Part shown: positions 1-64,000 of the stretch, one piece after another
Numbering within the stretch: position 1 is the first letter of the stretch
Layout of the letters: each line of letters opens with the position of its first letter
Source of the DNA: a virus
Taxonomy: Duplodnaviria; Caudoviricetes
Length of the DNA stretch: 64,000 nucleotides
IMG/VR virus record: IMGVR_UViG_3300037067_024509
Location: 1 to 64,000 of that record
Direction: 5' to 3' (one strand)
Notes under the pieces: model-generated
Database searches by the model: none
The model's input: only the letters and a program-made list of their open reading frames with translations
Told to the model about the DNA's origin: nothing
Program-made: the position numbers and the translations under genes

Positions 1-1950
1 GATGATGATACTTGGAAATTATTTGGATCTTTAATTAAGGAAAAGACTGCTAATTATGATGTTGATGGATTGGTAACTCCTAAATTATATCACAAACTGA
101 AACTAATTAATGAATTAAAGAATAATGGTGAATTTAAAAATTTTAGCTTAACTAGTAATAAACCATATTTTTATTATTTTTATAATAGTGATAGTATGAT
201 TAAGTTTGTTTTTGATGATTCTAATTTTTGGATTGATATTAATAGACAATTTTTAATTAGTAAAATTATTGCTAGATCATTTTGTATTGGTGGTGTTGGT
301 ATTGATGGTATTACTGGAATTAGGGGAATTAGTGGTACTCCAGCTAATAGAGAATGTTATATTGTTAAAATAAATAACAAGTTCTCTATTAGTATTCCTA
401 CTCCTTTATCTGATCAACCTATTTCTGTTCGCGGGTTTAAAAGGGACAAACAGGTTTTTGAGGTTTTAGTTGGTCTTGATGGTTCTATTCCTAAAAATGA
501 TTATTTTAAGAGTCTTTCTTTTAAAAATAATGAACTTGTTGGTGAATTAATTGGCGATTATGATTTGAAAGCTAGACAACGCGGGCCTGTTGGTTATGTT
601 GGTTCTGATGGTGTTGATTATTTGCAGATTAAATCTGATATTTTAAATCAAGCTGATAATTTATATAAATGTGCTGTTATTAATTTTAGATCTTCTGCTG
701 TTGATGGTCAATTAGTTTGGAAAAAGAATGATTTATTGTTTTCTCCTAATTGTGTTTTTGGTGTTAGTGCTGATGGTGGTATTAGTAATGGTGATTTGTT
801 TGTTGGTGTTGAACTTACAACTGATGAATGTAAGTTTATTGAAGTTGTTAATCCTGAGGTTATTCTTGATAAGTTAGGTTTGGATCTTCCTTCGTGGACT
901 CCAATTCCTGGTTGTTATGATCAGAGCAGGTTTAAGTTTGCTAATTTTGATTGGTATAAGCAGTTTGATCTTCCTTTTGATATTCTTCCTAATCCTGAGC
1001 CTAAGCTTACTAGTTGTGCTGTTCCTTTTTGGTTTTGTGGGAATTCAGGGAATCTGCCTTGTGATGATCAGATTGATATTAATATTCCTATTATGAATTA
1101 TGATAATAGTAGTAGTTCATCAAGTAGTTCTAGTTCTGAGTCATTACAATCAGAACAATCTAATAGTTCAGAATCATTAAGTAGTAATAGTTCAGAGTCA
1201 AATAGTTCTAATTCTTCTGATAGTTCTAAATCTTCTGAATCGTTTAGTACTAAATCTTCTGATAGTTCGCAATCAGTTAGTACGTTATCTTCAAATAGTT
1301 CTCAATCTTTGAGTACTCAGTCTTCAGATAGTTCTCAACAACTTAATTGTTGTGATTTTTCTTTATATAATGGAAAGACGCTTTCTATTACAGTTGAGAG
1401 TTGGCAGAATATATGGTCGCCATTTGATGGAAGTTGTGTAAATTATTATTCGAAACATGTATATACTGGTACTATGACTTCTGATTTTGATGATGATGGG
1501 TATTGTATTTATCAAAGATTAGAAAATGTTAGTCACGTATATGGTTCTATTGGAGAACCTACAACATGCCCATCAGATTGTTATGATTATCGGACTCCAG
1601 TAATAACTACTGAAGAGGACACGGAGACTGTATATTGGAAGTGTTGTAATGCTTCCGATTATGGTGGTGTCGGGAAAGTATACTTTCCTTCTGTTGGCTC
1701 TTTGGGAGAGCCACCTATTGCAGCTTTTTTGGCAGGTTCATATTGTGGGCCAGATACTTGTTACTTATCGTCGCCAGGTTCGGATAGGACAGAAACCATA
1801 CAATGCACATTAGACAGTACTTGTTTTAGTATGGATGCTGTAGCTATGTGTTGTCTTCATAAATACGAAAGTACTGATTGTACGCCTCCAATATATATAA
1901 CTGATCCATATTCTGTATATCGTTTGGAGTGGCATGTAACGATAACATAA
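1..1950 (+). CDS. Putative virion fibre/adhesin-like protein, paralog A (5'-truncated by window edge): short collagen G-X-X runs, conserved core, Ser-rich linker, Cys-rich C-terminus
   Basis: Frame is open from base 1 (DDDTWKLFGS... aligns with EDNTWKNIGV... of 2451..4448), so the true start is upstream of the window. GIDGITGIRGISGTP and GPVGYVGSDG triplets; Ser-rich tract at about 1102-1335; Cys-rich tail. Function is inferred from architecture only. Confidence 0.55.
   Translation, partial: DDDTWKLFGSLIKEKTANYDVDGLVTPKLYHKLKLINELKNNGEFKNFSLTSNKPYFYYFYNSDSMIKFVFDDSNFWIDINRQFLISKIIARSFCIGGVGIDGITGIRGISGTPANRECYIVKINNKFSISIPTPLSDQPISVRGFKRDKQVFEVLVGLDGSIPKNDYFKSLSFKNNELVGELIGDYDLKARQRGPVGYVGSDGVDYLQIKSDILNQADNLYKCAVINFRSSAVDGQLVWKKNDLLFSPNCVFGVSADGGISNGDLFVGVELTTDECKFIEVVNPEVILDKLGLDLPSWTPIPGCYDQSRFKFANFDWYKQFDLPFDILPNPEPKLTSCAVPFWFCGNSGNLPCDDQIDINIPIMNYDNSSSSSSSSSSESLQSEQSNSSESLSSNSSESNSSNSSDSSKSSESFSTKSSDSSQSVSTLSSNSSQSLSTQSSDSSQQLNCCDFSLYNGKTLSITVESWQNIWSPFDGSCVNYYSKHVYTGTMTSDFDDDGYCIYQRLENVSHVYGSIGEPTTCPSDCYDYRTPVITTEEDTETVYWKCCNASDYGGVGKVYFPSVGSLGEPPIAAFLAGSYCGPDTCYLSSPGSDRTETIQCTLDSTCFSMDAVAMCCLHKYESTDCTPPIYITDPYSVYRLEWHVTIT
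747..1193 (+). repeat. 447-bp dispersed direct repeat, copy 1 (partner 3257..3703)
   Basis: Direct reading: both copies begin taattgtgtttttggtgttagtgctgatggtggtattagtaatggtgat and end gaatcattaagtagtaatagttc, at a constant offset of 2510 bp. Differences are mostly synonymous. Confidence 0.95.
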
Positions 1951-2002
1951 CAATTACATAATTATTCAATAATTTCATAATGATAAATAATTTGGAGGTT
2001 TT

Positions 2003-2431
2003 ATGGATAGAGAAATTCATCTTTATGTTGATGGTAGGTCATTTAACAATTATGGATCTGGTTTTGCTGTTGTTATGATTTCTAAAAATAATAAGTGGTT
2101 AAGATCATTAGTTTATGGTAAGTATTCTGTTAATCAAATTGATTTATTAGCTGTAAAATTTGCTTTACTTAGTATTAATAATCATGCTAAATCTTATAAA
2201 ATAACTGTTTATACTAAAAATGACTATATAGTTGGAGTGTTTAACAGGATTAATGGAATATATGTTCAAAATCCATCGTTCAATATTGATTTTATTAATG
2301 ATGTAAAGAAAATTATTGAAGGTAAAAATATTACTTTTGAAAAAGTAATAAATTCTGATATTTCTCAAATTTGTAAGGATATGGCTATTGATGCAGTTAA
2401 GAATAAGAAAATTGTAGATATAAAAAGATAG
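2003..2431 (+). CDS. RNase HI-fold protein, apparently catalytically degenerate
   Basis: YVDGRSFNNYGSGFAVV and NQIDLLAVKFAL match RNase HI motifs (FTDGSC..NPGPGG; NRMELMAA). The D70 and D134 equivalents read as K (YTKNDY; ICKDMA). Good RBS (ggagg). Confidence 0.7.
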   Translation: MDREIHLYVDGRSFNNYGSGFAVVMISKNNKWLRSLVYGKYSVNQIDLLAVKFALLSINNHAKSYKITVYTKNDYIVGVFNRINGIYVQNPSFNIDFINDVKKIIEGKNITFEKVINSDISQICKDMAIDAVKNKKIVDIKR

Positions 2432-2450
2432 TAGTCGAATATAACATTAG

Positions 2451-4448
2451 ATGACTGATTATTATCCAATTAATCCTAAAGATGCTGAAAAGTTTAAAAC
2501 TGAATCTGGATTGTCTATATTTAATAAGGAAGATAATACTTGGAAAAATATTGGAGTAGTTGATTTAAAATTAGCTTCTGAAAATATTGATGGACTAATA
2601 TATCCAGAATTATATGAAAAACTAAAATTATTAAAAGATGTCATAAATGATGGATTATATAATTTTAGTTTAACTAATAATAAACCATATTTTTACTTAT
2701 TTAATAACAGCGATAGTTTATTAAAATTCATATTTAGTAATAATGAATTGTGGATTGAAATAAATAAATCTTATTTAAACCAAAAAATTATTTCAAGATC
2801 ATTTGTTGGTGGTAGTAAAGGACGAGAAGGATTAGTTGGACAAGCTGGTAAATCTGGAGTACCAGCACCAAATGAAAGATTTTTAACTAATATAAATGGC
2901 ATAGTCGATATTAATTTATTTATTGATAATGATGGACCAATATCAATACGAGGATATAATAATCGTAAAGTTAAATTTTTTGAAGTATTACTAAATCTTG
3001 ATGGAACATATACTGATAATGAATATTTCGAATATATTAAATTAAATGGTAATAATTTGAAATTGAAATTAAAAGATTCATCATATCTTTTAAAAATAAG
3101 ACAACGTGGTCCAAAAGGATTTAATGGATTTGATGGTGTTAATTATGTAGAAATCAATTCATATAATAATAGTATTGATATTGTCAAAGATGTTATTACT
3201 AATTTTTATATATCTGGTAATAATTTTGTATTTAATAGATATATTTTAGATTCTTTTAATTGTGTTTTTGGTGTTAGTGCTGATGGTGGTATTAGTAATG
3301 GTGATTATTTTATTGGTGTTGAGTTGACGACTGATGAGTGCAAGTTTATTGAGATTGTTAATCCTGAGGTTGTTCTTGATAAGTTAAGTCTTGATCTTCC
3401 TGCTTGGACTCCGGTTCCTGGTTGTTATGACCAGAGCAGGTTCAGATTCGCTAATTTCGATTGGTATAAGCAGTTTGATCTTCCTTTTGATATTCTTCCT
3501 AATCCTGAGCCTAAATTGACTAGTTGTGCTGTTCCTTTTTGGTTTTGCGGTAATAGCGGTAATCTGCCTTGTGATGATCAGATTGATATTAATATTCCTA
3601 TTATGAATAATGATAATAGTAGTAGTTCATCGAGTAGTTCTAGTTCTGAGTCATTACAATCTGAACAATCTAATAGTTCAGAATCATTAAGTAGTAATAG
3701 TTCTGATAGTAATAGTAGTAATAGCTCAGAATCTAATTCATCAAATAGTAATAGCTCACAATCAATTAGTACTTTATCTTCAAATAGTTCACAGTCATTA
3801 AGTTCTCAATCGTTAAGTACAGATAGTTCATTATCATCTGGACCACATTGTTGTGATCAGGATTCATTATATTCTGGTAAGTCTTTAACTGCATACATGA
3901 CTGTAACAGATTATAGTGCTGATGGTGGTGGGCCACTTTATACCTGGACTGAAAAGATTTATGTATTCACTGGTTCTCATGTTTCTGGTAGTACTTTTAC
4001 TGGTACTGCTACTATATATACTTATACATATACTGAGGGTTGTTGTGATGGTTGGTCTGAGGGATGGACAAATTGTAGTAATCGACCATTTAATGATCCA
4101 GAACCAGAAATTGAAACAGTTAGTGGTGTTTTTGAAATAGTTTGTACTGAATCTGGTACTGTAATTTATACTCCTGATTCTAATGGTCTTTTTGATGATG
4201 CTCTTATTTCAGAAGTGATTGATGGTGATGGTGTAGCAAATTGTGGTTATGATTATGATTGTATTGATGCTGGAATTGATGCTCATACTATTAATTGTAG
4301 TGATTATTGGAATAGTGAATGTATGAGTGGTGGTGGTGGTAAATCAATATGTCAGACTAATTATTATCCGTATACTAATTGTGAAGATTTTTATACGATA
4401 AGTTCTGTTGTAAGTAAGAATATTTATATTAGTTATTTTATAACTTAA
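2451..4448 (+). CDS. Putative virion fibre/adhesin-like protein, paralog B (collagen runs, shared core, Ser-rich linker, different Cys-rich C-terminus)
   Basis: Paralogous to 1..1950 across the N-terminus and core; GSKGREGLVGQAGKSGVP triplets; Ser tract at about 3612-3840; C-terminal Cys-rich region not alignable by eye with paralog A. Confidence 0.55.
   Translation: MTDYYPINPKDAEKFKTESGLSIFNKEDNTWKNIGVVDLKLASENIDGLIYPELYEKLKLLKDVINDGLYNFSLTNNKPYFYLFNNSDSLLKFIFSNNELWIEINKSYLNQKIISRSFVGGSKGREGLVGQAGKSGVPAPNERFLTNINGIVDINLFIDNDGPISIRGYNNRKVKFFEVLLNLDGTYTDNEYFEYIKLNGNNLKLKLKDSSYLLKIRQRGPKGFNGFDGVNYVEINSYNNSIDIVKDVITNFYISGNNFVFNRYILDSFNCVFGVSADGGISNGDYFIGVELTTDECKFIEIVNPEVVLDKLSLDLPAWTPVPGCYDQSRFRFANFDWYKQFDLPFDILPNPEPKLTSCAVPFWFCGNSGNLPCDDQIDINIPIMNNDNSSSSSSSSSSESLQSEQSNSSESLSSNSSDSNSSNSSESNSSNSNSSQSISTLSSNSSQSLSSQSLSTDSSLSSGPHCCDQDSLYSGKSLTAYMTVTDYSADGGGPLYTWTEKIYVFTGSHVSGSTFTGTATIYTYTYTEGCCDGWSEGWTNCSNRPFNDPEPEIETVSGVFEIVCTESGTVIYTPDSNGLFDDALISEVIDGDGVANCGYDYDCIDAGIDAHTINCSDYWNSECMSGGGGKSICQTNYYPYTNCEDFYTISSVVSKNIYISYFIT
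3257..3703 (+). repeat. 447-bp dispersed direct repeat, copy 2 (partner 747..1193)
   Basis: See copy 1. Encodes NCVFGVSADGGISNGD...SESLSSNS, nearly identical in both proteins. Confidence 0.95.
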
Positions 4449-6095
4449 TTATTTCCATATTATTGCTTCTTTGAACCATTTTGGCAATAATGATTTTGAT
4501 CTTGCAAAAAATGATTTAAAATCTTCATCTAATATATAAGTGTCAGCATAGTCTGTTTCTGATCTTATTGATCTACCATAAGCTTGGCAAATTCGTAAAG
4601 CAGTTAAATAATTGTAATAATCTTGCGATATTTTCATTCTCATTTCTAATTGTGGATCTTCTTTAAATGCTGGATATGGCACTTTGAGTATTATTTGGAA
4701 ACGAGAAAGGTCGTCTTTCATATCGACGCCTTCGTGTATTGCTGGTGCTATAATTATTCCATTTTTACTTTCTGAATGTGCAATTAACATTTTTTCTTTG
4801 TCTTGATAATCTTTTTGGAAGAATAATCTTTTTCTTAATTCTGGTGTTGAGTTGTTTAAAACATAACTTGTTAATTCAAAGCTTTGTGAATGTATTATTC
4901 CTCTATCTTTTTCGTGTTTTGAACATATTTTTTCTATGTCTTTGATCATTATTGGTATTGTTTTTTCTTTATTTTTATAACTCATACTTCCGCTAGGTTT
5001 ATAATGTATTAATCTATTTTCTATTGGGAATGTACTATCTATTGATATATATTCGTAATCATCTTGTTTAATTCCTAAACAATCAGCCACTATTTTTACG
5101 TCTAGTATTGTTCCACTCATCATTAATATATGCTCTGCTTTACTGAATAATATTGGGTTTGCAAAGTTTTTAACAAATAATGGTTTTAAGGTTACGCTTC
5201 TATATGTTTTTTTATTTTCGTATTTTACTACCCAATCTTCTCCACTTGATACTGTTTGTTTGAATTCTTTATATTTTAGTCCTATTCCTTTCCAATATGT
5301 TTCGTCTTCTTCATTTCCTGAGGTTAATGCTTCTTTAATGTTAGATATTATGGTGTCTGGTATACCATTATCTTCGAAGAATATTAGGTATTCTTCTGCT
5401 GTTTCAAGTTTTGGAAATTCTAAGTTAAATGGTGTATCAACGAATGATAACGATATATAATTCATTAGTACGGATTCGCTTAAATGACATTCATCAATAG
5501 TTAGTAGGTCTTTGTAACTCCATAATGATTTTGCTATTTCAGTTTGAAATATGAAGCTATGATAATTCATTAATACTGCATCTGAATTTGCTGCTTTATC
5601 TCTCTGTATGTAGTATGGGCAGCAATGAATACCATTTTCTTCATCTTCACAAAATTTAAATCTGCTTTTACCTTTCTTTTTGCATTCTCCACGAGCACAA
5701 TCCAATTTTAGATTTACCATATCTTCTAGATGTTGTTTTTCAGCTAATGATAATGTTTTATCTTGTAATTTTCTTTCATAATAATTACATGGATATGCAT
5801 TGCGACCTTTTAATTCTATCATTGGTTGATTATTGTTTGTCCATATTCCTGTTTCGCCAAAGTCTTTTGATAATTGTGATTGTAACATTTTTTGTGCTGT
5901 TATATAATAATATGTTTGGAAATAATTTCCAATTGTATACCCTATTGCTGATTTTCCTGAACCTACTGGTGCTTCTATGAATACAAATTTTTTTCCAGAC
6001 TCAAATGCTTCTATTGCTTTATATATTAATTCTAATTGTCCTGGTCTTGCTTTTGGATATGGAAAGCAGGATTTTATTTTGTTTATATCTAGCAT
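4449..6095 (-). CDS. dinG: DinG/XPD-family SF2 helicase with probable Fe-S cluster domain
   Basis: Q motif (RPGQ), Walker A APVGSGKS, LKGRNAYPC plus Cys-rich segment, IDECH, EGVDM, KVPYP, QAYGRSIRSETD motif VI. Confidence 0.9.
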   Translation of the reverse strand: MLDINKIKSCFPYPKARPGQLELIYKAIEAFESGKKFVFIEAPVGSGKSAIGYTIGNYFQTYYYITAQKMLQSQLSKDFGETGIWTNNNQPMIELKGRNAYPCNYYERKLQDKTLSLAEKQHLEDMVNLKLDCARGECKKKGKSRFKFCEDEENGIHCCPYYIQRDKAANSDAVLMNYHSFIFQTEIAKSLWSYKDLLTIDECHLSESVLMNYISLSFVDTPFNLEFPKLETAEEYLIFFEDNGIPDTIISNIKEALTSGNEEDETYWKGIGLKYKEFKQTVSSGEDWVVKYENKKTYRSVTLKPLFVKNFANPILFSKAEHILMMSGTILDVKIVADCLGIKQDDYEYISIDSTFPIENRLIHYKPSGSMSYKNKEKTIPIMIKDIEKICSKHEKDRGIIHSQSFELTSYVLNNSTPELRKRLFFQKDYQDKEKMLIAHSESKNGIIIAPAIHEGVDMKDDLSRFQIILKVPYPAFKEDPQLEMRMKISQDYYNYLTALRICQAYGRSIRSETDYADTYILDEDFKSFFARSKSLLPKWFKEAIIWK

Positions 6096-6133
6096 TTTCG
6101 TTCTTGTTATTTTATTTGGTGGTAATTAATAAT

Positions 6134-7123
6134 ATGGCTGAGTCTTGGCGTGGTTTGATTGCAGAAAGGTATGAAAATGGTATGTTCAGAGTAAAACCGC
6201 CAATTCCTTTAGTTAAGGTTGAAGATATACCTAAGAAATCAGTTGTTGAATTTGTTTCAAATACTTGTAAAGATATTAAAGAACCTGATGTTGTTCCAAT
6301 ACATAAGGAAGCGCCAGAATATAGTATAAAAGAAGATCAAGCTGCTGAAATGAAGTCTGATGAGGATATTGAAGAAATTAATCTGGATAATATATCGAAA
6401 CCAATTGGTGTACATAAGTTAAGTAATCTTAAAGTTTCATGGGTTGAAAATAGATCTAAGAATAAAGGTGATCTTCAAACTTTAGAATGGGGGAGAGAAC
6501 CAAATATTAGTTTTGTAACTGGTAAAATTCAATTTCCAGTTCCTATGTTTTGGGATTCAGAAGGTCATAAATTACATTTTGAAGATAGTGCTAGGGGTAG
6601 TTCTGTAATACTTGCTGGTCCTAGTGGTCAGCAGTATTCTGGACATCATTGTATTGGGGTTAACAATAAATTTTATTCTATGTTTAAGTTTATAACTTCA
6701 AGTTTTGATGATGTTAGCATTAATATGTTTAAATCGCAGTCTTTTAAATTTATGCCTCTCGAATATGCTAGAAAGATTAGACCTGATGGTGTTTATAATT
6801 TTCATAGTCCGTTTAATTGTTATTATATGAGGAATGATAAGTATCAACGTAATAATTTTTGGTATGAGGATAGTTTTTTTTATGATGATAATATTGCATA
6901 TAATGATTTGATTGTTAGTTTGAGATTGTTATATATTATTGGCTATAGAACTGTTTTTCTTGATGGTTTTGTTCCTAAAAATGGAGATTTTTCAATTTAT
7001 GATGATGTTATTAAGAATTCTGTTGGTAAATTAAAAATTTTTGATATTGGAATTAATGGTAATATTAGGAATATTGAGAAATTTAATCGTTCTAAAGCAA
7101 TGTCTTTATGTATATTATTATGA
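6134..7123 (+). CDS. Protein with C-terminal MptE-like/DUF115 (GT42/GT29-like) domain, divergent
   Basis: Start re-called to MAESW (ATG 6134); the longer ORF overlaps dinG. SVILAGPSG, CIGVN and LYIIGYRTVFLDGF resemble the GPS...N...G...I.L.G.D pattern also seen in 12543..13478. Confidence 0.5.
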   Translation: MAESWRGLIAERYENGMFRVKPPIPLVKVEDIPKKSVVEFVSNTCKDIKEPDVVPIHKEAPEYSIKEDQAAEMKSDEDIEEINLDNISKPIGVHKLSNLKVSWVENRSKNKGDLQTLEWGREPNISFVTGKIQFPVPMFWDSEGHKLHFEDSARGSSVILAGPSGQQYSGHHCIGVNNKFYSMFKFITSSFDDVSINMFKSQSFKFMPLEYARKIRPDGVYNFHSPFNCYYMRNDKYQRNNFWYEDSFFYDDNIAYNDLIVSLRLLYIIGYRTVFLDGFVPKNGDFSIYDDVIKNSVGKLKIFDIGINGNIRNIEKFNRSKAMSLCILL

Positions 7124-8173
7124 ATGACCAAAGTATTAATTACTGCTGATTGGCATTTCGGTCATCCAGAAAGATTGGATGATTTGAAATGGGCTTTTTT
7201 AAAGGTTATTGATTATTGTAGTGATAATAATATTAGTAAGATATTTATGCTTGGTGATTTGACTCATAATCGTGAATACTTAACACATGATGTTAGTAAT
7301 GTTATTATTGAATTATTTAATGAAATGAATTCTAGAAATATTGAGATGATATTGTTTCCAGGTAATCATGATATGTTTAATAGATTTAATTGGGATATTA
7401 CTTCATTAAAACCATTTAGCAATGTTGTTAATATTATTAATGATGTGTCTAATTTTGTTTATGGTGGTAGAAAATTTTGGTGTGTTCCATTTATTGAATC
7501 TGAAAAGGTTTATATGAAGGTTATTGATACTATTAGCAAGATGGCATCTAGTAATGATGTATTATTAACTCATATTGGCATTTCTGAAGCTACTTATAAT
7601 GTTTGTTTTTTGATTCAGAATTGGAGTATTGTTAATTTTGATAGTACTGTTTTTTCAAGAGTTTATGCTGGTCATTTTCATTGTCATCAGCAGGTTGGTA
7701 AGGCTTGGTATCCTGGTAGTCCTATAGCTTTTAGATTTGATGAAGGATTAGTTGATCATGGTTTTATTGTTTATGATATTGAAAATAATGATCATTCATT
7801 TATTAATATTAATGATATTGTTAGTGAATCAGATAGTATTCCTCCTGATTTTATTACATCTGATGATGTTGATTTGATTATTAATAATGTTAAAGGTAAT
7901 AATGTTAAAATTTTACTTAAGGATGGGCAAGATGAAGCTGAAATTAAGAAGAGATTGAGAGATGCTGGAGCTTTAAAAATTGTTACTGTAAAGCCAAAAG
8001 AAAAGGTTTTAAAATTTAATAAAGGTGAGATGCTTAAGGGTGGTAAAGATATTTTTGAATCTTGGATTAATTATGATAATCCAGACGGTCTTGATAAACA
8101 AATTTTGTTATCTCTTGAGAAAGATATTAGATCACAAACCAGATTAGAGGTTGAAGACCATGATATCGATTGA
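7124..8173 (+). CDS. Mre11/SbcD/gp47-like recombination nuclease
   Basis: TADWH, LGDL, PGNHD, LTH, AGHFH metallophosphoesterase motifs; adjacent to the Rad50-like ATPase. Confidence 0.92.
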   Translation: MTKVLITADWHFGHPERLDDLKWAFLKVIDYCSDNNISKIFMLGDLTHNREYLTHDVSNVIIELFNEMNSRNIEMILFPGNHDMFNRFNWDITSLKPFSNVVNIINDVSNFVYGGRKFWCVPFIESEKVYMKVIDTISKMASSNDVLLTHIGISEATYNVCFLIQNWSIVNFDSTVFSRVYAGHFHCHQQVGKAWYPGSPIAFRFDEGLVDHGFIVYDIENNDHSFININDIVSESDSIPPDFITSDDVDLIINNVKGNNVKILLKDGQDEAEIKKRLRDAGALKIVTVKPKEKVLKFNKGEMLKGGKDIFESWINYDNPDGLDKQILLSLEKDIRSQTRLEVEDHDID

Positions 8174-10400
8174 TTACGTTGAATTTAGGAATTTTTTAGG
8201 CTATGGTGATTATGTCACTAAATTATCGTTTAGTGATTATAAGGGTATTGCGCTTATAACTGGTGAATTTGATGATCATGATACTCCAGGCGATGAGAGA
8301 AGATGTGGCGCTGGTAAGACTTCTATTATAGAAGCTATAGTTTATTGTTTGTTTGGTAGTTTAACATATATTGAAAAGCCAGGTGATAAAGTTGTTAATT
8401 GGAATACTGGTAAAAATTGTTATGTTAAGATTAGAACTATTGATGGTTATGAAATAATTCGTACTAGAAAAATGTCTGGTAATAATGAATTAATAATTTT
8501 AAAAGATGGTGAAGATGTTACTAAATCTACATCAATACCAAGTCAAGAATTTATTAATAATACTTTTAAAATAGATTATAGAACATTTGTTGTTAGTGTA
8601 GTGTTTGGTCAATTGAGTGAAGGATTTCTTAGTGTTACAGATTCTAAAAGGAGAGCGATTTTTGAAAGATTTATTAAAATTACATCATTTAATTCTATAG
8701 CTGCTACGGCTAAAGAATTTATTAATAAATTAGAAACATCCATATCAGGACTTGATTCAAAGATTGATGTTTTAAAACAATCAAAGGAATCTATTGATGT
8801 TGAAATAATTAGTTTACTTAATAAAGTTAAGGAATTTGATTTAAGTAAAGAAAAGCAAATTAATGACATTAAAAATTATCTTAATAATAATAAAATTAAT
8901 TCTGAATTAAAAATTGATAAAGTTAAATCTGAAATAGATGTATTAAATGAAAAAGCTAAAAAGTTTATAATGGTTGATGTTGATGATGTGAAATTTGAAT
9001 GGAAGAGATATGATGAACTGAAATTAGAAAATGATAAACGACTTGCAAATAAGAATGAACTTATTCAATTAAAATCAAAATTTGAGATTAAACTTAGTGG
9101 AGTTATTGCTGAATTAAAAGGATATAATGATAAATTGGCATATATTAAAATTGTAGATGAAAAAGAATTAGAAAAACAATTTGATAATTATAATAAATCA
9201 ATTGGCCAAATTAAAGATCTTAAAACTAAAAAAGAATTGTTAGTTAAAAATATTAATAATATTGAATTTAGAATTGGTAAATTGGAATCTGAAACCAATA
9301 CTAGTAATATTTCAAAAGTTAAGTTATTACAGGTTTGTGATAAATGTTTTAATGAAATAAACAGTAGTCGTATTGAAAAAGTCATTAATGAAAAGAAATT
9401 GGAACTTGATTCTATTAAGCTTGAATTAATTGAGTTAAAATCAGCAAAATCGAAAATTGATAATTTTATTGTTAAATTAGAATCTGTTGATGAGCCAGAA
9501 TTATCTGTTGAAACATTAAAAAGTAATATTAAATTAAGAGATGATATTGCTTCTAAAATAAATGATATTAATGCCTTAAAAATAAAATTGGAAGCTTCTA
9601 TTAAAGATTGTAATAATCAGATTGACAATATTGAGTTTGCTAATATTGTTAAGCCATCAACTACTATTGATGAAGCCGTTAATCAGAAGAATGATTATGA
9701 TAATATAAAGAAAGATATAACTATTAAGGAATCAGATATAATTAATATAAAAAATAGCTTTAAGGATGAAATAATTAGTGCTCAAGATAAAATTAACAAG
9801 ATTAGACTATCAGATAATCCTTATGCTGCGTTAATTTTTGATAAGAAATCAAAATTAGACGATTTGGTTATTAAAATTACATCAGAGATAGATGAATGTA
9901 ATAAATCTAAAAAGATTAGGCAACATGTTGAATATATTAAAGATAGTTATTATAATAAGAAGAAAATGAGAGCTTTCTGGATTAGTGAAATTATTCCCGC
10001 TCTTAATAAATTTATTAAATATTATTTTGATGCGTTTGAAATTAATAATTCTATAGAGTTTGATGAATTTTTAAATTATAAAACTGATAAGTGGGATTTT
10101 TCTACCCATTCTGGTGGTGAGAAGAAGGAGATTGATTTGAGCATAATGTTTGCTTTGAATGATATGCATTCTAATGTATTTGGTCAACAGTCTAATTTTA
10201 TGGTGCTTGATGAGGTCGATGGTAGGGTTGATCCGTTTATTATTAATAGACTTACATCACTGCTTAATGATGACATTGTGAAACGTGATAATGGGTTAAC
10301 TAATATATTTATTATATCTCATAAGGAATCTATGAAGGATAGGTTCCCTCATAAGATTAAAGTAAAAAATAAAGGAGGAAACGCATACATTGTTAAATAA
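8151..10400 (+). CDS. Rad50/SbcC/gp46-like SMC ATPase
   Basis: Walker A GAGKTS, Q-loop VFGQ, long coiled coil with CDKC zinc hook, HSGGE signature, VLDEVDG, IISH. Confidence 0.93.
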   Translation: MKTMISIDYVEFRNFLGYGDYVTKLSFSDYKGIALITGEFDDHDTPGDERRCGAGKTSIIEAIVYCLFGSLTYIEKPGDKVVNWNTGKNCYVKIRTIDGYEIIRTRKMSGNNELIILKDGEDVTKSTSIPSQEFINNTFKIDYRTFVVSVVFGQLSEGFLSVTDSKRRAIFERFIKITSFNSIAATAKEFINKLETSISGLDSKIDVLKQSKESIDVEIISLLNKVKEFDLSKEKQINDIKNYLNNNKINSELKIDKVKSEIDVLNEKAKKFIMVDVDDVKFEWKRYDELKLENDKRLANKNELIQLKSKFEIKLSGVIAELKGYNDKLAYIKIVDEKELEKQFDNYNKSIGQIKDLKTKKELLVKNINNIEFRIGKLESETNTSNISKVKLLQVCDKCFNEINSSRIEKVINEKKLELDSIKLELIELKSAKSKIDNFIVKLESVDEPELSVETLKSNIKLRDDIASKINDINALKIKLEASIKDCNNQIDNIEFANIVKPSTTIDEAVNQKNDYDNIKKDITIKESDIINIKNSFKDEIISAQDKINKIRLSDNPYAALIFDKKSKLDDLVIKITSEIDECNKSKKIRQHVEYIKDSYYNKKKMRAFWISEIIPALNKFIKYYFDAFEINNSIEFDEFLNYKTDKWDFSTHSGGEKKEIDLSIMFALNDMHSNVFGQQSNFMVLDEVDGRVDPFIINRLTSLLNDDIVKRDNGLTNIFIISHKESMKDRFPHKIKVKNKGGNAYIVK

Positions 10401-10857
10401 AAGAGTTAAGGATGAAATGGTAAGAGTACTCCAGAAGGAGTATCTTAGACGTTCTTTAATTGAATATTTTGGTAATAAGGGATATGAAAAAACTTTTAAT
10501 ATTTGTGCTTATCCACCATCTTTAATGGATTTATCTGAACAGCCGTTTTCTAATAAATCGATAGAAGTTGCTTTTAATATTGAAGATATTGATTTAGTTG
10601 ATAATTCTGTTAAGGTTGCGTGGAATGTATTTGTTCTTGGCAATAAGAGGATATTTTTAGGATATACTAATCATCAAAATTTTACTGATATTAAGAATAG
10701 TAAGAATACTATTAAAGATTATAATGGTCCTATAACTATTAATAAAATTATTGAGTTTATTATTGAATTTTTGGGTAATTCAAATCAGATTTTTGATATT
10801 AATAGAAAGCCTACTAATAATAGTTTTGTTAATAAACCGTTGATTAGTAAGTATTAA
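10390..10857 (+). CDS. Hypothetical protein
   Basis: 155-aa ORF coupled to the upstream gene; no motif recognised. Confidence 0.6.
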   Translation: MLNKRVKDEMVRVLQKEYLRRSLIEYFGNKGYEKTFNICAYPPSLMDLSEQPFSNKSIEVAFNIEDIDLVDNSVKVAWNVFVLGNKRIFLGYTNHQNFTDIKNSKNTIKDYNGPITINKIIEFIIEFLGNSNQIFDINRKPTNNSFVNKPLISKY

Positions 10858-12035
10858 TCTTTTGGTGTTCCTACTAAATCAACATATACTATACGCATTT
10901 CTGAATATAATTGTTTAGTATAATTTAAATCAAATCCTAAAAACTCGCTGATATATTTTTGGACGGGTTTTGTTGTTTTATACTTATCTTCATATTCTTG
11001 TGGTGGATTCATTATTACTTCAACTATCTTCTTAGCGTCTTCTGATAAATTTTTATAAAATATTTTTACTGTGTCTTGGTCTTTAAATTCTTCTGGATTC
11101 ATACTGGCTATCTCCGGAATTTCTGATTCATCGTTTTCATCCCTGTAAACTGATTTTGTAATGATTCTGGTTGATTTGATTGTCTTTCTTGATGTATATG
11201 CATGTGCTGAGTTATTGATTTCGATTGATTCATGAGTTATCTTTATATCTAATTTATTAAAATACTTCTCTAATAATTCATTGAGTTTTGTTATTGTTTC
11301 GGATGATTCTAAATTAAGATTCTTGTATATCTGGAATTTAATTTCAGAATTATGATTTATTTTAGGATTTAATAATTTTATAATATCTTTTTTAAGTAAT
11401 TCAAATTTTGAATTTATTGTTATTTTGTCTTGACTTATTATTATATCTATATTTTTGTTATTATAATAGTCTATTAATGAATTTATTTTTGATATAGTTG
11501 ATGAGTTGAATAAATTTGTATCGGTTACTATTTCACATTCTCCAAATGAATATTCTTTTACTGTACTATGTCCATTTATTAATTGTAATATTTCATTTTT
11601 AGAATTTTCATATGTTGAAATATTCTCATATATTTCTGATTTTCTTATTGATGGTTTATTTTCAAGTAATATTTGTCTTAGGAAGTTGAATACCCAAGTT
11701 TGAAAGAATTTTTTTCTTTGTACTTCATCTACTATGGTTTGATGCGATGCTGGGTGTTTTCCCCACCCACATTTTGCTGCTACTGCTGCTTTCCATACTG
11801 CAACTAAGAATTCTTGTTCTGCTGTATCTGGATCTGATTTATAATCTGATCCTATAGTATACTTCAATGCCATTTTAAATTGTGTTTTGCATGCTTGTAA
11901 ATTAGGATCGTTTGATACTAATTTTATTATTTCTTCTACTTCTGATCTAGTTTTTTCATCCATGTCTCTCATGGTGTTCTTGATAGAACCTCTAAGGTAA
12001 AGAACTGGCATTTGCATGCCTACACTGCTGCTCAT
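10854..12035 (-). CDS. Divergent sigma70-like factor with a tandemly duplicated insertion (start uncertain: 12035/12011/11972)
   Basis: Region-2-like DTAEQEFLVAVWKAA and FFQTWVFNFLRQ; region-4-like LSEDAKKIVEV...ISEFLGFDLNYTKQLYSEMR; aa 142-209 and 211-276 are repeats of each other. Confidence 0.55.
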   Translation of the reverse strand: MSSSVGMQMPVLYLRGSIKNTMRDMDEKTRSEVEEIIKLVSNDPNLQACKTQFKMALKYTIGSDYKSDPDTAEQEFLVAVWKAAVAAKCGWGKHPASHQTIVDEVQRKKFFQTWVFNFLRQILLENKPSIRKSEIYENISTYENSKNEILQLINGHSTVKEYSFGECEIVTDTNLFNSSTISKINSLIDYYNNKNIDIIISQDKITINSKFELLKKDIIKLLNPKINHNSEIKFQIYKNLNLESSETITKLNELLEKYFNKLDIKITHESIEINNSAHAYTSRKTIKSTRIITKSVYRDENDESEIPEIASMNPEEFKDQDTVKIFYKNLSEDAKKIVEVIMNPPQEYEDKYKTTKPVQKYISEFLGFDLNYTKQLYSEMRIVYVDLVGTPKD

Positions 12036-12057
12036 ATTCGCCTCGTATTTGAATGGA

Positions 12058-12507
12058 ATGGATAAACCTAAGTCTACTAAGTTTTATGTTAACTCAAAGG
12101 AATTGGAAGAGTGGTGGGCAGGCTGGAATGATACCGGAGATGATAGAAATTGGAAGCATATGTCTGAGATGCTTTACCTTATTTGTTTGGGTATTTCTAA
12201 AAATTTTAGACCTAAAGATGATGAGGAACATTATAATCTTTCTAACGAAGCTGCAACTAAGCTTTTTGATAAAATTAAAACTGGTAGATTGAAATTTAAA
12301 CCAACTTGTCTTGGTGGTAGTCCTGTATTCAATCTTGTAACTACTACTGTACAAAGGCTTTTGTGTTCTTTTAAAAATAGCGATAAAAGACGTAAGAAAA
12401 ATCATTCCTCTTATGTTCGTCATATTGTTCAGGCTCAAGCTCCAGAGCTTCTTGGTCATCTAAACAATTTTTATGACAACAGCAGCGGCGTAAATTATAA
12501 CGAATAA
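12058..12507 (+). CDS. T4 gp55-like late-transcription sigma factor
   Basis: Start re-called to MDKPK. FYVNSKEL...MLYLICLGISKNF...SPVFNLVTTTVQR...KKNHSSYV parallels the gp55 pattern YVNNKEL...IMLIAEGLSKRF...NPHAYIT...KYSYF. Confidence 0.7.
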   Translation: MDKPKSTKFYVNSKELEEWWAGWNDTGDDRNWKHMSEMLYLICLGISKNFRPKDDEEHYNLSNEAATKLFDKIKTGRLKFKPTCLGGSPVFNLVTTTVQRLLCSFKNSDKRRKKNHSSYVRHIVQAQAPELLGHLNNFYDNSSGVNYNE

Positions 12508-12542
12508 AAAATTAAAAAGAAAATATTCAGAAAATATATAAA

Positions 12543-13478
12543 ATGGAAAAAAGAATTATTCCTGTGGTTAGACAATTTAATATTAAACGTATACAATCAC
12601 CAATTCCAAGAATAAAGAATAAAGAAGTAATAAATGATGTAATAAAGCGTTCACAAGTTATTAAAAATAAAATTGGAACACAAATTATTCAACGACCAGT
12701 TAAAGTAGTACAAAATAATGTACGTATTGCAAAATATGTTAAACAATCTATTAGAGTCCCAAATCCTATTATAAAAGATTATAATTATAATAAGTTAATG
12801 AGTATAAAAAATTCAGGTAAGGGCAATATATTAGTAATGATAGCGTGTGGACCATCAGTAAATGAAATAGATTTATCACCATTAAAAAATATTAATAATT
12901 TGAAAACAATGATAATTAATAAACCAGTTGATAGTGTTTGGCCATCTAATTATTGGGCATTCTGTGATCATAGCCAGTATGTTAGAAACCAAAGAGCTTT
13001 TGAAGAATATACTGGATTATTGTTGAATAGCATTGGTGTTAAAGCCAGAAGATCTAATCAAATTCTTATATCAGCAAGACAAGGTAAAGGATTCAATAAA
13101 GACATAACACAAGGATATTTTATTGGTAGAAGTAGTGTTTATGCTAATATGCAAACAGCATTATTCATGGATTTTGATAAAATATTTATATTCGGAATAG
13201 ATATGTGTGCAGTAAATGGTAAAACACATCATTATGGTGATGGATCAAATCCAGATGTTGAAACTAAAATAAGAATTCAGAGATTTAATTATGAAGCTGA
13301 TCATTATATGAACGCTTCTAGTATAATGTCATCTGAAGATAGAAATAAATTTTATTTTTGTTCATCTTATAATAAATTTCCATTTATAGAAAAGTTTAAT
13401 AAATTAGACCATAAAATTGCTGTAAATTATATACTTGAATTACCAGAAATTAAATCTTCGTGCAAAAGTATAATGTGA
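12543..13478 (+). CDS. MptE-like/DUF115 (GT42 sialyltransferase-like fold) putative glycosyltransferase
   Basis: Basic low-complexity N-terminus, then IACGPSV, IINK, YWAFCD, GRSSVYANMQTALFMDFDKIFIFGIDM, HHY. Confidence 0.7.
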   Translation: MEKRIIPVVRQFNIKRIQSPIPRIKNKEVINDVIKRSQVIKNKIGTQIIQRPVKVVQNNVRIAKYVKQSIRVPNPIIKDYNYNKLMSIKNSGKGNILVMIACGPSVNEIDLSPLKNINNLKTMIINKPVDSVWPSNYWAFCDHSQYVRNQRAFEEYTGLLLNSIGVKARRSNQILISARQGKGFNKDITQGYFIGRSSVYANMQTALFMDFDKIFIFGIDMCAVNGKTHHYGDGSNPDVETKIRIQRFNYEADHYMNASSIMSSEDRNKFYFCSSYNKFPFIEKFNKLDHKIAVNYILELPEIKSSCKSIM

Positions 13479-13524
13479 AGATAGCGGTAAAGACCGTGTT
13501 GAAAAACCTTAATACGGAGCAGTC

Positions 13525-14529
13525 ATGACTAAGAAATCAGACTGGACCATAGCAATTGAAAATGTTGGTGAAGTTGAAAGATTGAAATATGAGTTAAAGG
13601 TTGCGAATCAAAAATTATCAGTTTATGAGCAAGCTGGCGATACAACAATACATGAGATTCCAAGTTATAAACCATTGCACGGTGAAGCTATTGCTGTAGC
13701 TGTTTTAAGTGATGTACATGCTGGTGAACGAGTAGATCCAGAAGATGTGCCAGGAACTTATAATATTTATACTCCAGCAATATGCCGTAAGAGATTAGAA
13801 CAATTTGCTCAAAGAGTTGTAATGTTAACTGAAGCAAATAGAAGTTTCATTAAAATAACCGATCTTTGTTTAAATTTAGCCGGTGATTTAATGACTGGAC
13901 ACTTACACGATGATCAAAAAGAATCAAATTGGTTATCACCACTAAAAGAATGGTTATTTGTTCGTAATGAAATTAATTCAGTTATAAAATATATTTTAGA
14001 TAATGGCAAATTTGAAAGAATAATAATACCATGTTGTTTTGGTAATCATGGAAGAATGACCATAAAGCCGCGTGCAAAGACCGCACCAGATACAAACCTT
14101 GAATGGATGTTATATCATATTTTAGAAAGTGATTGGAGAAACGAGAGCAGAATAAAATTCCATATTGCTCATGGATCACAACTTTATTTGGATTTATATG
14201 GTTTTGCATGCAGATTTATGCATGGTGATGATGTGACTTATAGAGGCGGTGTTGGCGGATTGGCAGTACCATTGGGTCAGGCAATCAAAGATTGGGATAA
14301 AGTAAAAGCTGCATCATATACGTTTATGGGACACCACCATACAGCAAGAGATTTTGGTAACGTTATTGTTAATGGTTCTGTTATTGGATATAATGCATAC
14401 GCTCTTAAAAACCATTTCCCATTTGAAAAACCAAGACAGCAGTATGTTTTAATTGATAGAGATAACGGTATATCATCAGTACAAAGTATACGATGCCATT
14501 ATACACCAAGGAAACAAAAAGATGACTAA
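13525..14529 (+). CDS. Calcineurin-like metallophosphoesterase
   Basis: LSDVHAG, AGDL, FGNHG, FMHGD, MGHHH motifs all intact. Confidence 0.88.
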   Translation: MTKKSDWTIAIENVGEVERLKYELKVANQKLSVYEQAGDTTIHEIPSYKPLHGEAIAVAVLSDVHAGERVDPEDVPGTYNIYTPAICRKRLEQFAQRVVMLTEANRSFIKITDLCLNLAGDLMTGHLHDDQKESNWLSPLKEWLFVRNEINSVIKYILDNGKFERIIIPCCFGNHGRMTIKPRAKTAPDTNLEWMLYHILESDWRNESRIKFHIAHGSQLYLDLYGFACRFMHGDDVTYRGGVGGLAVPLGQAIKDWDKVKAASYTFMGHHHTARDFGNVIVNGSVIGYNAYALKNHFPFEKPRQQYVLIDRDNGISSVQSIRCHYTPRKQKDD

Positions 14530-14767
14530 AAAGAAAAGTGATAAATGGAATAGCGCTTTTGAACAGTTACGTTTAAAAGAAGCTACTCCACCAGTAGGAT
14601 CTCAATCTATAGAAGATATTTCAGCAATGACAGGCATATCTGAGGATAAAGTACGTGAAAATTTGAAATTATTAATTAAAGCTGGTAAAGTTGAAATATT
14701 CCGTGGTAAAAAATTAACTCAAAACAAAATATTGGTTCCAACAATTTATTATAAACTTATAAAATAA
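14522..14767 (+). CDS. Small winged-helix DNA-binding protein
   Basis: Start re-called to MTKKK (overlaps the upstream stop). SIEDISAMTGISEDKVRENLKLLIKAGKVE is an HTH plus wing pattern. Confidence 0.65.
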   Translation: MTKKKSDKWNSAFEQLRLKEATPPVGSQSIEDISAMTGISEDKVRENLKLLIKAGKVEIFRGKKLTQNKILVPTIYYKLIK

Positions 14768-14788
14768 TAACTGTATTTTATAATTACT

Positions 14789-15367
14789 GTGATATGTAAA
14801 ATATGCAAAACATGTGGTCAATCAAAGGATATAAAGTGTTTTATAGTAAGTAAGAAGATAATATCAAAATGTCGTGATTGTAGATTGATAACATCAAAAA
14901 ATTATCGTGATACACATAAAGAGTCAATCAGCAAAGCAAAAAGTAAATGTTATTATGCTAAAAAACATGAATATAATACTAAAAATAAATTTAATGCTGA
15001 AAGATCTTACAATAGTTTTATATCGTCATTATTTAGTAGTGTAAAAAAGAGAACTTTATCTAGAGAATATTTTAAATTAAATAGAAAAATAACAAGGAAA
15101 GTAATACAACTTGCTGTAACAGTTGATGATATTGTTAATATTTATGAAAATCAAAATGGCAGATGTGCAATTAGCAATATAAAAATGAAACATGAATTTG
15201 GAAAATTAGAATCTATATCGATAGATAGAATAAATTCAAATGAAGGGTATAATATTGATAATATTCAGTTGATTTGTCAGTTTATAAATCTTGGTAAACA
15301 CAATAAATCAAATAATGAGGTTATTGATTTTTTGAATAATTTAAAAGAAAAATTATGTAATGCGTAA
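14789..15367 (+). CDS. His-Me finger (HNH-like) endonuclease with N-terminal Zn ribbon
   Basis: CKTC/CRDC; QNGRCAISNIKM...SIDRINSNEGYNIDNIQLICQFINLGKH. Confidence 0.75.
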   Translation: MICKICKTCGQSKDIKCFIVSKKIISKCRDCRLITSKNYRDTHKESISKAKSKCYYAKKHEYNTKNKFNAERSYNSFISSLFSSVKKRTLSREYFKLNRKITRKVIQLAVTVDDIVNIYENQNGRCAISNIKMKHEFGKLESISIDRINSNEGYNIDNIQLICQFINLGKHNKSNNEVIDFLNNLKEKLCNA

Positions 15368-15707
15368 AAAACAACCTATTTATCAAAAAAGATGGATTGA
15401 AAAATCATATATTAATTTTTTGAATACTTTATTTATTAGTAATAAGTCAAAATTTGAAAATAGCAATATAACTTTAAAATTATTATTAGAATTATATAAT
15501 AAACAAAATGGTGAATGTGCATTAAGTAAACTTAAAATGTCTAATAAAATTGGTGATTTATATGCTATATCAATAGATAGAATTAATAACAATTTCGGCT
15601 ATAATATAAATAATATACAATTAGTATGCCAATTTATTAATTTAGGTAAGAATAGACATTCAAATGAAGATGTATTTAAGTTTTTTGAACTACTAAAGGA
15701 GTCTTAA
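15360..15707 (+). CDS. His-Me finger (HNH-like) endonuclease, short paralog of 14789..15367
   Basis: QNGECALSKLKM...SIDRINNNFGYNINNIQLVCQFINLGKN. Confidence 0.75.
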   Translation: MRKKQPIYQKRWIEKSYINFLNTLFISNKSKFENSNITLKLLLELYNKQNGECALSKLKMSNKIGDLYAISIDRINNNFGYNINNIQLVCQFINLGKNRHSNEDVFKFFELLKES

Positions 15708-15708
15708 A

Positions 15709-16269
15709 ATGCTATTAAATGGATCAAGATGTTACCTATGTGGACCAATTGAAAATCATGAAGATGATTGGAGAGTTAAAATAACTCCAAAGCTTCAAAA
15801 ATTAGGAATTAAAATATGGAATCCATTGGTAAAACCAAATTGGATGTATAATGTAACAGGGTGCGATCAAAAAAATGACAGGAATTATATTAACAACAAT
15901 ATGAATAATCTTGATAAAGATAAATTACACGAAATTTTTATAAAAAATAATGAGATTAAAAATGTTTGTTTACGTTTAGTATCTGCATGTGACTTTGTTA
16001 TTTGTAAAGTTGGTGGTCCAACAGTAGGAACTTTTCATGAATTGGCAAAAGCTAATGATCAAAATAAACCAATTTTATTTTTTACTGATAATAAAGATAA
16101 AATAGATTCAATGTGGAGATTAGTACAATTTAGCAATGAATATGAAATAAATAATACGTTTTTTGGATTATCTGATGATTTGATTGAATATTTAAATAAA
16201 ATAAATAATAATACAATAACTGTCGATAAATTAAAATGGATATTTTTATCCAATAATTGGCCAGTATAG
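15709..16269 (+). CDS. Nucleoside 2-deoxyribosyltransferase / Rcl(DNPH1)-like dNMP N-glycosidase
   Basis: CYLCGPI (cf. Rcl YFCGSI), ACDFVI, TVGTFHELAKA (catalytic Glu retained), KPILF, DSMW. Confidence 0.8.
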   Translation: MLLNGSRCYLCGPIENHEDDWRVKITPKLQKLGIKIWNPLVKPNWMYNVTGCDQKNDRNYINNNMNNLDKDKLHEIFIKNNEIKNVCLRLVSACDFVICKVGGPTVGTFHELAKANDQNKPILFFTDNKDKIDSMWRLVQFSNEYEINNTFFGLSDDLIEYLNKINNNTITVDKLKWIFLSNNWPV

Positions 16270-16314
16270 TAGATAATTTAGCCTGGATCTTCTTAAAGGA
16301 TAAATGGATAAACC

Positions 16315-16953
16315 ATGAATACACCATTAAGTCTCGATAAGTCAATAAAAGTAGAACCATATTTTTTGGCTCCGGATAGAAATTTTCCAGATATAACAAA
16401 AATTGATATAATAGCATCAAAAAATAAGTGCCAGAATGTAATAACATCAGTAGAGTTTTGTGATCTTGTAACAGTGATGAGATCACGATTCAACTCTAAA
16501 TATGGTGTAATAGTCGAAATAGATCCAGACGGTAAAGTGTTTGGATTAAATAAAATGTTAAGAACTAATATAAATTATAGTACAATTGATGGATGTGAAA
16601 TAGGATTATCAAATAATAAAAATTATACTGAATTAATAAATGAAATGAAAGTTACGTCTGATTTTATTAAACAATTTGGTGATCATATAAAAATAAGATG
16701 GATTATAAATGCAATATATGGTTCAAAACATATAGAAAATTGCATTAAAGCAATTAAAGATTGTAATATAAAATATGATTTGATAAGAATAATAACACAA
16801 GCATCAATGGAATTTAAGAATAAAATAGAACTTGGAAACTTAATAAGAGAAGGAATTGGTATAGTGCAGGCTAAAATTAAACTTGAAGTTGATCCAAAAG
16901 ATGTTGTAGTATTAAATAATGTTTTATATTCAACACATATATCTAAATTGTGA
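16315..16953 (+). CDS. Divergent DeoC (deoxyribose-phosphate aldolase)-like TIM barrel
   Basis: By-eye alignment: VEPYFLAPD...DITK ~ IDHTLLKP...DI; VIVEIDPDG...NK ~ TVIGFPLG...K; IDGCEIGL ~ ADEIDMV; KIRWII ~ LKVII; YDLIRI ~ ADFVKT (Schiff-base Lys read as Arg); KIKL ~ VKAS. Confidence 0.45.
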   Translation: MNTPLSLDKSIKVEPYFLAPDRNFPDITKIDIIASKNKCQNVITSVEFCDLVTVMRSRFNSKYGVIVEIDPDGKVFGLNKMLRTNINYSTIDGCEIGLSNNKNYTELINEMKVTSDFIKQFGDHIKIRWIINAIYGSKHIENCIKAIKDCNIKYDLIRIITQASMEFKNKIELGNLIREGIGIVQAKIKLEVDPKDVVVLNNVLYSTHISKL

Positions 16954-17276
16954 TTTGTCCATATTGCAAAACTGATAATGATAAAATAAAAACTGTAATT
17001 AATGGGTTAAAAGTATATTGTTGTACTAATTGCAACAATATATTTAGTTCTGAATTGAATGATCATGAAATATCAACTAAAGGAATGCCTTTATATAATG
17101 TTAATAATATTATAACTCCAAATTTTAAAATAGGTGATTGTATTATGTGTGTTGATAATAAGCATCCATTATTTTTACAAGATGGATTTGTAAAAGAACT
17201 TGACCACTTACATGCTCGTATTTTATTTAAAAAGGATCTTGTATGGATGAATCAAAATGTGATAGCAAAATTATAA
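16950..17276 (+). CDS. Zn-ribbon protein with C-terminal SH3/KOW-like domain
   Basis: CPYC...CTNC; FKIGDCIMCVD...GFVKEL...ARILF. Start codon is GTG. Confidence 0.6.
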   Translation: MICPYCKTDNDKIKTVINGLKVYCCTNCNNIFSSELNDHEISTKGMPLYNVNNIITPNFKIGDCIMCVDNKHPLFLQDGFVKELDHLHARILFKKDLVWMNQNVIAKL

Positions 17277-17770
17277 ATATTAATGAAATTTTGAAGTTTG
17301 AAAATAAAATAATTAATAAATGTTATAAAAGTAAGTTAGATATTAATAAATCGGTAATGTTAATTACATATTTGTGGTCACAAGTTCGCTCTAAAGATCC
17401 AAACACTAAAGTTGGATCATCAATTTATGATTATGAAAGTGGGGCATTATTCTTAGGGTACAATGGATTTCCAGTTGGATTTCCAGATAAAGTATCATTA
17501 TGGAATAATAGAAGTAAAGATGATAAACATAATAAATATGCTTACGTGGTACATGCCGAACAAAATAATTTCATAAAAGCTATTAATAAATTTAATCCAA
17601 AAACATCTGTGATGTTTATAACAAATTATCCATGTCATAATTGTGTAAAGAATGTTATTTTACCAAGCAAAATAAAAATAATATATTATATGGATACATA
17701 CCCATATGATGAAGTATCATATAAAATGTTAAAAACTTTAAAAGTAAAAATGATAAAAATTAAATTATAA
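17243..17770 (+). CDS. dCMP deaminase
   Basis: RSKDPNTKVG, GYNGFP, VVHAEQN, YPCHNC zinc/catalytic motifs. Confidence 0.9.
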   Translation: MDESKCDSKIININEILKFENKIINKCYKSKLDINKSVMLITYLWSQVRSKDPNTKVGSSIYDYESGALFLGYNGFPVGFPDKVSLWNNRSKDDKHNKYAYVVHAEQNNFIKAINKFNPKTSVMFITNYPCHNCVKNVILPSKIKIIYYMDTYPYDEVSYKMLKTLKVKMIKIKL

Positions 17771-17815
17771 TACTCATAATTTTGCACGTGTATTTAAACA
17801 ATCTAGGAGAACAAC

Positions 17816-19039
17816 ATGTTTGATACCAATTTTATTTTTAAAAAAGGAAAATTAACAATATTGGGGGACGGAACTTTCGGATCGAGTGGCAAGGCCGCCA
17901 TTGCATCATTTATTTGTGAACATGCAGACTATGATTTTGCATGTAACTCGTTTTCTGCTCAGGCTGGTCATTGGTCAAGATTAGATAATGGAAAATCATA
18001 TTTTTATCAAACTTTTAATAGTTGTGCTTATCAAAATAAATATCAAAGACTTTTGATTGGTCCAGATGCAGCAATTGAATTATCGGCTCTTAAGAGAGAA
18101 ATAGAAGAAAACAATATTCCAATTAATAAAATTGGAATACATCCACTGGCCACTATTATTCAAGAAAAAGATATGGCTTATGAGCGTGGAGAAGTTGATT
18201 TTGAAGGTAATATGTTTAATAAATTAGAAGATGGTACGAAAAAACACGGCAGCACTTGTCATGGTACAGGCCCGGCAAGAGTTAGAAAAATGTTAAGGAG
18301 AAAGGATACTTTATATGCTAAAGATGTTCCAGATTTGAAAGACATGATATGTGATGTTTCAAATGAAATAATTTCAAGATTGGATGCTGGTCAAACAGGA
18401 TTACTTGAAATAGCTCAAGGATTTCCACTTAGTTTAAATTATAGATTTCATCCTGCATGTACTAATAGAAACGTCACAGTATCAGCGGCTCTAGATGGTA
18501 TGTTTATTCCACCGATTTATGCTGGTAATATAATTCTTAACTATAGAACATTTCCTATTAGAATAAGTAGTTATAAATATATTGGTGATAATGGTAAATT
18601 TTTGACATGGGCAGAAGTTGAAGAATATAAAATTGCAGGAAAAAAATATGAAATATATAAAGGAGATTCTGGTGGTTGGTATAATGACCAAACTGAGGTT
18701 GATTGGGATTATATAACTAAAATAAGTGAATCGAATACCAAAATAATGGAATTAACTAGTGTTACAAAATTGCCAAGACGTGTAGCCACTTTTTCAAAAG
18801 AATGTTTAGAAGATTCCATAAAATTTAACAGGACAGGTCACGATATTTATTTATCAATAAATTTTATGAATTATGTTGATAGTAAAATTAGCGGTATTCG
18901 TGGAAATGGATACAATAAACTTACTGATAAATCGAAAGAATGGTTAAAAGAAAATGTTGATGAAATAGCAAATAAATATAATGCTAAAGTTATGTTTATT
19001 GGAACTGGAGCAAAAACAGACGACAAAATAATATTATAA
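17816..19039 (+). CDS. purZ: PurZ-type adenylosuccinate synthetase homologue (N6-succino-2-amino-dAMP synthase candidate)
   Basis: P-loop FGSSGK (PurA GDEGK Asp replaced by Ser, as in PurZ GSTGK); AGH; GST..G; EIAQGFPLSL; CTNR; RTFPIR; SGGWYNDQ.E..W; ELTSVTKLPRRV.TFS; INFMNY (PurZ-type, not the PurA TKLD). RBS aggaga. Confidence 0.85.
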   Translation: MFDTNFIFKKGKLTILGDGTFGSSGKAAIASFICEHADYDFACNSFSAQAGHWSRLDNGKSYFYQTFNSCAYQNKYQRLLIGPDAAIELSALKREIEENNIPINKIGIHPLATIIQEKDMAYERGEVDFEGNMFNKLEDGTKKHGSTCHGTGPARVRKMLRRKDTLYAKDVPDLKDMICDVSNEIISRLDAGQTGLLEIAQGFPLSLNYRFHPACTNRNVTVSAALDGMFIPPIYAGNIILNYRTFPIRISSYKYIGDNGKFLTWAEVEEYKIAGKKYEIYKGDSGGWYNDQTEVDWDYITKISESNTKIMELTSVTKLPRRVATFSKECLEDSIKFNRTGHDIYLSINFMNYVDSKISGIRGNGYNKLTDKSKEWLKENVDEIANKYNAKVMFIGTGAKTDDKIIL

Positions 19040-19525
19040 TTTTGGCCATAATTTTTTATCGATTTTTAATTGTGATAATAATTTTGTAGACATTAATTTT
19101 ATAATACTTATATCGTTTATCGCTACTGGCGGATTATCATGGAATATTTTGTTCCATTCTATATTTTTATCGTTCCATAATGATATAATATTATTAATAT
19201 ATTTTTTATGATTATTTTTCATATGGCTTGGATCAATTATTATTCCAGCTAATGTTATTAATATTATAGTTTTTGGATTACCTTCTATATTATTCGTATT
19301 TATACCTGGTGTTTCAAAGAATTCTGATTGATATATTTCTTTTAATACTTTTGATATTGTTATATCTTCTTTTATTTCATCAACTTTACAATATAATTCT
19401 TTATTATCATCATCCCATGTTTTTGATATTATTATATAAATTTTATTATTGCTAATTATTGTATCGTTTACTATTAAATGGTCTGGTACATTGCATATAC
19501 TGATTTTTTCGTTATAAACTTGCAT
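19034..19525 (-). CDS. Hypothetical protein
   Basis: 163-aa ORF filling the gap between purZ and dnaE on the opposite strand. Confidence 0.55.
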   Translation of the reverse strand: MQVYNEKISICNVPDHLIVNDTIISNNKIYIIISKTWDDDNKELYCKVDEIKEDITISKVLKEIYQSEFFETPGINTNNIEGNPKTIILITLAGIIIDPSHMKNNHKKYINNIISLWNDKNIEWNKIFHDNPPVAINDISIIKLMSTKLLSQLKIDKKLWPKL

Positions 19526-19558
19526 AATGTTATTTATAAATGAAAGTATATTATAAAT

Positions 19559-22500
19559 ATGGCTATAGAATGGGATGATATTGTAAAGTATGCGAAGCGT
19601 GAGGCTGATAAGCTTGGACCTGAATATACTAAACGATTAGAATTTGAAATAAATGAGATTGAAAAGCAAGCCGCTAGTGAATATTATATCCAACTTTTGA
19701 ATGATAAAAAGAAATACGACACTAATAAAAATGGATTAGTACTGCCATTTATATTAAAAATAACAAATATAGACCCTATAAAAAATAATGTCGGTCATAT
19801 TATCACATATGAAGCAGATTATCCCGATATTGACTCAGATTTCCTCCCTCATGCTCGTGATTCAGTAAAGAAATTTATATCTGATAAGTTTGGTGCTGAT
19901 AAAGTTTGTACAGTTGGTAATTGGAATACCCTTGGCGTCAGGCAAGCTGTGCTCGATTCAGCACGAATTCTTGGTGCTGACCTTGATAAAGCTAATGCTG
20001 TTACAAAGAATTTATCTAAAGATTTTGAAGAACTTATTGATCTTGATGACATGCTTTCTGCTAGTGATGAATTTAGATCTTATTATGAATCTAATAGAGA
20101 AGTAGTTGAATTAGCTCTTCGTCTTGTTGGTAAGATTAAGAGCCAGGGTCAACATGCTGGTGGTGTTATTATTAGCAGCGTTCATTTAGCTGACACTATT
20201 CCGATGAGTATTATTAAAGGTAAGCAGGTTAGTCAATGGACTGAAGGTATGGCGTCAGTTCAGCTTAGTAAATTTGGATTAGTTAAATTCGATATTCTTG
20301 GTCTAAATACTTTAGCCTATAATACTTATACAGAAGAATTGGTTAAGAAGAATAGAGGAGTTATTATTGATTGGAGTGAAAGTGATCCTACTTGTGAAGA
20401 ACCTTACTTTGGGTATGAAACTTATCCTGATGGTACTAAAATTAAAATTTTAATGAATGATCCATTAGCTATCAAATTAGCTGACAATGTTAAAACTGAT
20501 GCTGTGTTCCAATTTGACACTCCAGTTGCTAAAGGTGTATTATCTAATGGAGTTAAAACATTTTTTGATCTTGTGACATATACGGCAATGGCCCGGCCAG
20601 GTCCAATTTCGATGATACCAGAGCTTGTTGCTCGTAGAGATGACCCTAAGCAAAGCTGGAAGAAAAAAGAAGATCCAAGAATTGTTGAAATGTTAGAGAA
20701 AACTTTTGGCATAGTTTGTGTACATGAAGATACAATGATATCTATGTCTAATGGGTTGGAAACTAGGATTAAAGATATTAATGTTGGTGACAAAGTTTTT
20801 TCTGTTTCTGAAAATGATAGAAAAATTAATTCAAATAAAGTTATTAACAAGATAAAAACAAAATTTGGTTATGGTTTAAGATTGACTTTAAATAATGGTA
20901 TTGATGCCATCTTTACTCCTGACCATAAAGTTTTAACTCATGATGGATATAAAGAAGTTCAACTACTTAATGAAAATGATGTAATTGCAATAGCTTATAA
21001 TTTTAAATGGAAAGGCAAATCTAGAAATATTGCTGAATGGCTTGGTAATAATAATGATGTTTCTTATTTTATTGGATTGTTAGTTGGTGATGGATGTTTA
21101 ACATCTTCTAATTATTGTATTGCAGTAGGATCTAAAAAAGATGCTTTGATAGTTAAAAAATTTATTGATAAAAATCTTAAATTAAATACTAATTTATTTT
21201 TTCACACTAGGTGTTGGTATATTTCATTTAATTCAAATTATAAAGATGAGTTTAAAGTTGATGAAAATGATTTTTTGAATCATAAAGACAATTATAATTG
21301 GTGGAATTTTGTATTGAACAAATATACGATTGATGAAATTCACAATAATTTAAAAAAATATGGTTTTAAAAGAAGTATATGGATGATTTTTCATAGAATG
21401 AATAAATTTAATATTAAGAAAAAATTAATAAATAGATCTAAAACTAAGTTGCATAGTTGGATTGAAGAGATTGGTTTAAACTGTAATTTTTATAATAAGA
21501 GAGTGCCTGAGTGTATAATGACTGGAAATGAATCTATAAGAGCATATTTTTTGGCTGGTTTGATTGATTCAGATGGATGTATATCTAAATCAAAAAGAAA
21601 TATTACATGTGTAAATATTAGTTCAATTAATAAATTATTATTAAATGATATTAGAAAAATATTAAATGGTTTTGGAATGCATTATAAATTATATAAACAC
21701 AGAATATATATATGGAGCACAGAGAAATTAAAAAAATTAATTAATGATAAGTTGGTCATAAAAACAATGGGAAATGGTAAATTATTGAATGGTAAATATT
21801 TATGTGAATATCCAATATCTGCAATGAATAGTATTGGATATCAAAAATTGATGAGCTTTGGTATACCAAAAGCAACAATAATTGGAAACAGAAATTCGGA
21901 TAGGAAATTTATAATTAATAAAACTATAAATAAACTCGGTATAAATTTAGGTGATCTGCAATTTTATTCTGTTAGATCTATTGATAAAGTCGAAAATTGC
22001 CAATTTTATGATATAACTGTTGAAAATGATCATTCTATGATATGTAATGGCATGGTTGCGCATAATTGTTACCAAGAGCAGTTAACGGCTGTTTGGATGA
22101 AATTCGGAGGATTAACAGCACCAGAAGCAGAAAAGGCTAGAAAGGCAGTTGCTAAGAAGAAGCGTGATGAAGTTTTGAAGTTGGGTCCAAAGATTATTTC
22201 TGGTATGATTAAAAATGGCTTTAAGGATGACCCATCTAAACCTGATGAAGAAGGTAAGTTTCCTCAATCTGATCCGTATTCTGCTCAGGGATATTGGTCA
22301 AGAATGGTTGATTTCGGAAGATATTGCTTTAATCTTAGTCATGCGATGGCCTACGGAATTGTTGCTTATCGTGCTTTGTGGTTGAAGGCTCATTATCCTC
22401 CGGAGTTTTGGGCGTCTATTTTGACTTATTGTAAGCTTGAGTCTAAACCTAAATATGTTAGTGTTGCTAAGGCTGAGGGTGTTAATTTTAGGCCATTGAG

Positions 22501-23374
22501 AGTTGGTATGTTTTCTGATAGATTTACTGTTGATAAGGACTTGAATGTTTATCCTAGTTTGTCTATGGTTAAGGGTATAGGTGATAGTGCTGCTAAGAAT
22601 TATAGTGTTGATGGTGGTTCTTGTACAAGTTTTGATGATTTTTTGGTGAAGTATGGTAAGAGTAAGGCTGTTATGGAGAGGTTGATTAAGCTTGGTGCTT
22701 TTGATGATATAGAGTCTAATAGGAATGGACTATGGAATTGGTATTTGTATAAGTATTGTTCAAAATCTGAAGATGTTGATGCTGTTAGAAAGAATATTAA
22801 TGATAAGATTATTGGTGTTGAATGGCCTGCTGATAAAATTAAAATTGAGCGTGAACGTCAGTTAGATGAATTTAAAAAATTATTTCCAAAAAAGAAGCCA
22901 CTTAAAAGGATTACTGAATGGGAGCCTAAAATTGGTTATAAATATGATTATCCTACTATAAAAGAGGTTATTAATTTATTTGATGATTATACTTTAAAAG
23001 AGAAGTTAATGTTTGAGAAGGAATATCTTGGTGTTTATTGGACTGATCCTATGCAGTTGTTTGAATATGATAGGGAATATTGTTTTGAGAATGCCAAGGT
23101 TGAAGAGGATTATTATGTTGATGGTATTGTTGAAGGATTTAATGATGCTAGAACTAAGAATGGTAAGAGGTTTAGGAATTATAATGTTAGTGATGGTGTA
23201 GAGACTAATGCTATTAAAATTTGGGAAGATTCTATTAAATATCAGGATGAAGAGGTTTATAAACCTGGATGTGGTGTAAGGGTTCCAGTTAAATGGTCTG
23301 AAAAATATCATTCATTTAGTCTACAACGTAATTGCAGTATAGTATCATTAAGGAATAAACGTGTTACATCCTAG
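19559..23374 (+). CDS. dnaE: DNA polymerase III alpha (family C, DnaE-like), lacking the N-terminal PHP domain, intein-containing
   Basis: YPDIDSDF, GQHAGGV, GLVKFDILGL, VFQF, RPGP, (intein) CYQEQL, CFNLSHA, KGIG HhH, C-terminal OB fold. Begins at the Y..RL..E..I segment that follows PHP in full-length DnaE. Confidence 0.93.
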   Translation: MAIEWDDIVKYAKREADKLGPEYTKRLEFEINEIEKQAASEYYIQLLNDKKKYDTNKNGLVLPFILKITNIDPIKNNVGHIITYEADYPDIDSDFLPHARDSVKKFISDKFGADKVCTVGNWNTLGVRQAVLDSARILGADLDKANAVTKNLSKDFEELIDLDDMLSASDEFRSYYESNREVVELALRLVGKIKSQGQHAGGVIISSVHLADTIPMSIIKGKQVSQWTEGMASVQLSKFGLVKFDILGLNTLAYNTYTEELVKKNRGVIIDWSESDPTCEEPYFGYETYPDGTKIKILMNDPLAIKLADNVKTDAVFQFDTPVAKGVLSNGVKTFFDLVTYTAMARPGPISMIPELVARRDDPKQSWKKKEDPRIVEMLEKTFGIVCVHEDTMISMSNGLETRIKDINVGDKVFSVSENDRKINSNKVINKIKTKFGYGLRLTLNNGIDAIFTPDHKVLTHDGYKEVQLLNENDVIAIAYNFKWKGKSRNIAEWLGNNNDVSYFIGLLVGDGCLTSSNYCIAVGSKKDALIVKKFIDKNLKLNTNLFFHTRCWYISFNSNYKDEFKVDENDFLNHKDNYNWWNFVLNKYTIDEIHNNLKKYGFKRSIWMIFHRMNKFNIKKKLINRSKTKLHSWIEEIGLNCNFYNKRVPECIMTGNESIRAYFLAGLIDSDGCISKSKRNITCVNISSINKLLLNDIRKILNGFGMHYKLYKHRIYIWSTEKLKKLINDKLVIKTMGNGKLLNGKYLCEYPISAMNSIGYQKLMSFGIPKATIIGNRNSDRKFIINKTINKLGINLGDLQFYSVRSIDKVENCQFYDITVENDHSMICNGMVAHNCYQEQLTAVWMKFGGLTAPEAEKARKAVAKKKRDEVLKLGPKIISGMIKNGFKDDPSKPDEEGKFPQSDPYSAQGYWSRMVDFGRYCFNLSHAMAYGIVAYRALWLKAHYPPEFWASILTYCKLESKPKYVSVAKAEGVNFRPLRVGMFSDRFTVDKDLNVYPSLSMVKGIGDSAAKNYSVDGGSCTSFDDFLVKYGKSKAVMERLIKLGAFDDIESNRNGLWNWYLYKYCSKSEDVDAVRKNINDKIIGVEWPADKIKIERERQLDEFKKLFPKKKPLKRITEWEPKIGYKYDYPTIKEVINLFDDYTLKEKLMFEKEYLGVYWTDPMQLFEYDREYCFENAKVEEDYYVDGIVEGFNDARTKNGKRFRNYNVSDGVETNAIKIWEDSIKYQDEEVYKPGCGVRVPVKWSEKYHSFSLQRNCSIVSLRNKRVTS
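20717..22066 (+). mobile_element. 450-aa intein with LAGLIDADG homing endonuclease in DnaE
   Basis: N-junction FGIV|CVHEDTMI; block B TPDHKV; LAGLIDADG motifs IGLLVGDG and LAGLIDSDG; C-junction FYDITVENDHS...VAHN|CYQEQL. Splicing restores FGIVCYQEQ. Confidence 0.95.
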
Positions 23375-23762
23375 TAAGCGTGGTATCATATGTGATTTGT
23401 CTGGAGTTGATCATCTTATTAAGGATGATAAATTAGAATATTATGTTATTTCTATTAAGAATGGTAATGATAATTTACTTGATCTGGATATTACTTCTGA
23501 TGAGATGAACAAGATTTTTAATAAGATTAATAAACCTGTATGTAAATTTTGTGGGTCTTCTGATAATGTTGTTGCAACCGTATTATCTAAGCATATTATT
23601 GCTCATTCTGATCATAATGATGTTGATGATGGTATATCGTTTAAAATTTGTATGAATTGTTTTGCTGAATTACGCCAGCAAGTACTTAATGTAGTAACAA
23701 AAGCTAATGATAGGATAAGGAATATTAAGAATGAAAAACCTGTACGAACTAATAACGGTTAG
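23361..23762 (+). CDS. Hypothetical Zn-binding protein
   Basis: CKFC...CMNC; coupled to the dnaE stop. Confidence 0.55.
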   Translation: MLHPSKRGIICDLSGVDHLIKDDKLEYYVISIKNGNDNLLDLDITSDEMNKIFNKINKPVCKFCGSSDNVVATVLSKHIIAHSDHNDVDDGISFKICMNCFAELRQQVLNVVTKANDRIRNIKNEKPVRTNNG

Positions 23763-24084
23763 AATAGCTGGTGTTGAAACTTTTGCTAGACCTGTTGAAT
23801 TTGAATATGATGATAAATCACAGCCTGTTTTAGTTAAGAAAATTGTTACTACATGTCCTAAGTGTGGTTCATTAAATGAATATGAATCTAATCTTGATGA
23901 TAATTCTGTTATTTTGTCTTTGAAATGTTCTAATTGTGAAAAGGAGGTTATTGATTCTAATATTATTAAAGTTGATAAAAAAATTGGTTTAGATAAACCA
24001 TCAATTGTTAGTCTTGGTGAACCTGATTTTATAGATCCTATCAAAGCTGGATTATTTGAATTTGATGAAATATTAGCAAATTAA
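23731..24084 (+). CDS. Zn-ribbon protein
   Basis: CPKCG...CSNC. Confidence 0.6.
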   Translation: MKNLYELITVRIAGVETFARPVEFEYDDKSQPVLVKKIVTTCPKCGSLNEYESNLDDNSVILSLKCSNCEKEVIDSNIIKVDKKIGLDKPSIVSLGEPDFIDPIKAGLFEFDEILAN

Positions 24085-24088
24085 AAAT

Positions 24089-25042
24089 ATGTGGAGTAAG
24101 TCTAAGAAATATATTATTGGTAGTGGTATAATTGCATTGGCATGTAGAAAGATATTAGGGAATGATTGGAATATTATTCCTTTTGGACCAAGCAGATTTT
24201 ATACTGATAAAGTGTCATGGGGGGATAATTATATATTGTATGATAATACTGTTGCTGATCTTATAGCTGGTTGGTCACTTGATAAAACTCCTATATTATA
24301 CAAAAGACCATTTTCTTATGGTGGCAGGTTGATTTATAATATATCATTTGTTGATGAATATATTAGTAGATTAGGAATTGATTCAGATAAAATATTGAGA
24401 CCTTATTTTAAGACTGATTTTACTGTTTTTAATTTTAGTTCTACTGCATTATGGAAATATTTAGTAACTCAAAATATTGATAATATTAAATCATTTTATT
24501 CACAGTATAAAGATGTTAAAGGAATTGATTCTATAAAGGATAATAGAATAATTTTTAAATCTGAAAATAGTGTTATTGATCTTGAATATGATCAATTAAT
24601 ATCTACTATTCCATATAATTCATTTGCTGATATGACTAATTTGAGTAATGGTGAAGGTATTCAGTGTTATTACTATATAATAAAAGATGATAAGATTGAT
24701 ATAGAAAAAGCTAATCAAGTTTTAATATGTGATAGTGTGATTCCGTTTAATAAGTGCACTAAATTAAAAAATAATATTTATATGGTTGAAGTTTATAATG
24801 ATTATTATGATAAGCCGTATGATGTTTTTTCTCCTGTTTTTGGTAATTCTTTTGAAATTTTAGAAACGCATACTATAAGTGATGCTATAATGAAACCGTT
24901 TGATATTAATATGGAATTTGTAAATAATAATAATATAGTATTGATAGGAAGTAATGCGCAATGCGATCCACTAATGGATATCAGCAGTTGTATAAAAAGA
25001 ATAGGAAATTTGTTGAACAAGAATCAGATTATGACTTCTTAA
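24089..25042 (+). CDS. FAD/NAD-binding oxidoreductase-fold protein (UDP-galactopyranose mutase/protoporphyrinogen oxidase-like), divergent
   Basis: N-terminal YIIGSGIIALA Rossmann-like motif; YDQLISTIP; C-terminal IVLIGSNAQ...MD. Confidence 0.55.
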   Translation: MWSKSKKYIIGSGIIALACRKILGNDWNIIPFGPSRFYTDKVSWGDNYILYDNTVADLIAGWSLDKTPILYKRPFSYGGRLIYNISFVDEYISRLGIDSDKILRPYFKTDFTVFNFSSTALWKYLVTQNIDNIKSFYSQYKDVKGIDSIKDNRIIFKSENSVIDLEYDQLISTIPYNSFADMTNLSNGEGIQCYYYIIKDDKIDIEKANQVLICDSVIPFNKCTKLKNNIYMVEVYNDYYDKPYDVFSPVFGNSFEILETHTISDAIMKPFDINMEFVNNNNIVLIGSNAQCDPLMDISSCIKRIGNLLNKNQIMTS

Positions 25043-25068
25043 CAACTAGTGATAAACCATTTCCAAAA

Positions 25069-25632
25069 ATGCTTCCGATCACTAAGTATGATGCTGGTTT
25101 ATTAGAAACTAAAGAACAGAAATTTGAAAGATATTTAAGGCAGTTATCTAGGTGTATATATGCATGTTCATTATGTGAATTAGGTGATATAGAAGTTTTT
25201 GGCAATAATACTTATTATGATCCACATTGTTCTAATCCAATTAAATTTAATAAAATAATGTTTTTAAAATATACTCCAAATAATAGAGATATAGAGTTTG
25301 GAATTTTTAATGAATTTAAGGAAAAATGTGAAAAATATGGATTGAAGTTTGATAATATTTATAAAACATCTATAATTAAGTGCTGTGGTGAATCTAAATT
25401 TAAATGTCCATATTTTGATATAGAGTTAAAATCAAGTAGATCTTTATTTAAATTAATTATAATTTTTGATAAAAAATCAGCTAGTTATTTAGGATTAAAT
25501 TTTAAAGATGGCGAATTAGATATTTTTGATAATTCAAGAGTTTATTATTGTAATAATAATTTAGATAATATTTTAAAATTGATTAAGTTATCAAATACTA
25601 ATCAACAAATTTATAATAGTCTTTTTGTTTGA
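25069..25632 (+). CDS. Uracil-DNA glycosylase family-4-like fold, catalytically degenerate (start uncertain)
   Basis: IYACSLCELG, IMFL, NIYKTSIIKCC, CPYFDIEL, KLIIIF..K.A..L follow family-4 UDG order, but the GEAPG and TN..KC catalytic motifs are replaced. Confidence 0.55.
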   Translation: MLPITKYDAGLLETKEQKFERYLRQLSRCIYACSLCELGDIEVFGNNTYYDPHCSNPIKFNKIMFLKYTPNNRDIEFGIFNEFKEKCEKYGLKFDNIYKTSIIKCCGESKFKCPYFDIELKSSRSLFKLIIIFDKKSASYLGLNFKDGELDIFDNSRVYYCNNNLDNILKLIKLSNTNQQIYNSLFV

Positions 25633-25957
25633 TTAATTCTTTATTATGATATTTTGATGAATAATTTCTTAACAATCCTATTGTACTTATTATTTTGTTG
25701 TTTGGTAATAATTTAGTCATTTCATCTTTAGTTATTTTACCATTTATTAATATTATTTGTACCATTTCTTCTAATTTCTTTTCTGAATCAATTTTTTCTA
25801 TTGCTTTTTTATTTTCTGGTCTATCAGCTATTTTACTAACTAAATCATTTAATTCATTTATTGTTTCTTTTGATATTTCTGAATTTAACATATTTTTAAT
25901 TTCTTCACTTATATTTATACCTATATCAACTTTATTTATTGTTATTTTGTCTGTCAT
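25598..25957 (-). CDS. Hypothetical protein
   Basis: 119-aa ORF; possible C-terminal winged helix. Confidence 0.55.
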   Translation of the reverse strand: MTDKITINKVDIGINISEEIKNMLNSEISKETINELNDLVSKIADRPENKKAIEKIDSEKKLEEMVQIILINGKITKDEMTKLLPNNKIISTIGLLRNYSSKYHNKELIKQKDYYKFVD

Positions 25958-25980
25958 GGTATTTAAATACAGGAGATCAT

Positions 25981-26709
25981 ATGAAAGAAATGTGTTTTTT
26001 AACTGATGTTGAATGTGATGTTGTTGATTTTTTGCATGATGGTCTTGTTTATAAGATTTCTGAAAGTATAGCTGATGAGAGTCCTGTTAAGGTTATTAAG
26101 AACATGATAGTTGATAAGATTGAGTCCAATAAGAGTAAAAAGACTGGGTTGTTGACTAGAATTGAAGATATGGCTAAATCTATGGGTGTTAGTAAGGATG
26201 AATTGATTAAGATGCTTGGTGGTGGTATTAATAATTCTAATAATTCTCAACCTCAACAAGTTAAGCAACAAATTAATATTAAAAAGAATGATGAAGATGA
26301 TGGATTTAAAGAAGTTGATGGTAGTTTGAAATCATCTGCTGCAAAAGTTTCTGTTGACAGAGACTCTGGTGATTATATCGCTCCATCTCTTCCTGCTTAT
26401 AATAGTGTTAAAGATAAGGATGGTAAACAAGTTGTTGAGTCTGATAAGAAGGTAAAGACTGTTGATAATATTATTATTTCTAAAAGTAGTATGGGTACTA
26501 CTACTATAGCTATTTCTCCTACTAATTCTGAAAATGTTAATAAGTTAATATCTGAAGTGGATAGGCGTACTAATGAATTAATTAGAGGTAATGCTACTGG
26601 TGATAGGAATCAGGCTAAGGAGTGTCCACTTTGTAAGGGTACTGGTATTACTCAAATTAATAAAAAGGTTTGTACTAAATGTAATGGTTCAGGATTTATA
26701 TTTTTATAA
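25981..26709 (+). CDS. Hypothetical protein with C-terminal DnaJ-type Zn finger
   Basis: Start re-called after RBS aggag; CPLCKGTG...CTKCNGSG. Confidence 0.7.
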   Translation: MKEMCFLTDVECDVVDFLHDGLVYKISESIADESPVKVIKNMIVDKIESNKSKKTGLLTRIEDMAKSMGVSKDELIKMLGGGINNSNNSQPQQVKQQINIKKNDEDDGFKEVDGSLKSSAAKVSVDRDSGDYIAPSLPAYNSVKDKDGKQVVESDKKVKTVDNIIISKSSMGTTTIAISPTNSENVNKLISEVDRRTNELIRGNATGDRNQAKECPLCKGTGITQINKKVCTKCNGSGFIFL

Positions 26710-26710
26710 A

Positions 26711-27154
26711 TTAAGTCATATCTGTTGTAGTTTTTTCAAAATTTACAAATATGTCTGTTAAATCTCCATAATCTTTTTGATAAACTATTGATAAGTTGTT
26801 ATTATAAAATTTCCCATTTTGTATTGATTTAACATAATTTAATGTTTTGTTAGTGTTTTGTAATGTATCAATTGATAATAAATTATTAATATAAATATAA
26901 ATTCCATAATTTGGTTTTGTAATTTTTTCTGTTTTTATTAAACTGTCTTTGATTAATTTATATAAAGTATAATTATCGACATTATTTGTTAAAATATGTC
27001 CAATTGGTTCAAATTGTATTAATTCATATTTTTCTTTACATAATAATTCATAATGGTTAGAATTATAGTTAATTAAGCTGTCTATTTTTATTAATAAAAA
27101 TAATTTATTTAATCCTATATTAGGTTGATAAATTTCCTGGTTTTGATTTATCAC
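26711..27154 (-). CDS. Hypothetical protein
   Basis: 147-aa ORF, GTG start, last of a three-gene minus-strand run. Confidence 0.5.
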   Translation of the reverse strand: MINQNQEIYQPNIGLNKLFLLIKIDSLINYNSNHYELLCKEKYELIQFEPIGHILTNNVDNYTLYKLIKDSLIKTEKITKPNYGIYIYINNLLSIDTLQNTNKTLNYVKSIQNGKFYNNNLSIVYQKDYGDLTDIFVNFEKTTTDMT

Positions 27155-27362
27155 GGCTACCAGATATATTTGTTCCTAAAAAGTCTTGTTGTCCTGGTTT
27201 TACTGGAGTATCTTGGTTTCCAGATCTATCAATTTTTTCTGATTCATCTTTTTGATTTGTTGCTATATCTTGATTGATAGTTGATTTAGCTGTTTTATAT
27301 TTATCAACAGATTGCTGTATTCTGTTGATAGTATCTGGACCATTTATTGCACTAAGCTTCAT
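27120..27362 (-). CDS. Hypothetical protein
   Basis: 80-aa hydrophilic ORF overlapping both neighbours by a few codons. Confidence 0.5.
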   Translation of the reverse strand: MKLSAINGPDTINRIQQSVDKYKTAKSTINQDIATNQKDESEKIDRSGNQDTPVKPGQQDFLGTNISGSRDKSKPGNLST

Positions 27363-27849
27363 TTTTGGCTGGTCTAGTGTTTTTTGGTTCTATACCAGTG
27401 AATGGTTCATTTTCACCAGTAAATGTTTCTTTCTCGGTATTGGTTGGTGGTTTATCACCTGGCTCTTCCATAGCTTTTTTAATTTTATCTAAATTAGTTG
27501 GGAATCCAACATCTTCCTCTTTATATGATTTTGCCAATTTGGCAACGGCATCTTCTGCTATTTTTATATCTTTTTCAGGTATTCCTTGTGATTTTAATTC
27601 ATTTTTTAGCATTAGTGCAAAATGGGTATCATTTAACCATTTTATACTATGGATTTTACGAAATGAACTTGTTAATGATGTAAAATAATCAGAATTTTTT
27701 ATTTCCAGTGCGAATTTGTCATTAATTTCTTCCCATTGGAATTGTACATTATGATCAGCTTCATCTGGTTTTTTGATTTCCTCTGATATAGTTCCTAATT
27801 CAACAATATTTTTAAATGTTTCAATAAATAATTTTTCATTTTGATTCAT
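27352..27849 (-). CDS. Hypothetical protein
   Basis: 165-aa ORF with a natural-looking composition. Confidence 0.6.
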   Translation of the reverse strand: MNQNEKLFIETFKNIVELGTISEEIKKPDEADHNVQFQWEEINDKFALEIKNSDYFTSLTSSFRKIHSIKWLNDTHFALMLKNELKSQGIPEKDIKIAEDAVAKLAKSYKEEDVGFPTNLDKIKKAMEEPGDKPPTNTEKETFTGENEPFTGIEPKNTRPAKNEA

Positions 27850-27872
27850 GATGAATTCCTGTGTAATTAAAT

Positions 27873-28130
27873 TTGATGACGAGAACTACATTTGAAAGAT
27901 TTGATATAGTGTCCATTTTAACTACTAAAAATGTTAAATGGATGTGCGATATGCCAGGTAAATATCCTGATCCTAATGGATCTTGGACAATAGTATGTAC
28001 ATTTCCTGAATCTGGCACATTGTTAATTCAGAAAGAAACTGCTTTAGCTAAAATACCTGCTGCTGATGTTATTAAAGTTGCTAATTATGGAATTGAAAAT
28101 GTATTTAAAAAGATCGATAACAAGGAATAA
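27873..28130 (+). CDS. Hypothetical small beta-barrel (SH3-like) protein
   Basis: 85-aa ORF directly upstream of recA; F..FDIV...W.IV pattern. Confidence 0.55.
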   Translation: MMTRTTFERFDIVSILTTKNVKWMCDMPGKYPDPNGSWTIVCTFPESGTLLIQKETALAKIPAADVIKVANYGIENVFKKIDNKE

Positions 28131-28133
28131 ATC

Positions 28134-29153
28134 ATGGCTAAAGAAAAAAGAGAAATAATAACTGATCTTGATAAAGTAATGGATTTAATTAATAAAGAAG
28201 ATAATGGTGGCGAACTTATTAGATATGGATCTGATTCAACACATGTTGTTGAGACAACTACTACTGGATCTATTGCAATTGATAAAGCTATAGGTGTTGG
28301 TGGATTACCAAAGGGTAGGATAATTGAAATATTTGGTCCAGAAGCTTCTGGTAAGACTACTATAGCATTAGGTGCTATAGCTGCTGCTCAAAAAGCAGGA
28401 CAAAAAGTTGCATTTTTAGATATGGAACATGCTTTAGATCCTAAATTAGCTAAAGGTGTTGGAGTTGATTGGGATTCATTATTATTTTCGCAACCAAATT
28501 ATGGTGAACAATGTCTTAATATAGCTGTGAAACTTGCTGAAACTGGAAAAGTTGGGATAGTAGTAATAGACAGTACTGCTGCACTTGTTCCAAAAGCCGA
28601 ATTAGATGGTGAAATTGAAGATAATGTTATAGGTGCAGTTGCTAGAATGATGTCAAAAGGTCTTCGTATGCTTGTTCCAGTTTGTCAAAGTAAAGGTACT
28701 ACTGTAATATTTATTAACCAGATTCGTGAAAAAATTGGAGTTTTGTATGGCAATAATGAGGTTACGCCAGGAGGTCGTGCATTAAAATTTGCTGCTTCTA
28801 TTAGGCTTGATGTTAGACGTAAGGAACCAATCATGGATGGCAAGAGAATTATTGGTAATCATCTTAAGGTTAAAGTTGTTAAGAATAAGATAGCAGAACC
28901 TTTTCATGTTGCTGAAGTAGATCTTTACTTTGGTAAGGGTGTTGATAATCTTAAAGATGTTATTAATGCTGCTGTTGATCTTAAAATTATTAATAAAAAA
29001 GGATCAAGTTTTTATGAATATGGCGAAATGAAAGTTAATGGTATGGATAAGCTAATGTTATTACTAAATGAAAATATTGATAAACGTAAAGAACTTGAAG
29101 ATTCTGTACGTTCAAGAATGGGTGAATTATCAGTTGAAATAGAATCTGAATGA
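28134..29153 (+). CDS. recA: RecA recombinase (bacterial type)
   Basis: GGLPKGRIIEIFGPEASGKTT, DMEHALDP, SQPNYGEQ, IDSTAALVPKAEL, FINQIREKIG, TPGGRALKFAASIRL, VVKNKIA. Confidence 0.97.
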   Translation: MAKEKREIITDLDKVMDLINKEDNGGELIRYGSDSTHVVETTTTGSIAIDKAIGVGGLPKGRIIEIFGPEASGKTTIALGAIAAAQKAGQKVAFLDMEHALDPKLAKGVGVDWDSLLFSQPNYGEQCLNIAVKLAETGKVGIVVIDSTAALVPKAELDGEIEDNVIGAVARMMSKGLRMLVPVCQSKGTTVIFINQIREKIGVLYGNNEVTPGGRALKFAASIRLDVRRKEPIMDGKRIIGNHLKVKVVKNKIAEPFHVAEVDLYFGKGVDNLKDVINAAVDLKIINKKGSSFYEYGEMKVNGMDKLMLLLNENIDKRKELEDSVRSRMGELSVEIESE

Positions 29154-29168
29154 TTCAAATTTATGTAA

Positions 29169-29900
29169 ATGACCACTAATTCTACTATAATATCTATACC
29201 GTTAGCTAAATTTGGTATTAGTGAGATAGTTTATATTAGAGAGAGTGCTTTAAATGGATATTTGGAACCACAAAAAGTTGCTTTAGCATATTTCGATCCT
29301 GATATTGGTAAGTATTGGTATTCGTTTAAGTTTAAGAAAAATCCACCAGTAACACAAACTGTTGGTGATATTATTGATTTGAAGACTAAAGGGCAGATAC
29401 AAGTATTAGAAGATGATTTGTGTTCATATCAGGAAGCGTTAATGTTAAAGCGTAATTTTTTGAATTCTGAATTAGCAAAAACTATAACTCAAATAGATAG
29501 TATATCTGGTGGTCCAGAGATAGATATAATAGGCCATGGAATAGATATAACTAATAATGATTTAACTCCTAATTATAATGATTATACTAATTTTGGAGAA
29601 CAAACAGTTGACATTAATCCTGATCATGGACTAATGAGGACATTTGAAATTAAAAACATTGGAAATTTTGATTTAAACTTGCTTGGTAATCCACCAGTAT
29701 TATTGTCTGGAGATAATGATTTCCAGGTTATATCACAGCCTCTTTTGAATGTTATATCTTCTAATTCTTCACAATTTTTTAAAATAGCATTCAAGCCACT
29801 TAGTAAAGGTAGAAAAGTAGCATCAGTTATAATTCATTCCAATGACAAGGAAAATAGCATTTTTGTGTTTACGATAGAAGGGCAGGGAATAGAATCGTAG
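29169..29900 (+). CDS. Protein with N-terminal coiled coil and C-terminal ASH/choice-of-anchor-D Ig-like domain
   Basis: PEIDI.G.GIDI.N.D.TP...D.T.FG...RTFEIKNIGN..L.L...F.V..QP...I......F.I.F.P...G...A...I.SND.....F.F.I.G.G. Confidence 0.7.
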   Translation: MTTNSTIISIPLAKFGISEIVYIRESALNGYLEPQKVALAYFDPDIGKYWYSFKFKKNPPVTQTVGDIIDLKTKGQIQVLEDDLCSYQEALMLKRNFLNSELAKTITQIDSISGGPEIDIIGHGIDITNNDLTPNYNDYTNFGEQTVDINPDHGLMRTFEIKNIGNFDLNLLGNPPVLLSGDNDFQVISQPLLNVISSNSSQFFKIAFKPLSKGRKVASVIIHSNDKENSIFVFTIEGQGIES

Positions 29901-29912
29901 TATTTTATAATT

Positions 29913-31220
29913 ATGGAAGAATTTAGTAAGTTTGAAGAAGAAAACATAATTTTGCTGGCTTTGGATAGTCCGGAGTTTTTTCATAAAATTGCTTCGTTTA
30001 TGAAACAGGAATACTTTGCTTCCGATGAAGCGCAATTTATTATGAATATTATTTCTGACTATTTTAAAAAGCATGATGTAGTTCCAACTAAGGAAATGGT
30101 TAAAAATTTAGTTTATAAAGATTTATCAGTTGATGATCCAGTTTCTAAACCAATTATAGATATTTTGGATCGTAATATAGATCCAAGAGATTCTCCATTT
30201 ATTAGAGATCATATTATAAGTTGGGCTAAACGTAAACAAATATCTATGTTGTATGATGATGAGGTAATGGAAAAGATTAAAGCTGGCGATTTTGAAACTA
30301 TTGAAGAAATATTTAATGATGCAGCTAAGATAAATGATGTAATTATTAAACCATTTAATTTTTTTAAAGATGTTGATAAGTTATTTGAAGTGAATGAAAG
30401 AGATAGTTTTACTACTGGATTTCCAAGAGTTGATAAAGAAATTCATGATAAAGGACCATGGCGTAGAGAGGTATTATCGTTTATAGCTCCTACAGGTGTT
30501 GGTAAGAGTTTGATATTAGCTAATACATCAATTTCTAATTTATTAATGGGTAGAAACGTATTGCATATTTCGCTTGAAAATGATGAGATAGTTACTGGAA
30601 ATAGATATTTAGGTGCATTTACAAATTCGCCAATAAAGACTAGGTTTGATAAAAAAGAAATATTAAAAGAGCAGTTAAAGAAAATTAAATCATCAACTAA
30701 TGCTGAATTATATATTGTATTCTTCCCAACAGATACGATAACTGTTGATACCATAGAACAAACTATTAAAGATTTAAAATATCAATGTAATTTTATACCT
30801 GATGTATTATGTCTTGATTATTTGGAATGTTTATTGTCTAGGGTAAATTCTAAAAATAAAGATGATTATACTAGACAAAAGGCAGTGGCCACCGAATTTA
30901 GAACTTTAACTGCTAAAACTAATACATTTGGTGCTACTGCAAGTCAGACTAATAGGAGTTCTGTTAAAGGAGACGATGGTCCAATTAATTTAGATAAAAT
31001 GTCAGAATCATATGGTAAATCAATGCCAACTGAATATATTATATCTTTAAATCAAACACAGCAAGAATATGCTGGTAATAATCAAGATGGTCAAGCACAA
31101 TCTCATATTGGTCATTTAAGATTATTTATGGCTAAAAATAGAAATGGTAGAAAAGGGTTCACAGTTAATGCATCAGTTAATTATGCTACAATGAAGGCAA
31201 TTGAAGATACTGCGGCATAA
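29913..31220 (+). CDS. Replicative helicase, DnaB/T4 gp41-like
   Basis: TTGF..VD, APTGVGKS, LHISLE, CLDYLE, ASQTNR, KNRNG. Confidence 0.92.
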   Translation: MEEFSKFEEENIILLALDSPEFFHKIASFMKQEYFASDEAQFIMNIISDYFKKHDVVPTKEMVKNLVYKDLSVDDPVSKPIIDILDRNIDPRDSPFIRDHIISWAKRKQISMLYDDEVMEKIKAGDFETIEEIFNDAAKINDVIIKPFNFFKDVDKLFEVNERDSFTTGFPRVDKEIHDKGPWRREVLSFIAPTGVGKSLILANTSISNLLMGRNVLHISLENDEIVTGNRYLGAFTNSPIKTRFDKKEILKEQLKKIKSSTNAELYIVFFPTDTITVDTIEQTIKDLKYQCNFIPDVLCLDYLECLLSRVNSKNKDDYTRQKAVATEFRTLTAKTNTFGATASQTNRSSVKGDDGPINLDKMSESYGKSMPTEYIISLNQTQQEYAGNNQDGQAQSHIGHLRLFMAKNRNGRKGFTVNASVNYATMKAIEDTAA

Positions 31221-31222
31221 TT

Positions 31223-31522
31223 ATGTCAAACAAATTAATAATAAATGATTTTGAACAAGATATTTGTTTTTATTTGCTGCCAAAACAACAAAGTGACTAT
31301 TTATTTTTGGAAATTCCTAGTGTTGTTATTGAATCTGTATCTGATTGGATATTAAATAAATCGTTATTGACAGTGTATTTAATAATAGGGTATTCAAAAT
31401 ATACATTTACTGGAGCATTTGTTGATAAATGTAAAATTTATAAAAATAGATATAATATTGAAGTACGTGAATTATTTATCAGATATAACATGATGTCAAA
31501 TAATTACAAAAAACGTACTTAA
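31223..31522 (+). CDS. Hypothetical protein
   Basis: 99-aa ORF within the operon. Confidence 0.55.
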   Translation: MSNKLIINDFEQDICFYLLPKQQSDYLFLEIPSVVIESVSDWILNKSLLTVYLIIGYSKYTFTGAFVDKCKIYKNRYNIEVRELFIRYNMMSNNYKKRT

Positions 31523-31526
31523 ATAT

Positions 31527-32192
31527 ATGCCAATATATCAATATTCATGTAATAACTGCACAAATAAAAAAGATAAGAAAATTGGGTTATATAATTCTGA
31601 TTCTATAAATTTAAAATTTGGTTATCATCCTGATACCAATGAATTTTTATTTTTTGTTGAATGTCATATGAAGGATAAACCAAAAAATCCAAAATGTCCA
31701 AACTGTGGATCTAATGATACTAATGTTAGTTATATTGATTTAGATCAGCAGTGCTATGTTAGGGGAAATGGATTGGTTAAAGATAAAGCTGGTGCTAGAA
31801 GAGATATGAATAGACATAAATTGAAGCATGAAGATCCGTATTCTTCTATGAGAGTTAGTGGCGAAAAAGATTATCTTATAGATAAGTTTAGGCGTGGTGG
31901 TATTGATATGGGTGCAAAAAGTAATACAGATTCTATAAGAGAAGCTCAAGAAAAAAGATTAGTTGAACATAATAAAGAAATTGATTTATTGAGTGATTCT
32001 GAAAAGAAGGTTATAGTTCATATTTTTAAGAATGGTTCTGCTACTACTTCTGAATTATCAAAATATTCTGATGATATCAATAAAGTGTTGACTAATATTA
32101 ATAAACATTATGTTTATTATAATGCTAATAAAGAAATATGGTTGCCATTAGCTGGTGGTAATAGAATATATGAAACTATAGTAGGTATTTGA
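31527..32192 (+). CDS. FmdB-type Zn-ribbon protein with C-terminal winged helix
   Basis: MPIYQYSCNNC...CPNCGS; LSDSEKKVIVHIFKNGSATTSELS. Confidence 0.65.
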   Translation: MPIYQYSCNNCTNKKDKKIGLYNSDSINLKFGYHPDTNEFLFFVECHMKDKPKNPKCPNCGSNDTNVSYIDLDQQCYVRGNGLVKDKAGARRDMNRHKLKHEDPYSSMRVSGEKDYLIDKFRRGGIDMGAKSNTDSIREAQEKRLVEHNKEIDLLSDSEKKVIVHIFKNGSATTSELSKYSDDINKVLTNINKHYVYYNANKEIWLPLAGGNRIYETIVGI

Positions 32193-32198
32193 CATGCA

Positions 32199-33311
32199 AT
32201 GATAGTGGCAGTTTTTTCATGGGATAATAATAATAGGCCAATAAATTATTCTTTATATAAGGATAAAGTATTAATTAGAAGAAATGATCTTTGGAAAATT
32301 GGTTCTAAAAAGAAAATTATAGAAATAATTAAAGAACAATCTATTTTAAATAAGATTCTATCATCTGTAAATGAATTTGTGATTGTTAATTATAAAAAAT
32401 ATTTAGATTATTTTAAATGTGGATTTAATGATGTTTATGATTATCCTGGGGCTGTTGAACATGATAAACATGATGAGTTTGTTAATTCTAATTGGGATGA
32501 ATTTGGTAAGAATTGGCAAAAGTTAAGAGGTAATGCTGCTAAAGTTTATTATAAATTAGAAAAATGTGGTGTTATGCTTGAGTATAAAAATATGTTTCCG
32601 GTTTATGACATGAATGTTTTTAGTGGTAGATCTAGTACTACTGGATTTAATATTCAAGGTTGTAATAAAGAATTTAATATTAAACATGTTAATTCTTCAA
32701 ATAATATTTTTGTTCATTTCGATTGGATGGCTGCTGATATTAGAATTGCTGCTATTTTATCTGGTGATAAAGATTTAATTGATAGTTATTTAAAATCTGA
32801 TCCATATTCACATATTGTGAATATTTTAGATGGATCTGTTGATAGAGATCAATGCAAGAGCGAATTTATGCAGGCTATATATGGTCTTAATCCTGATCAT
32901 GAGATTCTGGCTGTATTTCCAACTTGTAAAAAGTGGATTTCTGATATGGTAATTGAACTTAATAATAATGGATTTGTTAGATCAATTCTTGGCAGAAAAT
33001 ACTTAACTGATGGTACAATTAAAGGTAATAGGAGGGCGTTTAATAGTATTATGCAGGGTAGTGTAGCTCATGCTATGAATAATGTGATATCAAAAATTGA
33101 TAATAAATTTGAAAATATTATTTTAACTGAGCAGCATGACTCTTTGACTGCGTGTGTTAATGAATTCAATTTTCAAGATACTATTAAATATATATCTAAT
33201 ATAATGCTGAAACCATTTGAAGGAATTTTGGATGGCAATATTACTATGCCATTAAGAATTCATGTTGGGAAACATTGGCGTGTATATAAACAAATTAAGG
33301 AAGTAAGATGA
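32199..33311 (+). CDS. Minimal family-A DNA polymerase (palm plus fingers; no recognisable thumb or exonuclease)
   Basis: FSGRSSTTGFNIQG (TGRLSS..PNLQ), motif A FDWMAADIRI, motif B RDQCKSEFMQAIYG, RSILGR, NSIMQGSVA, motif C QHDS. Confidence 0.85.
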   Translation: MIVAVFSWDNNNRPINYSLYKDKVLIRRNDLWKIGSKKKIIEIIKEQSILNKILSSVNEFVIVNYKKYLDYFKCGFNDVYDYPGAVEHDKHDEFVNSNWDEFGKNWQKLRGNAAKVYYKLEKCGVMLEYKNMFPVYDMNVFSGRSSTTGFNIQGCNKEFNIKHVNSSNNIFVHFDWMAADIRIAAILSGDKDLIDSYLKSDPYSHIVNILDGSVDRDQCKSEFMQAIYGLNPDHEILAVFPTCKKWISDMVIELNNNGFVRSILGRKYLTDGTIKGNRRAFNSIMQGSVAHAMNNVISKIDNKFENIILTEQHDSLTACVNEFNFQDTIKYISNIMLKPFEGILDGNITMPLRIHVGKHWRVYKQIKEVR

Positions 33312-33345
33312 ATTATACTATGTATTTTAATATTAGGAGTAATAT

Positions 33346-33810
33346 ATGAACTGGTGGGAAACTGAAGTACCTGAAGATATCGCTGATGTTTTAATTGTTT
33401 TGAATGTTAAAATAAATAATAAAAATGTTACTAGGGACTGGAGAAAGGATTGCCATATAGACTATGATAAACTTGAGGATGATTTAACCTACATGCCAAG
33501 TATTTATTCGTTTTGGACTTCTGTTTTAGCTGAGGCTAGGAAGAATCTTAGAATTAATGAAATGTCTATGGATATTAGAAAGTCAAGGGTTTTAAGAGAG
33601 ATTAAGCCGCCTGAAGGTGTTAAATTAACTGTTTCTGATAAAGAATCAATTGTTAAATTAGATCCTGAGTTGTGTCAATTAACTGTTACTAATATTCATC
33701 TTGAAAATATTGTTCAAAAATTATTTGGTATAGTTGATTCATTAAAGATGAAATCTGAAAGTCTTAGGTCTTTAGCTGGTTTTAAACGTGCAGAACTTTC
33801 TAATAGTTAA
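33346..33810 (+). CDS. UvsY-like recombination mediator
   Basis: KDCHIDYDKLEDDL...IYSFW... helical pattern like T4 UvsY (KDVFIDSTKLQYE...LYSKW); located next to the SSB gene. Confidence 0.6.
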   Translation: MNWWETEVPEDIADVLIVLNVKINNKNVTRDWRKDCHIDYDKLEDDLTYMPSIYSFWTSVLAEARKNLRINEMSMDIRKSRVLREIKPPEGVKLTVSDKESIVKLDPELCQLTVTNIHLENIVQKLFGIVDSLKMKSESLRSLAGFKRAELSNS

Positions 33811-33834
33811 ATAAGTATATAACCAAGCAACCCA

Positions 33835-33860
33835 GCAGAAAATGGCATAATGCCATCTGC
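33835..33860 (+). promoter_or_regulatory. Stem-loop in the SSB gene leader
   Basis: gcag-aaa-atggca-taa-tgccat-ctgc (4+6 bp stem with a 3-nt bulge), about 22 nt upstream of ATG 33883 and its aaggaa RBS. Confidence 0.45.
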
Positions 33861-33882
33861 AAGCAAACAAGGAATAACTCCC

Positions 33883-34926
33883 ATGGCAATTAGTCAGGCT
33901 GACAAGCAGAAGCTCTTAGAGCGGATGCGTGCAAAGCAGGCTGCTCAAACTGGATTTAAGGATCCATCTGAGTGGCGACCGCCCAAGATGAAGAAAGATG
34001 AAGAGAGGAAGTTTAGGGTTATATTCCTTCCCCCTCTTAATGAAGGTGACAAGTGTGTTGGTGGCACAGCGTCATCGACATTGGATCTGTGGTATCTTCC
34101 GCATGGTCATCATTTTATCAATAAAAAGCGTTATGAATGTCCTAGAGTTCATATTGAAAAGGGTGAATGCCCACTTTGTTCAACTGGCTTTGATTTGATG
34201 CGTGAGGTTGATGATAAAGAAGTTAGATCTAAACTTGCCAAGGAATGGCTTGCTCAGTCAAATTTTGCTGTGAACGTTTATTTTGAAAATCACAAAGATA
34301 ATCCTGAAGATTTGCGTGGTAAAGTATTGTGGTGGTCAATTCCAGTGTCAGTATTTAATAAATGCGATAAGGCATTTAAGAGTGACAGTGCAGGTGATGA
34401 TGATAATCCGCAAGCTTTTGGATTATTCTTTGACCCTGAAAATGCATTTCCGTTTATTGTCAATGTGACTGAGAAGAGTGGGTATAATAATTATGAGAGT
34501 TCTGTATTTACGTCTAAGTCGCGTCCTATTGCTCAGTCAGATGAGGAAATTCAGGATATTCTTGATAGAAGGCATGATTTGTATAAGAAGTTTGAGGGTC
34601 GTGATATCAAGGCTCTTGAAAAATTGCTTAATGATAAGCTTGCTGGTGGTTCAGAACAGCCTAAGAGTAATGAAGATGGCGATGATGGATATATCGCTAA
34701 GCCTGAAACTGGATCTTCAAAATCTGAAGTGAAGACCGAGTCTAAGGTTGAGTCTAAGGCTAAGGTTGAAGAATCTAAGCCAAAAACTGAATCAGCTAAA
34801 ACTGAAACAAAACCTAAGGCAGAAGATAAACCTAAAGCTGAAACAAAGCCGAAGGTAGAAGAACCTGATAATCCTGAAGATGATCCTGAATTAAAGGCAT
34901 TGTTAGCACAGCTTGCTGATAAGTAA
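33883..34926 (+). CDS. T4 gp32-like single-stranded DNA-binding protein
   Basis: Start re-called to MAISQ. W.P......FRVIFLP, HGHHF, CPR..EKGECPLC, N.AVNV, W; long Lys/Glu/Pro-rich tail ending in DDPELKALLAQLADK. Confidence 0.82.
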   Translation: MAISQADKQKLLERMRAKQAAQTGFKDPSEWRPPKMKKDEERKFRVIFLPPLNEGDKCVGGTASSTLDLWYLPHGHHFINKKRYECPRVHIEKGECPLCSTGFDLMREVDDKEVRSKLAKEWLAQSNFAVNVYFENHKDNPEDLRGKVLWWSIPVSVFNKCDKAFKSDSAGDDDNPQAFGLFFDPENAFPFIVNVTEKSGYNNYESSVFTSKSRPIAQSDEEIQDILDRRHDLYKKFEGRDIKALEKLLNDKLAGGSEQPKSNEDGDDGYIAKPETGSSKSEVKTESKVESKAKVEESKPKTESAKTETKPKAEDKPKAETKPKVEEPDNPEDDPELKALLAQLADK

Positions 34927-34946
34927 TAAGCAATAAGCAGTGTGAA

Positions 34947-34983
34947 ATTGACGCCCATGAGACAATATCTCATGGGCGTCAAT
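34947..34983 (+). terminator. Perfect 16-bp hairpin after the SSB gene; probable intrinsic terminator overlapping the next start codon
   Basis: attgacgcccatgaga-caata-tctcatgggcgtcaat followed by gtatttt; the right arm includes the A and T of ATG 34982. Confidence 0.75.
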
Positions 34984-35833
34984 GTATTTTAAAATAATGG
35001 ACATTTTAATAGATGGTAAAAATGTTGTTTATAGATCATTATTTGCGGCTTTAGATAAAATAACTGGTAAAGTTAAAGTTGATCCAATAATAATAGCATT
35101 ACGACAATTTGTAAAATGGAGACGTATTTATAAGCCTGATAATTGGTGTATTTTTTGGGATGTTCCAAAAAATAATTTATGGCGTAAAAAATTATATCCG
35201 CCATATAAAGAAGGTAGAGACAAATCATTTATTGATAAATCAACATTAAGTGAATTAGTTAGCAGATTTAATACCATATTTATAAATATACTTCATAATA
35301 TGAAAATGACTCAATTTATTAAAAGTGAAAATGAAGCAGATGATTTAATATATGCATATATTAAAGCTTATAATGATAAAGAATTATTGATTGTATCAAG
35401 TGATGGTGATATGGTACAAGTTTTATTAAAATGTAATAATGTTAAATTACATGATCCTAAAAATAAAGATATATTATATGTTCCAAAACCAGAATATGAT
35501 CCTGTAACAGTTAAATGTTTATCTGGTGATACAAGTGACAACATTGATGGATATAGGTTGGTTGGCGATATAACTGCTAAAAAAATAATGCGTGAAAATA
35601 GAGTTGATGCTTTTTTATCTGAAAAAGGCAGAGAAATGTTTGATTTGAATAAAAAATTAGTTGATTTTGATATGAATGATGATTTGAATAGTAATATTGA
35701 GTATATTAAATCAGTTAAGAAAAATGACAAGTTTGATATCAAAGCTATTAACAATATAATTGATAAATATAGTCTTACTGAATTAAAACAATTAATGTCT
35801 GATTTAATAATACCGTTTAAATATAATCCTTGA
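34982..35833 (+). CDS. 5'-3' exonuclease / flap endonuclease (T4 RNase H, Pol I 5'-nuclease family)
   Basis: LIDGKN, FWD, YKEGR, EADDLI, SSDGDM, GDTSDNIDG. Confidence 0.93.
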   Translation: MYFKIMDILIDGKNVVYRSLFAALDKITGKVKVDPIIIALRQFVKWRRIYKPDNWCIFWDVPKNNLWRKKLYPPYKEGRDKSFIDKSTLSELVSRFNTIFINILHNMKMTQFIKSENEADDLIYAYIKAYNDKELLIVSSDGDMVQVLLKCNNVKLHDPKNKDILYVPKPEYDPVTVKCLSGDTSDNIDGYRLVGDITAKKIMRENRVDAFLSEKGREMFDLNKKLVDFDMNDDLNSNIEYIKSVKKNDKFDIKAINNIIDKYSLTELKQLMSDLIIPFKYNP

Positions 35834-35839
35834 GGTAAA

Positions 35840-35847
35840 TATAAATA
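35840..35847 (+). promoter_or_regulatory. Possible T4-type late promoter TATAAATA
   Basis: Exact octamer just upstream of RBS gagg and ATG 35860; a gp55-like gene is present. The motif is weak evidence in such AT-rich DNA. Confidence 0.3.
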
Positions 35848-35859
35848 TAAGAGGTCATT

Positions 35860-36123
35860 ATGGCAGCAACAGACGTTGAGGTTGTTAATTTTATCAGAGT
35901 AAGGGTTGATACATTAGGTAATCCATATACTGCTGATACTAAAAATAGATCAATAGCTCAAAATTTGAGTTTTACTGATGAATTTAGAATTCAGCCTGAC
36001 CCTGATGTTCCTGAATCTGCTGGTTATCCTACTTTAAAGACTTATTTAAAAGCTATGGCTAACAGAGCTACACCATTATATCCTAGGATGATATCTCAGA
36101 CAATGGTGGTGGTGTCGAAATAA
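35860..36123 (+). CDS. Hypothetical protein (possibly late/virion)
   Basis: 87-aa ORF with good RBS. Confidence 0.6.
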   Translation: MAATDVEVVNFIRVRVDTLGNPYTADTKNRSIAQNLSFTDEFRIQPDPDVPESAGYPTLKTYLKAMANRATPLYPRMISQTMVVVSK

Positions 36124-36766
36124 GTTCACGTTGTTTTTTAAATTCTTCTTCATCTTTTAGGAATTTTTCACGTTCCAATCTTGATATTAATATTAATTCC
36201 CACCATTTTATTATATCATTTTTATGAATAATTACCCAAAACCCAACTTTATTATATCCAAATAAAGCACAATGTGCAACTTGTTTATCACGATCTAGTA
36301 TACTATTTTTCCATGTTGAAATAGTTGAATGATATAAAGTTAATGCAGATGGATAGTTGCCTTCCCATTCATGTACTGATAATTTATTATTAGTGTTATT
36401 TTTAAGTTGATTATATATTGTTTCTGAATCATTATTATGGAAACACCATATATCACTTGTTTTTGATATTATTTTATTATTTTTAATTATTGGTAATGTT
36501 ATAATATTTATTAATTTTTTTATTTTGTCTGTCTCTAAAAATTTTTCCCATAATTTAATTGTTGAAATATATTGTTTTGAACGTTTACATTCAACATAGA
36601 TTGTTTTATGTGATGAATCTGATTTTGTAGTTCCGCTATTAGATCCACTTAATGGTATACGTCCAGATTTCGTACCAGTCCTATATGCACCTAACCAAAT
36701 ACCACATTTAGATTCTGATTTTTTCCATTGAGTATTTTTCATATTAATATATACCAATTTGTACAC
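36083..36766 (-). CDS. PD-(D/E)XK nuclease, Holliday-junction-resolvase (Hjc)-like
   Basis: WKKSE...R.PLSG...SD..H...YVECKR; true start is probably the internal MKNTQW. Confidence 0.6.
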   Translation of the reverse strand: MYKLVYINMKNTQWKKSESKCGIWLGAYRTGTKSGRIPLSGSNSGTTKSDSSHKTIYVECKRSKQYISTIKLWEKFLETDKIKKLINIITLPIIKNNKIISKTSDIWCFHNNDSETIYNQLKNNTNNKLSVHEWEGNYPSALTLYHSTISTWKNSILDRDKQVAHCALFGYNKVGFWVIIHKNDIIKWWELILISRLEREKFLKDEEEFKKQRELISTPPPLSEISS

Positions 36767-36815
36767 ATATGAACATTTATTAATATTATGAAAATATATA
36801 ATTAGGAGATTATTT

Positions 36816-37034
36816 ATGGGATGTGGATGCGGAAATAAGACAGTAAAATCACAACCTGTGCAAAGGGTTAGTAGTCAAAACAGAAAAATAACCAATGTTG
36901 TATTTAATAATATTAAAAGTTGTCCTAAATGTAAATCAACTATGATTTATAAACAACAATTTGTTGCTAAATTGCGTGGATACATAAAATTGTGGGAGTG
37001 TCCTAAATGCAATTACAAGATAGTTGGTCGTTAA
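36816..37034 (+). CDS. Small Zn-finger protein
   Basis: MGCGCG N-terminus; CPKC...CPKC; RBS aggag. Confidence 0.65.
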   Translation: MGCGCGNKTVKSQPVQRVSSQNRKITNVVFNNIKSCPKCKSTMIYKQQFVAKLRGYIKLWECPKCNYKIVGR

Positions 37035-37402
37035 TTCAATATTTATTAATCTGGATTGCTTTTGCAATATTTGTAGAATCATTTACTGAAATTATTGTTA
37101 ATGCTGGGCCATTAGAAGGATTTAGAGGATTTATTGCTAGAAGGGGCAAAATATGCGGAATAGATTTTGCAGAATTAATAACATGTGGGTATTGTTGTTC
37201 TGTATGGATAGCATTTTTTGTTGCATGGATGTTGCCATCATTTATCTTTAGTGATGCAAAATTTTGGGATTACCTTAGTGTTAAACATATTATAGTATTT
37301 GTTGATAAATATTTATATTGGATTTTTAATTGGATAGTATTACATAGATTGTCTAATATGATTCATATTAGATTAAAGCCAGTCAAGATCGAAGTACCAT
37401 AA
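37007..37402 (+). CDS. Membrane protein, DUF1360-like
   Basis: Hydrophobic helices with ELITCGYCCSVWIA. Confidence 0.6.
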   Translation: MQLQDSWSLIQYLLIWIAFAIFVESFTEIIVNAGPLEGFRGFIARRGKICGIDFAELITCGYCCSVWIAFFVAWMLPSFIFSDAKFWDYLSVKHIIVFVDKYLYWIFNWIVLHRLSNMIHIRLKPVKIEVP

Positions 37403-37414
37403 TAGAAAGATAAT

Positions 37415-37852
37415 ATGAAAAAAGAAATTAAAAGTATAGAAATTAAAACTGTTAATGATATTAGGAAAGCTTTAATTCCATTTATTAATAATTCTAAAAA
37501 AGATGATATTATTATTTCTGGAGAATTTGCATGGAACGATGAAGAAAATAATCAAAAAATGAAAACTAAATTTTCTGTTGATAATAAAAATATAGGTCTT
37601 AAGGATTTATTAATTGAGGGATTTGATCAAGTTAAGCAGCAAGAAAATACATGGAATATGTTACATGATGCTTTAGATGATGATGAATTTTCTGTAACAT
37701 TGCCACGTATTGATATAGATAATTTTCATATGCCTGTTGATAGATTGATAAAGAGCAGATTAGGTGGTAAACGTAAAGGACATTCTGTTGTTTGGAATAT
37801 TAATAATCATGTATATGAGTTTAACCCATATACATGTGAGTTTAAGGAATAA
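37415..37852 (+). CDS. Hypothetical protein
   Basis: 145-aa ORF in the operon. Confidence 0.55.
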   Translation: MKKEIKSIEIKTVNDIRKALIPFINNSKKDDIIISGEFAWNDEENNQKMKTKFSVDNKNIGLKDLLIEGFDQVKQQENTWNMLHDALDDDEFSVTLPRIDIDNFHMPVDRLIKSRLGGKRKGHSVVWNINNHVYEFNPYTCEFKE

Positions 37853-37854
37853 TT

Positions 37855-38130
37855 ATGAAAGAAGTTCAAGTAGATTTAATAAAATTTGCTGATTTAACTA
37901 TTTGGGCACCAAAATTAGGTGATGTGATATTTAGAGATGGTATCTTTTCAAGATGGTTTGCAGTGGTATGTGGTGTTGATAAAGATTTGTTATTGGTAAG
38001 AAAAGCTGGTAATATTAGATTACTTGTAATGAATGATTATGAAGAAGTAAAGTTAAATGTGAGAAAGATAAAAAATTCCATGATAGGATCATATAATGTT
38101 ATTAGTTCAGATGGTGTATATTACGCATGA
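37855..38130 (+). CDS. Hypothetical protein (SH3-like)
   Basis: PKLGDVIF...W.AVV pattern. Confidence 0.55.
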   Translation: MKEVQVDLIKFADLTIWAPKLGDVIFRDGIFSRWFAVVCGVDKDLLLVRKAGNIRLLVMNDYEEVKLNVRKIKNSMIGSYNVISSDGVYYA

Positions 38131-38657
38131 ATAAATGTGTAATACCTGATTTTGTTGATTATCCTACATTTTTTGATGTAAAGGAATATTCTAAATTATT
38201 CAATAATTTATATTCATATATTATTGTACCATATAGTTTAGATGATGGATACTCATTATATATTGGATTTAGGAATGGATATGTTTTTGTTAGGTTGTCT
38301 GATTTTAAATCAAATGAATATAAAATATCTGATTCAAAATATAAACCAATTTTAAAGTATGTTAGTAAACTGGTTAATTTAATGAAAACTGCTAGGATAG
38401 TTGAATCTTGTTATTATTTTTCGAATAAATCTAATCCAGTGTTAGTAGATGTTATGATATCAGCTAATAAATTCCTTGGTCCAGGAATGATAAGAGATAT
38501 ATATAAGAAGATTCTTCCGACACAAGAAATAGTTGAAATAGCTACTGTATCATCTGATAACCTTTCAAAATATATGGGAAAGTTTATAAAGCCTAGTAGA
38601 TTTAAATATTTAATTGAAGATAAAGAATTTAGACCACTATATGGGATAGTAAAATGA
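38127..38657 (+). CDS. Hypothetical protein
   Basis: 176-aa ORF with ATGA coupling on both sides. Confidence 0.6.
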   Translation: MNKCVIPDFVDYPTFFDVKEYSKLFNNLYSYIIVPYSLDDGYSLYIGFRNGYVFVRLSDFKSNEYKISDSKYKPILKYVSKLVNLMKTARIVESCYYFSNKSNPVLVDVMISANKFLGPGMIRDIYKKILPTQEIVEIATVSSDNLSKYMGKFIKPSRFKYLIEDKEFRPLYGIVK

Positions 38658-41548
38658 AATATTTATTTTTAAATCATAATACATTTACTATCCAATTACC
38701 AGATAATAATGGCAGAATGGTTGTTTTTGCAAAACATCAAAAAATAGTTCTTGATGAATATTTCAAAAGATATGTTCCAAAACATTTATCAATAGTTAGA
38801 GTAGCAGATAATTCAAAACAAAATCTGCAACAACCGAGAAGAATAGAAGTTAATAAAGTTAGAAATGTAGTATTAAATAATAAAATAATTACTAATAAAG
38901 CTAAAGTAATTGTACAAAGCAAGAATAGACCAGTAGCATTTAGTCAGAATAGAAGAATAGTTGGTAAAGTAGGTCATTCAGGAGTAAGAGCAACGGAATT
39001 TTCTGTAGCTAAAATTAAAAATGATATAATATCTATATCAAATAATATAGGAGTAGGAATATTAAGTTACAATAGATTGCAATCATTAGCTGGACTGATT
39101 ACATCAATTAGGAAATATACTGATTTAACAAGAACAACAATATTTGTAAGTGATGAAAGTACTGATCCAAAAGTATGGGAATGGTTAAAAGATCAAAAAG
39201 ACATTATAGCATTTACTAATCCAAGAATTGGCATAGCTGGTAACACAAATAGATTATTAAGATGTTTAGATAGATTTAAATATAAATTGTTGTTAAATGA
39301 TGATGTAGAAATATTAGCTAATGGGTGGGATATATTTTATTTTAATAAAATGGTTGATACTAATATAAAACACTTTTGTTATAGACAAACAGGTGTTTAT
39401 AATGCTACTAGACCAGTGGCTAATAAATCAGGAATTATAACAGTCCAAGATAAACCACATGGTGCTGTATTAGCTATTCATGATGATGCATTTAGAAAAG
39501 TTGGATTTATGGATGAATCATTTGGAATTTATGGATATGAGCATGTTGATTATAGCGATAGAATAATGCGTGCAGGATTTACGCCAAATGGATATCATGA
39601 TGTATTAAATTCTGATCAATATTTTAAAATTTACAATGATAAGACATCTGATGAACAAAAATCAGAACATTATCAAAAAGCTAGAACATTATATTCAGAT
39701 GTAAAAAATGACAAATCAAGAATATATATTGGAACATCTGAAAAATCGGCTTTACCATCTGTATCATATGTTATACCATTTAGAGATATTGGTAGATCAG
39801 GCTGTATTGAAACTGTAATTCAAAATGTTAGAGCACAAAGATTCCCAATTATTCAAATAGTTTTAGTTGAACAAGATGATAATAATATAAATAAAGACAG
39901 ACATTTATGTATCGATTACGTTTTTTCTAAAAATAAGAAGCAAGGATTACCATTCTGTAAATCACAAGCTTTTAATGATGGAGTTGAAATAGCTAAGAAT
40001 AATAATATTATTTTACATGATGCTGATATGTTAGTACGTGGTGATTATACAACTATTATGAATGATCTTTTGAATAAAAATGAATCTGTTCATATTGGTG
40101 CAACTGTTTGTTATATGACAAAAGAATCAACAGATAAAATAATAACTGAATATAAAATAAATGAAAATAATGTATCTTCAGATAGAATAGTAAATTATTA
40201 TGAAGGTGGATCACTTGGTATAAGGAAAGATGTCTACGTTAGAATTGGAGGATTTAGTGAAGAATTTGTGGGCTACGGTTGTTTTTCTAGAGGCAATTTT
40301 GTATTAACTAATAATGGAATGGTTGATATTGCAAATATCAATGTTGGTGATAGTGTGATGACTCACACTGGTAAATATCAAAAAGTTACCAAAAAGTTTA
40401 GCAGAAATTACAATGGTACTGTTTTTAATATTTTTGTACCAGGCAAATTACCAATCAAAGGAGTTACATTAGAACATCCGTTTAAAATTGAAAATAAATG
40501 GATTATGGCAAAAGATTTAAAAATTGGAATGAATATAACTGAACAAAAAAATATTTTGGATATGGTAATTGAACAGAATTTATTAGATATAATTAGTAAT
40601 GATAAATCTAAAAATAAAATAGATAAAAAAGATTTATATTCAGATGACATGGCATTCATTATTGGATTATTTTTAGCTGAGGGAGTTGTAAAATTAAATA
40701 AAGCTGTTTATTTTTATATTCATAAAAACGAAAAAGAATTATTAAATAAAATTGTTAAATCAATTATAAACATTTTACCTAATGCTTCAATAAAATATCA
40801 TTATATAAAAAATAATTGTAGAGAAATAAGAATTTTCAATTCACAATTAGCAAAAATTGTGAATGCAATATCGCCAAAAGCTAGAGCAAGAACAAAAGTT
40901 ATAGCTAAATGGTATATTGATAAATTATCAATAAGTTCTAAATTATCTATTATTAATGGTTTAATAGATGGTGATGGTAATAAACAAAATGGTTCACAAA
41001 ATAGATTTGTTTATACAACAGGAAGTATTAATTTAGCCAATACAGTTTCTACTATTATGAGTTTGTTAGGTATTAAACATTCATTTGGTAAAAGAATTAC
41101 AGGAGGATTTAAAATAAATGAATATTATGATATTACAATTAATAAATCATCAGAACATTTATTAAATATAGCCACTGGTTGTAAACAAAGTTTCAATAAA
41201 AAAGAAGTTTCAAGACATAATCATATTTATAAAATAACACCAGTAATTTTTGATGGTACTGTTTATAATATGGAAGTAGAAAATGATAATTCATATATTG
41301 TTAATGGTATTGTTGTACATAATTGCGAAGACTGTGATTTCTTTTGGAAAATTAAAAATGCAACTAAATTATTTAATGAAAGATCTATTAATCTTATGCA
41401 TTTGTTCCACAATAGGAATGATAATTGGCAATCTTATCATGATAAAAATAAATTAATAGAATCTTCAAGAGTATCACAAGGAATAAATAAATCTATAGCC
41501 GATGATGTAAAGGCCAATGAAAAAAGAAATTTTTCTTGTAAAATATAG
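38654..41548 (+). CDS. Double GT-A glycosyltransferase (GT2 plus GT2/GT7-like), intein-containing
   Basis: Domain 1: VGILSYNR, VSDES, LLNDD, VGFMDESFGIYGYEHVDY. Domain 2: VIPFRD, VEQD, FCKSQAFNDG, LHDADM, IGGFSEEFVGYG|intein|CEDCDF. Confidence 0.88.
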   Translation: MKYLFLNHNTFTIQLPDNNGRMVVFAKHQKIVLDEYFKRYVPKHLSIVRVADNSKQNLQQPRRIEVNKVRNVVLNNKIITNKAKVIVQSKNRPVAFSQNRRIVGKVGHSGVRATEFSVAKIKNDIISISNNIGVGILSYNRLQSLAGLITSIRKYTDLTRTTIFVSDESTDPKVWEWLKDQKDIIAFTNPRIGIAGNTNRLLRCLDRFKYKLLLNDDVEILANGWDIFYFNKMVDTNIKHFCYRQTGVYNATRPVANKSGIITVQDKPHGAVLAIHDDAFRKVGFMDESFGIYGYEHVDYSDRIMRAGFTPNGYHDVLNSDQYFKIYNDKTSDEQKSEHYQKARTLYSDVKNDKSRIYIGTSEKSALPSVSYVIPFRDIGRSGCIETVIQNVRAQRFPIIQIVLVEQDDNNINKDRHLCIDYVFSKNKKQGLPFCKSQAFNDGVEIAKNNNIILHDADMLVRGDYTTIMNDLLNKNESVHIGATVCYMTKESTDKIITEYKINENNVSSDRIVNYYEGGSLGIRKDVYVRIGGFSEEFVGYGCFSRGNFVLTNNGMVDIANINVGDSVMTHTGKYQKVTKKFSRNYNGTVFNIFVPGKLPIKGVTLEHPFKIENKWIMAKDLKIGMNITEQKNILDMVIEQNLLDIISNDKSKNKIDKKDLYSDDMAFIIGLFLAEGVVKLNKAVYFYIHKNEKELLNKIVKSIINILPNASIKYHYIKNNCREIRIFNSQLAKIVNAISPKARARTKVIAKWYIDKLSISSKLSIINGLIDGDGNKQNGSQNRFVYTTGSINLANTVSTIMSLLGIKHSFGKRITGGFKINEYYDITINKSSEHLLNIATGCKQSFNKKEVSRHNHIYKITPVIFDGTVYNMEVENDNSYIVNGIVVHNCEDCDFFWKIKNATKLFNERSINLMHLFHNRNDNWQSYHDKNKLIESSRVSQGINKSIADDVKANEKRNFSCKI
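40280..41323 (+). mobile_element. 348-aa intein with LAGLIDADG endonuclease in the glycosyltransferase
   Basis: N-junction VGYG|CFSRGNFVLT; TLEHPF; IGLFLAEG and NGLIDGDG; VYNMEVENDNSYIVNGIVVHN|CED. Confidence 0.95.
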
Positions 41549-41553
41549 CAAAT

Positions 41554-42549
41554 ATGAAAATATTAGTTTCAAAGCCAAACGGCGGTGCATTTCATTATAT
41601 TTCTAAAGGATTTATTAATGCTTTTAAGTCTATTGGATGTGATGCAAAATTTTGGGAAGGTGATACTAAAACTTGGATTGAAACAAATCCAGATATACTT
41701 ATTATAAGTTCTGGACATAGGAGAGTAATACCTGAAAAATATCGTGGTAATACTAAAATAGCTATTCATGTTAATCCTTATGGAACTAAATTAAATCCAA
41801 TTAATGGTTCTGATATTAATGAACCAAAAGAAGCTATTGATTGGACATTATCTCAACGTCCAACAGCAGTATTTGGATATGGATATAAAGATGATGCTAA
41901 TACTTATTGGTCAAGCTGGTTAAAATTACATAATATTCCATTTGTTGGTGTACCAACTGCTGCTGATCATGTTTTATATTATCCATCAGATATAAAAACC
42001 AGAAAAATCGTGTACTTCGGAGGAAGATGGCCATACAAAGCCCATAATATTGATAAGTGGTTATTGCCAGTAATTAATTTAATTAATATTGATATTATGG
42101 GCTGGGGTGGATGGCAAGGCATTAAAGGATATATTGGACCATTATCTGAATCTGATAGTGGAAGAAATTTTATTGCATCAGGAGAAATTGGCCCTTGTAT
42201 TTGTGAACCTCATACTTCACGATATGGTATAGATATTCCAGAAAGATTTTTTAAATTAGCTTTATGTAAAACTTTACCAATTGTTGATTATATTCCAAAT
42301 TTTGATAGGTATTATAATAATGGAACTTATTTAATGGCTAGGGATCCATCTGAATATTGTAATTTGATTATTAATTATGCTAATAATAATGATTTTAAAA
42401 ACAAAAAGAATGAATTAGTTGAAGAAATATATAAACAGACTAAATTAAATCATACTTATCTTAATAGAATGAGAGATTTATGTGTTGGTATGAATATACC
42501 AGAATTAGTTGAAAAATTTGATAATAAAATTAAAGAAATAAATTCTTAA
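41554..42549 (+). CDS. GT-B glycosyltransferase (CgeB/YkvP-like)
   Basis: PTAAD..LYYP, IVYFGG, IMGWGGW, IPERFFKLALC, HTYLNRM. Confidence 0.72.
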   Translation: MKILVSKPNGGAFHYISKGFINAFKSIGCDAKFWEGDTKTWIETNPDILIISSGHRRVIPEKYRGNTKIAIHVNPYGTKLNPINGSDINEPKEAIDWTLSQRPTAVFGYGYKDDANTYWSSWLKLHNIPFVGVPTAADHVLYYPSDIKTRKIVYFGGRWPYKAHNIDKWLLPVINLINIDIMGWGGWQGIKGYIGPLSESDSGRNFIASGEIGPCICEPHTSRYGIDIPERFFKLALCKTLPIVDYIPNFDRYYNNGTYLMARDPSEYCNLIINYANNNDFKNKKNELVEEIYKQTKLNHTYLNRMRDLCVGMNIPELVEKFDNKIKEINS

Positions 42550-42860
42550 TGAAATTAGAATTTTATGCTAAAATTCATAATAACTGTCTTAAAAAATCGT
42601 TTGCATTAATGTGTGGTCTGTGTACATTAAAAATATTTTTACCTGAATTAGATTATAAAATTTTAAAGGAAGAAGTAAAAGGAATTAGTTGGTGTAATGT
42701 TAATGAAAACATGATAAAATGTAAAAATAATTTATATTTAGATGATGAACTTAAGAAAGCACTAAATCCAAAACCTGCATGGGCAAGTTATGAAGAAGAA
42801 TATCCCTATTTTGAAATTTATTGTGATAAAATAATATCAAAAGCCTATATTGAATACTAA
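42549..42860 (+). CDS. Hypothetical protein
   Basis: 103-aa ORF coupled to the GT stop. Confidence 0.5.
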   Translation: MKLEFYAKIHNNCLKKSFALMCGLCTLKIFLPELDYKILKEEVKGISWCNVNENMIKCKNNLYLDDELKKALNPKPAWASYEEEYPYFEIYCDKIISKAYIEY

Positions 42861-43099
42861 CCGCCCATACTTTGAATGACGTTGTTTCTGCATGTGGCAT
42901 GTGCATTTTTAAGTAATTTAGCTGCTGTTATATCATCAGGAAAATAACTCAAAATTGGTTTTCCAGCTACTATAAATATACCTGCATATTGTTGTATTTT
43001 ATTCTTTTTAAGAAGATCTGATAATTCTTTTGAGAATTTATCTATAATTTTTTCATCTTCTTTTGATATTTCTTTAGTAGTTGGCTTATTTTCGTTCAT
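42857..43099 (-). CDS. Hypothetical protein
   Basis: 80-aa ORF with a natural-looking composition. Confidence 0.55.
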   Translation of the reverse strand: MNENKPTTKEISKEDEKIIDKFSKELSDLLKKNKIQQYAGIFIVAGKPILSYFPDDITAAKLLKNAHATCRNNVIQSMGG

Positions 43100-43114
43100 A
43101 GTATTTTATATACT

Positions 43115-43726
43115 GTGGACAGATTTGTTCTAAAAGTAGCTTTAGAATATAAAAATGTCATTGGGTCATTTGGTGGAACATTTAAATTTCCGAAATCTAA
43201 TGATATTTCTGAAACATATCCATATAGAACATTTAATGCTTTTATAAATAAATGCAGATCATTTTCACTGAATAATGATCAAATATTAGAGGTTATACGT
43301 ATTGTTGTTAGATATATGCATAAACATAAATTATCAAGAAGAGGTATAGGAATATTTTCAAGTCCTGATATTGTTGATATTTGTGTTGATGAGTTAAAAC
43401 ATAATGTTATTGTTTCAAATGATATTTTGAAAACATTTATTGAATGCATTAAAATATTAAATTATTATGATGATAAAATTGAATATTTAGTTACTAGGGT
43501 CAATGGTGGATTACCTAATTTAGTTATTCTTAGAAATAAAAGTATTTTTCCAGATCATTTTATATGTTTATCTAAATCTTGTGTTTCTGCATATAATATT
43601 ATAGATATTTCTGATAGAAATATGTTATTGTCTCCAAAAGAATATATTATCTTGAAAATGAAAATTATTAATATGATAGGGTTTGAGAATATAAAAAATG
43701 TACTAGGTATTGAATTTAATGCTTAA
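43115..43726 (+). CDS. Hypothetical protein
   Basis: 203-aa ORF (GTG start) upstream of the primase. Confidence 0.55.
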   Translation: MDRFVLKVALEYKNVIGSFGGTFKFPKSNDISETYPYRTFNAFINKCRSFSLNNDQILEVIRIVVRYMHKHKLSRRGIGIFSSPDIVDICVDELKHNVIVSNDILKTFIECIKILNYYDDKIEYLVTRVNGGLPNLVILRNKSIFPDHFICLSKSCVSAYNIIDISDRNMLLSPKEYIILKMKIINMIGFENIKNVLGIEFNA

Positions 43727-44756
43727 ATTCAATCGTAATAAATATTTAGCTATTAAGAATCAACATAATGGTTATATTAAGCCGACTAATGATCAAATAG
43801 AGTCTTGGATTTCAAAACATTTTGATTATAAAACTGCAAATGATGATCAATTAAGAATATGTAATCCTGATGGTGACACTGAATATAGATTGTGGATATC
43901 AAGATCAAATGCTGCTGTTCATGATTTTAGACCTAATCATCAACAATTTGATGGATCGTTTTTAAAATTTGTTTCAAAATATAAAAATGTTACTTTTAGT
44001 GAAGCGATTAAAGAAGTATGTGGTAATTCGCCAATTATTTCAAGATATACAAACTCTAAAGAGAATGATAACATTCAAAACGATGATCCAATAAAACTTC
44101 CTAACGGATCTGTTTTTATTAAAAATTGTAATGGTAAAGCTAGGGATATGTGTATGTCATATCTTACTAAAGTACGTGGATTATCAGAAGAAATTATTTT
44201 AAAAGCTAAAGTTAATATTCTTGGTACTGGTATGGTATTTCCATACATACAATATGACATGTTAGTATTTTGGCAAATGAGATCACTGATATCAAAAGTT
44301 TTTCAATTTCCTGATGAATCAATTACAAATAAAAAAGCAGGTGATTTTTTATATGGATTTGATGATATAGAACCATGTTCTGAAGTAATAGTTGTTGAAT
44401 CTATATTTAATAGTTTGAGTGTTAATCAAAATTGTGCTGCTACTGGTGGTGCGTCATTAAAAGATGGTCAATTAAAATTATTAAAATCTTTAAATCCAAA
44501 AACAATAATTTTAGCACCTGATAGAGATGAAGCTGGTGTAAAATCAATACAAAAAGATTTTTGTGCTCTAAATAAAATGAGATCTGGAGATTTGTTTAAA
44601 GAAATATATTATTGTCTTCCTCCAAAAGAAATAGTTCAATATGGTAAAAAGGACTGGAATGATATGTTATTACTTAAATATAATGTGTATAAATTTATTA
44701 ATGAAAATAAAAAGTTGGTAACTAATAGACTATTATTTGATGGAATTAAGATTTAG
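43710..44756 (+). CDS. DNA primase (DnaG/gp61-like TOPRIM) with degenerate Zn-binding domain
   Basis: F.EA+..+ helix, YLTKVRGL, VFPY, WQMR, LYGFD, VVESIFNSL, ATGG, PDRDEAG, KDWND. Confidence 0.88.
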   Translation: MNLMLKFNRNKYLAIKNQHNGYIKPTNDQIESWISKHFDYKTANDDQLRICNPDGDTEYRLWISRSNAAVHDFRPNHQQFDGSFLKFVSKYKNVTFSEAIKEVCGNSPIISRYTNSKENDNIQNDDPIKLPNGSVFIKNCNGKARDMCMSYLTKVRGLSEEIILKAKVNILGTGMVFPYIQYDMLVFWQMRSLISKVFQFPDESITNKKAGDFLYGFDDIEPCSEVIVVESIFNSLSVNQNCAATGGASLKDGQLKLLKSLNPKTIILAPDRDEAGVKSIQKDFCALNKMRSGDLFKEIYYCLPPKEIVQYGKKDWNDMLLLKYNVYKFINENKKLVTNRLLFDGIKI

Positions 44757-45036
44757 ATGGTATTGGTACTTCATATAATGTTTCTATCCTGCTAAGATAT
44801 ATTTCTCTATAACCTTTTTTGTATGCTATTGGTGTGTTTTCTCTTAACCATTTAACTTTATTTGGTAAACTATAATTATATAATTTATTCATATTATTTC
44901 TAATTATTGCTGATTCATTTTCATTGACCATATTATCCAATATACAAATAAGTTTTTGGTTATATTCTCCTATTTTTATTACTATTAAATTTTTCTTTTC
45001 TGTTCCAAAAGTATATCTAATCTGTGCTAATATCAT
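44746..45036 (-). CDS. Hypothetical protein
   Basis: 96-aa ORF between the primase and baseplate genes. Confidence 0.55.
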   Translation of the reverse strand: MILAQIRYTFGTEKKNLIVIKIGEYNQKLICILDNMVNENESAIIRNNMNKLYNYSLPNKVKWLRENTPIAYKKGYREIYLSRIETLYEVPIPSKS

Positions 45037-45093
45037 ATTGTTATTTTTTATTTATTAGCTATATGTGAGGATAAATATAATTAAAGGGATAAT

Positions 45094-47316
45094 ATGCGTA
45101 TCAATGATAATATTAATAAGATATATAATAAGTTTAATCGTGAGCGTTTACCATCTACATTATTCACTAAATATCCTGGTCATTATAGAGCTTTAGTAGT
45201 TGAAACTAATGATCCGTTGAACATGCATCGTATCAGATTCATCATGCCAGAACAGCATGAACTGGAAATGAAAGAAAAACCACAGGACTGCCCTTGGGCT
45301 GTTCCAGCTTTTAAGCATGGTGGACAGGGATGCGGTTCTTGGAGTAGTCCATGTATTGGTGATTATGTTTGGATAACTTTTGAGAAGCAACATCCATATG
45401 GTCCGATATGGGTTGGACATGCTGAACCAACTAGGAGAAGATTTTATAAACTTCATGCGTTGTTTCATAAATCCAACATATATGTAGATGATCAAGGTAA
45501 GCCTAAAGATGTTGATACAATAGATTGGGAAAATAATTATTTATCAAAAGACAATCGTCCATATTCTCAGGGTATAACTGATAGATATGGTAATATGTTT
45601 TTGATTGATATGACTGGATTTTTTCCTGTTGAACATAAGAAAAAAGCATCAACTGCTGGATCTGATGTTATAAAAAGTACTCCTCAAGAATATCGTGAGT
45701 CAAAAGAACAACCTAAAAATAATAAACCAGATCTTAAAATGATGGCTATGGTTTCTAAATATGGAAATTATTTTATGATAGGTGATCAAGGATATGATTG
45801 GGAATCAGAATTTTCTGGTGATTTTGATGAAGATCATGATAAAGAGAAAAAAAGAACTTATAATTTGAAAAAATTGCTTAACGAAGATGAGCCAGATAGT
45901 GAAAATCGTGATCAAAGAAGAGTAGAAATAAGAACTGGATATGGACATAAGTTAGAACTAAGAGATGTTGGATGGTCGTCTAATAATGGTTGGTCCGCTG
46001 TTAGTGGTAAAACTGAGTCAAAAAGTCGTGAGAATGATTTATTTGAAGAACAAAACAAACAATCAAAGTATGATAAAACTGATGAAAGATGGATAAAGTT
46101 ACGCTCTAAAGGTGGGATGTTGATGCAATTTATGGATATGGGATTTAATCCTAAAGATGATGAATTTATTAAAAGAGCAAGAGTTGATGAGGTAGGTGGT
46201 AAGGTTGACTCAGAAGATGACGACTGGCAAAAACGTGATGCTAGACAAATGAGATTTATTTCTAGATGGGGATTAAAATTTGTTCTTGATGATCGTGGCA
46301 GCGACGAAAAACAAGCTGACACTAAAGAATCAACGCATGCTAATGGTATATTATTAAAAGGTAGAAGAAAAGCAAAATGGAATAAATATTTGAATAATGC
46401 TGATAATGAGTCAACTAAGTTTAGAGTGTTGTCACAAACAAGTTCTGGATCACCAGCATACACACCAAAGCATGGTGATAGTGATACTGAATTTGGATTT
46501 GGCATAGATATTAATGAAAAAAATGATCTAAATAGGATGTTGTTATATACGCCAATGGCTAAAGCTATTGAAATGAATGATAAATTTGGATATGTGTTTA
46601 TAACTACTGATATGACTAAATCGATCAGTAGACCATGGAAGTATAAAAAAGAAAATGAATTTGCGATATCAATTTGTATGGGTAATGATCCTGAATCTAA
46701 TACGTATTCATTAAAATTAGATAGATCTAATACATATACAGCATTGACCACTCCGCTTGATCAATGCTGGGAAGCCAGAGATGGGTTTAATCCTTCTGAT
46801 GAAGGATTTATGGAAGCTCGTGATATGGATAATCGTGCTCTTATTATGAGCAAATATTTGAAATTAGCTGCATTACATGATCCTTCAATTTTAAAATATC
46901 TTGTACTTGATGATAATACTACATTTGTATTACTACATAATTTGCAAAATAAAATTCAGATATATTCAACTGCTGATATTGAATTAAAAGCTGCTGGTAA
47001 TATAAGGCTGCATTCTGGTGGTAGTACATCTATTAAATGTGCTGATTTTTGTGTTGATGCTAGTGGTACTCAATTTGTTGTTAATGGTGGCGGTTTTGGT
47101 GGTAATAAACCATTATTTGCACCAGAAAGTCATGCTTATCATGTTGGTACTAAGGCCGGTCCTGGCGCTGGTCCTAGTTCGCCAATTGGCGGATCAGCAC
47201 CACCAATAACACAGGCTCAAACACCTAATCAGATACCAGCATTTAGAAAAAAGAAATCAAATAGTCCATACTCTGATGTGTCAGAAGATATTATTAAAGG
47301 TGTAGAGCAATCCTGA
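45094..47316 (+). CDS. Baseplate hub/central spike, gp5/VgrG-like
   Basis: N-terminal OB fold YRALVVETNDP...RIR...CPWA.P...PCIGDYVWITFE...P.W.G; C-terminal beta-helix-like IELKAAGNIRLHSGGSTSI; no lysozyme domain recognised. Confidence 0.8.
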   Translation: MRINDNINKIYNKFNRERLPSTLFTKYPGHYRALVVETNDPLNMHRIRFIMPEQHELEMKEKPQDCPWAVPAFKHGGQGCGSWSSPCIGDYVWITFEKQHPYGPIWVGHAEPTRRRFYKLHALFHKSNIYVDDQGKPKDVDTIDWENNYLSKDNRPYSQGITDRYGNMFLIDMTGFFPVEHKKKASTAGSDVIKSTPQEYRESKEQPKNNKPDLKMMAMVSKYGNYFMIGDQGYDWESEFSGDFDEDHDKEKKRTYNLKKLLNEDEPDSENRDQRRVEIRTGYGHKLELRDVGWSSNNGWSAVSGKTESKSRENDLFEEQNKQSKYDKTDERWIKLRSKGGMLMQFMDMGFNPKDDEFIKRARVDEVGGKVDSEDDDWQKRDARQMRFISRWGLKFVLDDRGSDEKQADTKESTHANGILLKGRRKAKWNKYLNNADNESTKFRVLSQTSSGSPAYTPKHGDSDTEFGFGIDINEKNDLNRMLLYTPMAKAIEMNDKFGYVFITTDMTKSISRPWKYKKENEFAISICMGNDPESNTYSLKLDRSNTYTALTTPLDQCWEARDGFNPSDEGFMEARDMDNRALIMSKYLKLAALHDPSILKYLVLDDNTTFVLLHNLQNKIQIYSTADIELKAAGNIRLHSGGSTSIKCADFCVDASGTQFVVNGGGFGGNKPLFAPESHAYHVGTKAGPGAGPSSPIGGSAPPITQAQTPNQIPAFRKKKSNSPYSDVSEDIIKGVEQS

Positions 47317-47330
47317 CAAAGTTAACTAAG

Positions 47331-48038
47331 ATGATCATAAAATATCCAACAGCATTATATAATACAATATTACCTGGCCAAAATCAGTCAGGAAATGTTA
47401 CTTATACTATATCAAACAATAATCCACCAAAATCAAAAAGTACATTTTTGCAATTACCTAGATCTGAAGAAATAAGAAAGTCACCATCACGTATTTATAC
47501 AAAATATGAAAATAGGAAATTTGTTGGTAATTTAGTATTTAATATTACCGTGCCGACATTAGCTACAGAGGGTAGTGGAATAAAGACATTTGAAATTGGT
47601 CAATTTTTAGACTTTTCAAATGAAGATATAGAAAATCCAGATCCATATTCACTTAACTCAATAGAGCTTAGACAAGATACTAATGTAGTAAATTATTCAA
47701 AATATGGTTTAAGCAAGGATGAATATAATAATTTAGTAAAAATTGCTGAAAAGAAAATGGATGATATTAATAACCAAATTAATATCATCGCTACTAACTT
47801 AAACAATAATAAAGAAAATATTTCCTCAAATCAATCAGATATTAATGAATCAACTAAATTATATAATAATATAATATTAGTACTTGGAGTTGAAAGTACA
47901 GAAGCTAAAAAAGTAAAGTTTAAAATTGACCATTATAATGAATATGCTACTAAATTATTATCTGAAAGAGAAATCTTACTTAGTACTCTCGACACATTGA
48001 GAAATGATTTATCGAATGTTAGAGAGGTTGTAAGATAA
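47331..48038 (+). CDS. Hypothetical baseplate-region protein with coiled coil
   Basis: 235-aa ORF between the gp5-like and gp25-like genes. Confidence 0.55.
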   Translation: MIIKYPTALYNTILPGQNQSGNVTYTISNNNPPKSKSTFLQLPRSEEIRKSPSRIYTKYENRKFVGNLVFNITVPTLATEGSGIKTFEIGQFLDFSNEDIENPDPYSLNSIELRQDTNVVNYSKYGLSKDEYNNLVKIAEKKMDDINNQINIIATNLNNNKENISSNQSDINESTKLYNNIILVLGVESTEAKKVKFKIDHYNEYATKLLSEREILLSTLDTLRNDLSNVREVVR

Positions 48039-48448
48039 TGGCAAAGCTTTGGGGAACTAATTTTCCATTTTATAAAGGTAACACATTACTTGGAGTTACT
48101 AGTAAAATATTACCAAGACAAGAAGACTATAGATTAATAAGAAATGATTATTTACAAGGATTGTTAACAATTAAAGGTGAAAGATGGTATAGATTAGACT
48201 TTGGTGGTGATATTCCAAGAATTCAATTTGATCCAAATGATGTTAATAGTAAAACAGTACTTGAAGAGAATATAAGACAATTCACTATTAAATATCATCC
48301 AACGATTAAAATAACTAATATAGAAATAATAGATAAAGCAAGTAGTCCAAATAATGTTAACGTTAAAATATATGGAAAGTGGGATACTACATCAGCCATG
48401 AGTGACCAACTTTTAGCTAGTATACTAGTACCTGTGTCTGGAGCATAA
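48038..48448 (+). CDS. Baseplate wedge protein, gp25-like
   Basis: LLTIKGERWYRLDFGGDI...FDP; typical size and position. Confidence 0.85.
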   Translation: MAKLWGTNFPFYKGNTLLGVTSKILPRQEDYRLIRNDYLQGLLTIKGERWYRLDFGGDIPRIQFDPNDVNSKTVLEENIRQFTIKYHPTIKITNIEIIDKASSPNNVNVKIYGKWDTTSAMSDQLLASILVPVSGA

Positions 48449-50194
48449 ATGACTACTTTAGACACTATTGCATCAGTTGGATCAGATGAAACTGTTAATG
48501 ATATAATTTCATTACCAAGTTCACCAGAAGAAATTGGAGTAGTATTACCAGCACCAAGTTTAAGACGTATTGATTTTTCAGCACTAGAATTTGAAACTGC
48601 TAGAAGAATGGCAATTGAATATATTAAAACATATTTTAACGATGAATTTAATGATTTTATATTAAGTAATGGAACAATGATGTTTGTTGAAATAGTTTCA
48701 GCATTGACTGGATTATTATCTGAAAGATCTGATATTATCGCAGATGAATCATTCTTACCAACTGCACAGTCTGTAACAGCAGTATCAAATCATTTAAATC
48801 TTATTGGTCAATCATTGCAAAGAGCGACTCCCGCTGTAGCAGACATTGAATGTACATTGTCAATTCCAGCATCATTTGATATCTCAATTCCCGCTGGATT
48901 AATATTTTCATTAACTGGTCCAGATGGAAGTTCACTAACATATGAATTATTTAAATCACCAGGAGATTATTCTGGATCAATAATAATTCCACGCAACAAA
49001 AGAGGAATAGTAGCATATGCAATAGAAGGACAATTTGGATCAGATGTAGTTGTAACTTCAAATGGCAATTCAAATCAATATGTTGATATATTAAAGAATA
49101 ATGTTTTAGATGACCCAATAATAGTTTATATTGAAACTGATAAAACATCAACTGAATGGAAAAGAGTTGATTTCCTAGAAACTGCACAAGCAACTGATCA
49201 AGTATTCGCAGTAGAACATTATGATACTTTCACAAGAGTAAAATTCGGTGATAATAATAATGGTAAAGCACCAATAGATGGACAAATTATAAGAGCAAAA
49301 TACAGAACTGGTGGTGGAATACGTGGTAGAATAGGTAGAAACTCAATAAATGAAAGCAGATCAATAGGCGGAACACAAACCGCATCAACAGCAGTATTAT
49401 TTAATAATTCATCACCATCACGTGGCGGATATGACAATGAATCAATAGAAAGTGCAAAAAAGAGAGCACCAAGAACATACTCAGTACATGATAACATAGC
49501 AACAGCAGACGACTATTCAATAATATCGTCAACCTTTAAACACCCAGTATATGGATCAGTATCAAAATCAGTAGTAGTAGTAAGAACAGGTATAGAATAT
49601 GGAGATCCAACAGATGGAACAACTAATTTAGATTATGTAATACAACAAATAAGAGCAGCGCCAACCGTAGAAGACGCAAAACAATACATGTTAGCAAATT
49701 ATGTCAATAAAAATATTGTTGATATGTATTTATTACAAGAAGGAGACAATTTACCAATAACACCAAGTAATGGACTAAAAACATCATTACAAAATTATAT
49801 AACAACACTTAATGTATTCACAGATGAATTAAGAATATATGATGGATCATTATTGGCAATAGATATAGAAGCAACAGTTGTATTAACAAGAAATGCAGAT
49901 GCAGCAATTGTAAAAGAACAAGTATTATCAGCTATAAATAATGTTTTTGATATATCAAATAGGGATATGGGACAGCAATTCAATAGAAGCGACCTAATAT
50001 ATGCTATTAAAAATGTTGATGGCGTTAAGACAGTAGACTTATATAAACCAGTTGATGATTACCCAGCATTAAGAAAAATAGTCACAAAAAGTGAAAGAAC
50101 AGCAGGAATACAAGGTGTTGGTATAAATGAATTAATAGTCATAGGATCACAGAATATACAATTCTACCTTGAACAAGGTAATATGAATGTCTAA
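48449..50194 (+). CDS. Baseplate wedge protein, gp6/J-like
   Basis: IDFSALEFE...FNDF...G.MM.VE, TAQS..AV, FGD...GK.P, YRTGGG.RG, GG...ESIES.K.RAP, ATADDY. Confidence 0.88.
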   Translation: MTTLDTIASVGSDETVNDIISLPSSPEEIGVVLPAPSLRRIDFSALEFETARRMAIEYIKTYFNDEFNDFILSNGTMMFVEIVSALTGLLSERSDIIADESFLPTAQSVTAVSNHLNLIGQSLQRATPAVADIECTLSIPASFDISIPAGLIFSLTGPDGSSLTYELFKSPGDYSGSIIIPRNKRGIVAYAIEGQFGSDVVVTSNGNSNQYVDILKNNVLDDPIIVYIETDKTSTEWKRVDFLETAQATDQVFAVEHYDTFTRVKFGDNNNGKAPIDGQIIRAKYRTGGGIRGRIGRNSINESRSIGGTQTASTAVLFNNSSPSRGGYDNESIESAKKRAPRTYSVHDNIATADDYSIISSTFKHPVYGSVSKSVVVVRTGIEYGDPTDGTTNLDYVIQQIRAAPTVEDAKQYMLANYVNKNIVDMYLLQEGDNLPITPSNGLKTSLQNYITTLNVFTDELRIYDGSLLAIDIEATVVLTRNADAAIVKEQVLSAINNVFDISNRDMGQQFNRSDLIYAIKNVDGVKTVDLYKPVDDYPALRKIVTKSERTAGIQGVGINELIVIGSQNIQFYLEQGNMNV

Positions 50195-50447
50195 CTGTAG
50201 AAAAGCTGAAAATCTTTCATTTTCACATTCAAGATTACCATTGATAAAACCAGAAATACGTGTATATATAAATGAATATGATGTCTTTCCAGATATTAAA
50301 AACTTAAATTTTGATGTTCAAAATGAAGGAATGTTTTCAGAACTATTAATAAAAGTTGACACAATATCATGTAAACAAAAAGAAAATCAAACCATTGGAA
50401 TAATGAACCAATATAATGAAATACAAACTATTATATCAGAAACATAA
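50187..50447 (+). CDS. Hypothetical protein
   Basis: 86-aa ORF coupled to the gp6-like stop. Confidence 0.5.
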   Translation: MSNCRKAENLSFSHSRLPLIKPEIRVYINEYDVFPDIKNLNFDVQNEGMFSELLIKVDTISCKQKENQTIGIMNQYNEIQTIISET

Positions 50448-50522
50448 TTAATAAGTATTTTATAAACTTTAATAACATAAAATGTAAATAATTATAAACT
50501 TTTATGGAATAAAAAATAATAT

Positions 50523-51260
50523 ATGGCAATAACAGGCCCATCTGAAGGTCCAGTAGTATTAAAACTTGATAGTAATCCTATCAAAGCAGAAGTAATGTCC
50601 CATTTTGGACACCCAACAATACGTGTAGAATTAGAAGAAACACATTTTGAAATGATATTAAGAACTGCTGGAGACTTTCTGGCTGGATATTTTCCACACG
50701 AAGAAAAAAGAGCATATTTTTATACAAAACCATTAGTTGATGAATATCCACTTCCAAGTGATGCGTATTGGATAAAGCAAGTAATGTGGGATCCATCCAT
50801 CACTAGAATAGGGGATGTATTTGGCAGCGAATCGTATTTATTCAATGTTGGGAACGTTACAGGTATTCAATCGTTATTGCTCGATTTTCATTTACTACAA
50901 TCATATCGTAAATTTAGTCAGAGAATGTTAGCAACAGAAGGACATTGGGAAGTGAAGGGAGACAACAAGCTCAAGCTTTTGCCGTTGCCCCGTGGGAGTT
51001 ACCCGTGCTTCGTGGAATATTTTCCCTACGTCAATAGTTGGAGAACACCACAAGCTAGGGAATTGACTAGAAGACTTGTTATAGCCGAGGCTTCAATTAT
51101 TCTTGGTAATATTAGAACTAAGCGTGCTCTTCCGTTACCAGATGGTGGTACTACTACATTTGGTGGTGAAAATCTTATTATTAAAGGATATGAGGAAAGA
51201 GAGAAAGTTTATAAAGAAGCGTTGTTATGTGGAGAGCCACCAGGAATCTATGCTTATTAA
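50523..51260 (+). CDS. Neck/head-tail adaptor protein, gp13-like
   Basis: I...FGHP.I.VELEE, LG..R.K...LPDGG...GG..L...G..E.E; located within the neck module. Confidence 0.75.
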   Translation: MAITGPSEGPVVLKLDSNPIKAEVMSHFGHPTIRVELEETHFEMILRTAGDFLAGYFPHEEKRAYFYTKPLVDEYPLPSDAYWIKQVMWDPSITRIGDVFGSESYLFNVGNVTGIQSLLLDFHLLQSYRKFSQRMLATEGHWEVKGDNKLKLLPLPRGSYPCFVEYFPYVNSWRTPQARELTRRLVIAEASIILGNIRTKRALPLPDGGTTTFGGENLIIKGYEEREKVYKEALLCGEPPGIYAY

Positions 51261-51305
51261 TTGATCAATACTTGCCGTGGCGTTCCCTATGTATATAATG
51301 AGCGA

Positions 51306-52979
51306 ATGGAATTCATACAACTAGATCTTGAATCTCTTAAGAATGAATACAATAATGGTAGTTCACTTAGAACTTTAGCATCAAAGTATGGCACATCTAA
51401 AATAACAATAAAGAGAAAATTACTAAAGCTTGGGGTTAAGATAATAAGTTCTACTGAATTTATTGCTGATAAAGAAAGGCATAAGTTAGCATCGACTCCA
51501 ATTAAAAAGTACCAAAAAAGTTTTGATGCTTTTTCTGATAAAAATACTAAAATTAATGCTTTTAATGATTTTTTAAAGAAAGCGAAATTATTACATGGTG
51601 ATAAGTTTGATTATTCTAAATTTAATTATCAAGGATATAATATTAAAGGAATAATTATTTGTCCAATTCATGGTGATTTTGAGCAAACTCCAGAAATGCA
51701 TATAGAAGGAGAATTTGGGTGTAATAAGTGTTATAGAGAAGCTACAAGGATTGGATTTGCTGAATTTATTAAAAAAGCTAATGAGGTTCATCATGATAAA
51801 TATACTTATACTGAACAACTTTGCAGATTCAAAGATGTTATAAAAATTATTTGTCCTATTCATGGCGAATTTGAACAAAAGGTATCAAATCATTTGAGTG
51901 GTAATGGGTGTCCACAATGTATTAATGATAGTAAAAAACTGGGACTTGATGAATTTATTAATAAAGCACAACATATTCATGGCGACAAATATGGTTATAA
52001 TAATGTTGAATATATTAATAGTAAGACTAAAATAAATATTACATGCAAAAAACATGGTGAATTTAGTATTAAACCTTGCAGACATATTTATAATAACTCT
52101 GGTTGTCCAGAATGTGCTAAAGAAATTACTATATCTTCAACGCATCAACAGGTAATTGATTATATTAAATCTTTTGATATTGATTTTAAGATTAATGATA
52201 GGCATGAAATTAATCCTTATGAATTAGATATATTTATTCCGAGTAAGATGTTGGCTTTTGAGATTAATGGTATATATTGGCATAGTTATAATAAGGTGGA
52301 ATCTATTTATGAGAAGAACCGTCATTTAATTAAGCATGATATGTGTGTTAATAAGAATATTAGGTTAATTCAGATTTTTGAATCTGAGATAATTGAGAAG
52401 TTTGAAATAGTTAAGTCATTAATTAGGTCTAAACTTGGTGTTAATGATAGGTATTATGCTAGAAAGTGTCAGATAGTGGAATTAAATAGCAAAAGATTTA
52501 ATGAATTTGTTGATATGACTCATTTGCAGGGTAAGGTTAATACTTTATTAAAATATGGTTTAATGATGAATGATGAGTTGGTTTGTGCAATGGGATTTAA
52601 TAGGCATAAAGAATATGAATGGGAAATATCAAGATTTTGTTCTAAATTGAATTTTAATACGGTTGGTGGTGCTAGTAGGTTATTTAATAAATTTATTAGT
52701 GATTGTAATCCAGGTAAAGTCATGACTTATGCTGATAAGAGGTATTCTGATGGTAGATTATATAAAATTCTTGGGTTTAAGTTGTTAAAGTCTACTAAAC
52801 CTGGATATTTTTATGTTAAGAACTATGAAGTGTTTGATAGAAGGAAATTTCAAAAGCATAAGTTAAGTTCTATTTTAGAGAATTTTGATCCTATGTTGTC
52901 TGAAACTAATAATATGTTTAATAATGGTTATAGGAGGTTGTGGGATGCTGGGCATTGGAAATTTATATGGGAGAAGTGA
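51306..52979 (+). CDS. Hef-like free-standing endonuclease: HTH, DUF723/CapR-like Zn repeats, PD-(D/E)XK domain and GNAT-like C-terminus
   Basis: Start re-called to MEFIQL. Three HG.KY.Y...ICP.HG.F.Q....H..G.GCP.C units; ELDIFIP...AFEINGIYWHS; YARKC, HLQG, EISRFCS, YADKRYSDG, WDAG. Confidence 0.8.
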   Translation: MEFIQLDLESLKNEYNNGSSLRTLASKYGTSKITIKRKLLKLGVKIISSTEFIADKERHKLASTPIKKYQKSFDAFSDKNTKINAFNDFLKKAKLLHGDKFDYSKFNYQGYNIKGIIICPIHGDFEQTPEMHIEGEFGCNKCYREATRIGFAEFIKKANEVHHDKYTYTEQLCRFKDVIKIICPIHGEFEQKVSNHLSGNGCPQCINDSKKLGLDEFINKAQHIHGDKYGYNNVEYINSKTKINITCKKHGEFSIKPCRHIYNNSGCPECAKEITISSTHQQVIDYIKSFDIDFKINDRHEINPYELDIFIPSKMLAFEINGIYWHSYNKVESIYEKNRHLIKHDMCVNKNIRLIQIFESEIIEKFEIVKSLIRSKLGVNDRYYARKCQIVELNSKRFNEFVDMTHLQGKVNTLLKYGLMMNDELVCAMGFNRHKEYEWEISRFCSKLNFNTVGGASRLFNKFISDCNPGKVMTYADKRYSDGRLYKILGFKLLKSTKPGYFYVKNYEVFDRRKFQKHKLSSILENFDPMLSETNNMFNNGYRRLWDAGHWKFIWEK

Positions 52980-53028
52980 TATTTTAGTGGTATAGTTTTT
53001 ATAATGTTTCCTACGTATATAAAGTTCT

Positions 53029-54459
53029 ATGGAATTCGTTAAGTTAGATGTTGATTCTTTAAAGTCTGAGTATTTGGCTGGTTCTTCTCTTAGGTTTCTT
53101 GCTTCTAAATATGGTACGTCTAAGATGACTGTTAAGAGAAAATTGTTGAAGGTTGGTGTTAAGATTGTTAGTTCTGCTGAATTTGTTGCTGATAAAGAAA
53201 GACATAAATTATCGTCTACTCCAGTTAAAAAGTATGAAAATAATTTTATTATGTATTCAAATGATAGTATTAAGAAAGTAGCTTTTGATAATTTTGTTAA
53301 TAAAGCTAAATCATTATTTGGTAATAAGTTTGATTATTCAAAATTTGTTTATGATGGTCATAATATTAAAGGCATTATAGTTTGTCCAACTCATGGTGAA
53401 TTTATTCAAACTCCTGAGATGCATTTGCATTGTAAACGTGGATGTCCAAGTTGTTCTAAGGATTCTTTTAAGAGTAATTTAATTGAGAAAGAGTCTGAAG
53501 ATAATGAACAAAGTGTTGGTAATCCTGTTTCTTTAGAAAAGGCTTTAGATATTATTGATAAAGTGAGGGAATCGGCTAGTGTTAAACGTCAAGAGTATTT
53601 TGATAGTGAGTCTGTTAGGGATAGGGATGGTCAGCAGGAGATAGTTGATTTTATTAAGTCTTATGATATTAATTATGAAATTAAAGATGGTCGTAATATT
53701 TGTATTATGGATAAGAAGATATTCATAGAGTATTGTGGATTTTATAATCATAGTTTTAGTCATGAGGAGGTTACTAGTGACAGGAATATTCATTCTAAAA
53801 AAGCTACTTTGTGTTTGGATAATGGTATTAGGTTGTTACAGGTTTTTGAAGATGAGTGGTTTAGTAAGAATAATGTTACTAAGTCTATTATTTTAAATAA
53901 GCTTGGGTTATCTAATAATAATGTTTATGCTAGGAAGTGTGAGATTATTGAGTTGTCTGCTTCTGATTTTAATGATTTTTGTAATGATTTTCATATTCAG
54001 GGTAAATTAAATTCTACTATTAGGATTGGTCTTTGTTTTAATGGTGAGGTTGTTTGTGTTATGGGTTTTAATAAGCATCATAAGTATTCTTTTGAGTGTA
54101 CTAGGTTGTGTTCTCGTGCTAATGTTTCTGTAATTGGTGGTCCTAGTAGGATTTTTAGCTATTTTATTGGCAAGTTTAAACCTGAATCTGTTTTGTCTTT
54201 TGCTGATAGGAGATATAGTGATGGTAATGTTTATAAGAAGCTTGGTTTTGAGTTATCTGGTATTACTGATCCTGGATATTTTTATGTGAAGGGTACTAAC
54301 AGATATTCTCGTCAGATGTTTCAGAAGCATAAGCTTAGTAATAGGTTGAGTGATTTTGATGAGTCTCTTTCTGAGACTAAGAATATGTTTAATAATGGTT
54401 ATCGTAGGTTGTGGGATGCTGGGCACTGGAGATTTGTTTGGAAAAATATTGTTAAGTAA
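53029..54459 (+). CDS. Hef-like endonuclease/GNAT protein, tandem paralog of 51306..52979
   Basis: N-terminal about 70 aa highly similar to the upstream paralog; one Zn unit; IFIEYCGFYNHS; YARKC, HIQG, ECTRLCS, FADRRYSDG, WDAG. Confidence 0.8.
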   Translation: MEFVKLDVDSLKSEYLAGSSLRFLASKYGTSKMTVKRKLLKVGVKIVSSAEFVADKERHKLSSTPVKKYENNFIMYSNDSIKKVAFDNFVNKAKSLFGNKFDYSKFVYDGHNIKGIIVCPTHGEFIQTPEMHLHCKRGCPSCSKDSFKSNLIEKESEDNEQSVGNPVSLEKALDIIDKVRESASVKRQEYFDSESVRDRDGQQEIVDFIKSYDINYEIKDGRNICIMDKKIFIEYCGFYNHSFSHEEVTSDRNIHSKKATLCLDNGIRLLQVFEDEWFSKNNVTKSIILNKLGLSNNNVYARKCEIIELSASDFNDFCNDFHIQGKLNSTIRIGLCFNGEVVCVMGFNKHHKYSFECTRLCSRANVSVIGGPSRIFSYFIGKFKPESVLSFADRRYSDGNVYKKLGFELSGITDPGYFYVKGTNRYSRQMFQKHKLSNRLSDFDESLSETKNMFNNGYRRLWDAGHWRFVWKNIVK

Positions 54460-54475
54460 TTGTCAAATTTAGTTT

Positions 54476-54886
54476 GTGAATATAACTATTAAGAATAAAC
54501 TTGTTGTGATAGGGAATCAGTTATTAGTCCCTGGTTTAGAGCCTTTGAGTACACAAACTAGTAATATGTTAACTATTTTTATGCAGGGATATAATTCTTA
54601 TCTTCCTGTTGAGGAAGCTTTAAAATTGATTCCTGGTTCTAGGGTTGTTAAGGATCAACTTAGTTTTGGCACTTTTGGTAGTTATAAGTATTTTGAACTT
54701 CCTAATGGTCCATCTCCTGATGGCAGTTGTCCTAGTAAGTGTATTGATGATTGGTATAAGATTTTAAGGGATGCTGCTCAGAATGCTCCTAGTACTCAAC
54801 AGGGACCAGTTGAATGTGAAGCATATGATAATAATGCTTGTGATACTAATGATTATTCGTCTGACCTTGACCCATTTAAGAGATAA
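54476..54886 (+). CDS. Hypothetical protein
   Basis: 136-aa ORF, GTG start, in the neck module. Confidence 0.55.
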   Translation: MNITIKNKLVVIGNQLLVPGLEPLSTQTSNMLTIFMQGYNSYLPVEEALKLIPGSRVVKDQLSFGTFGSYKYFELPNGPSPDGSCPSKCIDDWYKILRDAAQNAPSTQQGPVECEAYDNNACDTNDYSSDLDPFKR

Positions 54887-54888
54887 AC

Positions 54889-55497
54889 ATGTCAAACCAT
54901 AGATTCGATTTTGATGATGAGTTGCAACAATCATATTCATCGTTGCAGGATGCTAAAGACAATAGAACTGATGAACAGAAGAATTCTTCTAAGATTGCTA
55001 TTTATGATCATTCTAATCCTGAAATTGCTAATATGGAAATGGAGGCACTTAATTTAATTAATGATTCTGGTGCTCCTACTTTGGTATATCGTCGTTCTGA
55101 TGATACTGGTCAGACTGATGATGGTTATAATGAGACTACTCCTCAATATTTAGAACCTGATAATATTAAAGCTATATTCAAGCCTGAACAGGTATCTTTG
55201 TCTAAGGTGAAATGGGGTATTGATGTTAATATTAAAATGACTTTAAGTTATTCACGTGCTTATCTTCTTGGATTGTATGGGTCTAGGCTTATCAAAATTG
55301 GTGATGTTGTTGCTGTTCCTCATAATACTTTGATTCAGACTCAATCTACTGAGTATCTTGAGGGTAAAGTTAATAGACTTGATAAGTTTAGAATTATTAA
55401 TAGTTTTGATGCTGGTAATTTCAATTATCGTTGGTTATATTGGAATTGTATAGCTGAACCGATAAGTGGTGATATAGTTATAATACCACGTAGATAA
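54889..55497 (+). CDS. Head closure/neck protein, gp14-like
   Basis: E.....SGA...Y.R, KWGID...LSYSR, IKIGDVVAVP resemble T4 gp14; position between the gp13-like and gp15-like genes. Confidence 0.6.
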   Translation: MSNHRFDFDDELQQSYSSLQDAKDNRTDEQKNSSKIAIYDHSNPEIANMEMEALNLINDSGAPTLVYRRSDDTGQTDDGYNETTPQYLEPDNIKAIFKPEQVSLSKVKWGIDVNIKMTLSYSRAYLLGLYGSRLIKIGDVVAVPHNTLIQTQSTEYLEGKVNRLDKFRIINSFDAGNFNYRWLYWNCIAEPISGDIVIIPRR

Positions 55498-55507
55498 AAT
55501 TTAATTT

Positions 55508-56671
55508 ATGCTTTTGTCTTGTATTAACAGTGATTATATAATAATATATGAGAATATTGAGAAGAAGAAACCATATATTATCAAAGCACTAACAGATGCA
55601 GGAATAGAAGACCAAGATAATATAGTAGACTATCTAGTTAAAGCTGATCCAGTAGCTAATAAATCAGGTGGTAAGAAAACACCATTCATTAACCTAATAC
55701 TCAAATGGCTAATTAATAACAAAATTAGATTACCAGAGGATATTGATACTGTTAGTGAAATATTAAGTAAAGCTAATGATTTAGTTAATAATAAAGGGGT
55801 TAAGTTAGATATTAATAATTATGAATCACCAGGGGATTTAAGAAAAGATGTTAATGAGAAATTGGGAGTTGTTGAGAAGGGGACTTATGATTATCTTGAG
55901 TTAGTTGATCAGATTCCTGGTTTTAAATTGTATAAGGTTAACTCATGGGAAGAAGGGGAAAGAGCATTTAAGGATAGTGGTTGGTGTGTACAACGTAAGA
56001 ATCATTTTGATGGCTATGATCTTCCTTATTTTATGGTTGTTACTAGTGATGATAAGCGTTATGCGTTAATGCATAAGGATAGTAATCAGATTAAGGATGT
56101 TCATGATAATAGTTTAACAATTGATAAAGCTATTCCAATTAAGAAATTTATATTAGAGACATGGCCAAAATTCGTTTATAGTAGTGATTTAATATCCATT
56201 AATGATTTATGGCCTGGAGCAATAAATGAGATAAAGAAGAATCCAGAATGGGCTTATACATATGCTCATGAAGTTATTAAGGGTAAATGGCCAGAAGGTG
56301 AAGAAGCTATTAAGCAAGATCCAGAATGGGCTTATAAATATGCTCGTTATGTTATTTATGATAGGTGGCCAGAAGGTGAAGAAATCATTAAACAAGATCC
56401 AGGATGCGCTTATCATTATGCTTATCAGATTATTGGTGGTAGGTGGCCAGAAGGTGAAGAAGCTATAAAAAAAGAACCAGAATCAGCTTATACATATGCT
56501 TGTTATATTATTAAGGATAAGTGGCCAGAAGCCGAAGAAACTATTAAAAAAGATCCACAATGGGCTTATCGGTATGCCAGTAATATTATTGAGGGCAGAT
56601 GGCCAGAAGCAGAAGAAACTATAAAACAAGATCCAGAATATTGGAGTTTATATAAGGCTAAGTTTTTGTGA
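55508..56671 (+). CDS. Protein with GWCV domain and C-terminal 26-aa helical tandem repeats
   Basis: SGWCVQ...F..Y motif, then (EEAIKQDPEWAYKYARYVIYDRWPEG)-type units: five complete plus one partial. Confidence 0.7.
   Translation: MLLSCINSDYIIIYENIEKKKPYIIKALTDAGIEDQDNIVDYLVKADPVANKSGGKKTPFINLILKWLINNKIRLPEDIDTVSEILSKANDLVNNKGVKLDINNYESPGDLRKDVNEKLGVVEKGTYDYLELVDQIPGFKLYKVNSWEEGERAFKDSGWCVQRKNHFDGYDLPYFMVVTSDDKRYALMHKDSNQIKDVHDNSLTIDKAIPIKKFILETWPKFVYSSDLISINDLWPGAINEIKKNPEWAYTYAHEVIKGKWPEGEEAIKQDPEWAYKYARYVIYDRWPEGEEIIKQDPGCAYHYAYQIIGGRWPEGEEAIKKEPESAYTYACYIIKDKWPEAEETIKKDPQWAYRYASNIIEGRWPEAEETIKQDPEYWSLYKAKFL
56210..56645 (+). repeat. In-frame 78-bp tandem repeat array
   Basis: tggcc(agaag) recurs at 56210, 56288, 56366, 56444, 56522 and 56600. 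Confidence 0.92.
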
Positions 56672-56687
56672 TAATAAAATTTAATTT

Positions 56688-56945
56688 ATGGCAGTAACTC
56701 ACAATTGGAATGATGTTAGACAGGGTGTTATTAATACTATATCTACGCATATTAAAGATTTTAAGAAAAATGCATTAGAAGATATAAGAATTAAATTAAA
56801 TGATAAAGGAATTCCAAAAGTTGATGTTAAAAGTAGCTCTGTTGAGTTTGTTGCTATATCAAAAACTGAATATGATTTAGGTAAAGTTTATTTTGATGAG
56901 GTATTCAAAGATATTAATAGCCAATCTTGGATTGACAATATATGA
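56688..56945 (+). CDS. Hypothetical protein
   Basis: 85-aa ORF; same upstream ataaaatttaatttatg context as 55508. Confidence 0.55.
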   Translation: MAVTHNWNDVRQGVINTISTHIKDFKKNALEDIRIKLNDKGIPKVDVKSSSVEFVAISKTEYDLGKVYFDEVFKDINSQSWIDNI

Positions 56946-57838
56946 CAGTTCACAAATTTGATTTTAATCAGGGCCAGGAAAAATTGGATCAATTTATATC
57001 TTTAACTTCTGATGATCAAAATAAGGCTAGTCCTGATCCTGGCAGCCCAGTTAATAAAGATGATAGAGATGATTTATATTATGGTAAATCTGAACCACAA
57101 TTAGCTAATAATTTTGTTGATGACAATATTGATATTAATTATGTTGAAGAAGTTAGAGAAACATATATTAATGGTTTTGAATTTATTGATATTGCTATAA
57201 AGAATTATTTTAGTGGTATTAGGATACCTACTAATAAAAAGGGAACTGAAGAATATAGGATGATGAATGTTAAAATTGCAGGTGGTGAATCTGCTACTCT
57301 TATAACTGATAGAGAATTACGTAGTGGTAGATTATCATTACCTGCTTTGGCTATTACTAGAACTGGTGAATCTCCTGATTCTAAAAGATTTTCTCCCCCA
57401 TATGGTAGTGTTGCTAAGAAATATAAAAACAATGGTAGAAGGGTTGAGTTAATTTATAGACCTAATCCATATCTTATAGATTATTCTTTGGAAATATGGA
57501 CTGAATATAAGAGTGATGCTGAATTTGCTGTTTATTCAATATTATCTAGATTTAATCCATTAGCTTCATTTTATTTAAATGATGTTACAGGATTGTCGCT
57601 TGAAGTTGTTATGAAAATAATGAGCAGTACTGATAATAGTGATCTTGAATCTGATCTGGAAACTCATGCTAAGATTAAGAAGACTATTAATATTCAGGTA
57701 GAGGGATGGTTGCCTCTTGCGACTAAAGTAGTTCCAACTATACTATCTAAGCCTACATCAGTTAAGGAAGCAGTTATTGGTTCTAATAACATTTTATATG
57801 GTGGAGAAACGTACTTAGTTAATAGAGATAGGACATAA
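56942..57838 (+). CDS. Tail terminator/sheath stabiliser, gp15-like
   Basis: LSLPALAITR, P.PY.IDY.L.IW.....D....V..IL..F.P, I.V.GWL. Confidence 0.8.
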   Translation: MTVHKFDFNQGQEKLDQFISLTSDDQNKASPDPGSPVNKDDRDDLYYGKSEPQLANNFVDDNIDINYVEEVRETYINGFEFIDIAIKNYFSGIRIPTNKKGTEEYRMMNVKIAGGESATLITDRELRSGRLSLPALAITRTGESPDSKRFSPPYGSVAKKYKNNGRRVELIYRPNPYLIDYSLEIWTEYKSDAEFAVYSILSRFNPLASFYLNDVTGLSLEVVMKIMSSTDNSDLESDLETHAKIKKTINIQVEGWLPLATKVVPTILSKPTSVKEAVIGSNNILYGGETYLVNRDRT

Positions 57839-57839
57839 T

Positions 57840-58214
57840 ATGACTGACATGGCTACTCCATCAAAAAAACCTTTATCAATTAAAGAGATCCGTAAGATTA
57901 AGGATAATAGGCGTAAGACTGAATTAAATAAATTGAGAATTTATAATATTTCAAAACTTCAAGTTATTAATATTCAGATGTATGGTAAGAATTCTAAGTT
58001 AGTCCCTTATCAACAGTCTATTCAAATAGCTCCTGGTAAGCATGTTGATCTTCCTGCATCAAGATTAATTAGTGAACAGATTGATAATTTAAGAAAAAGT
58101 GGGTTTATTACTACTATGAAGGTTGATAGTAGTAAGCAAATTGCTAGTTCTGATTTATTATCACAAATTTCAAAGACTGTTAAGCCTAATAAGCTTAAAA
58201 TTTTAAAGAAATGA
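57840..58214 (+). CDS. Hypothetical protein preceding the tail sheath
   Basis: 124-aa basic ORF; I.IAPGKHVDLP motif. Confidence 0.55.
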   Translation: MTDMATPSKKPLSIKEIRKIKDNRRKTELNKLRIYNISKLQVINIQMYGKNSKLVPYQQSIQIAPGKHVDLPASRLISEQIDNLRKSGFITTMKVDSSKQIASSDLLSQISKTVKPNKLKILKK

Positions 58215-58308
58215 TTAATAGCCCAAGTAATACTTGGGCTAAATAGTTTTTTGAAAAACATGCTTATGGCAAAAATATTATAACTTAGCCAAATAACCGG
58301 AGTAAATA

Positions 58309-61239
58309 ATGGCCACTTTCCTTTCGCCGGCAATTTTTGTAAACGAAATCAATCTTTCTGCTTTGCCAGCGGGTTCTTCTGGAATAATTCCTGCTTTTAT
58401 TGGTACTGCTAAAAAAGGATTACTTAATAGAGTTTATACTATAACTAATGCTCAGCAATTTGTTGATGCTTTTGGTGAGCCATTTGCTGAAAGCTTCCTT
58501 GGTTATGCAGTTCTTGCTTATATGGAAGAGGGTAATCTTGCTTATGTTATGAGAGTTGGTGTTGAATGTGAACCTGATCAGCCAGTTGAACTTTCAAGTA
58601 TTTGTGTTGATACATCTGGCAATAAAGAAAGTGGATGGGGCCGTATTCCACTTTTCAGTGGTATAGATTTTGGTAGAATTACTACACGTGTTGCTGGTGA
58701 TAATGGTTGGTCATTCCATGATGCTTCATCTACATTCGTTGAATTCAATGATGCATTAGTTGATGTTGGTACTGCAGGACCTACTTCTGCTTCGTTAACA
58801 TTTACCGGAACTGATTATGTTGGTTCAATAAGTGATAGTTTCATTCTTTTAATAACTGGTAAGCCAACCACAACTGGTGGTCCTCCTATGAATGGAGCTA
58901 CCTATAGTGTTATAAGATCATCTGATGGCGCTGTAGTTGGTACTGGCGTAATTCAGGAGAGTTCAACTCCTGGAACCAGTGAAGATATTACTTTAACTGA
59001 TGGTATAGTTATTCAAATAGTTATGGGATCTGGTGGTGCTGAACAAACTCTTGATGTAAATGATTCGTTCAGATTCTCGGTTGAGCCTAATAACCGTAAT
59101 TTCTGTTTCAGAATTGATAATGAAGATGTTTCTAATGTTAATATTTATACAATGCCAATAGCTGATTATGCTACTGCTGAAGATTTTGCTAATGCAGTAA
59201 ATGCTATTTCTGGTATGTCATCAGAAAGTTATTCTGCTGTAGCAAATGATGACGATACTGTTACTTTCATGAGTAAAATTGCTGGTGAAATGATCCAGCT
59301 TTGGAATTATGAGGATGGTACTGGTACTACGACTGTTCCGCAATATCCTGCTGAAGCATTTGCTATTGAAATAGGTCAAAGTCTTTATGCGTTCGATATT
59401 CCTCGTTCCAATTTGATTGGACTTGAAACTGGTACATTTGATGTCTCAAGTATCAATAATATTGTCACGATTGAGATGAATGATGTTAATATTACTCAGT
59501 TCACTGCTACATTACCTGTTGGTATTGATCTTACTGCTTCAACAATTGCATCGTCAATAAATGCTGCTGCTACTGTACTTGGAGATACTTTAGTAAGGTC
59601 ATTTGCTCTTGCTATTCCTGGTGGTGAACAAGTAGTTGTAATAGAATCAACTGATGTTCATAAGCTTGGCACTGTCAAGATGGTTGCCAATAGTTCGCAT
59701 CCTAAGACGATGAAATTTGCTGAGACTGTTGGTATTGCATATCCATACACTGAATCATATCGTGGATATCGTGACCTGCGTACTGCTCTTCCTGTTGGTG
59801 GTGAAATAGATTCACAGATACCTCTGTCGTGCGAACAGTATGCTGGTGGTGATGTAACAAAAGCTGCTCAGTGTGCACTTGATAGTAGCTATTACCAAAA
59901 TATAGTTGGTTGGTTTGTTGCTACATCACCTGGAACATGGGTTGATGGATATAAACTTGGAATAGATATTTATAAAGGATCAAATGTTCCAGCTAATCGT
60001 TTTGAAGTTACATTATATGATACCAATGGTATTGTACTGACAAGAATACAGGATGTATCATTTGATAAGAATGATACTAACTACATTGGTACTCTTATCA
60101 ATCCTACTACTAATCCTAGTAGTAGTTCAACAAATATCAATGGAAATGAATATCTGAACTGGATTGAACGTCCTTCATATTTGAATAATGATTTGAATGA
60201 TCTTAACACATATGAAGTTCGTCAGCCATCACAATTTGCATCTCGTGAATTTGATGGGCAGGCTAATGGTATTCCTGCTGATCCAATATATTCAACTGAA
60301 CTTGATCGGGCAATAATTGGTAATCCTGCCGATTATACTGGTATTTATAAGTTCTCAAATCCTGAGACTTGGGATATTTCATTATTGATTACTCCTGGAT
60401 TCAGCAGCGGTGCTGTTATTACTACTGCTTTGTCAGTTTGTACTCAACGTGGTGATTGCTTCTACATAGTTGATCCTCCGTTTGGACTTACTGCTCAACA
60501 GGTTGTTGATTGGCATAATGGTCTTCTCTTTAGTGATTTGAGTGTGGCTCTTGATAGCAGCTATGGTGGTTTGTACCATCCTTGGGTACAGGTCTTTGAT
60601 CAGTATAATGGTGGGAATATTTGGATTCCGCCTTCGGGCCATGTTGCTTCGGTCTTTGCTCGTACTGATCGTGTATCTGAAATGTGGTTTGCTCCTGCTG
60701 GTCTGAATCGTGGTCAGTTCATGACTGCACTTGATGTCGAGACTGAGCATACACGTGGTCAACGTGATTTGATGTATGGTTATGGTAATGCTGTTAACCC
60801 AATTATTAAATATCCTGAACGTGGAATTTACATTTGGGGTCAGAGAACATTACAGCGTGCGAATACTGCTCTTGATCGTATAAATGTTCGTATGCTCTTG
60901 ATTGCTATCAAGAAAGCTCTTGCTGGTACTCAGGGCTTGCTCAATGATTATCTCTTTGAGCAAAACGATGCGATAACTCGTCAGCTTGTTAAGAGCGCTA
61001 TTGATAATTATATGTCAGATGTTGCTGCTCGTCGTGGTATTACTGCTTGGAGTACCATATGTGATGAGTCAAATAACACTGCTATAAGAATTGATAGAAA
61101 TGAATTATGGGTTGCAGTCCTCATTAAGCCAACACGTACTATTGAGTTCGTATGCTTAAATCTTGGCTTACTCCGTAGTGACCAGAGCTTTGTTTCGGAA
61201 GAAGTGCTTGCTGCTGTTGGTGTGACCACGGCTGCCTAA
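58309..61239 (+). CDS. Contractile tail sheath protein, gp18-like, with inserted domains
   Basis: FLSPAIFVNEIN, FIGTAKKG, F..AFG, WFAPAGLNRG, VNPI, WGQRTL, DRINVR, CDESNNT, IKPTRTIEF. Confidence 0.95.
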   Translation: MATFLSPAIFVNEINLSALPAGSSGIIPAFIGTAKKGLLNRVYTITNAQQFVDAFGEPFAESFLGYAVLAYMEEGNLAYVMRVGVECEPDQPVELSSICVDTSGNKESGWGRIPLFSGIDFGRITTRVAGDNGWSFHDASSTFVEFNDALVDVGTAGPTSASLTFTGTDYVGSISDSFILLITGKPTTTGGPPMNGATYSVIRSSDGAVVGTGVIQESSTPGTSEDITLTDGIVIQIVMGSGGAEQTLDVNDSFRFSVEPNNRNFCFRIDNEDVSNVNIYTMPIADYATAEDFANAVNAISGMSSESYSAVANDDDTVTFMSKIAGEMIQLWNYEDGTGTTTVPQYPAEAFAIEIGQSLYAFDIPRSNLIGLETGTFDVSSINNIVTIEMNDVNITQFTATLPVGIDLTASTIASSINAAATVLGDTLVRSFALAIPGGEQVVVIESTDVHKLGTVKMVANSSHPKTMKFAETVGIAYPYTESYRGYRDLRTALPVGGEIDSQIPLSCEQYAGGDVTKAAQCALDSSYYQNIVGWFVATSPGTWVDGYKLGIDIYKGSNVPANRFEVTLYDTNGIVLTRIQDVSFDKNDTNYIGTLINPTTNPSSSSTNINGNEYLNWIERPSYLNNDLNDLNTYEVRQPSQFASREFDGQANGIPADPIYSTELDRAIIGNPADYTGIYKFSNPETWDISLLITPGFSSGAVITTALSVCTQRGDCFYIVDPPFGLTAQQVVDWHNGLLFSDLSVALDSSYGGLYHPWVQVFDQYNGGNIWIPPSGHVASVFARTDRVSEMWFAPAGLNRGQFMTALDVETEHTRGQRDLMYGYGNAVNPIIKYPERGIYIWGQRTLQRANTALDRINVRMLLIAIKKALAGTQGLLNDYLFEQNDAITRQLVKSAIDNYMSDVAARRGITAWSTICDESNNTAIRIDRNELWVAVLIKPTRTIEFVCLNLGLLRSDQSFVSEEVLAAVGVTTAA

Positions 61240-61266
61240 ACTCAAATTTAAAACGGAGAAATAAAC

Positions 61267-61770
61267 ATGCCCGGATTTAAGATTAATAATGGTGGCGGTG
61301 ATGCTGATGCTAAGGTTGAATCAAACCGTAAGCATCGTTGGAAGTTTAGTTTGGAATCTATTCAGCAAGAATGTGTTTATTTAGCTAGTGCTCAACGTCC
61401 GCATTTTATTGCTGATGAAGTTATAATGCACCATGACCAGGAACAGGTATATTTTGCTGGTAAGCATCATTGGGATCCAATAACATTGGTATTCTATGAT
61501 GTGTACGGTGGTAATGCGGATACTAGTAGTAAAATATGGAATTGGATTAATGAATGTATTAAAATTAATGAAGCATCAGCTAATACTCCTAGTTCCTATA
61601 AGAAAAATGCTGATCTTCAAATGACAAATGCTGCTGGCGCTGTTAGAGAAACATGGAAGATATATAATACTTGGGCAATAGACGCAAATTTCAATGATCT
61701 TGATTATAGCGTTAGTGAAATTGCAACTATTGACGTTAGTATGAAATATGATAGAGCTAGTAGACAGTAA
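61267..61770 (+). CDS. Tail tube protein, gp19-like
   Basis: R..RW.F...A.RP.F, Y.AGK..W.PIT..FYD, W, E.W.....W......F.DLDYS...I...V...YD; follows the sheath; strong RBS. Confidence 0.9.
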   Translation: MPGFKINNGGGDADAKVESNRKHRWKFSLESIQQECVYLASAQRPHFIADEVIMHHDQEQVYFAGKHHWDPITLVFYDVYGGNADTSSKIWNWINECIKINEASANTPSSYKKNADLQMTNAAGAVRETWKIYNTWAIDANFNDLDYSVSEIATIDVSMKYDRASRQ

Positions 61771-61786
61771 TATAATTAAAATCGTT

Positions 61787-61819
61787 TTTGTCCCAGGAGT
61801 ATTTAACTCCTGGGACAAA
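61787..61819 (+). terminator. Intrinsic terminator after the tail tube gene
   Basis: tttgtcccaggagt-attta-actcctgggacaaa, a perfect 14-bp stem followed by ttgttttt. Confidence 0.85.
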
Positions 61820-61827
61820 TTGTTTTT

Positions 61828-63396
61828 ATGATAGACTGGCAAAAGACTAATGAATTATTTGGAATATTAGAAAATACAGTAACTTCAAAAGATAAAATAG
61901 TTGTAATTTGTAATAGTTGTAAATCAATACGTAATATATCATATATTACATATAAAAATCAAATAAGATTAACTGGTAGTGATGATTGTCAATCATGTAA
62001 AGGTAAGGCTAATAGAATAAAATATTCAGATTCATATAAATTAAGTGATGAAAATAGGTCAAAATCATTATCATTAACAATGAAGAAAAAATGGGAAAAT
62101 GAACAATATAAAAATGAACAAATAAATATATTTAATTCTGACATTAATAAAGAAAAATTGTCGAATGCATTAAAGGATAAATGGAAAGATGAAAATTATA
62201 AAAATAAAATAATTTCATCTATTAGATATAATTGGAATGATGAAGAATATAAAAATAAAATGAAGATTATACATGATAGTAAAGAGTTTAAGGTAAAATC
62301 AAAACCAAAATTGTCAAAAGAACAGTTATTAAAATTAAAAAATGGTGTAAAAGAAAAATGGAAAGATAAAGATTATAAAAATATTCAATCATTATCTAGA
62401 ATAGGTAAAATTACTAGTGATAAAACTAAAAAGAAATTACATGATATAATGTTATCAAAATGGCAAGAACATGAATATAAAACAAATGTTTGTATTGGAA
62501 GAGAAAAAATTAAAGGTAATGAATCATCAATAGAAATTATTTTATATAGTATATTGGATGATCTTGGATTAAAATATATTAAGCAATTTAGAATTGGTTT
62601 TTATTTATTTGATTGTTTTTTACCTGATTATAATATTTTAATTGAATGTAATGGTGACTATTGGCATTCATTAAATAAAGCGATTAAAAATGATAAAACT
62701 AAATCTTCATATATTATTAATAATTTTCCGCAATATAAATTATACACAATATGGGAACATGAATTTAAATGTAAGGATAAAATAATTGAATTAATTAAAT
62801 ATTGGACTGGTGTTAATATTGATTTGATTGATTTTGAATTTAATAATTTAATTATTAAAGATATTAGTTTGAAGGACGCTAAATTATTTGTTGATAAATA
62901 TCATTACTCTGGAACTATTGGCAATACTGTATATAGGTTTGGTTGCTATCTTGGCAATGAATTGATAGCTTTGTGTAATTTTGGTAATACTACTAGAAAT
63001 GAATCTGCTACTAGATTAAATATTAAGTTTTGTGAACTTCTTGAATTGACTAGATTTTGTATTCACCCAAAATATCAAAAGAAGAATTTTGCATCATGGT
63101 TTATTAGTAGATGTATTAATGATATTAAACATTTAAATAAATATAAATGTTTAATATCATTTGCTGATAATACCTATAATCATGATGGTATTATTTATAA
63201 AGCATCAAATTGGAAAATAGATGGTATTGTTGATCCTTCTTACTGGTATGTTGATACTAATGGTTATGTCATGCATAAGAAAACTTTATGGAATCATGCA
63301 ACTCAGATGAAAATGTCCGAGAATGAATTTGCAAATAAATATGGATATATTAAAGTTATTGGTAAGGAGAAAATTAGATATATTTATTGGTTATAA
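61828..63396 (+). CDS. Free-standing endonuclease-like protein: Zn finger, K/W-rich helical repeats, DUF559/Vsr-like nuclease and Mom-like GNAT domain
   Basis: CNSC/CQSC; repeated ..KW.D..YK.. units; FRIG.Y..D.......IECNGDYWH, IWEHE; HYSG, LELTRFCI, LISFAD, HDGIIYKASNW. Confidence 0.75.
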   Translation: MIDWQKTNELFGILENTVTSKDKIVVICNSCKSIRNISYITYKNQIRLTGSDDCQSCKGKANRIKYSDSYKLSDENRSKSLSLTMKKKWENEQYKNEQINIFNSDINKEKLSNALKDKWKDENYKNKIISSIRYNWNDEEYKNKMKIIHDSKEFKVKSKPKLSKEQLLKLKNGVKEKWKDKDYKNIQSLSRIGKITSDKTKKKLHDIMLSKWQEHEYKTNVCIGREKIKGNESSIEIILYSILDDLGLKYIKQFRIGFYLFDCFLPDYNILIECNGDYWHSLNKAIKNDKTKSSYIINNFPQYKLYTIWEHEFKCKDKIIELIKYWTGVNIDLIDFEFNNLIIKDISLKDAKLFVDKYHYSGTIGNTVYRFGCYLGNELIALCNFGNTTRNESATRLNIKFCELLELTRFCIHPKYQKKNFASWFISRCINDIKHLNKYKCLISFADNTYNHDGIIYKASNWKIDGIVDPSYWYVDTNGYVMHKKTLWNHATQMKMSENEFANKYGYIKVIGKEKIRYIYWL

Positions 63397-63442
63397 TTTT
63401 ATATTGTGTTTTATAAGTAATTATGTAACAAGGATATAAACA

Positions 63443-64000
63443 ATGGCCGACAAAGATAGTCTTCCTGAGGCTGTGAAAGAAAATGTTGCTAGAGTATTTT
63501 CAAATAAGGAATCTGACGCTTTAGATAATATTCTGAGCCAAGAAGATGATTATTTCATGCCATGGGAGGATGTCGTTCTTCCTAGTAAGGGTGTTTATTA
63601 TGATAATTTAATGCCTGATGGTATTATTAAAGTTAAACCTATGGGCATAGATGTCGATAAGATGATGGCTAATCAGAGAATAGTTGCTAGTGGTGAATTA
63701 TTGAATAAGATTATTGAAGCATGCGTTAAACTTCCTGATGGAATGACTGTTAATGATTTACTGGCAGGTGATCAATATTTCTTATTATACTATTTAAGAG
63801 GTATTACACATGGTAATGATTATGAATTCGTAAGTGATTGTCCATCGTGTGGTACTAAGAGCACATACGACTATAATCTTTCTGATTTGTCTAAGACTAT
63901 AAAAGGTCCAAATCCAGATTATCCAGTTGAGCCTATGGAAGTTGAATTACCATATATTAGTGAGAAAACTAAGAGTTCTGTTTCAGCAATGGTTAGGCTT
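63443..64000 (+). CDS. Baseplate hub assembly protein, T4 gp26-like (3'-truncated by window edge)
   Basis: Own translation: MADKDS...VVLPSKGVYY...KVKPM...DLLAGDQYFLLYYLRGITHGNDYEFVSDCPSCG; open to base 64000. Confidence 0.7.
   Translation, partial: MADKDSLPEAVKENVARVFSNKESDALDNILSQEDDYFMPWEDVVLPSKGVYYDNLMPDGIIKVKPMGIDVDKMMANQRIVASGELLNKIIEACVKLPDGMTVNDLLAGDQYFLLYYLRGITHGNDYEFVSDCPSCGTKSTYDYNLSDLSKTIKGPNPDYPVEPMEVELPYISEKTKSSVSAMVRL

What the first reader, a model, noticed from the sequence alone, without database searches (positions are those of the whole stretch)
15709..16269. NDT/Rcl-like N-glycosidase near purZ: a possible non-DatZ route to remove adenine or exchange bases
Seen: YLCGPI, D and GTFHEL motifs with the catalytic Glu. 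Established: Rcl/DNPH1 hydrolyses dNMPs to base plus deoxyribose-5-phosphate, and NDTs swap bases on deoxyribose. Inference: dAMP hydrolysis would deplete dATP precursors, and base exchange could salvage 2,6-diaminopurine. Either would be an undescribed arm of a Z pathway. Alternatively it acts on pyrimidines together with the dCMP deaminase.
Basis: partly seen in the sequence, partly recalled or inferred. Interest (0 to 1): 0.75.

Follow-up and report, generated by a model that had tools for sequence, protein, structure and literature searches.

The report
NDT-like dNMP glycosidase beside PurZ
This phage gene encodes an Rcl/NDT-type enzyme that most likely removes the base from dAMP to help build an adenine-free (2-aminoadenine) genome; that role was published for the unrelated DmtZ in 2026, but this version has a Cys in its catalytic triad and is always paired with an aldolase-like gene.

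Summary
The ORF at 15709-16269 (+, 186 aa) is real and under purifying selection. It belongs to the NDT/Rcl superfamily: Pfam PF05014 scores above its cut-off, the AlphaFold model has pLDDT 95.7, and every top PDB match is an NDT, DNPH1/Rcl or MilB. Tyr9 and the nucleophile Glu111 are invariant. The canonical triad Asp position (Rcl D69, DmtZ N77) is Cys87.

In 14 of 14 distinct loci this Cys87 clade is followed directly by a gene with a deoxyribose-5-phosphate-aldolase (DERA) fold. In 15 of 15 contigs it co-occurs with a PurZ that has Ser at the PurA Asp13 position. Sister subfamilies with Asp87 sit in 16 phage records that have no PurZ; five of those loci lie beside a canonical DeoC.

No DatZ was found, including in three complete jumbo relatives.

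Best reading (0.5): a dAMP-directed dNMP N-glycosidase or transferase that is a functional analogue of DmtZ but not its orthologue. New here are the PurZ-type jumbo-phage setting, the Cys triad, and a DERA-derived partner that appears to have lost its Schiff-base lysine.

The parts
15709..16269 (+). NDT/Rcl-superfamily protein, Cys87 clade. Key residues: Tyr9, Glu15, Pro39, Cys87, Thr105, Glu111, Trp136 and a C-terminal W177-I-F-L motif.
   Evidence: Pfam PF05014 at 32.5 bits. AF2 pLDDT 95.7. Foldseek and VIA-align place it among NDT, DNPH1 and MilB structures. Residue conservation. hhalign to DmtZ gives 97.3% probability.
16315..16953 (+). DERA-fold (DeoC-derived) TIM-barrel protein, the obligate downstream partner. 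Invariant residues are E14, D70, K80, E110, R128 and K189; position 95 is always acidic (Glu or Asp). Arg158 sits where DERA has its Schiff-base Lys.
   Evidence: AF2 pLDDT 89.8. The top ~48 Foldseek hits are all DERA. The top 6 VIA-align wide hits are all DERA, Z 15.8-17.8. hhalign to phage DeoC-likes gives 73.9% probability. It is adjacent to the NDT-like gene in 14/14 loci.
16950..17276 (+). Small Cys-rich (zinc-ribbon-like) protein of unknown role, conserved inside the module.
   Evidence: tblastn finds homologues at the same position in L002, L008, L010 and L015. There is only a weak ClpX zinc-finger hit.
17243..17770 (+). dCMP/cytidine-type deaminase. More distant relatives carry a dCTP deaminase in or near the module instead.
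   Evidence: PF00383 at 2.5e-10 and phrog_174 at 2.4e-21. The DCD in L009 scores 151.5 bits on TIGR02274, above the cut-off.
17816..19039 (+). PurZ-type succino-amino-deoxyadenylate synthase homologue with Ser at the PurA Asp13 position.
   Evidence: phrog_1211 at 3.2e-34. NF038379 at 133.8 bits, below its cut-off. GSSGK alignment. The tree places it with phiVC8 and DMU1 PurZ rather than PurZ0.

Best explanation
The gene encodes a 2'-deoxynucleoside-5'-monophosphate N-glycosidase of the NDT/Rcl superfamily. It works through a covalent Glu111-deoxyribosyl-5-phosphate intermediate. It most likely acts on dAMP, releasing adenine so that dAMP cannot be re-phosphorylated to dATP. Transfer of the dR5P moiety to 2,6-diaminopurine is a possible side or alternative reaction. 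It serves a PurZ-based 2-aminoadenine (Z) genome pathway in an uncultured AT-rich jumbo phage that has no recognisable DatZ. It is a functional analogue of DmtZ, recruited independently from a phage family whose other members carry the canonical Asp and sit next to a true DeoC. The dR5P product is taken over by the DERA-derived protein encoded immediately downstream. Shown here: the fold, the nucleophile, the gene linkage and the clade-specific Cys. Inferred: dAMP specificity, the balance of hydrolase and transferase activity, the role of the partner, and that the phage DNA contains Z.
For: 1. Superfamily and mechanism. PF05014 scores above its cut-off. The AF2 model has pLDDT 95.7. All top PDB matches are NDT, DNPH1/Rcl or MilB, with best Z 13.6, rmsd 2.5 A over 141 residues. 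Tyr9 and Glu111 are invariant in 113 of 113 sequences.

2. Monophosphate substrate. Thr105 (Thr or Ser in 96 of 113) aligns with the Rcl phosphate-binding Ser87, not with the 5'-OH-binding Asp of NDTs. The fixed partner has the fold of the enzyme whose substrate is dR5P. Five loci of the Asp87 sister subfamily have a canonical DeoC directly upstream, which aligns to E. coli DeoC at hhalign 99.6%, E 1.4e-23.

3. DmtZ-like active site. hhalign of the family against a DmtZ alignment gives 97.3% probability, E 1.9e-11. It pairs Y9 with Y6, E15 with D12, P39 with P57, E111 with E103 and W136 with W124. D12 is essential for dAMP hydrolysis in DmtZ. Both Z-linked lineages have lost the canonical Asp: Asn77 in DmtZ, Cys87 here.

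4. Linkage to PurZ. The Cys87 type has the DERA-like gene adjacent in 14/14 loci and a Ser13 PurZ on the same contig in 15/15. The Asp87 type has neither gene within 8 kb in 25 of 25 loci, and PF00709 is absent from 16 of 16 records, six of them at least 90% complete.

5. No DatZ. PF12917 finds nothing in ten records, three of them 100% complete. A Dut homologue is present in 6 of 6 larger relatives and could supply dAMP as DutZ does.

6. Both genes are under purifying selection, with dN/dS 0.16-0.26.
Against: There are no biochemical data. Glu15 is family-wide, so it is also present in PurZ-less phages and cannot by itself tie the enzyme to Z. Cys87 replaces the residue that in DNPH1 is thought to activate water, so hydrolysis may be slow. 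This point rests on my own knowledge plus the titles of the DNPH1 D80A/D80N entries. The partner appears to lack the DERA Schiff-base Lys: Arg158 takes its place, in an hhalign alignment of only 73.9% probability. Cleavage of dR5P is therefore doubtful. The window's contig is only 23% complete, so a DatZ or MazZ could lie in the missing part. Weak HD-domain ORFs of about 190-200 aa exist in three relatives. All Cys87 loci belong to related jumbo phages, so the co-occurrence counts are not phylogenetically independent. A dC-to-dU deaminase also lies in or close to the module in most loci.
Confidence: 0.5

Rival explanations
1. The enzyme is a dedicated phosphodeoxyribosyl transferase rather than a hydrolase. 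The Asp-to-Cys change suppresses water attack on the Glu111-dR5P intermediate, so the enzyme swaps bases (dAMP + Z or G gives dZMP or dGMP + adenine). The dR5P moiety is rerouted into the Z pathway. The Lys-less DERA-like partner binds or shields dR5P instead of cleaving it.
For: Cys87 is strictly clade-specific, 14/14 against Asp in 25/25. It co-varies with a partner in which the DERA K137 and K167 positions are Arg. Pro39, the 'transferase' proline, is invariant. DmtZ shows dAMP-to-Z transfer and carries Asn at this site; its N77D mutant has altered activity in both reactions.
Against: Free Z or G base is not an obvious abundant substrate early in infection. Cys could itself act as a general base. 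The Arg158 mapping has modest support (73.9%). No transferase with a Cys triad is known.
Confidence: 0.2
2. The enzyme is a pyrimidine dNMP N-glycosidase (dCMP, dUMP or hmdUMP, as for MilB and DNPH1). It works with the adjacent dCMP or dCTP deaminase to shape pyrimidine pools for a 27% G+C genome. Its proximity to PurZ reflects only a shared nucleotide-metabolism gene cluster.
For: A dC-to-dU deaminase lies in or close to the module in most loci examined (11 of 14): dCMP deaminase in the window clade and in L015; an equivalog-level dCTP deaminase in L009 and L010; and a DCD in the P0009 contig. In G005 and G006 the NDT-DERA pair stays near DCD and Dut while PurZ lies far away. DNPH1 and MilB, both pyrimidine enzymes, are structural neighbours at Z 11.5-12.3.
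Against: In L005 the pair is followed directly by PurZ with no deaminase. Genome-level co-occurrence with PurZ is 15/15 against 0/16. The acidic residue at position 15 matches DmtZ Asp12, which is essential for activity on dAMP and is proposed to recognise the adenine 6-amino group. Some Asp87 relatives sit beside a DUF5664-like ORF, a family of purine dNTP diphosphohydrolases, although that hit is weak.
Confidence: 0.12
3. The enzyme is a classical nucleoside 2'-deoxyribosyltransferase acting on nucleosides (dA + Z base gives dZ + adenine), like NDT-M2 of the metaGPA study.
For: The closest solved structures are nucleoside NDTs (C. thermalis, Z 13.6). NDT-M2 from dZ contigs prefers dA as donor.
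Against: Thr105 replaces the Asp that binds the 5'-OH in NDTs and aligns with the Rcl phosphate Ser. The partner has a DERA fold, and nucleoside cleavage would not yield dR5P. The metaGPA NDTs co-occur with DatZ and Pol A and do not co-localise with PurZ, which is the opposite of the situation here.
Confidence: 0.08
4. The protein is not a pool-shaping enzyme at all. For example, it could be a counter-defence protein that degrades or binds a nucleotide-derived immune signal, or a non-catalytic relic.
For: There is a weak SLOG-cluster4 hit at E 0.004. No activity has been shown.
Against: The nucleophile and Tyr are invariant, dN/dS is 0.16-0.23, and the gene is fixed in a cassette with DERA-like and PurZ genes.
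Confidence: 0.05

Closest known systems
DmtZ (Gordonia phage Ghobes gp53; N-terminal domain of Arthrobacter phage Wayne gp52), NAR 2026 gkag079
   Same: Both are NDT-superfamily proteins encoded near a PurZ-family gene in a phage without DatZ. Y9, E15, P39, E111 and W136 correspond to Y6, D12, P57, E103 and W124. In both, the canonical triad Asp is replaced by a non-acidic residue. hhalign gives 97.3% probability.
   Different: It is not in the DmtZ clade: the tree places DmtZ outside the whole family at 100/99 support, and tblastn and HMM similarity is almost nil. It has Cys87 rather than Asn, an insertion of about 40 residues and a C-terminal extension. It is linked to a PurZ-type rather than a PurZ0-type synthase. 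It is neither fused nor adjacent to a Dut in the window. It is paired with a DERA-fold gene that is absent from Ghobes, Wayne, phiVC8, DMU1 and MaF61. The hosts are uncultured jumbo phages, not actinophages.
Rcl / DNPH1 (2'-deoxynucleoside 5'-phosphate N-hydrolase 1)
   Same: The fold matches (Z about 12). It is the best sequence match in the PDB (E 0.05). The Tyr and Glu nucleophile are shared, and there is a hydroxyl residue (Thr105) at the phosphate-binding Ser87 position.
   Different: Cys87 replaces Asp69. There is an acidic Glu15 where Rcl has Arg. It has extra helices at residues 46-93 and a C-terminal Trp motif.
Nucleoside 2'-deoxyribosyltransferases (e.g. Chroococcidiopsis thermalis NDT; Lactobacillus NDT/PDT); NDT-M2 of bioRxiv 2025.10.22.683976
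   Same: These are the best structural matches (Z 13.6, 22% identity). The transferase-type Pro is conserved.
   Different: It lacks the 5'-OH-binding Asp. Its genomic context is different: directly beside PurZ, with no DatZ or Pol A association.
DeoC / DERA (for the partner gene at 16315-16953)
   Same: It has a TIM barrel closest to DERAs (TM 0.65-0.74; Z 15.8-17.8). Equivalents of D16, D102 and K201 are kept (E14, E95, K189). It is collinear with phage DeoC-likes.
   Different: It has no Pfam DeoC hit. Arg stands at the K137 and K167 (Schiff-base) positions. The window clade has also lost the K-x-S-G-G phosphate loop motif.

Membership tests
NDT/Rcl superfamily (Pfam PF05014) | Profile match above the curated cut-off | tested here: met
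   32.5 bits against a cut-off of 28.8, E 1.1e-7.
NDT/Rcl superfamily (Pfam PF05014) | Rossmann-like NDT fold | tested here: met
   AF2 pLDDT 95.7. All top Foldseek and VIA-align hits are NDT, DNPH1 or MilB, Z 11-13.6.
NDT/Rcl superfamily (Pfam PF05014) | Catalytic Glu nucleophile and its Tyr partner | tested here: met
   E111 and Y9 are invariant in 113/113 sequences. They align to Rcl E93 and to DmtZ E103 and Y6.
NDT/Rcl superfamily (Pfam PF05014) | Third triad residue Asp (Rcl D69, NDT D72) | tested here: not met
   Cys87 aligns with Rcl D69 and DmtZ N77. It is Cys in 14/14 PurZ-linked loci and Asp in 25/25 unlinked relatives.
DmtZ | Membership of the monophyletic DmtZ clade | tested here: not met
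   The tree places DmtZ outside the 35-sequence family at 100/99 support. The family HMM gives only 13.6 bits on Ghobes DmtZ and nothing on Wayne. The tree contains no other superfamily outgroups.
DmtZ | Functional residues Tyr6, Asp12, Pro57, Glu103, Trp124 | tested here: met
   hhalign pairs them with Y9, E15, P39, E111 and W136. Conservation is shown.
DmtZ | Asn77 at the triad position | tested here: not met
   The residue here is Cys87.
DmtZ | Encoded with PurZ0 and next to, or fused with, DutZ | tested here: not met
   The linked synthase groups with PurZ, not PurZ0. There is no Dut in the 82.7-kb record. Dut is present elsewhere in 6/6 larger relatives and is adjacent only in G006.
DmtZ | dAMP-specific hydrolysis and dR5P transfer to Z | not testable with these tools
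   This needs an enzyme assay.
Rcl/DNPH1 dNMP hydrolases | Small hydroxyl residue at the 5'-phosphate site (Ser87) instead of the NDT Asp | tested here: met
   T105 aligns with Rcl S87. The position is Thr or Ser in 96/113 sequences.
Classical nucleoside NDT | Asp six residues before the nucleophile that binds the 5'-OH | tested here: not met
   The position is Thr105. The role of this Asp comes from my own knowledge of Lactobacillus NDT.
DERA/DeoC (partner gene) | DERA-type TIM-barrel fold | tested here: met
   Foldseek top hits are all DERA at E 2e-6 and TM 0.73. VIA-align wide gives Z 15.8-17.8 for six DERAs and at most 14.4 for other barrels.
DERA/DeoC (partner gene) | Pfam PF01791 match | tested here: not met
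   None of the 14 members gives a hit at E up to 10.
DERA/DeoC (partner gene) | Schiff-base Lys on strand beta-6 (E. coli K167) | tested here: not met
   hhalign through phage DeoC-likes pairs R158 with that Lys, at a modest 73.9% probability. The position is Arg in 12/14 members, Ile or Ser in 2, and never Lys. E. coli residue numbers were checked.
PurZ (neighbour gene) | Ser replacing PurA Asp13 | tested here: met
   GSSGK in the window, and Ser in all 16 homologues aligned from NDT-carrying contigs, against GDEGK in E. coli PurA. The criterion is from PMC12884076.
PurZ (neighbour gene) | NCBIfam NF038379 above its cut-off | tested here: not met
   133.8 bits against a cut-off of 300. It is a divergent member.

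The most novel reading that the evidence does not exclude
Both halves of an ancestral degradative cassette have had their active sites remodelled together. The ancestral form is an Asp-type dNMP glycosidase plus a true DeoC. In this clade Asp87 has become Cys in the glycosidase, and K137 and K167 have become Arg in the aldolase-like partner. This could mark a new two-protein system specific to PurZ jumbo phages. Such a system would no longer destroy dR5P but capture or transfer it, for example moving the phosphodeoxyribosyl group of dAMP onto guanine or 2,6-diaminopurine to feed PurZ or dZTP synthesis while removing adenine.
Probability: 0.2. Interest if true: 0.8.

Novelty: new variant of a known kind. 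Interest (0 to 1): 0.6.

Why it matters
Z-genome phages must both make dZTP and keep dATP out of their DNA. Two solutions are known: DatZ plus MazZ in PurZ phages, and DutZ plus DmtZ in PurZ0 actinophages. This locus suggests a third. In PurZ-type jumbo phages with a DnaE-type replicase and no recognisable DatZ, an independently recruited NDT-family enzyme with a Tyr-Cys-Glu triad is hard-wired to a DERA-derived protein. If confirmed, it would be another case of convergent recruitment of dNMP glycosidases for adenine exclusion. It would also give a natural Cys variant for studying how this superfamily partitions between hydrolysis and transfer, which matters for DNPH1 inhibitors and for enzymatic nucleotide synthesis. 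The Cys87 signature and the gene pair could serve as a marker for Z genomes in metagenomes.

Tried and rejected
1. tblastn of the protein against 50,697 cultured-phage records found no match.

2. hhalign of the 9-sequence alignment against the single Ghobes DmtZ sequence gave 5.9% probability. This was superseded by the profile-profile comparison.

3. A sequence-level link between the partner gene and DERA was not found by Pfam or PHROGs, a PDB profile search, or hhalign local and global against the single E. coli DeoC sequence. Pairwise global alignments were noise, with z at most 4. The HMM of canonical phage DeoC does not hit the partner family. Only the fold searches and hhalign against the phage DeoC profile connect them.

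4. The search for related loci with the 113-sequence and one 6-sequence alignment failed because no block was conserved enough.

5. Three encoding-contig look-ups of distant representatives returned contigs of about 1 kb or nothing.

6. The homologue search with Ghobes DmtZ returned only Ghobes DmtZ itself.

7. Pfam scans of ten longer 'fused' family members showed no informative partner domain. One has an HNH domain, probably a gene-call read-through.

8. Family scans in G000 and four related fragments found no DatZ (PF12917), HD (PF01966), MazG (PF03819), DUF550 (PF04447) or DUF5664 (PF18909). For DUF550 and DUF5664 the control genomes also gave no signal, so those two blanks show nothing.

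10. The DCD-like neighbour in relatives was considered as a DutZ analogue and rejected. It scores as an equivalog dCTP deaminase, and in the window clade a dCMP deaminase takes its place.

11. My first assignment of N80 as the triad residue was corrected. N80 aligns with Rcl D62; C87 is the D69 equivalent.
Full report
**Observation.** The ORF at 15709-16269 (+) encodes 186 aa. An AAGGAG ribosome-binding site lies 8 nt upstream of the start. dN/dS against homologues of 73-75% identity is 0.16-0.23. Pfam PF05014 (Nuc_deoxyrib_tr) scores 32.5 bits against a cut-off of 28.8. An AlphaFold2 model built on 113 homologues has mean pLDDT 95.7 and pTM 0.90. Every leading PDB match belongs to the NDT superfamily. 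The best is Chroococcidiopsis NDT at Z 13.6, rmsd 2.5 A over 141 residues. DNPH1/Rcl follows at Z about 12, and MilB at 11.5-11.8.

The window is part of an 82.7-kb IMG/VR virus record of about 27% G+C, estimated to be 23% complete. Relatives are contigs of 107-395 kb, which makes them jumbo phages.

**Active site.** A profile search of 1.84 billion cluster representatives found 910 family members at E up to 1e-3. In an alignment of 113 of them, Y9, W21, R22, P39, G107 and E111 are invariant. Position 15 is Glu or Asp in 105 of 113, and T105 is Thr or Ser in 96 of 113. The best sequence match among solved structures is Rcl at E 0.05. That alignment pairs E111 with Rcl E93, T105 with Rcl S87 and C87 with Rcl D69.

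The triad position itself is Cys.

**What is already published.** PMC12884076 (NAR, February 2026) characterises DmtZ of phages Ghobes and Wayne. [quoted passage not shown] Its triad is Tyr6, Asn77 and Glu103, and Asp12, Pro57 and Trp124 are also important. The paper reports that dmtZ is enriched in PurZ0 genomes and sits next to, or fused with, dutZ, whereas PurZ phages use DatZ plus MazZ or DUF550. bioRxiv 10.1101/2025.10.22.683976 reports PF05014 as associated with dZ contigs. Its NDT-M2 is a nucleoside enzyme that prefers dA, and those NDTs co-occur with DatZ and Pol A rather than with PurZ. The 'undescribed arm' is therefore now described in principle.

**Relation to DmtZ.** I fetched Ghobes (KX557278, where gp53 is DmtZ), Wayne, Keanu, Archimedes and HunterDalle. 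Profile-profile comparison of the window's family with these five DmtZ sequences gives 97.3% probability and E 1.9e-11 over 108 columns. It pairs Y9 with Y6, E15 with D12, P39 with P57, C87 with N77, E111 with E103 and W136 with W124.

The similarity is at superfamily level only. The family HMM scores 13.6 bits on Ghobes DmtZ and finds nothing in Wayne, and tblastn against all cultured phages finds nothing. In a maximum-likelihood tree DmtZ lies outside the entire family at 100/99 support. That tree has no other superfamily outgroups, so independent recruitment is likely but not proven.

**Gene context.**
- In every distinct locus that carries a close or moderately distant homologue, the next gene downstream belongs to one conserved family, represented here by 16315-16953 (212 aa). 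The loci are the window, L002, L005, L008, L009, L010, L015, L016, L018, L020, L021, L022, L023 and L025, which makes 14 of 14.
- A PurA-family gene lies within about 3.5 kb in 12 of these 14 loci. In the other two, which are complete genomes of 395 and 320 kb, it lies elsewhere in the genome.
- The P0009 contig, for which only gene calls are available, shows the same order. The total is therefore 15 of 15 contigs.
- All these synthases carry Ser at the E. coli PurA Asp13 position (GSSGK or GSTGK against GDEGK), which is the published PurZ criterion.
- In a tree they group with phiVC8 and DMU1 PurZ rather than with PurZ0, at 90/89 support.
- NCBIfam's PurZ model scores 133.8 bits, below its cut-off of 300, so these are divergent PurZ-type enzymes.

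**The control that makes the link specific.** Two more distant subfamilies of the same protein family gave 25 further viral loci. None has the DERA-like gene or a PurZ within 8 kb. PF00709 is absent from all 16 searchable records, six of which are at least 90% complete. Residue 87 separates the two groups perfectly. It is Cys in 14 of 14 PurZ-linked loci and Asp in 25 of 25 unlinked ones, and residue 134 is Ser against Pro in 24 of 25. In the tree the Asp group (98/92) and the Cys group (88/61) each fall on one side of a branch. These groups are clades, so the counts are not independent events.

**The partner gene.** The 212-aa protein has no Pfam, PHROG, NCBIfam or PDB sequence match. Its AlphaFold model (pLDDT 89.8) is a TIM barrel. 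The top ~48 Foldseek hits are all 2-deoxyribose-5-phosphate aldolases, with TM 0.65-0.74. An independent all-against-all VIA-align search ranks six DERAs first at Z 15.8-17.8, ahead of generic barrels at Z 14.4 or below.

A bridge to the DERA sequence family came from the Asp87 subfamily. In five of its loci (L050-L053 and L061) the gene directly upstream of the NDT-like gene is a canonical DeoC. It scores 33.5 bits on PF01791, and hhalign to E. coli DeoC gives 99.6% probability, E 1.4e-23, with D16, D102, K137, K167 and K201 all conserved. The window's partner family aligns collinearly to these phage DeoCs at 73.9% probability, E 2.8e-5, over 175 columns. That alignment pairs E14 with D16, E95 with D102, R128 with K137, R158 with K167 and K189 with K201.

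The partner therefore derives from DERA, but Arg appears to replace both K137 and the Schiff-base lysine K167. That position is Arg in 12 of 14 members and never Lys. Classical aldol cleavage is consequently doubtful, while binding of dR5P is plausible. dN/dS for this gene is 0.18-0.26.

The NAR authors assayed DmtZ in vitro by coupling it to E. coli DeoC. Neither paper mentions a phage-encoded DERA-like gene. The partner family is absent from MaF61, phiVC8, Ghobes, Wayne and DMU1.

**Other pathway components.** No YfbR-like DatZ was found in the window's record or in nine related records, three of which are 100% complete. MazG is present only in G008. Weak HD-domain ORFs of 190-204 aa occur in three relatives. 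A Dut homologue is present in 6 of 6 larger relatives, adjacent to the pair in G006, and 33% identical to Ghobes DutZ in G001. It is not present in the 82.7 kb available for this phage.

Most loci examined also carry a dC-to-dU deaminase in or near the module: a dCMP deaminase here, and a dCTP deaminase (TIGR02274, 151.5 bits, above the cut-off) in L009 and L010. This non-homologous replacement suggests that deamination for dTTP supply is a genuine module function. It keeps the pyrimidine rival alive, although L005 has the pair followed directly by PurZ with no deaminase.

**Mechanism, separating what is shown from what is inferred.**
- Shown: an NDT-fold enzyme with an intact Tyr and Glu nucleophile, a hydroxyl residue at the phosphate site, a clade-specific Cys at the third triad position, obligate pairing with a DERA-derived protein, and exclusive co-occurrence with Ser13 PurZ.
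- Inferred: the enzyme forms a Glu111-dR5P intermediate from a purine dNMP, most likely dAMP. The reasons are the acidic residue at the DmtZ Asp12 position, the PurZ linkage and the lack of DatZ. It would release adenine so that dAMP, made from dATP by a Dut-like or host enzyme, cannot return to dATP.
- Open: whether water or a base (Z or G) resolves the intermediate. Loss of the Asp, together with loss of the partner's lysines, could mean a shift from degradation to transfer or capture of dR5P.

I give 0.5 to the dAMP glycosidase reading and 0.2 to the transferase-dominant variant. The pyrimidine substrate reading gets 0.12, the nucleoside NDT reading 0.08 and other roles 0.05.

**Verdict.** What remains new is a third, independently evolved configuration of the adenine-exclusion arm, so I rate it a new variant of a known kind.

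**Limits.**
- There is no biochemistry.
- The contig is incomplete.
- The co-occurrence counts are phylogenetically clustered.

Noticed in passing
window 14789-15367 and 15360-15707: Two tandem HNH/endonuclease-VII-like ORFs (phrog_1035, phrog_3322) sit directly upstream of the NDT-like gene. In the syntenic relatives L002-L004 this spot holds no such genes, so they look like homing-endonuclease insertions.
   Followed up: partly
window 19559-23374: The DnaE-type Pol III alpha homologue is 1271 aa, against 822 aa in L002. tblastn splits the match into residues 1-399 and 837-1271, so about 440 aa are inserted, probably an intein or homing-endonuclease element. Relatives instead carry a LAGLIDADG ORF between the deaminase and purZ.
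   Followed up: partly
L050-L053 and L061 (DeoC directly upstream of the NDT-like gene); L049, L055, L057, L058 (ORF 0-1.4 kb upstream): Asp87-type relatives occur in PurZ-less phage records; those at least 90% complete are about 47-52 kb. They sit directly after a canonical DeoC, or near an ORF with a weak DUF5664 match (dATP/dGTP diphosphohydrolase, 20.2 bits, below the cut-off). This suggests a general phage cassette running dNTP to dNMP, then base plus dR5P, then triose. Its purpose in phages without PurZ is unexplained.
   Followed up: partly
L009:12083-12631, L010:14142-14771, and the P0009 contig: A dCTP deaminase (equivalog-level in L009) lies in or close to the module in these relatives, where the window clade has a dCMP-type deaminase. 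This is a non-homologous replacement of the dC-to-dU step.
   Followed up: partly
L010:13015-13470: A GNAT acetyltransferase lies directly after purZ in one relative (PF00583, 30.8 bits). Its role is unknown.
   Followed up: no
window 19034-19525 (-): A 163-aa ORF on the opposite strand between purZ and dnaE is conserved at 40-59% identity in L002, L005, L008 and L015. It has no family match.
   Followed up: no
window 32199-33311 and 34982-35833: A short family-A polymerase homologue of 370 aa matches only the C-terminal part of PF00476. A separate 5'-3' exonuclease gene lies nearby. The phage therefore carries both DnaE-type and Pol A-type polymerase genes near a PurZ.
   Followed up: no
L007 (Flavobacterium phage MaF61, PQ858689): This cultured 168-kb phage has the closest PurZ homologue in the cultured-phage collection searched (36% identity, Ser at the Asp13 position) and an adenylosuccinate lyase. 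It has neither the NDT-like nor the DERA-like gene.
   Followed up: partly

Follow-up and report, generated by a model that had tools for sequence, protein, structure and literature searches.

To our knowledge, the phages with 2-aminoadenine (Z) genomes characterised to date are small sipho- and podoviruses that carry either DatZ/MazZ/DUF550 or DutZ/DmtZ helpers, most of them together with DpoZ. The small size of the characterised Z phages, which a preliminary description of the locus studied here had noted, agrees with PMC8599892, where these are small sipho- and podoviruses. DmtZ is an NDT-superfamily dAMP hydrolase/transferase of dZ phages (PMC12884076), and NDT-M2, an NDT-superfamily enzyme of dZ phages, prefers dA (10.1101/2025.10.22.683976). 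Contigs enriched in dZ have been described as GC-rich (10.1101/2025.10.22.683976); the source contig examined here is 29% GC, which counts against a Z genome.

The window, meaning the whole stretch of 64,000 nucleotides that was analysed (positions 1 to 64,000 of IMG/VR record IMGVR_UViG_3300037067_024509), has a GC content of 29% and encodes a T4-type portal, terminase, sheath, tube, gp15, gp25 and baseplate J, in agreement with the large AT-rich T4-like myovirus proposed in the preliminary description. A megablast search with 20 kb of the window gave zero matches among isolate phages, and a restriction-avoidance check was uninformative, with observed/expected ratios for 4-mer palindromes all between 0.5 and 1.2. 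In public runs the source DNA was found as contigs in groundwater and landfill metagenomes. The PurZ-like gene, its neighbours and the polymerase genes are the following:

15709..16269, + strand: NDT-superfamily protein, candidate dAMP/dA N-glycosidase or transferase and candidate DmtZ analogue; 186 aa; PF05014 E=1e-7
16315..16953, + strand: DERA/DeoC-fold (beta/alpha)8 barrel protein by predicted structure; 212 aa; no Pfam match
16950..17276, + strand: small Cys-rich ORF inside the module; 108 aa; no Pfam or PHROG match
17243..17770, + strand: dCMP deaminase; 175 aa; PF00383 E=2.5e-10, phrog_174 E=2.4e-21
17816..19039, + strand: PurZ-clade succino-aminodeoxyadenylate synthase homolog of the large-phage subclade; 407 aa, ATG start; assigned by family and PDB matches, motif conservation, tree and residue table
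19034..19525, - strand: 163-aa ORF flanked by the PurZ-like gene and DnaE; no family match
19559..23374, + strand: DnaE-type (family C) polymerase alpha subunit, split by an intein that includes a LAGLIDADG homing endonuclease; 1271 aa
32199-33311: family-A polymerase-domain protein; 370 aa

All of the motifs given in the preliminary description are present in the 407-aa product of ORF 17816-19039: GSSGK(A) at residues 22-27, QAGHW at 49-53, RTFPIR at 244-249, SGGWYNDQTEVDW at 285-297, VTKLPRR at 316-322 and INFMNY at 348-353. The insert of roughly 30 aa that it placed after RTFPIR is ~31 aa long (residues 252-282, downstream of PIRIS); the alignment with phiVC8 PurZ skips from query residue 251 to 283 at this point, and in our residue table the insert is common to the core and MaF61-like subclades only. 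The protein passes the Pfam cut-off for PF00709 (46.2 bits vs 27) and matches the NCBIfam PurZ model (E=7e-39) and phiVC8 PurZ in the PDB (E=1.6e-24), far more than would be found by chance. It misses the curated cut-off of the NCBIfam PurZ model NF038379 (133.8 bits vs 300), and the archaeal PurA model NF003295 scores alike (139.8 vs a cut-off of 368).

Among 120 homologs of at least 50% identity, Ser occupies the position of PurA Asp13 in 119/119 aligned sequences, and the N, F and Y of NFxNY are invariant in 120/120. Asp was found at the Asp13 position in 0/150 of the nearest 50%-identity representatives from a search of 1.84 billion proteins. The conserved Ser, N, F and Y, together with inteins inserted in two active-site motifs among the homologs, point to strong constraint on the PurZ-like enzyme. 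The matches in 50,697 isolate phage genomes are known small Z phages and MaF61 only.

Using specificity positions from published work (10.1101/2025.10.22.683976, PMC8342488), we found that ORF 17816-19039 matches all of those published for PurZ. S23, equivalent to phiVC8 S14, replaces the catalytic Asp13 of PurA, T314 corresponds to PurZ T262, and P247, Y289 and W297 correspond in the residue table to P233, Y244 and W252. F350 and Y353 are equivalent to F295 and Y298 at the adenine ring of ATP. L319 stands where E. coli has Arg303, the 2'-OH contact, as is likewise the case in S-2L and SH-Ab, and N352 takes the place of the GTP-specifying Asp that is kept in E. coli PurA, PurZ0 and the archaeal type. 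With S23, L319 and NFMNY, the protein thus departs from canonical PurA at Asp13 of GDEGKG, at Arg303 and at (N/T)KxD. The SGxxYxDQ insertion is found in PurZ and the query (SGGWYNDQ) but not in PurZ0, archaeal or E. coli sequences; the PurZ-specific insertion near the sugar is A242-W250 in S-2L (PMC8342488).

In an IQ-TREE phylogeny, built with a single outgroup and a bootstrap short of full convergence, the protein is nested in a 69-row clade (UFBoot 100 / SH-aLRT 98) with every ATP-type PurZ characterised so far (phiVC8, S-2L and SH-Ab 15497). This clade excludes the PurZ0 of Ghobes, the archaeal proteins of GGEGK/GSEGK type and PurA of E. coli. Residues and phylogeny with PurA, PurZ and PurZ0 together bear out the PurZ-signature, ATP-type enzyme that had been proposed, and the suspicion of a distinct clade is supported, with ORF 17816-19039 in a separate large-phage subclade inside the PurZ clade. 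It is set off from PurZ0 by N352, by the insertion and by branching apart from the Ghobes protein. The residue matching Asp13 is Gly or Ser in a large family of archaeal proteins with an adenylosuccinate synthetase annotation, so Ser alone is no proof of dGMP use. In the core subclade QAGHW replaces the otherwise universal NAGHT loop (N->Q49, T->W53), which touches the NTP phosphates in S-2L PurZ (PMC8342488); jumbo genomes with a DERA-like gene retain the usual NAGHT loop in the residue table.

The large-phage PurZ subclade was found on phage contigs of 25-356 kb with 28-60% GC, and AT-richness therefore describes the source phage (29% GC) but not the clade. Its sole cultured member is Flavobacterium phage MaF61, a myovirus. 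We surveyed 27 large-phage records, including three that are essentially complete (356 kb with 100% completeness, 247 kb with 91%, and the complete MaF61), alongside six classical PurZ controls. Neither a YfbR-like (DatZ) protein nor DUF550 was found above the family cut-off in any large-phage record (0/27 for each), in contrast to the controls, which have DatZ in 6/6 and DUF550 in 5/6. Searches reaching 10 kb from the gene showed no homolog of S-2L MazZ at any large-phage PurZ locus and none of SH-Ab DpoZ at the PurZ loci of the core subclade, and within these limits the association with DatZ, MazZ/DUF550 and DpoZ that marks the Z-cluster is missing from the large-phage subclade. The preliminary description had named datZ, mazZ and DUF550 as genes to look for in the rest of the genome; none turned up in the 82.7 kb full contig (~23% of the genome), where HD (PF01966), MazG (PF03819) and DUF550 (PF04447) domains were all absent.

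Genes of the dUTPase family, potential DutZ analogues, occur in 9/27 large-phage records, and such genes are frequent in large phages generally. Where dUTPase-like or DCD genes lie beside the module in some relatives, they would more simply serve dTTP supply, like the dCMP deaminase, than act as DutZ. Other candidates were considered and set aside. NUDIX proteins, as a substitute dATP pyrophosphatase, are present in only 3/27 records, and GuaA, as an extra supplier of guanine nucleotides, was sighted once but occurs in 0/33 records. The metallophosphoesterase at 13525-14529 was considered as a dATPase, but a gene of the same type in a relative lies immediately upstream of a Rad50-like AAA_23 gene, so we read it as an Mre11/gp47-type nuclease.

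The module has a set order in the core subclade, running from the NDT-like gene to the DERA-like gene, often a dCMP deaminase, and PurZ. The AF2 model of the NDT-like protein (pLDDT 83.7) gave Foldseek matches to NDT, DNPH1/Rcl and MilB, and Y9 and E111 (in TVGTFxE) are invariant in the family; ORF 15709-16269 is thus predicted to have an NDT fold with the catalytic Tyr and nucleophile Glu. Ghobes DmtZ did not match the protein in phmmer, and its hhalign alignment with the family is weak (E=0.0017, probability 16%); in this weak alignment Asn77, the third catalytic residue of DmtZ, falls on a conserved Cys. The NDT-like gene is present in 10/27 large-phage records and 0/6 classical controls, and adjoins the DERA-like gene at every locus examined.

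For the DERA-like protein (AF2 pLDDT 86.8, pTM 0.85), the best ~40 Foldseek matches in the PDB are all deoxyribose-5-phosphate aldolases (TM ~0.7), and it matches a DeoC cluster in the ESM Atlas with a structural TM of 0.81, giving ORF 16315-16953 a DeoC-type (beta/alpha)8 fold in the predicted structure. The same ORF had no PF01791 match in the Pfam search, and hhalign of the family against E. coli DeoC was insignificant. The strand that aligns with the Schiff-base Lys (E. coli K167) in this comparison carries Arg in 11/15 family members and Lys in 2/15, so canonical aldolase chemistry is unlikely. The gene occurs as a single copy in 14/27 large-phage records and 0/6 controls, lies 1-2 kb from the PurZ-like gene at the loci examined, and in reverse look-ups led back to a PurZ-like gene within 2 kb in 3/3 cases. 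A tblastn search of 50,697 isolate phages with the DERA-like and NDT-like proteins gave zero matches.

Other parts of the locus are also conserved. The dCMP deaminase keeps its position in relatives, with DCD or ThyX in that slot in others, and a ~100-aa ORF, compared by position, fills a slot similar to 16950..17276 in two relatives. ORF 19034..19525 is kept at the same position in the closest relatives (phmmer 2e-64 for L003 and 3e-34 for L031). The MaF61-like subgroup has PurB instead of the NDT-like/DERA-like module, and DERA-like and PurB genes never occur together among the 27 records.

The preliminary description had taken the phage to be DnaE-using, and a DnaE gene is indeed present at 19559..23374. 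A search of 28 ORFs gave matches to DNA_pol3_alpha (6e-35), the finger domain (9e-22), HHH_6, Intein_splicing (6e-17) and LAGLIDADG_3, which were assigned to the 1271-aa ORF by its translation, and in a relative an intein-free 822-aa DnaE adjoins the PurZ-like gene. That account was incomplete, as the family-A polymerase gene at 32199-33311 is also present, and the window encodes a separate 5'-3' exonuclease besides this 370-aa protein.

From these comparisons we infer that the product of ORF 17816-19039 would convert dGMP, aspartate and ATP to N6-succino-2-amino-2'-deoxyadenylate, that PurB of the host or phage and then kinases would yield dZTP, and that the phage replisome would place Z opposite T. 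The separate PurZ subclade housed in large T4-like phages would achieve adenine exclusion without the DatZ/MazZ/DUF550/DpoZ set. Like DmtZ and NDT-M2 of other Z phages, the NDT-like enzyme may cleave or trans-glycosylate dAMP or dA, and the DERA-fold barrel may handle the deoxyribose-5-phosphate moiety. A dAMP N-glycosidase alone does not block the dADP -> dATP made by ribonucleotide reductase. Since the usual helpers are absent and a different conserved module is present, there may be a way of making Z-DNA in large phages that has yet to be described. We consider it probable that a functional PurZ-type enzyme, with NDT-like and DERA-like partners, supports Z-DNA independently of DatZ, MazZ, DUF550 and DpoZ in large phages, and Z in the phage DNA is itself plausible and moderately probable. 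More tentative is a third, undescribed Z-DNA route in T4-like and jumbo phages, possible rather than likely in our view, that would combine the PurZ subclade with NDT-type removal of dAMP/dA, a lysine-less DERA-derived barrel (using dR5P or standing in for PurB on the succinylated intermediate) and a family-C (DnaE) replisome, not DpoZ. If true, A-to-Z replacement would reach genomes of 150-360 kb, one of only 29% GC.

PurZ chemistry could also operate without destruction of dATP, giving hybrid A/Z virion DNA or dZ nucleotides for pool manipulation or further modification. This would fit near-complete genomes that have no YfbR-like (DatZ) protein or DUF550, a core subclade with no MazZ or DpoZ homolog within 10 kb of the gene, and the finding that purZ, mazZ and datZ form a set sufficient for A->Z in E. 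coli DNA (PMC8342488). We regard it as credible but unlikely, since the tightly conserved NDT-like/DERA-like pair suggests adenine removal and the natural PurZ-clade phages analysed to date are all reported to be fully substituted (PMC13128860).

It is very unlikely that the gene serves auxiliary purine synthesis, in which IMP (or dIMP) would be the substrate of an adenylosuccinate synthetase that boosts AMP/dAMP in a large phage, with PurB as partner and no Z made. The protein lies within the PurZ clade, apart from PurA and the archaeal type, it has the PurZ-only insertion and ATP-type pocket but no equivalent of Arg303, and in isolate phages its matches include none of the ordinary phage PurA homologs. 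A predicted dAMP-destroying neighbour would also counteract supply, and the GC range of the clade indicates that large-phage PurZ is not an AT-supply adaptation. In favour of the auxiliary role, the source genome is AT-rich, DatZ was not found in the 27 large-phage records, the MaF61-like subgroup couples the synthetase with PurB, and archaeal proteins with an adenylosuccinate synthetase annotation carry Gly or Ser in place of Asp13. Drift to a new substrate or product, with QAGHW and the insert altering nucleotide handling and the DERA-fold protein, as a new enzyme for the succinylated intermediate, replacing PurB on the way to some other modified purine, would account for the clade-specific N->Q49, T->W53 and insert, for the mutual exclusion of DERA-like and PurB genes among the 27 records, and for a Schiff-base Lys that is mostly Arg. 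However, the records behind this anti-correlation are few and many are fragments, known Z phages manage with the PurB of the host, and the DERA-like-bearing jumbo genomes keep a normal NAGHT loop; we find such drift highly improbable.

If the subclade makes Z-DNA, the modification would extend to large myoviruses and jumbo phages, a family-C replisome could maintain Z, and adenine exclusion would have evolved at least three times, with new enzymes (NDT-like and DERA-derived barrel) that are potentially useful for dZ-DNA in vitro or in cells. If the DNA is canonical, PurZ-signature residues by themselves would be no predictor of a Z genome, which would bear on the >2000 viruses that are now predicted to be Z phages by homology alone (PMC13128860). 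With MaF61 of the sister subclade available in culture, the Z-DNA idea is open to a direct test.

Compared with known systems, canonical PurA (E. coli; the Pyrococcus horikoshii short form, PDB 2D7U/5K7X) shares the fold and catalytic core of the query, including the G-x-x-G-K loop and the equivalents of His41, Thr129, Arg143, Gln224 and Arg305, but its motifs are GDEGKG, TGRRRR and, for GTP, (T/L)KxD or LDK, and it has no PurZ insertion. Ghobes, a phage of Gordonia, and the Arthrobacter phage Wayne have a PurZ0 + DutZ + DmtZ system (PMC12884076). The accessory logic of the large phages may resemble it, with an NDT-superfamily enzyme beside the synthetase and a dUTPase-family gene in many genomes, and Ghobes, like the MaF61-like subgroup, encodes PurB. 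The query synthetase nevertheless lies outside the PurZ0 clade, with a PurZ-type insertion and Asn for the GTP-type Asp, and the NDT-like protein has no orthology to DmtZ detectable by phmmer or beyond the weak hhalign alignment. We know of no DERA-fold partner described in PurZ0 phages. The ATP-dependent PurZ of phiVC8, S-2L and SH-Ab 15497 (PDB 6FM1, 7ODX) shares with the query its clade and the SGxxYxDQ insertion; the Ser, Thr, Pro, Tyr, Trp, Phe and Tyr determinants agree, and both lack an equivalent of Arg303 and have Asn where the GTP-type Asp would be. Identity to these is only 26-29%, and the query differs in the extra ~31-aa insert after PIRIS, in QAGHW for NAGHT, in a large T4-like myovirus genome as opposed to 38-67 kb sipho- or podoviruses, and in a locus without adjacent DatZ, MazZ/DUF550 or DpoZ. 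In MaF61, a 167.8 kb myovirus, NDT-like and DERA-like genes are absent and PurB lies ~10 kb from the synthetase gene. Its ORF141, a 'putative adenosuccinate synthetase' (PQ858689; PMC13269007) of the sister subclade, has a loop (N-A-S-H-T) that keeps the Asn and Thr of NAGHT, is 36% identical to the query, and has the same signature residues and type of insert.

The open reading frame at 17816–19039 (+) translates into a 407-aa protein (hereafter the query), and all the motifs named in the preliminary description were found in it: GSSGKA (22–27), QAGHW (49–53), RTFPIR (244–249), SGGWYNDQTEVDW (285–297), VTKLPRR (316–322) and INFMNY (348–353). The top PDB matches were phiVC8 PurZ (1.6e-24) and Pyrococcus horikoshii PurA (3.2e-24), with S-2L PurZ next (9e-12), and the query also matched PHROG 1211 (3e-34) and PF00709 (46 bits). 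The NCBIfam PurZ and archaeal short-PurA models scored 133.8 and 139.8 bits, under their cut-offs of 300 and 368, respectively.

Published phiVC8 and S-2L determinants (10.1101/2025.10.22.683976; PMC8342488) served as the reference for a residue comparison. The query carries determinants S23, T314, P247, Y289 and W297, along with F350 and Y353, the residues stacking the adenine ring of ATP. It has N352 at the GTP-specifying Asp, which is kept in E. coli PurA, the GTP-type synthetase PurZ0 and the archaeal type, and L319 at E. coli Arg303 (the 2′-OH contact), where S-2L and SH-Ab also have Leu. The SGxxYxDQ insertion, tied to C2′ crowding (PMC8342488), is present in the query and all PurZ and not in PurZ0, the archaeal type, or P. 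horikoshii or E. coli PurA. Across 120 clade members the specificity positions are essentially invariant. The N-A-G-H-T loop that is universal elsewhere reads Q-A-G-H-W in the core subclade, the query's own part of the large-phage sequences. An insert of ~31 aa follows PIRIS in the query and is longer in the cultured Flavobacterium myovirus MaF61, whereas classical PurZ lacks it, as does the jumbo-phage PurZ branch. Inteins interrupt many PurZ-like genes (homologs P0122–P0129, P0135, P0192, P0209, P0228 and P0257; locus L101:5709-8063), whose products of 750–824 aa include Hint and LAGLIDADG domains. They occupy at least two conserved sites: one precedes the Cys of C-T-S/N-R-N (query C215), the other lies inside G-S-T-C-H-G (about query S146–C148). 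The copy in the window has none.

A word-indexed search returned 276 homologs of the query, mostly at ≥50% identity and on contigs of up to 331 kb, and an exhaustive search gave 1302 representatives at E ≤ 1e-3. At the position of PurA Asp13, none of the 150 nearest representatives carries Asp; every readable one has Ser, but for one Gly. Ser here is not diagnostic alone, since an archaeal family annotated as adenylosuccinate synthetase (P0240, P0271–P0389; 4447 matches at E ≤ 1e-10) has GGEGKG (80) or GSEGKG (40) in place of the GDEGKG of PurA. That family includes proteins labelled Archaeoglobaceae and Halobacteriota MAG, and branches near PurZ0. In an IQ-TREE phylogeny of 79 sequences (LG+G4) rooted on E. 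coli PurA, a single long outgroup, with Asp-type archaeal PurA not included and the bootstrap short of full convergence, the PurZ0 of Gordonia phage Ghobes and the archaeal GGEGK/GSEGK group were basal. The query fell inside a 69-row clade (100/98) with the phiVC8, S-2L and SH-Ab 15497 PurZ; large-phage sequences all formed one 28-row group (94/99), with the query in an 11-row core clade (98/99). Among 50,697 isolate phage genomes, the query and its MaF61 homolog matched the known small Z phages and MaF61 alone; the ordinary phage PurA homologs, several hundred in number, gave no match. Of the 481 PF00709 proteins in NCBI phages, 147 are PurZ or PurZ0 (PMC12884076).

Gene neighbourhoods were compared over 80 IMG/VR loci, each taken with 10 kb flanks. 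Classical loci have DpoZ next to purZ almost always, and DatZ and MazZ or DUF550 in most, while none of the four was detectable within 10 kb in core subclade loci; a DpoZ-like and a weak DatZ-like match turned up in three loci of the wider large-phage group. Whole-record searches covered 27 large-phage records, including a 356 kb genome (100% completeness), a 247 kb genome (91%) and the complete MaF61, and six classical controls. YfbR-like (DatZ) proteins were above cut-off in 0/27 against 6/6 controls and DUF550 in 0/27 against 5/6, whereas dUTPase-family (9/27), NUDIX (3/27) and PurB (Lyase_1; 6/27) occurred in large-phage records and in no control. GuaA was found in neither set.

In the core subclade, an NDT-superfamily gene and an unannotated gene are kept as a pair directly upstream of the PurZ-like gene, often followed by a dCMP deaminase; other members have DCD or ThyX there. 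The upstream ORFs of the window include:

14789–15707, adjacent paralogous ORFs of 192 and 115 aa, directly upstream of the module
15709–16269, NDT-like gene
16315–16953, DERA-fold gene

Profile searches found the DERA-fold gene as a single copy in 14 of the 27 large-phage records, 1–2 kb from the PurZ-like gene in the loci examined, and the NDT-like gene in 10, all among those 14; neither is in the classical controls or any isolate phage. All three look-ups starting from the DERA-fold gene gave the same module. The 14 include two jumbo genomes with PurZ of another branch (L036/L037/L071, a 275 kb contig; L041, 356 kb, terminal repeats, 100% complete). This branch has GSTGK and NFANY and is 27–29% identical to the query; a DERA-like gene lies ~1 kb upstream of PurZ, dUTPase and NUDIX genes are present, and the NDT-like gene, DatZ and DUF550 are all absent. 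PurB and the DERA-fold gene never co-occur among the 27 records: PurB without the DERA-fold gene is found in G012, G013, G014, G018, G019 and MaF61, as compared against G000–G011, G017, G021 and G023. The modules may thus come in two alternative architectures, or the pattern may be an effect of sampling fragments. The 192- and 115-aa paralogs share a C-terminal motif, SIDRIN...GY...NIQL(I/V)CQFINLGK, may be the origin of DUF723/DUF4379 zinc-finger matches, and may be homing-endonuclease-like.

The 16315–16953 product had no Pfam or PHROG match. Its AlphaFold model is a (beta/alpha)8 barrel (pLDDT 86.8, pTM 0.85) for which the ~40 best PDB neighbours are without exception deoxyribose-5-phosphate aldolases (TM ~0.7), with TM 0.81 to a DeoC cluster in the ESM Atlas, and the predicted fold is that of DERA. 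Aligning the family to E. coli DeoC with hhalign gave a sole, non-significant segment, in which IRxD falls on FIKTS of the Lys167 strand. Of 15 members, 11 have Arg on that strand, which makes Schiff-base chemistry of the canonical kind doubtful. The NDT-like model (pLDDT 83.7) matches nucleoside deoxyribosyltransferases, DNPH1/Rcl and MilB, the same structural neighbours as reported for DmtZ (PMC12884076). The Tyr of its YLxGP(V/I)E motif and the Glu of TVGTFxE are both invariant. Ghobes DmtZ was recognised as gene 53 from Y6, D12, P57, N77, E103 and W124. In an hhalign alignment of the two (E=0.0017) the Glu nucleophile and Trp lid align, but a Cys lies opposite Asn77. We place the NDT-like protein in the DmtZ superfamily, possibly with an analogous role, and do not claim it as an ortholog.

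The window covers the opening 64 kb of an IMG/VR contig of 82.7 kb (29% GC; CheckV completeness 23%) with T4-type portal, large terminase, sheath, tube, gp15, gp25 and baseplate J genes, and RecA, DnaB-like helicase, Toprim primase, 5′-3′ exonuclease and an intein-carrying DnaE-type polymerase. Polymerase, exonuclease and Mom-family genes are placed as follows:

19559–23374, DnaE-type polymerase, intein with LAGLIDADG homing endonuclease
32199–33311, 370-aa family-A polymerase-like protein, C-terminal third of the domain only (E=1.4e-13)
34982–35833, separate 5′-3′ exonuclease/FEN gene near the preceding
61828–63396, and contig 78210–78752 outside the window, two Mom-family domain proteins (PF25680; ~440–530 aa; E=5e-32 and 2e-12)

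The phage is thus a large T4-like myovirus, as initially described, but calling it DnaE-using is incomplete, since the partial family-A protein and separate exonuclease give it family-A polymerase-like genes as well. In L041, a homolog of the family-A-like protein (7e-50) is encoded ~8 kb away from the PurZ-like gene. A relative's DnaE at the same place is intein-free (822 aa), and at least one other ORF in 32–64 kb has further Hint/intein and LAGLIDADG matches. Mom of phage Mu is an adenine N6 modification enzyme. Relatives repeatedly carry Mom-family genes (five in the 356 kb genome), which neither the classical controls nor MaF61 has. 4-mer palindromes in the contig showed no marked avoidance (observed/expected 0.5–1.2). 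Groundwater (2022) and landfill (2018) metagenomes, from several studies, contain near-identical DNA, as does a 2019 study.

The query behaved as an ATP-type PurZ in all sequence-level and phylogenetic membership tests applied; its only departures were a score under the curated HMM cut-off and the lack of the classical neighbouring genes. Most simply read, it would turn dGMP into dSMP, and the large-phage lineage would handle adenine exclusion by different means; a conserved NDT-superfamily enzyme followed by a deoxyribose-phosphate-type barrel fits recent reports of NDT enzymes removing dAMP or dA in Z phages. We keep a PurZ with alternative adenine exclusion conditional because no dATP-hydrolysing enzyme was identified, a dAMP glycosidase would leave dATP made by ribonucleotide reductase unblocked, and the QAGHW change sits in the NTP-phosphate loop. 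On balance we lean towards dZ really being produced and incorporated, to whatever extent. The remaining likelihood is shared by dZ nucleotides being used partially or for other ends, by the query being an ordinary AMP-supply enzyme, and by its yielding a new product.

A literature search found no description of PurZ in a myovirus or jumbo phage, and the MaF61 paper is silent on its PurZ-like gene and on DNA chemistry. PurZ homology has led to Z-phage predictions for more than 2000 viruses (PMC13128860), so members of the large-phage subclade may already stand unremarked in such lists. Set beside these, the new content is the large-phage PurZ subclade and its DatZ-less modules, NDT-like/DERA-like or PurB.

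Follow-up and report, generated by a model that had tools for sequence, protein, structure and literature searches.

In a right-hand polymerase, the thumb is regarded as the part by which the duplex is held and processivity is set. Truncation of the tip of the thumb in Pol I leaves the enzyme active, with processivity and fidelity lowered, according to work cited in PMC10061031. In phages, Yutin et al. (2024) described the polymerase divPolA1, which has a truncated thumb and an inactive exonuclease together with a conserved palm, and which is encoded beside a regular polymerase and near replication genes (PMC11348598); GroEL is a reported context feature of the regular polymerases in divPolA1 phages. 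A reclassification of PolA enzymes in 2023 gave 19 clusters, none of them thumbless. Another family-A enzyme of phages is DpoZ, the selectivity of which has been attributed to exonuclease backtracking (PMC8599892).

Here we describe a mini family-A DNA polymerase (mini-PolA), thumbless and exonuclease-dead as judged from its PF00476 match, its AF2 model, its alignment with KlenTaq and its homologues. It is encoded at 32199..33311 on the plus strand, as are all features given below, of a window of 64,000 nucleotides (positions 1 to 64,000 of the IMG/VR virus record IMGVR_UViG_3300037067_024509).

Catalytic motifs and predicted structure of mini-PolA

The open reading frame gave a stop-free translation of 370 amino acids, with a PF00476 match confined to residues 238–361 (51 bits, cut-off 34.3). 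Using the family alignment in hhalign, residues 132–361 could be aligned with residues 655–925 of E. coli Pol I at a probability of 97%, and the pairs thereby obtained (mini-PolA = Pol I) were R144=R668, D175=D705, D180=E710, R216=R754, K220=K758, M224=F762, Y228=Y766, Q286=Q849 and H313/D314=H881/D882. Motif A (FVHFDWMAADIRIAAILSG, 32706..32762) thus carries the catalytic D175, with D180 in place of the steric-gate Glu E710, and motif B, corresponding to the O-helix (RDQCKSEFMQAIYG, 32844..32885), carries R216, K220, M224 at the F762 site and Y228 at the Y766 site. Motif 6 (N282...Q286 GSVAH, 33042..33071) contains the minor-groove-sensing residues equivalent to N845 and Q849, while motif C (TEQHDSL, 33126..33146) holds H313 and the catalytic D314. 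The reading of motifs A, B and C made in a first-pass annotation of this DNA, including the Glu-to-Asp exchange in motif A and the Met four residues after the motif-B Lys, was correct by this alignment.

The AF2 model of mini-PolA (pLDDT 96.1, pTM 0.93) superposed with its residues 1–365 on residues 304–832 of KlenTaq, having a Z score of 25.7 over 333 residues and an rmsd of 4.6 Å (VIA-align), and a Klenow-like palm and fingers fold was present, as also found with Foldseek (E 4.6e-15). In this comparison with a Klenow-type structure, of the kind that the first-pass annotation had proposed, ~195 KlenTaq residues within the aligned span had no counterpart in the model. With the profile, the catalytic residues and the palm and fingers fold all in place, mini-PolA is a genuine family-A polymerase of the PF00476 superfamily.

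Absence of the thumb and of an exonuclease site

The site of the thumb deletion (32556..32630) is made up of LEKCG (residues 120–124), a linker of 17 residues and SGR (residues 142–144, motif 2, with R144 matching R668). Between G124 and S142 there are 17 residues, compared with ~120 in E. coli Pol I, and the whole thumb is therefore gone; counted from Gly to Gly, the spacing is 19 in mini-PolA versus 123 in Pol I (G544 to G667). The linker was assigned by DSSP in the AF2 model as short strands only, in the form of a β-hairpin, and the thumb subdomain, with helices H–I from the first palm strand to motif 2, is lacking. This gap had been recognized earlier and is real, but the count of about 12 residues then given was slightly off. 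All of the 231 aligned homologues had a linker of 18–20 residues.

The N-terminal domain (residues 1–104, 32199..32510) has a reduced 3′–5′ exonuclease-like fold, as indicated by the KlenTaq alignment starting at residue 304 and by column composition. No conserved Asp or Glu was found at the Exo I, II or III positions in the column composition of the homologue alignment, which bears out the description of the enzyme as exonuclease-less, and the N-terminal 104 residues are a dead exonuclease-like domain. We also considered whether the N-terminal part, for which some 120 residues had been named at first, could serve as a substitute thumb. We rejected this idea, as the superposition of the entire model on KlenTaq puts the domain where the exonuclease is.

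Conservation of the mini-PolA family

Searches gave 161 cluster representatives of homologues at E<1e-30 and, with the linker length shared by all 231 aligned sequences, the architecture cannot be put down to chance. In cellular genomes the family was essentially absent, a single phage-like contig from a MAG being found over 185,579 species. When mini-PolA and a relative at 42% identity were used in tblastn on 50,697 phage records, ordinary PolA genes alone were matched, and these weakly. In the alignment of 231 homologues, having identities down to ~28%, the aspartates D175 and D314, which the first-pass annotation had held to be intact, the motif-2 Arg R144 and the motif-B Lys K220 were found in 231/231 sequences. 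Near-invariant were also D180 and R216 (229/231 each), Q286 (226/231) and H313 (219/231).

Signs of decay in homologues had been named beforehand as an observation that would speak against a functional enzyme, and none were seen. With a constant linker, and with D175, D314, R144 and K220 unchanged throughout, a pseudogene or gene decay could be rejected, and the catalytic core is under strong selection. The same residues bear on the reading of mini-PolA as a polymerase derivative that no longer catalyses and has a structural or regulatory role instead, for which the loss of the thumb, of the exonuclease site and of part of the fingers could be cited, together with the altered residues of the pocket. 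We regard that reading as extremely improbable, since the presence of these four residues in every homologue, with the motif-B Arg and the motif-6 Gln nearly as constant, would not be expected at such low identities without catalysis.

The pocket itself differs from that of Pol I. Position 224, at the F762 site, is mostly Leu among the 231 homologues and position 228, at the Y766 site, is either Tyr (119) or Asn (112), with Y766 of Pol I being a residue that matters for fidelity. Judging from these sequence differences, with Asp at the steric gate, Leu at the F762 site and Asn at the Y766 site, the selectivity for sugar and base may differ from that of Pol I. The segment following motif B is moreover shorter than in Pol I according to hhalign, and since this segment of Pol I is implicated in strand separation, classical nick translation by mini-PolA is not assured.

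A conserved replication and recombination module

The genomic surroundings of mini-PolA were compared over 80 IMG/VR loci carrying its gene. In these 80 viral contigs it belongs to a fixed module of RecA, DnaB, a Zn-ribbon protein, mini-PolA, a UvsY-like protein, a gp32-like SSB and FEN. The module starts in the window with a RecA/UvsX-like recombinase (28134..29153; PF00154, E 2.7e-102), present in 62/80 loci, which is followed by a DnaB-like replicative helicase (29913..31220; phrog_19, E 2e-58) found in 72/80. Directly downstream of mini-PolA is a UvsY-like recombination mediator (33346..33810; phrog_231, E 2e-7), in that position in 78/80 loci, and then a gp32-like single-strand DNA binding protein (33850..34926; phrog_224 and phrog_1192), seen at +1.4 to +3 kb in 79/80. 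The FEN or 5′–3′ exonuclease, a homologue of the 5′-nuclease of Pol I (34982..35833; PF02739, E 1.3e-20), was found at +2.4 to +4.1 kb in 67/80 loci. Its gene lies 1.67 kb downstream of mini-PolA in the window, with no 5′-nuclease domain fused to the polymerase, in agreement with the separate nuclease some 1.7 kb away that had been noted from the sequence before. A strong terminator-like hairpin is located between the SSB and FEN genes, and FEN therefore need not be co-transcribed with mini-PolA.

The gene immediately upstream encodes a Zn-ribbon protein of 221 residues with a conserved core (31527..32192), ending 6 nt before the start of the polymerase and being a candidate partner. In most of the 80 loci the upstream neighbour begins with MPxYxYxCxxC and is separated from the polymerase gene by −4 to about +50 nt. 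The AF2 model of the protein (pLDDT 85) showed a four-Cys Zn ribbon and a helical core, in which no OB fold was seen, and the conserved core gave no fold match. A winged helix at the C-terminus, weakly matching MarR-type regulators, occurs only in close relatives. No Pfam or PHROG family was matched besides the ribbon itself, and an Atlas search returned one unnamed viral cluster with a score of 0.82, where a hit counts as more than a lead from 0.9 upwards.

The tight linkage and translational coupling of the Zn-ribbon gene suggest a two-subunit enzyme with mini-PolA, and the properties of such an enzyme would therefore not be predictable from the polymerase alone. One could extend this to a two-subunit polymerase for lagging-strand synthesis or recombination, with the Zn-ribbon protein providing the grip in trans, in a new clade of PurZ-type (2-aminoadenine) huge phages. 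With Asp at its steric gate relaxing the selectivity for sugar, such an enzyme might for instance start from or elongate RNA/DNA junctions, or it might instead remake primer-derived, A-containing patches as Z-DNA. We find this extended proposal decidedly unlikely.

Replicase, primase and PurZ-like genes of the phages

The complete relatives having mini-PolA are phages of 341–408 kb. In the window, a Pol III alpha (family C) with a LAGLIDADG intein is encoded at 19559..23374 (PF07733, PF17657, PF14890) and is the likely replicase. PF07733 was found in 19/21 long related contigs, including matches in all four complete genomes. Mini-PolA was the sole PF00476 match in the four complete genomes and one partial genome, in which no PolB was found either. 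GroEL was not found in the 82.7 kb record to which the window belongs.

This complement bears on whether mini-PolA could be a core polymerase of the replisome, acting for example on one strand and obtaining its grip and processivity in trans from the Zn-ribbon protein, the SSB, the helicase or a clamp, with the Pol III alpha-like gene having another or a shared role. The replication-module context is far better conserved than is usual for an accessory enzyme, and the Pol III alpha of the window has no PHP domain, with the PF07733 matches of relatives split over two ORFs. A similar context was taken by Yutin et al. to place divPolA1 in replication, the context of the regular polymerase being variable (PMC11348598). 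We nonetheless consider a core role unlikely, with Pol III alpha so widely retained, no beta-clamp domain detected in the genomes of the complete relatives and the Tyr equivalent to Y766 lost in half of the family. We also know of no replicative polymerase lacking both a thumb and proofreading.

A DnaG-type primase is encoded in the window at 43710..44756 (phrog_47, E 1e-22), and was present in 5/5 related genomes examined, of which four are complete. Mini-PolA might otherwise be seen as a PolA-type primase that makes or initiates primers, like the CCPol-MP and PolA-SSB pairs of mobile elements, with the lost thumb, last helix included, leaving space for the 5′ triphosphate of the initiating nucleotide and with the template held by the adjacent Zn-ribbon protein or the SSB. 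CCPol-MP indeed belongs to family A, its thumb being shortened and its exonuclease domain partial, and it primes with dNTPs only when bound to its small partner (PMC7581432, PMC10061031). Rice has proposed (PMC10061031) that in Pol I the initiating triphosphate is kept out by the final helix of the thumb, a helix missing in mini-PolA. Asp, shorter than the Glu of Pol I, occupies the steric gate, and the gene lies ~1 kb downstream of DnaB, right behind the translationally coupled Zn-ribbon gene. Since DnaG is conserved in the same genomes, however, priming is already covered, the neighbouring protein is a Zn-ribbon protein with no OB fold seen in its model, unlike an SSB of the MP type, and no sequence affinity to CCPol-type enzymes was seen, the closest solved relatives among the matches listed being bacterial Pol I, Pol theta and Pol nu. 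We hence find a primase function quite unlikely.

The window also encodes a PurZ-like adenylosuccinate synthetase homologue with a GSSGK P-loop (17816..19039; phrog_1211; 29% identity to phiVC8 PurZ, E 9e-34). Its gene adjoins that of Pol III alpha and lies 13 kb from mini-PolA. PurZ-like genes with a Ser-containing P-loop (GSxGK, or GSxAK/GSxSK, in the relatives) were found in 17/21 long mini-PolA contigs, all four complete genomes included. Such co-occurrence with purZ had been named as a check in the first-pass annotation, which had suggested that mini-PolA could be the Z-selective component of a 2-aminoadenine system, swapping A-containing primers or patches for Z. The co-occurrence is there, but it is confined to one phage clade sharing the entire module and is therefore not independent evidence; shared ancestry alone may explain it, and would have led one to expect it. 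Using the phiVC8-like enzyme as the one exemplar of DpoZ, the family HMM scored −0.5 bits on phiVC8 DpoZ as against 51 bits on E. coli Pol I, and DpoZ was absent among the PDB profile matches listed (60 of 64). Mini-PolA also lacks the exonuclease site upon which DpoZ selectivity relies, and the purZ gene has Pol III alpha, not mini-PolA, at its side. In S-2L, Z-DNA is made by a non-selective PrimPol together with removal of dATP (PMC8065100), and the complete genome of Flavobacterium phage immuto, encoding a thumb-truncated PolA, had no PurZ match. The Z-selective role is thus very improbable, and a specific link of mini-PolA to the Z chemistry of the phage is not supported.

Discussion

Our preferred reading, to which we would assign a probability of about 0.5, is that mini-PolA is an active, non-proofreading accessory polymerase of huge (~340–410 kb) phages replicating with Pol III alpha, encoded in a module for recombination and the lagging strand and likely serving in short-patch synthesis. 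The architecture, conservation, synteny and polymerase complement were observed here, and that the enzyme is catalytically active, of low processivity and used in gap filling or recombination is inferred. Because it keeps the metal-binding Asp pair, the Arg and Lys by which the O-helix binds the triphosphate, and the residues sensing the minor groove, it should extend primers, adding nucleotides as a DNA-dependent DNA polymerase. With no thumb gripping the primer–template duplex only a few additions per binding event would be expected, making the enzyme distributive. FEN would then remove RNA primers, upon which mini-PolA could fill the resulting gaps, and it might also, or instead, extend the 3′ ends of recombination intermediates.

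The job of Pol I would in this manner be divided over two genes, and the reading of mini-PolA with FEN as a split Pol I is plausible. Distributive gap filling or primer maturation together with FEN had been put forward from the sequence alone; the lack of a thumb stood, and given that FEN belongs to the same module and that Pol III alpha is the sole other polymerase, such a role is reasonable, with the function as such deduced from this context. By analogy, the pairing of Pol III alpha with mini-PolA plausibly mirrors the bacterial division of labour between Pol III and Pol I.

The concept of a thumb-truncated accessory PolA is already known, having been published in 2024 for divPolA1. In mini-PolA, a natural family-A enzyme conserved over hundreds of lineages, the thumb has been wholly dispensed with while the catalytic residues were kept, raising the question of what the minimal architecture for templated synthesis is and of what use a replisome makes of it. 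At ~370 residues it is also a very small PolA scaffold for enzymology. If it is the true Pol I equivalent of huge phages based on Pol III, the bacterial division between Pol III, Pol I and FEN would have been rebuilt in split form in viruses.

Comparison with known systems

DpoZ, in its phiVC8-like and Wayne-like forms, is likewise a family-A polymerase in phages with a PurZ-like gene, but it is a full-length enzyme that has a thumb and an active exonuclease, its gene adjoins purZ and its preference for Z arises through backtracking (PMC8599892). The CCPol-MP and PolA-SSB primases of mobile elements in Bacillota are similar to mini-PolA in that their family-A polymerase is trimmed, its exonuclease domain being partial and its thumb shortened (PMC7581432, PMC10061031), and in that a helicase and a small partner are encoded beside it. 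The partner of CCPol is an OB-fold SSB, whereas mini-PolA has a Zn-ribbon protein as its neighbour and a gp32-like SSB two genes downstream. CCPol furthermore retains E710 and F762 (PMC7581432), which mini-PolA does not, and the mini-PolA phages have a DnaG primase, with no specific sequence affinity between the two groups.

Mini-PolA resembles divPolA1 in being a second compact family-A polymerase of large phages, in having its thumb truncated, its exonuclease dead and its palm conserved, in being additional to a regular polymerase, here Pol III alpha, and in being set among the genes for SSB, RecA, FEN and DnaB. In sequence the two lineages appear only distantly similar, as compared using the immuto exemplar (LR796625, LR796859, MK892584 and MK892766 being outside of the comparison): identity was 21%, the hhalign probability 65% and the family HMM score 17 bits, as against 51 for E. 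coli Pol I. The linker has 37 residues in immuto versus 19 in mini-PolA, and in pairwise alignments immuto has His at the steric gate and YD in motif C, where mini-PolA has Asp and HD. Published divPolA1 hosts have genomes of 155–190 kb, compared with 341–408 kb for the complete mini-PolA relatives, and the gene order of the module differs.

The large fragment of bacterial Pol I (Klenow, KlenTaq, Bst) was the best match in both sequence and structure. Compared with bacterial Pol I, mini-PolA lacks the thumb (~104 residues), has fingers shorter by ~30 residues and has the 5′-nuclease in a separate gene, with E710 changed to Asp, F762 to Met or Leu, and Y766 not conserved in the family. Motifs 2, A, B, 6 and C could nonetheless all be aligned, and Taq has, as does mini-PolA, an exonuclease-like domain that is inactive.

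Catalytic core, thumb loss and predicted fold

The mini-PolA ORF (32199-33311, + strand, 370 aa) matched Pfam DNA_pol_A within its C-terminal third only (aa 238-361, 51 bits; cut-off 34.3 bits), while profile-profile alignment of the family placed aa 132-361 on residues 655-925 of E. coli Pol I with a probability of 97%. In that alignment R144 of motif 2 (SGR, equivalent to TGR) pairs with Pol I R668, D175 and D180 of motif A with D705 and E710, R216, K220, M224 and Y228 of motif B with R754, K758, F762 and Y766, N282 and Q286 of motif 6 with N845 and Q849, and H313 and D314 of motif C with H881 and D882. These residue pairs therefore showed that the motif assignments of the first-pass annotation were correct. 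The segment following motif B is shorter in mini-PolA than in Pol I.

Nineteen positions separate G124 (LEKCG) from G143 (SGR), compared with 123 between the equivalent landmarks of E. coli Pol I (IERNG to TATGR), and the approximately 104 absent residues constitute the thumb. An AlphaFold2 model built from 53 homologues (pLDDT 96.1, pTM 0.93; Foldseek E 4.6e-15) contained short strands only at the thumb site, and its residues 1-365 superposed on KlenTaq 304-832 over 333 residues (Z 25.7, rmsd 4.6 Å). A single superposition accommodates 333 of the 370 residues, so on the model the N-terminal 104 aa must lie where the 3'-5' exonuclease domain would be and do not supply a thumb; this disposes of the refuting case, set out in the first-pass annotation, of an N-terminal thumb. 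The homologue alignment of this N-terminal domain had no conserved acidic residue at the Exo I, II or III positions, with P14, K66, F72 and D81 as the only near-invariant residues; the domain is a scaffold as in Taq, but smaller.

Conservation of the family

A word-indexed search gave 96 relatives of 203-648 aa, and an exhaustive HMMER search retrieved 161 cluster representatives with E<1e-30, which were 350-450 aa long in almost every case. All 231 aligned sequences had a thumb-site spacing of 18, 19 or 20 residues and invariant D175, D314, R144 and K220, with R216 kept in 229, Q286 in 226 and H313 in 219. Alignment, model and these 231 homologues together confirmed the description of a thumbless, exonuclease-dead family-A polymerase. 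The relatives form a family free of gene decay, and an inert protein is very unlikely, the catalytic residues being invariant. The nucleotide pocket is altered, with Asp at the steric gate (229/231), mostly Leu, or Met in mini-PolA, at the F762 position, and Tyr (119) or Asn (112) at that of Y766.

Among 185,579 prokaryote species genomes a relative was found in one contig only, and the family is therefore viral. That contig, JALNXG010000061.1 (locus L101; 21,231 bp), binned into a Melioribacteraceae MAG, is equal in bp to IMG/VR contig 3300014205_000774 (locus L003) and is either a clue to the host or an artefact of binning.

Gene neighbourhood

Across 80 IMG/VR loci covering 28-70% identity, the order RecA, (Ig-like), DnaB, Zn-ribbon protein, mini-PolA, UvsY-like, gp32-like SSB, FEN was near-invariant, with SSB in 79, UvsY-like in 78, DnaB in 72, FEN in 67 and RecA in 62, missing neighbours falling mostly at contig ends. 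Nearly always directly upstream of the polymerase lies a gene for a small protein with the pattern MPxYxYxCxxC ... CPxC ... YVRGxG..DKxGAxRDMNxHxL..DPY..RxPGExD, which often has a 4-nt overlap with the start of the polymerase gene and otherwise stops some tens of nt short of it; in the window (31527-32192, +) the gap is 6 nt. This Zn-ribbon protein gave no family match and, for its conserved core, no fold match, and its C-terminal winged helix is restricted to close relatives of the window. Between the SSB and FEN genes is a perfect 16-bp hairpin with a T-rich tail (34947-34983 in the window), the strongest terminator-like site of the module.

An Ig-like (HYDIN/VesB-like) protein of 243 aa (29169-29900) is encoded between RecA and DnaB, as in 26 of the 80 loci, an odd site for such a domain. 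Elsewhere (7124-10400), genes for an SbcD/Mre11-like phosphoesterase (PF00149) and, after it, an SMC/Rad50-like protein of 749 aa make up a recombination nuclease pair of the gp46/gp47 type.

Replication enzymes and proposed function

By CheckV estimate, the 82.7-kb record that contains the window is 23% complete. Whole-contig searches detected Pol III alpha in 19 of 21 long relatives, including all four records at least 98% complete by CheckV (341-408 kb). In these four genomes and the closest relative, mini-PolA was the sole PF00476 match, a DnaG-type primase was always present and PolB was not found; no beta-clamp domain was detected in the related genomes searched. The survey thus identifies the window as part of a huge phage whose replicase is of family C and whose one family-A enzyme is mini-PolA.

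The window's Pol III alpha gene (19559-23374) begins at the palm, without a PHP domain, and holds a LAGLIDADG homing intein. In relatives, PF07733 is matched by two different ORFs (profile positions 5-98 and about 100-260), which suggests split or duplicated DnaE genes. Another intein carrying a LAGLIDADG endonuclease, with Pfam matches to Hint, Intein_splicing and LAGLIDADG_3, interrupts a two-domain glycosyltransferase (38654-41548).

With its catalytic core preserved, mini-PolA is expected to add nucleotides in a templated manner. Lack of the thumb predicts weak duplex grip and low processivity; deletion of the Pol I thumb tip alone already lowers processivity, as cited in PMC10061031. Alternatively, the enzyme might be a core polymerase of the replisome that receives its grip in trans, which we consider doubtful. 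Slightly less plausible is a PolA-type primase resembling CCPol-MP (PMC7581432, PMC10061031): the last thumb helix is absent, and a small partner gene and a helicase adjoin mini-PolA, but DnaG primase is conserved in the related genomes and no OB fold was seen in the model of the neighbour protein. We favour, at a probability of roughly one half, a short-patch enzyme sharing the Pol I job with FEN, because mini-PolA is set among recombination and lagging-strand genes, with a separate FEN and a Pol III-type replicase. It would then fill gaps after primer removal and/or extend recombination intermediates. The split Pol I proposed in the first-pass annotation thus fits its context, the role itself being inferred; the altered pocket, the shortened segment after motif B, the Zn-ribbon partner and the SSB-FEN hairpin are caveats to it.

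Relation to 2-aminoadenine (Z)

A PurZ-like gene in the window (17816-19039) shows 29% identity to phiVC8 PurZ, whose Ser-containing P-loop it shares. Such genes occur in 17 of the 21 long relatives, the four complete genomes (341-408 kb) among them, with a GSxGK-type P-loop in all 15 aligned; the four contigs lacking a match are each at most 42% complete. Co-occurrence with mini-PolA is therefore real, yet it is confined to a single clade whose members have everything else in common. As only one paper found in a literature search names both jumbo phage and PurZ, a Z-genome clade of huge phages may be unreported.

The Z-specific role suggested for mini-PolA on the strength of the family-A DpoZ enzymes nevertheless found no support and is very improbable. 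The profile built from mini-PolA homologues scored E. coli Pol I at 51 bits but phiVC8 DpoZ at -0.5 bits, and DpoZ is absent among the 60 of 64 PDB profile matches listed. Exonuclease backtracking, credited with the Z preference of DpoZ (PMC8599892), is impossible here, and purZ neighbours Pol III alpha (0.5 kb away) but lies 13 kb from mini-PolA. The complete genome of Flavobacterium phage immuto has a thumb-truncated PolA and no PurZ match, and S-2L copes with a non-selective polymerase (PMC8065100).

Comparison with known polymerases

The first-pass interpretation was partly supported, and the architecture is striking, its outline being already published. The 2023 PolA reclassification has no cluster of thumbless type. 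In divPolA1 (Yutin et al. 2024, PMC11348598), known from 14 phages of 155-190 kb, the thumb is truncated and the exonuclease inactivated while the palm is conserved; it accompanies a regular PolA, PolB or PolC, and has conserved replication genes downstream. Its exemplar used here, immuto gene 1, has the same kinds of neighbours as mini-PolA (SSB, RecA, FEN, DnaB), but is only 21% identical, scores 17 bits against the family profile, has a 37-residue linker and, as read off alignments, differs in gate and motif C residues. Because the sequence of the mini-PolA lineage resembles bacterial Pol I more closely than this single exemplar, we regard it as a variant of this general kind rather than a proven member of divPolA1.
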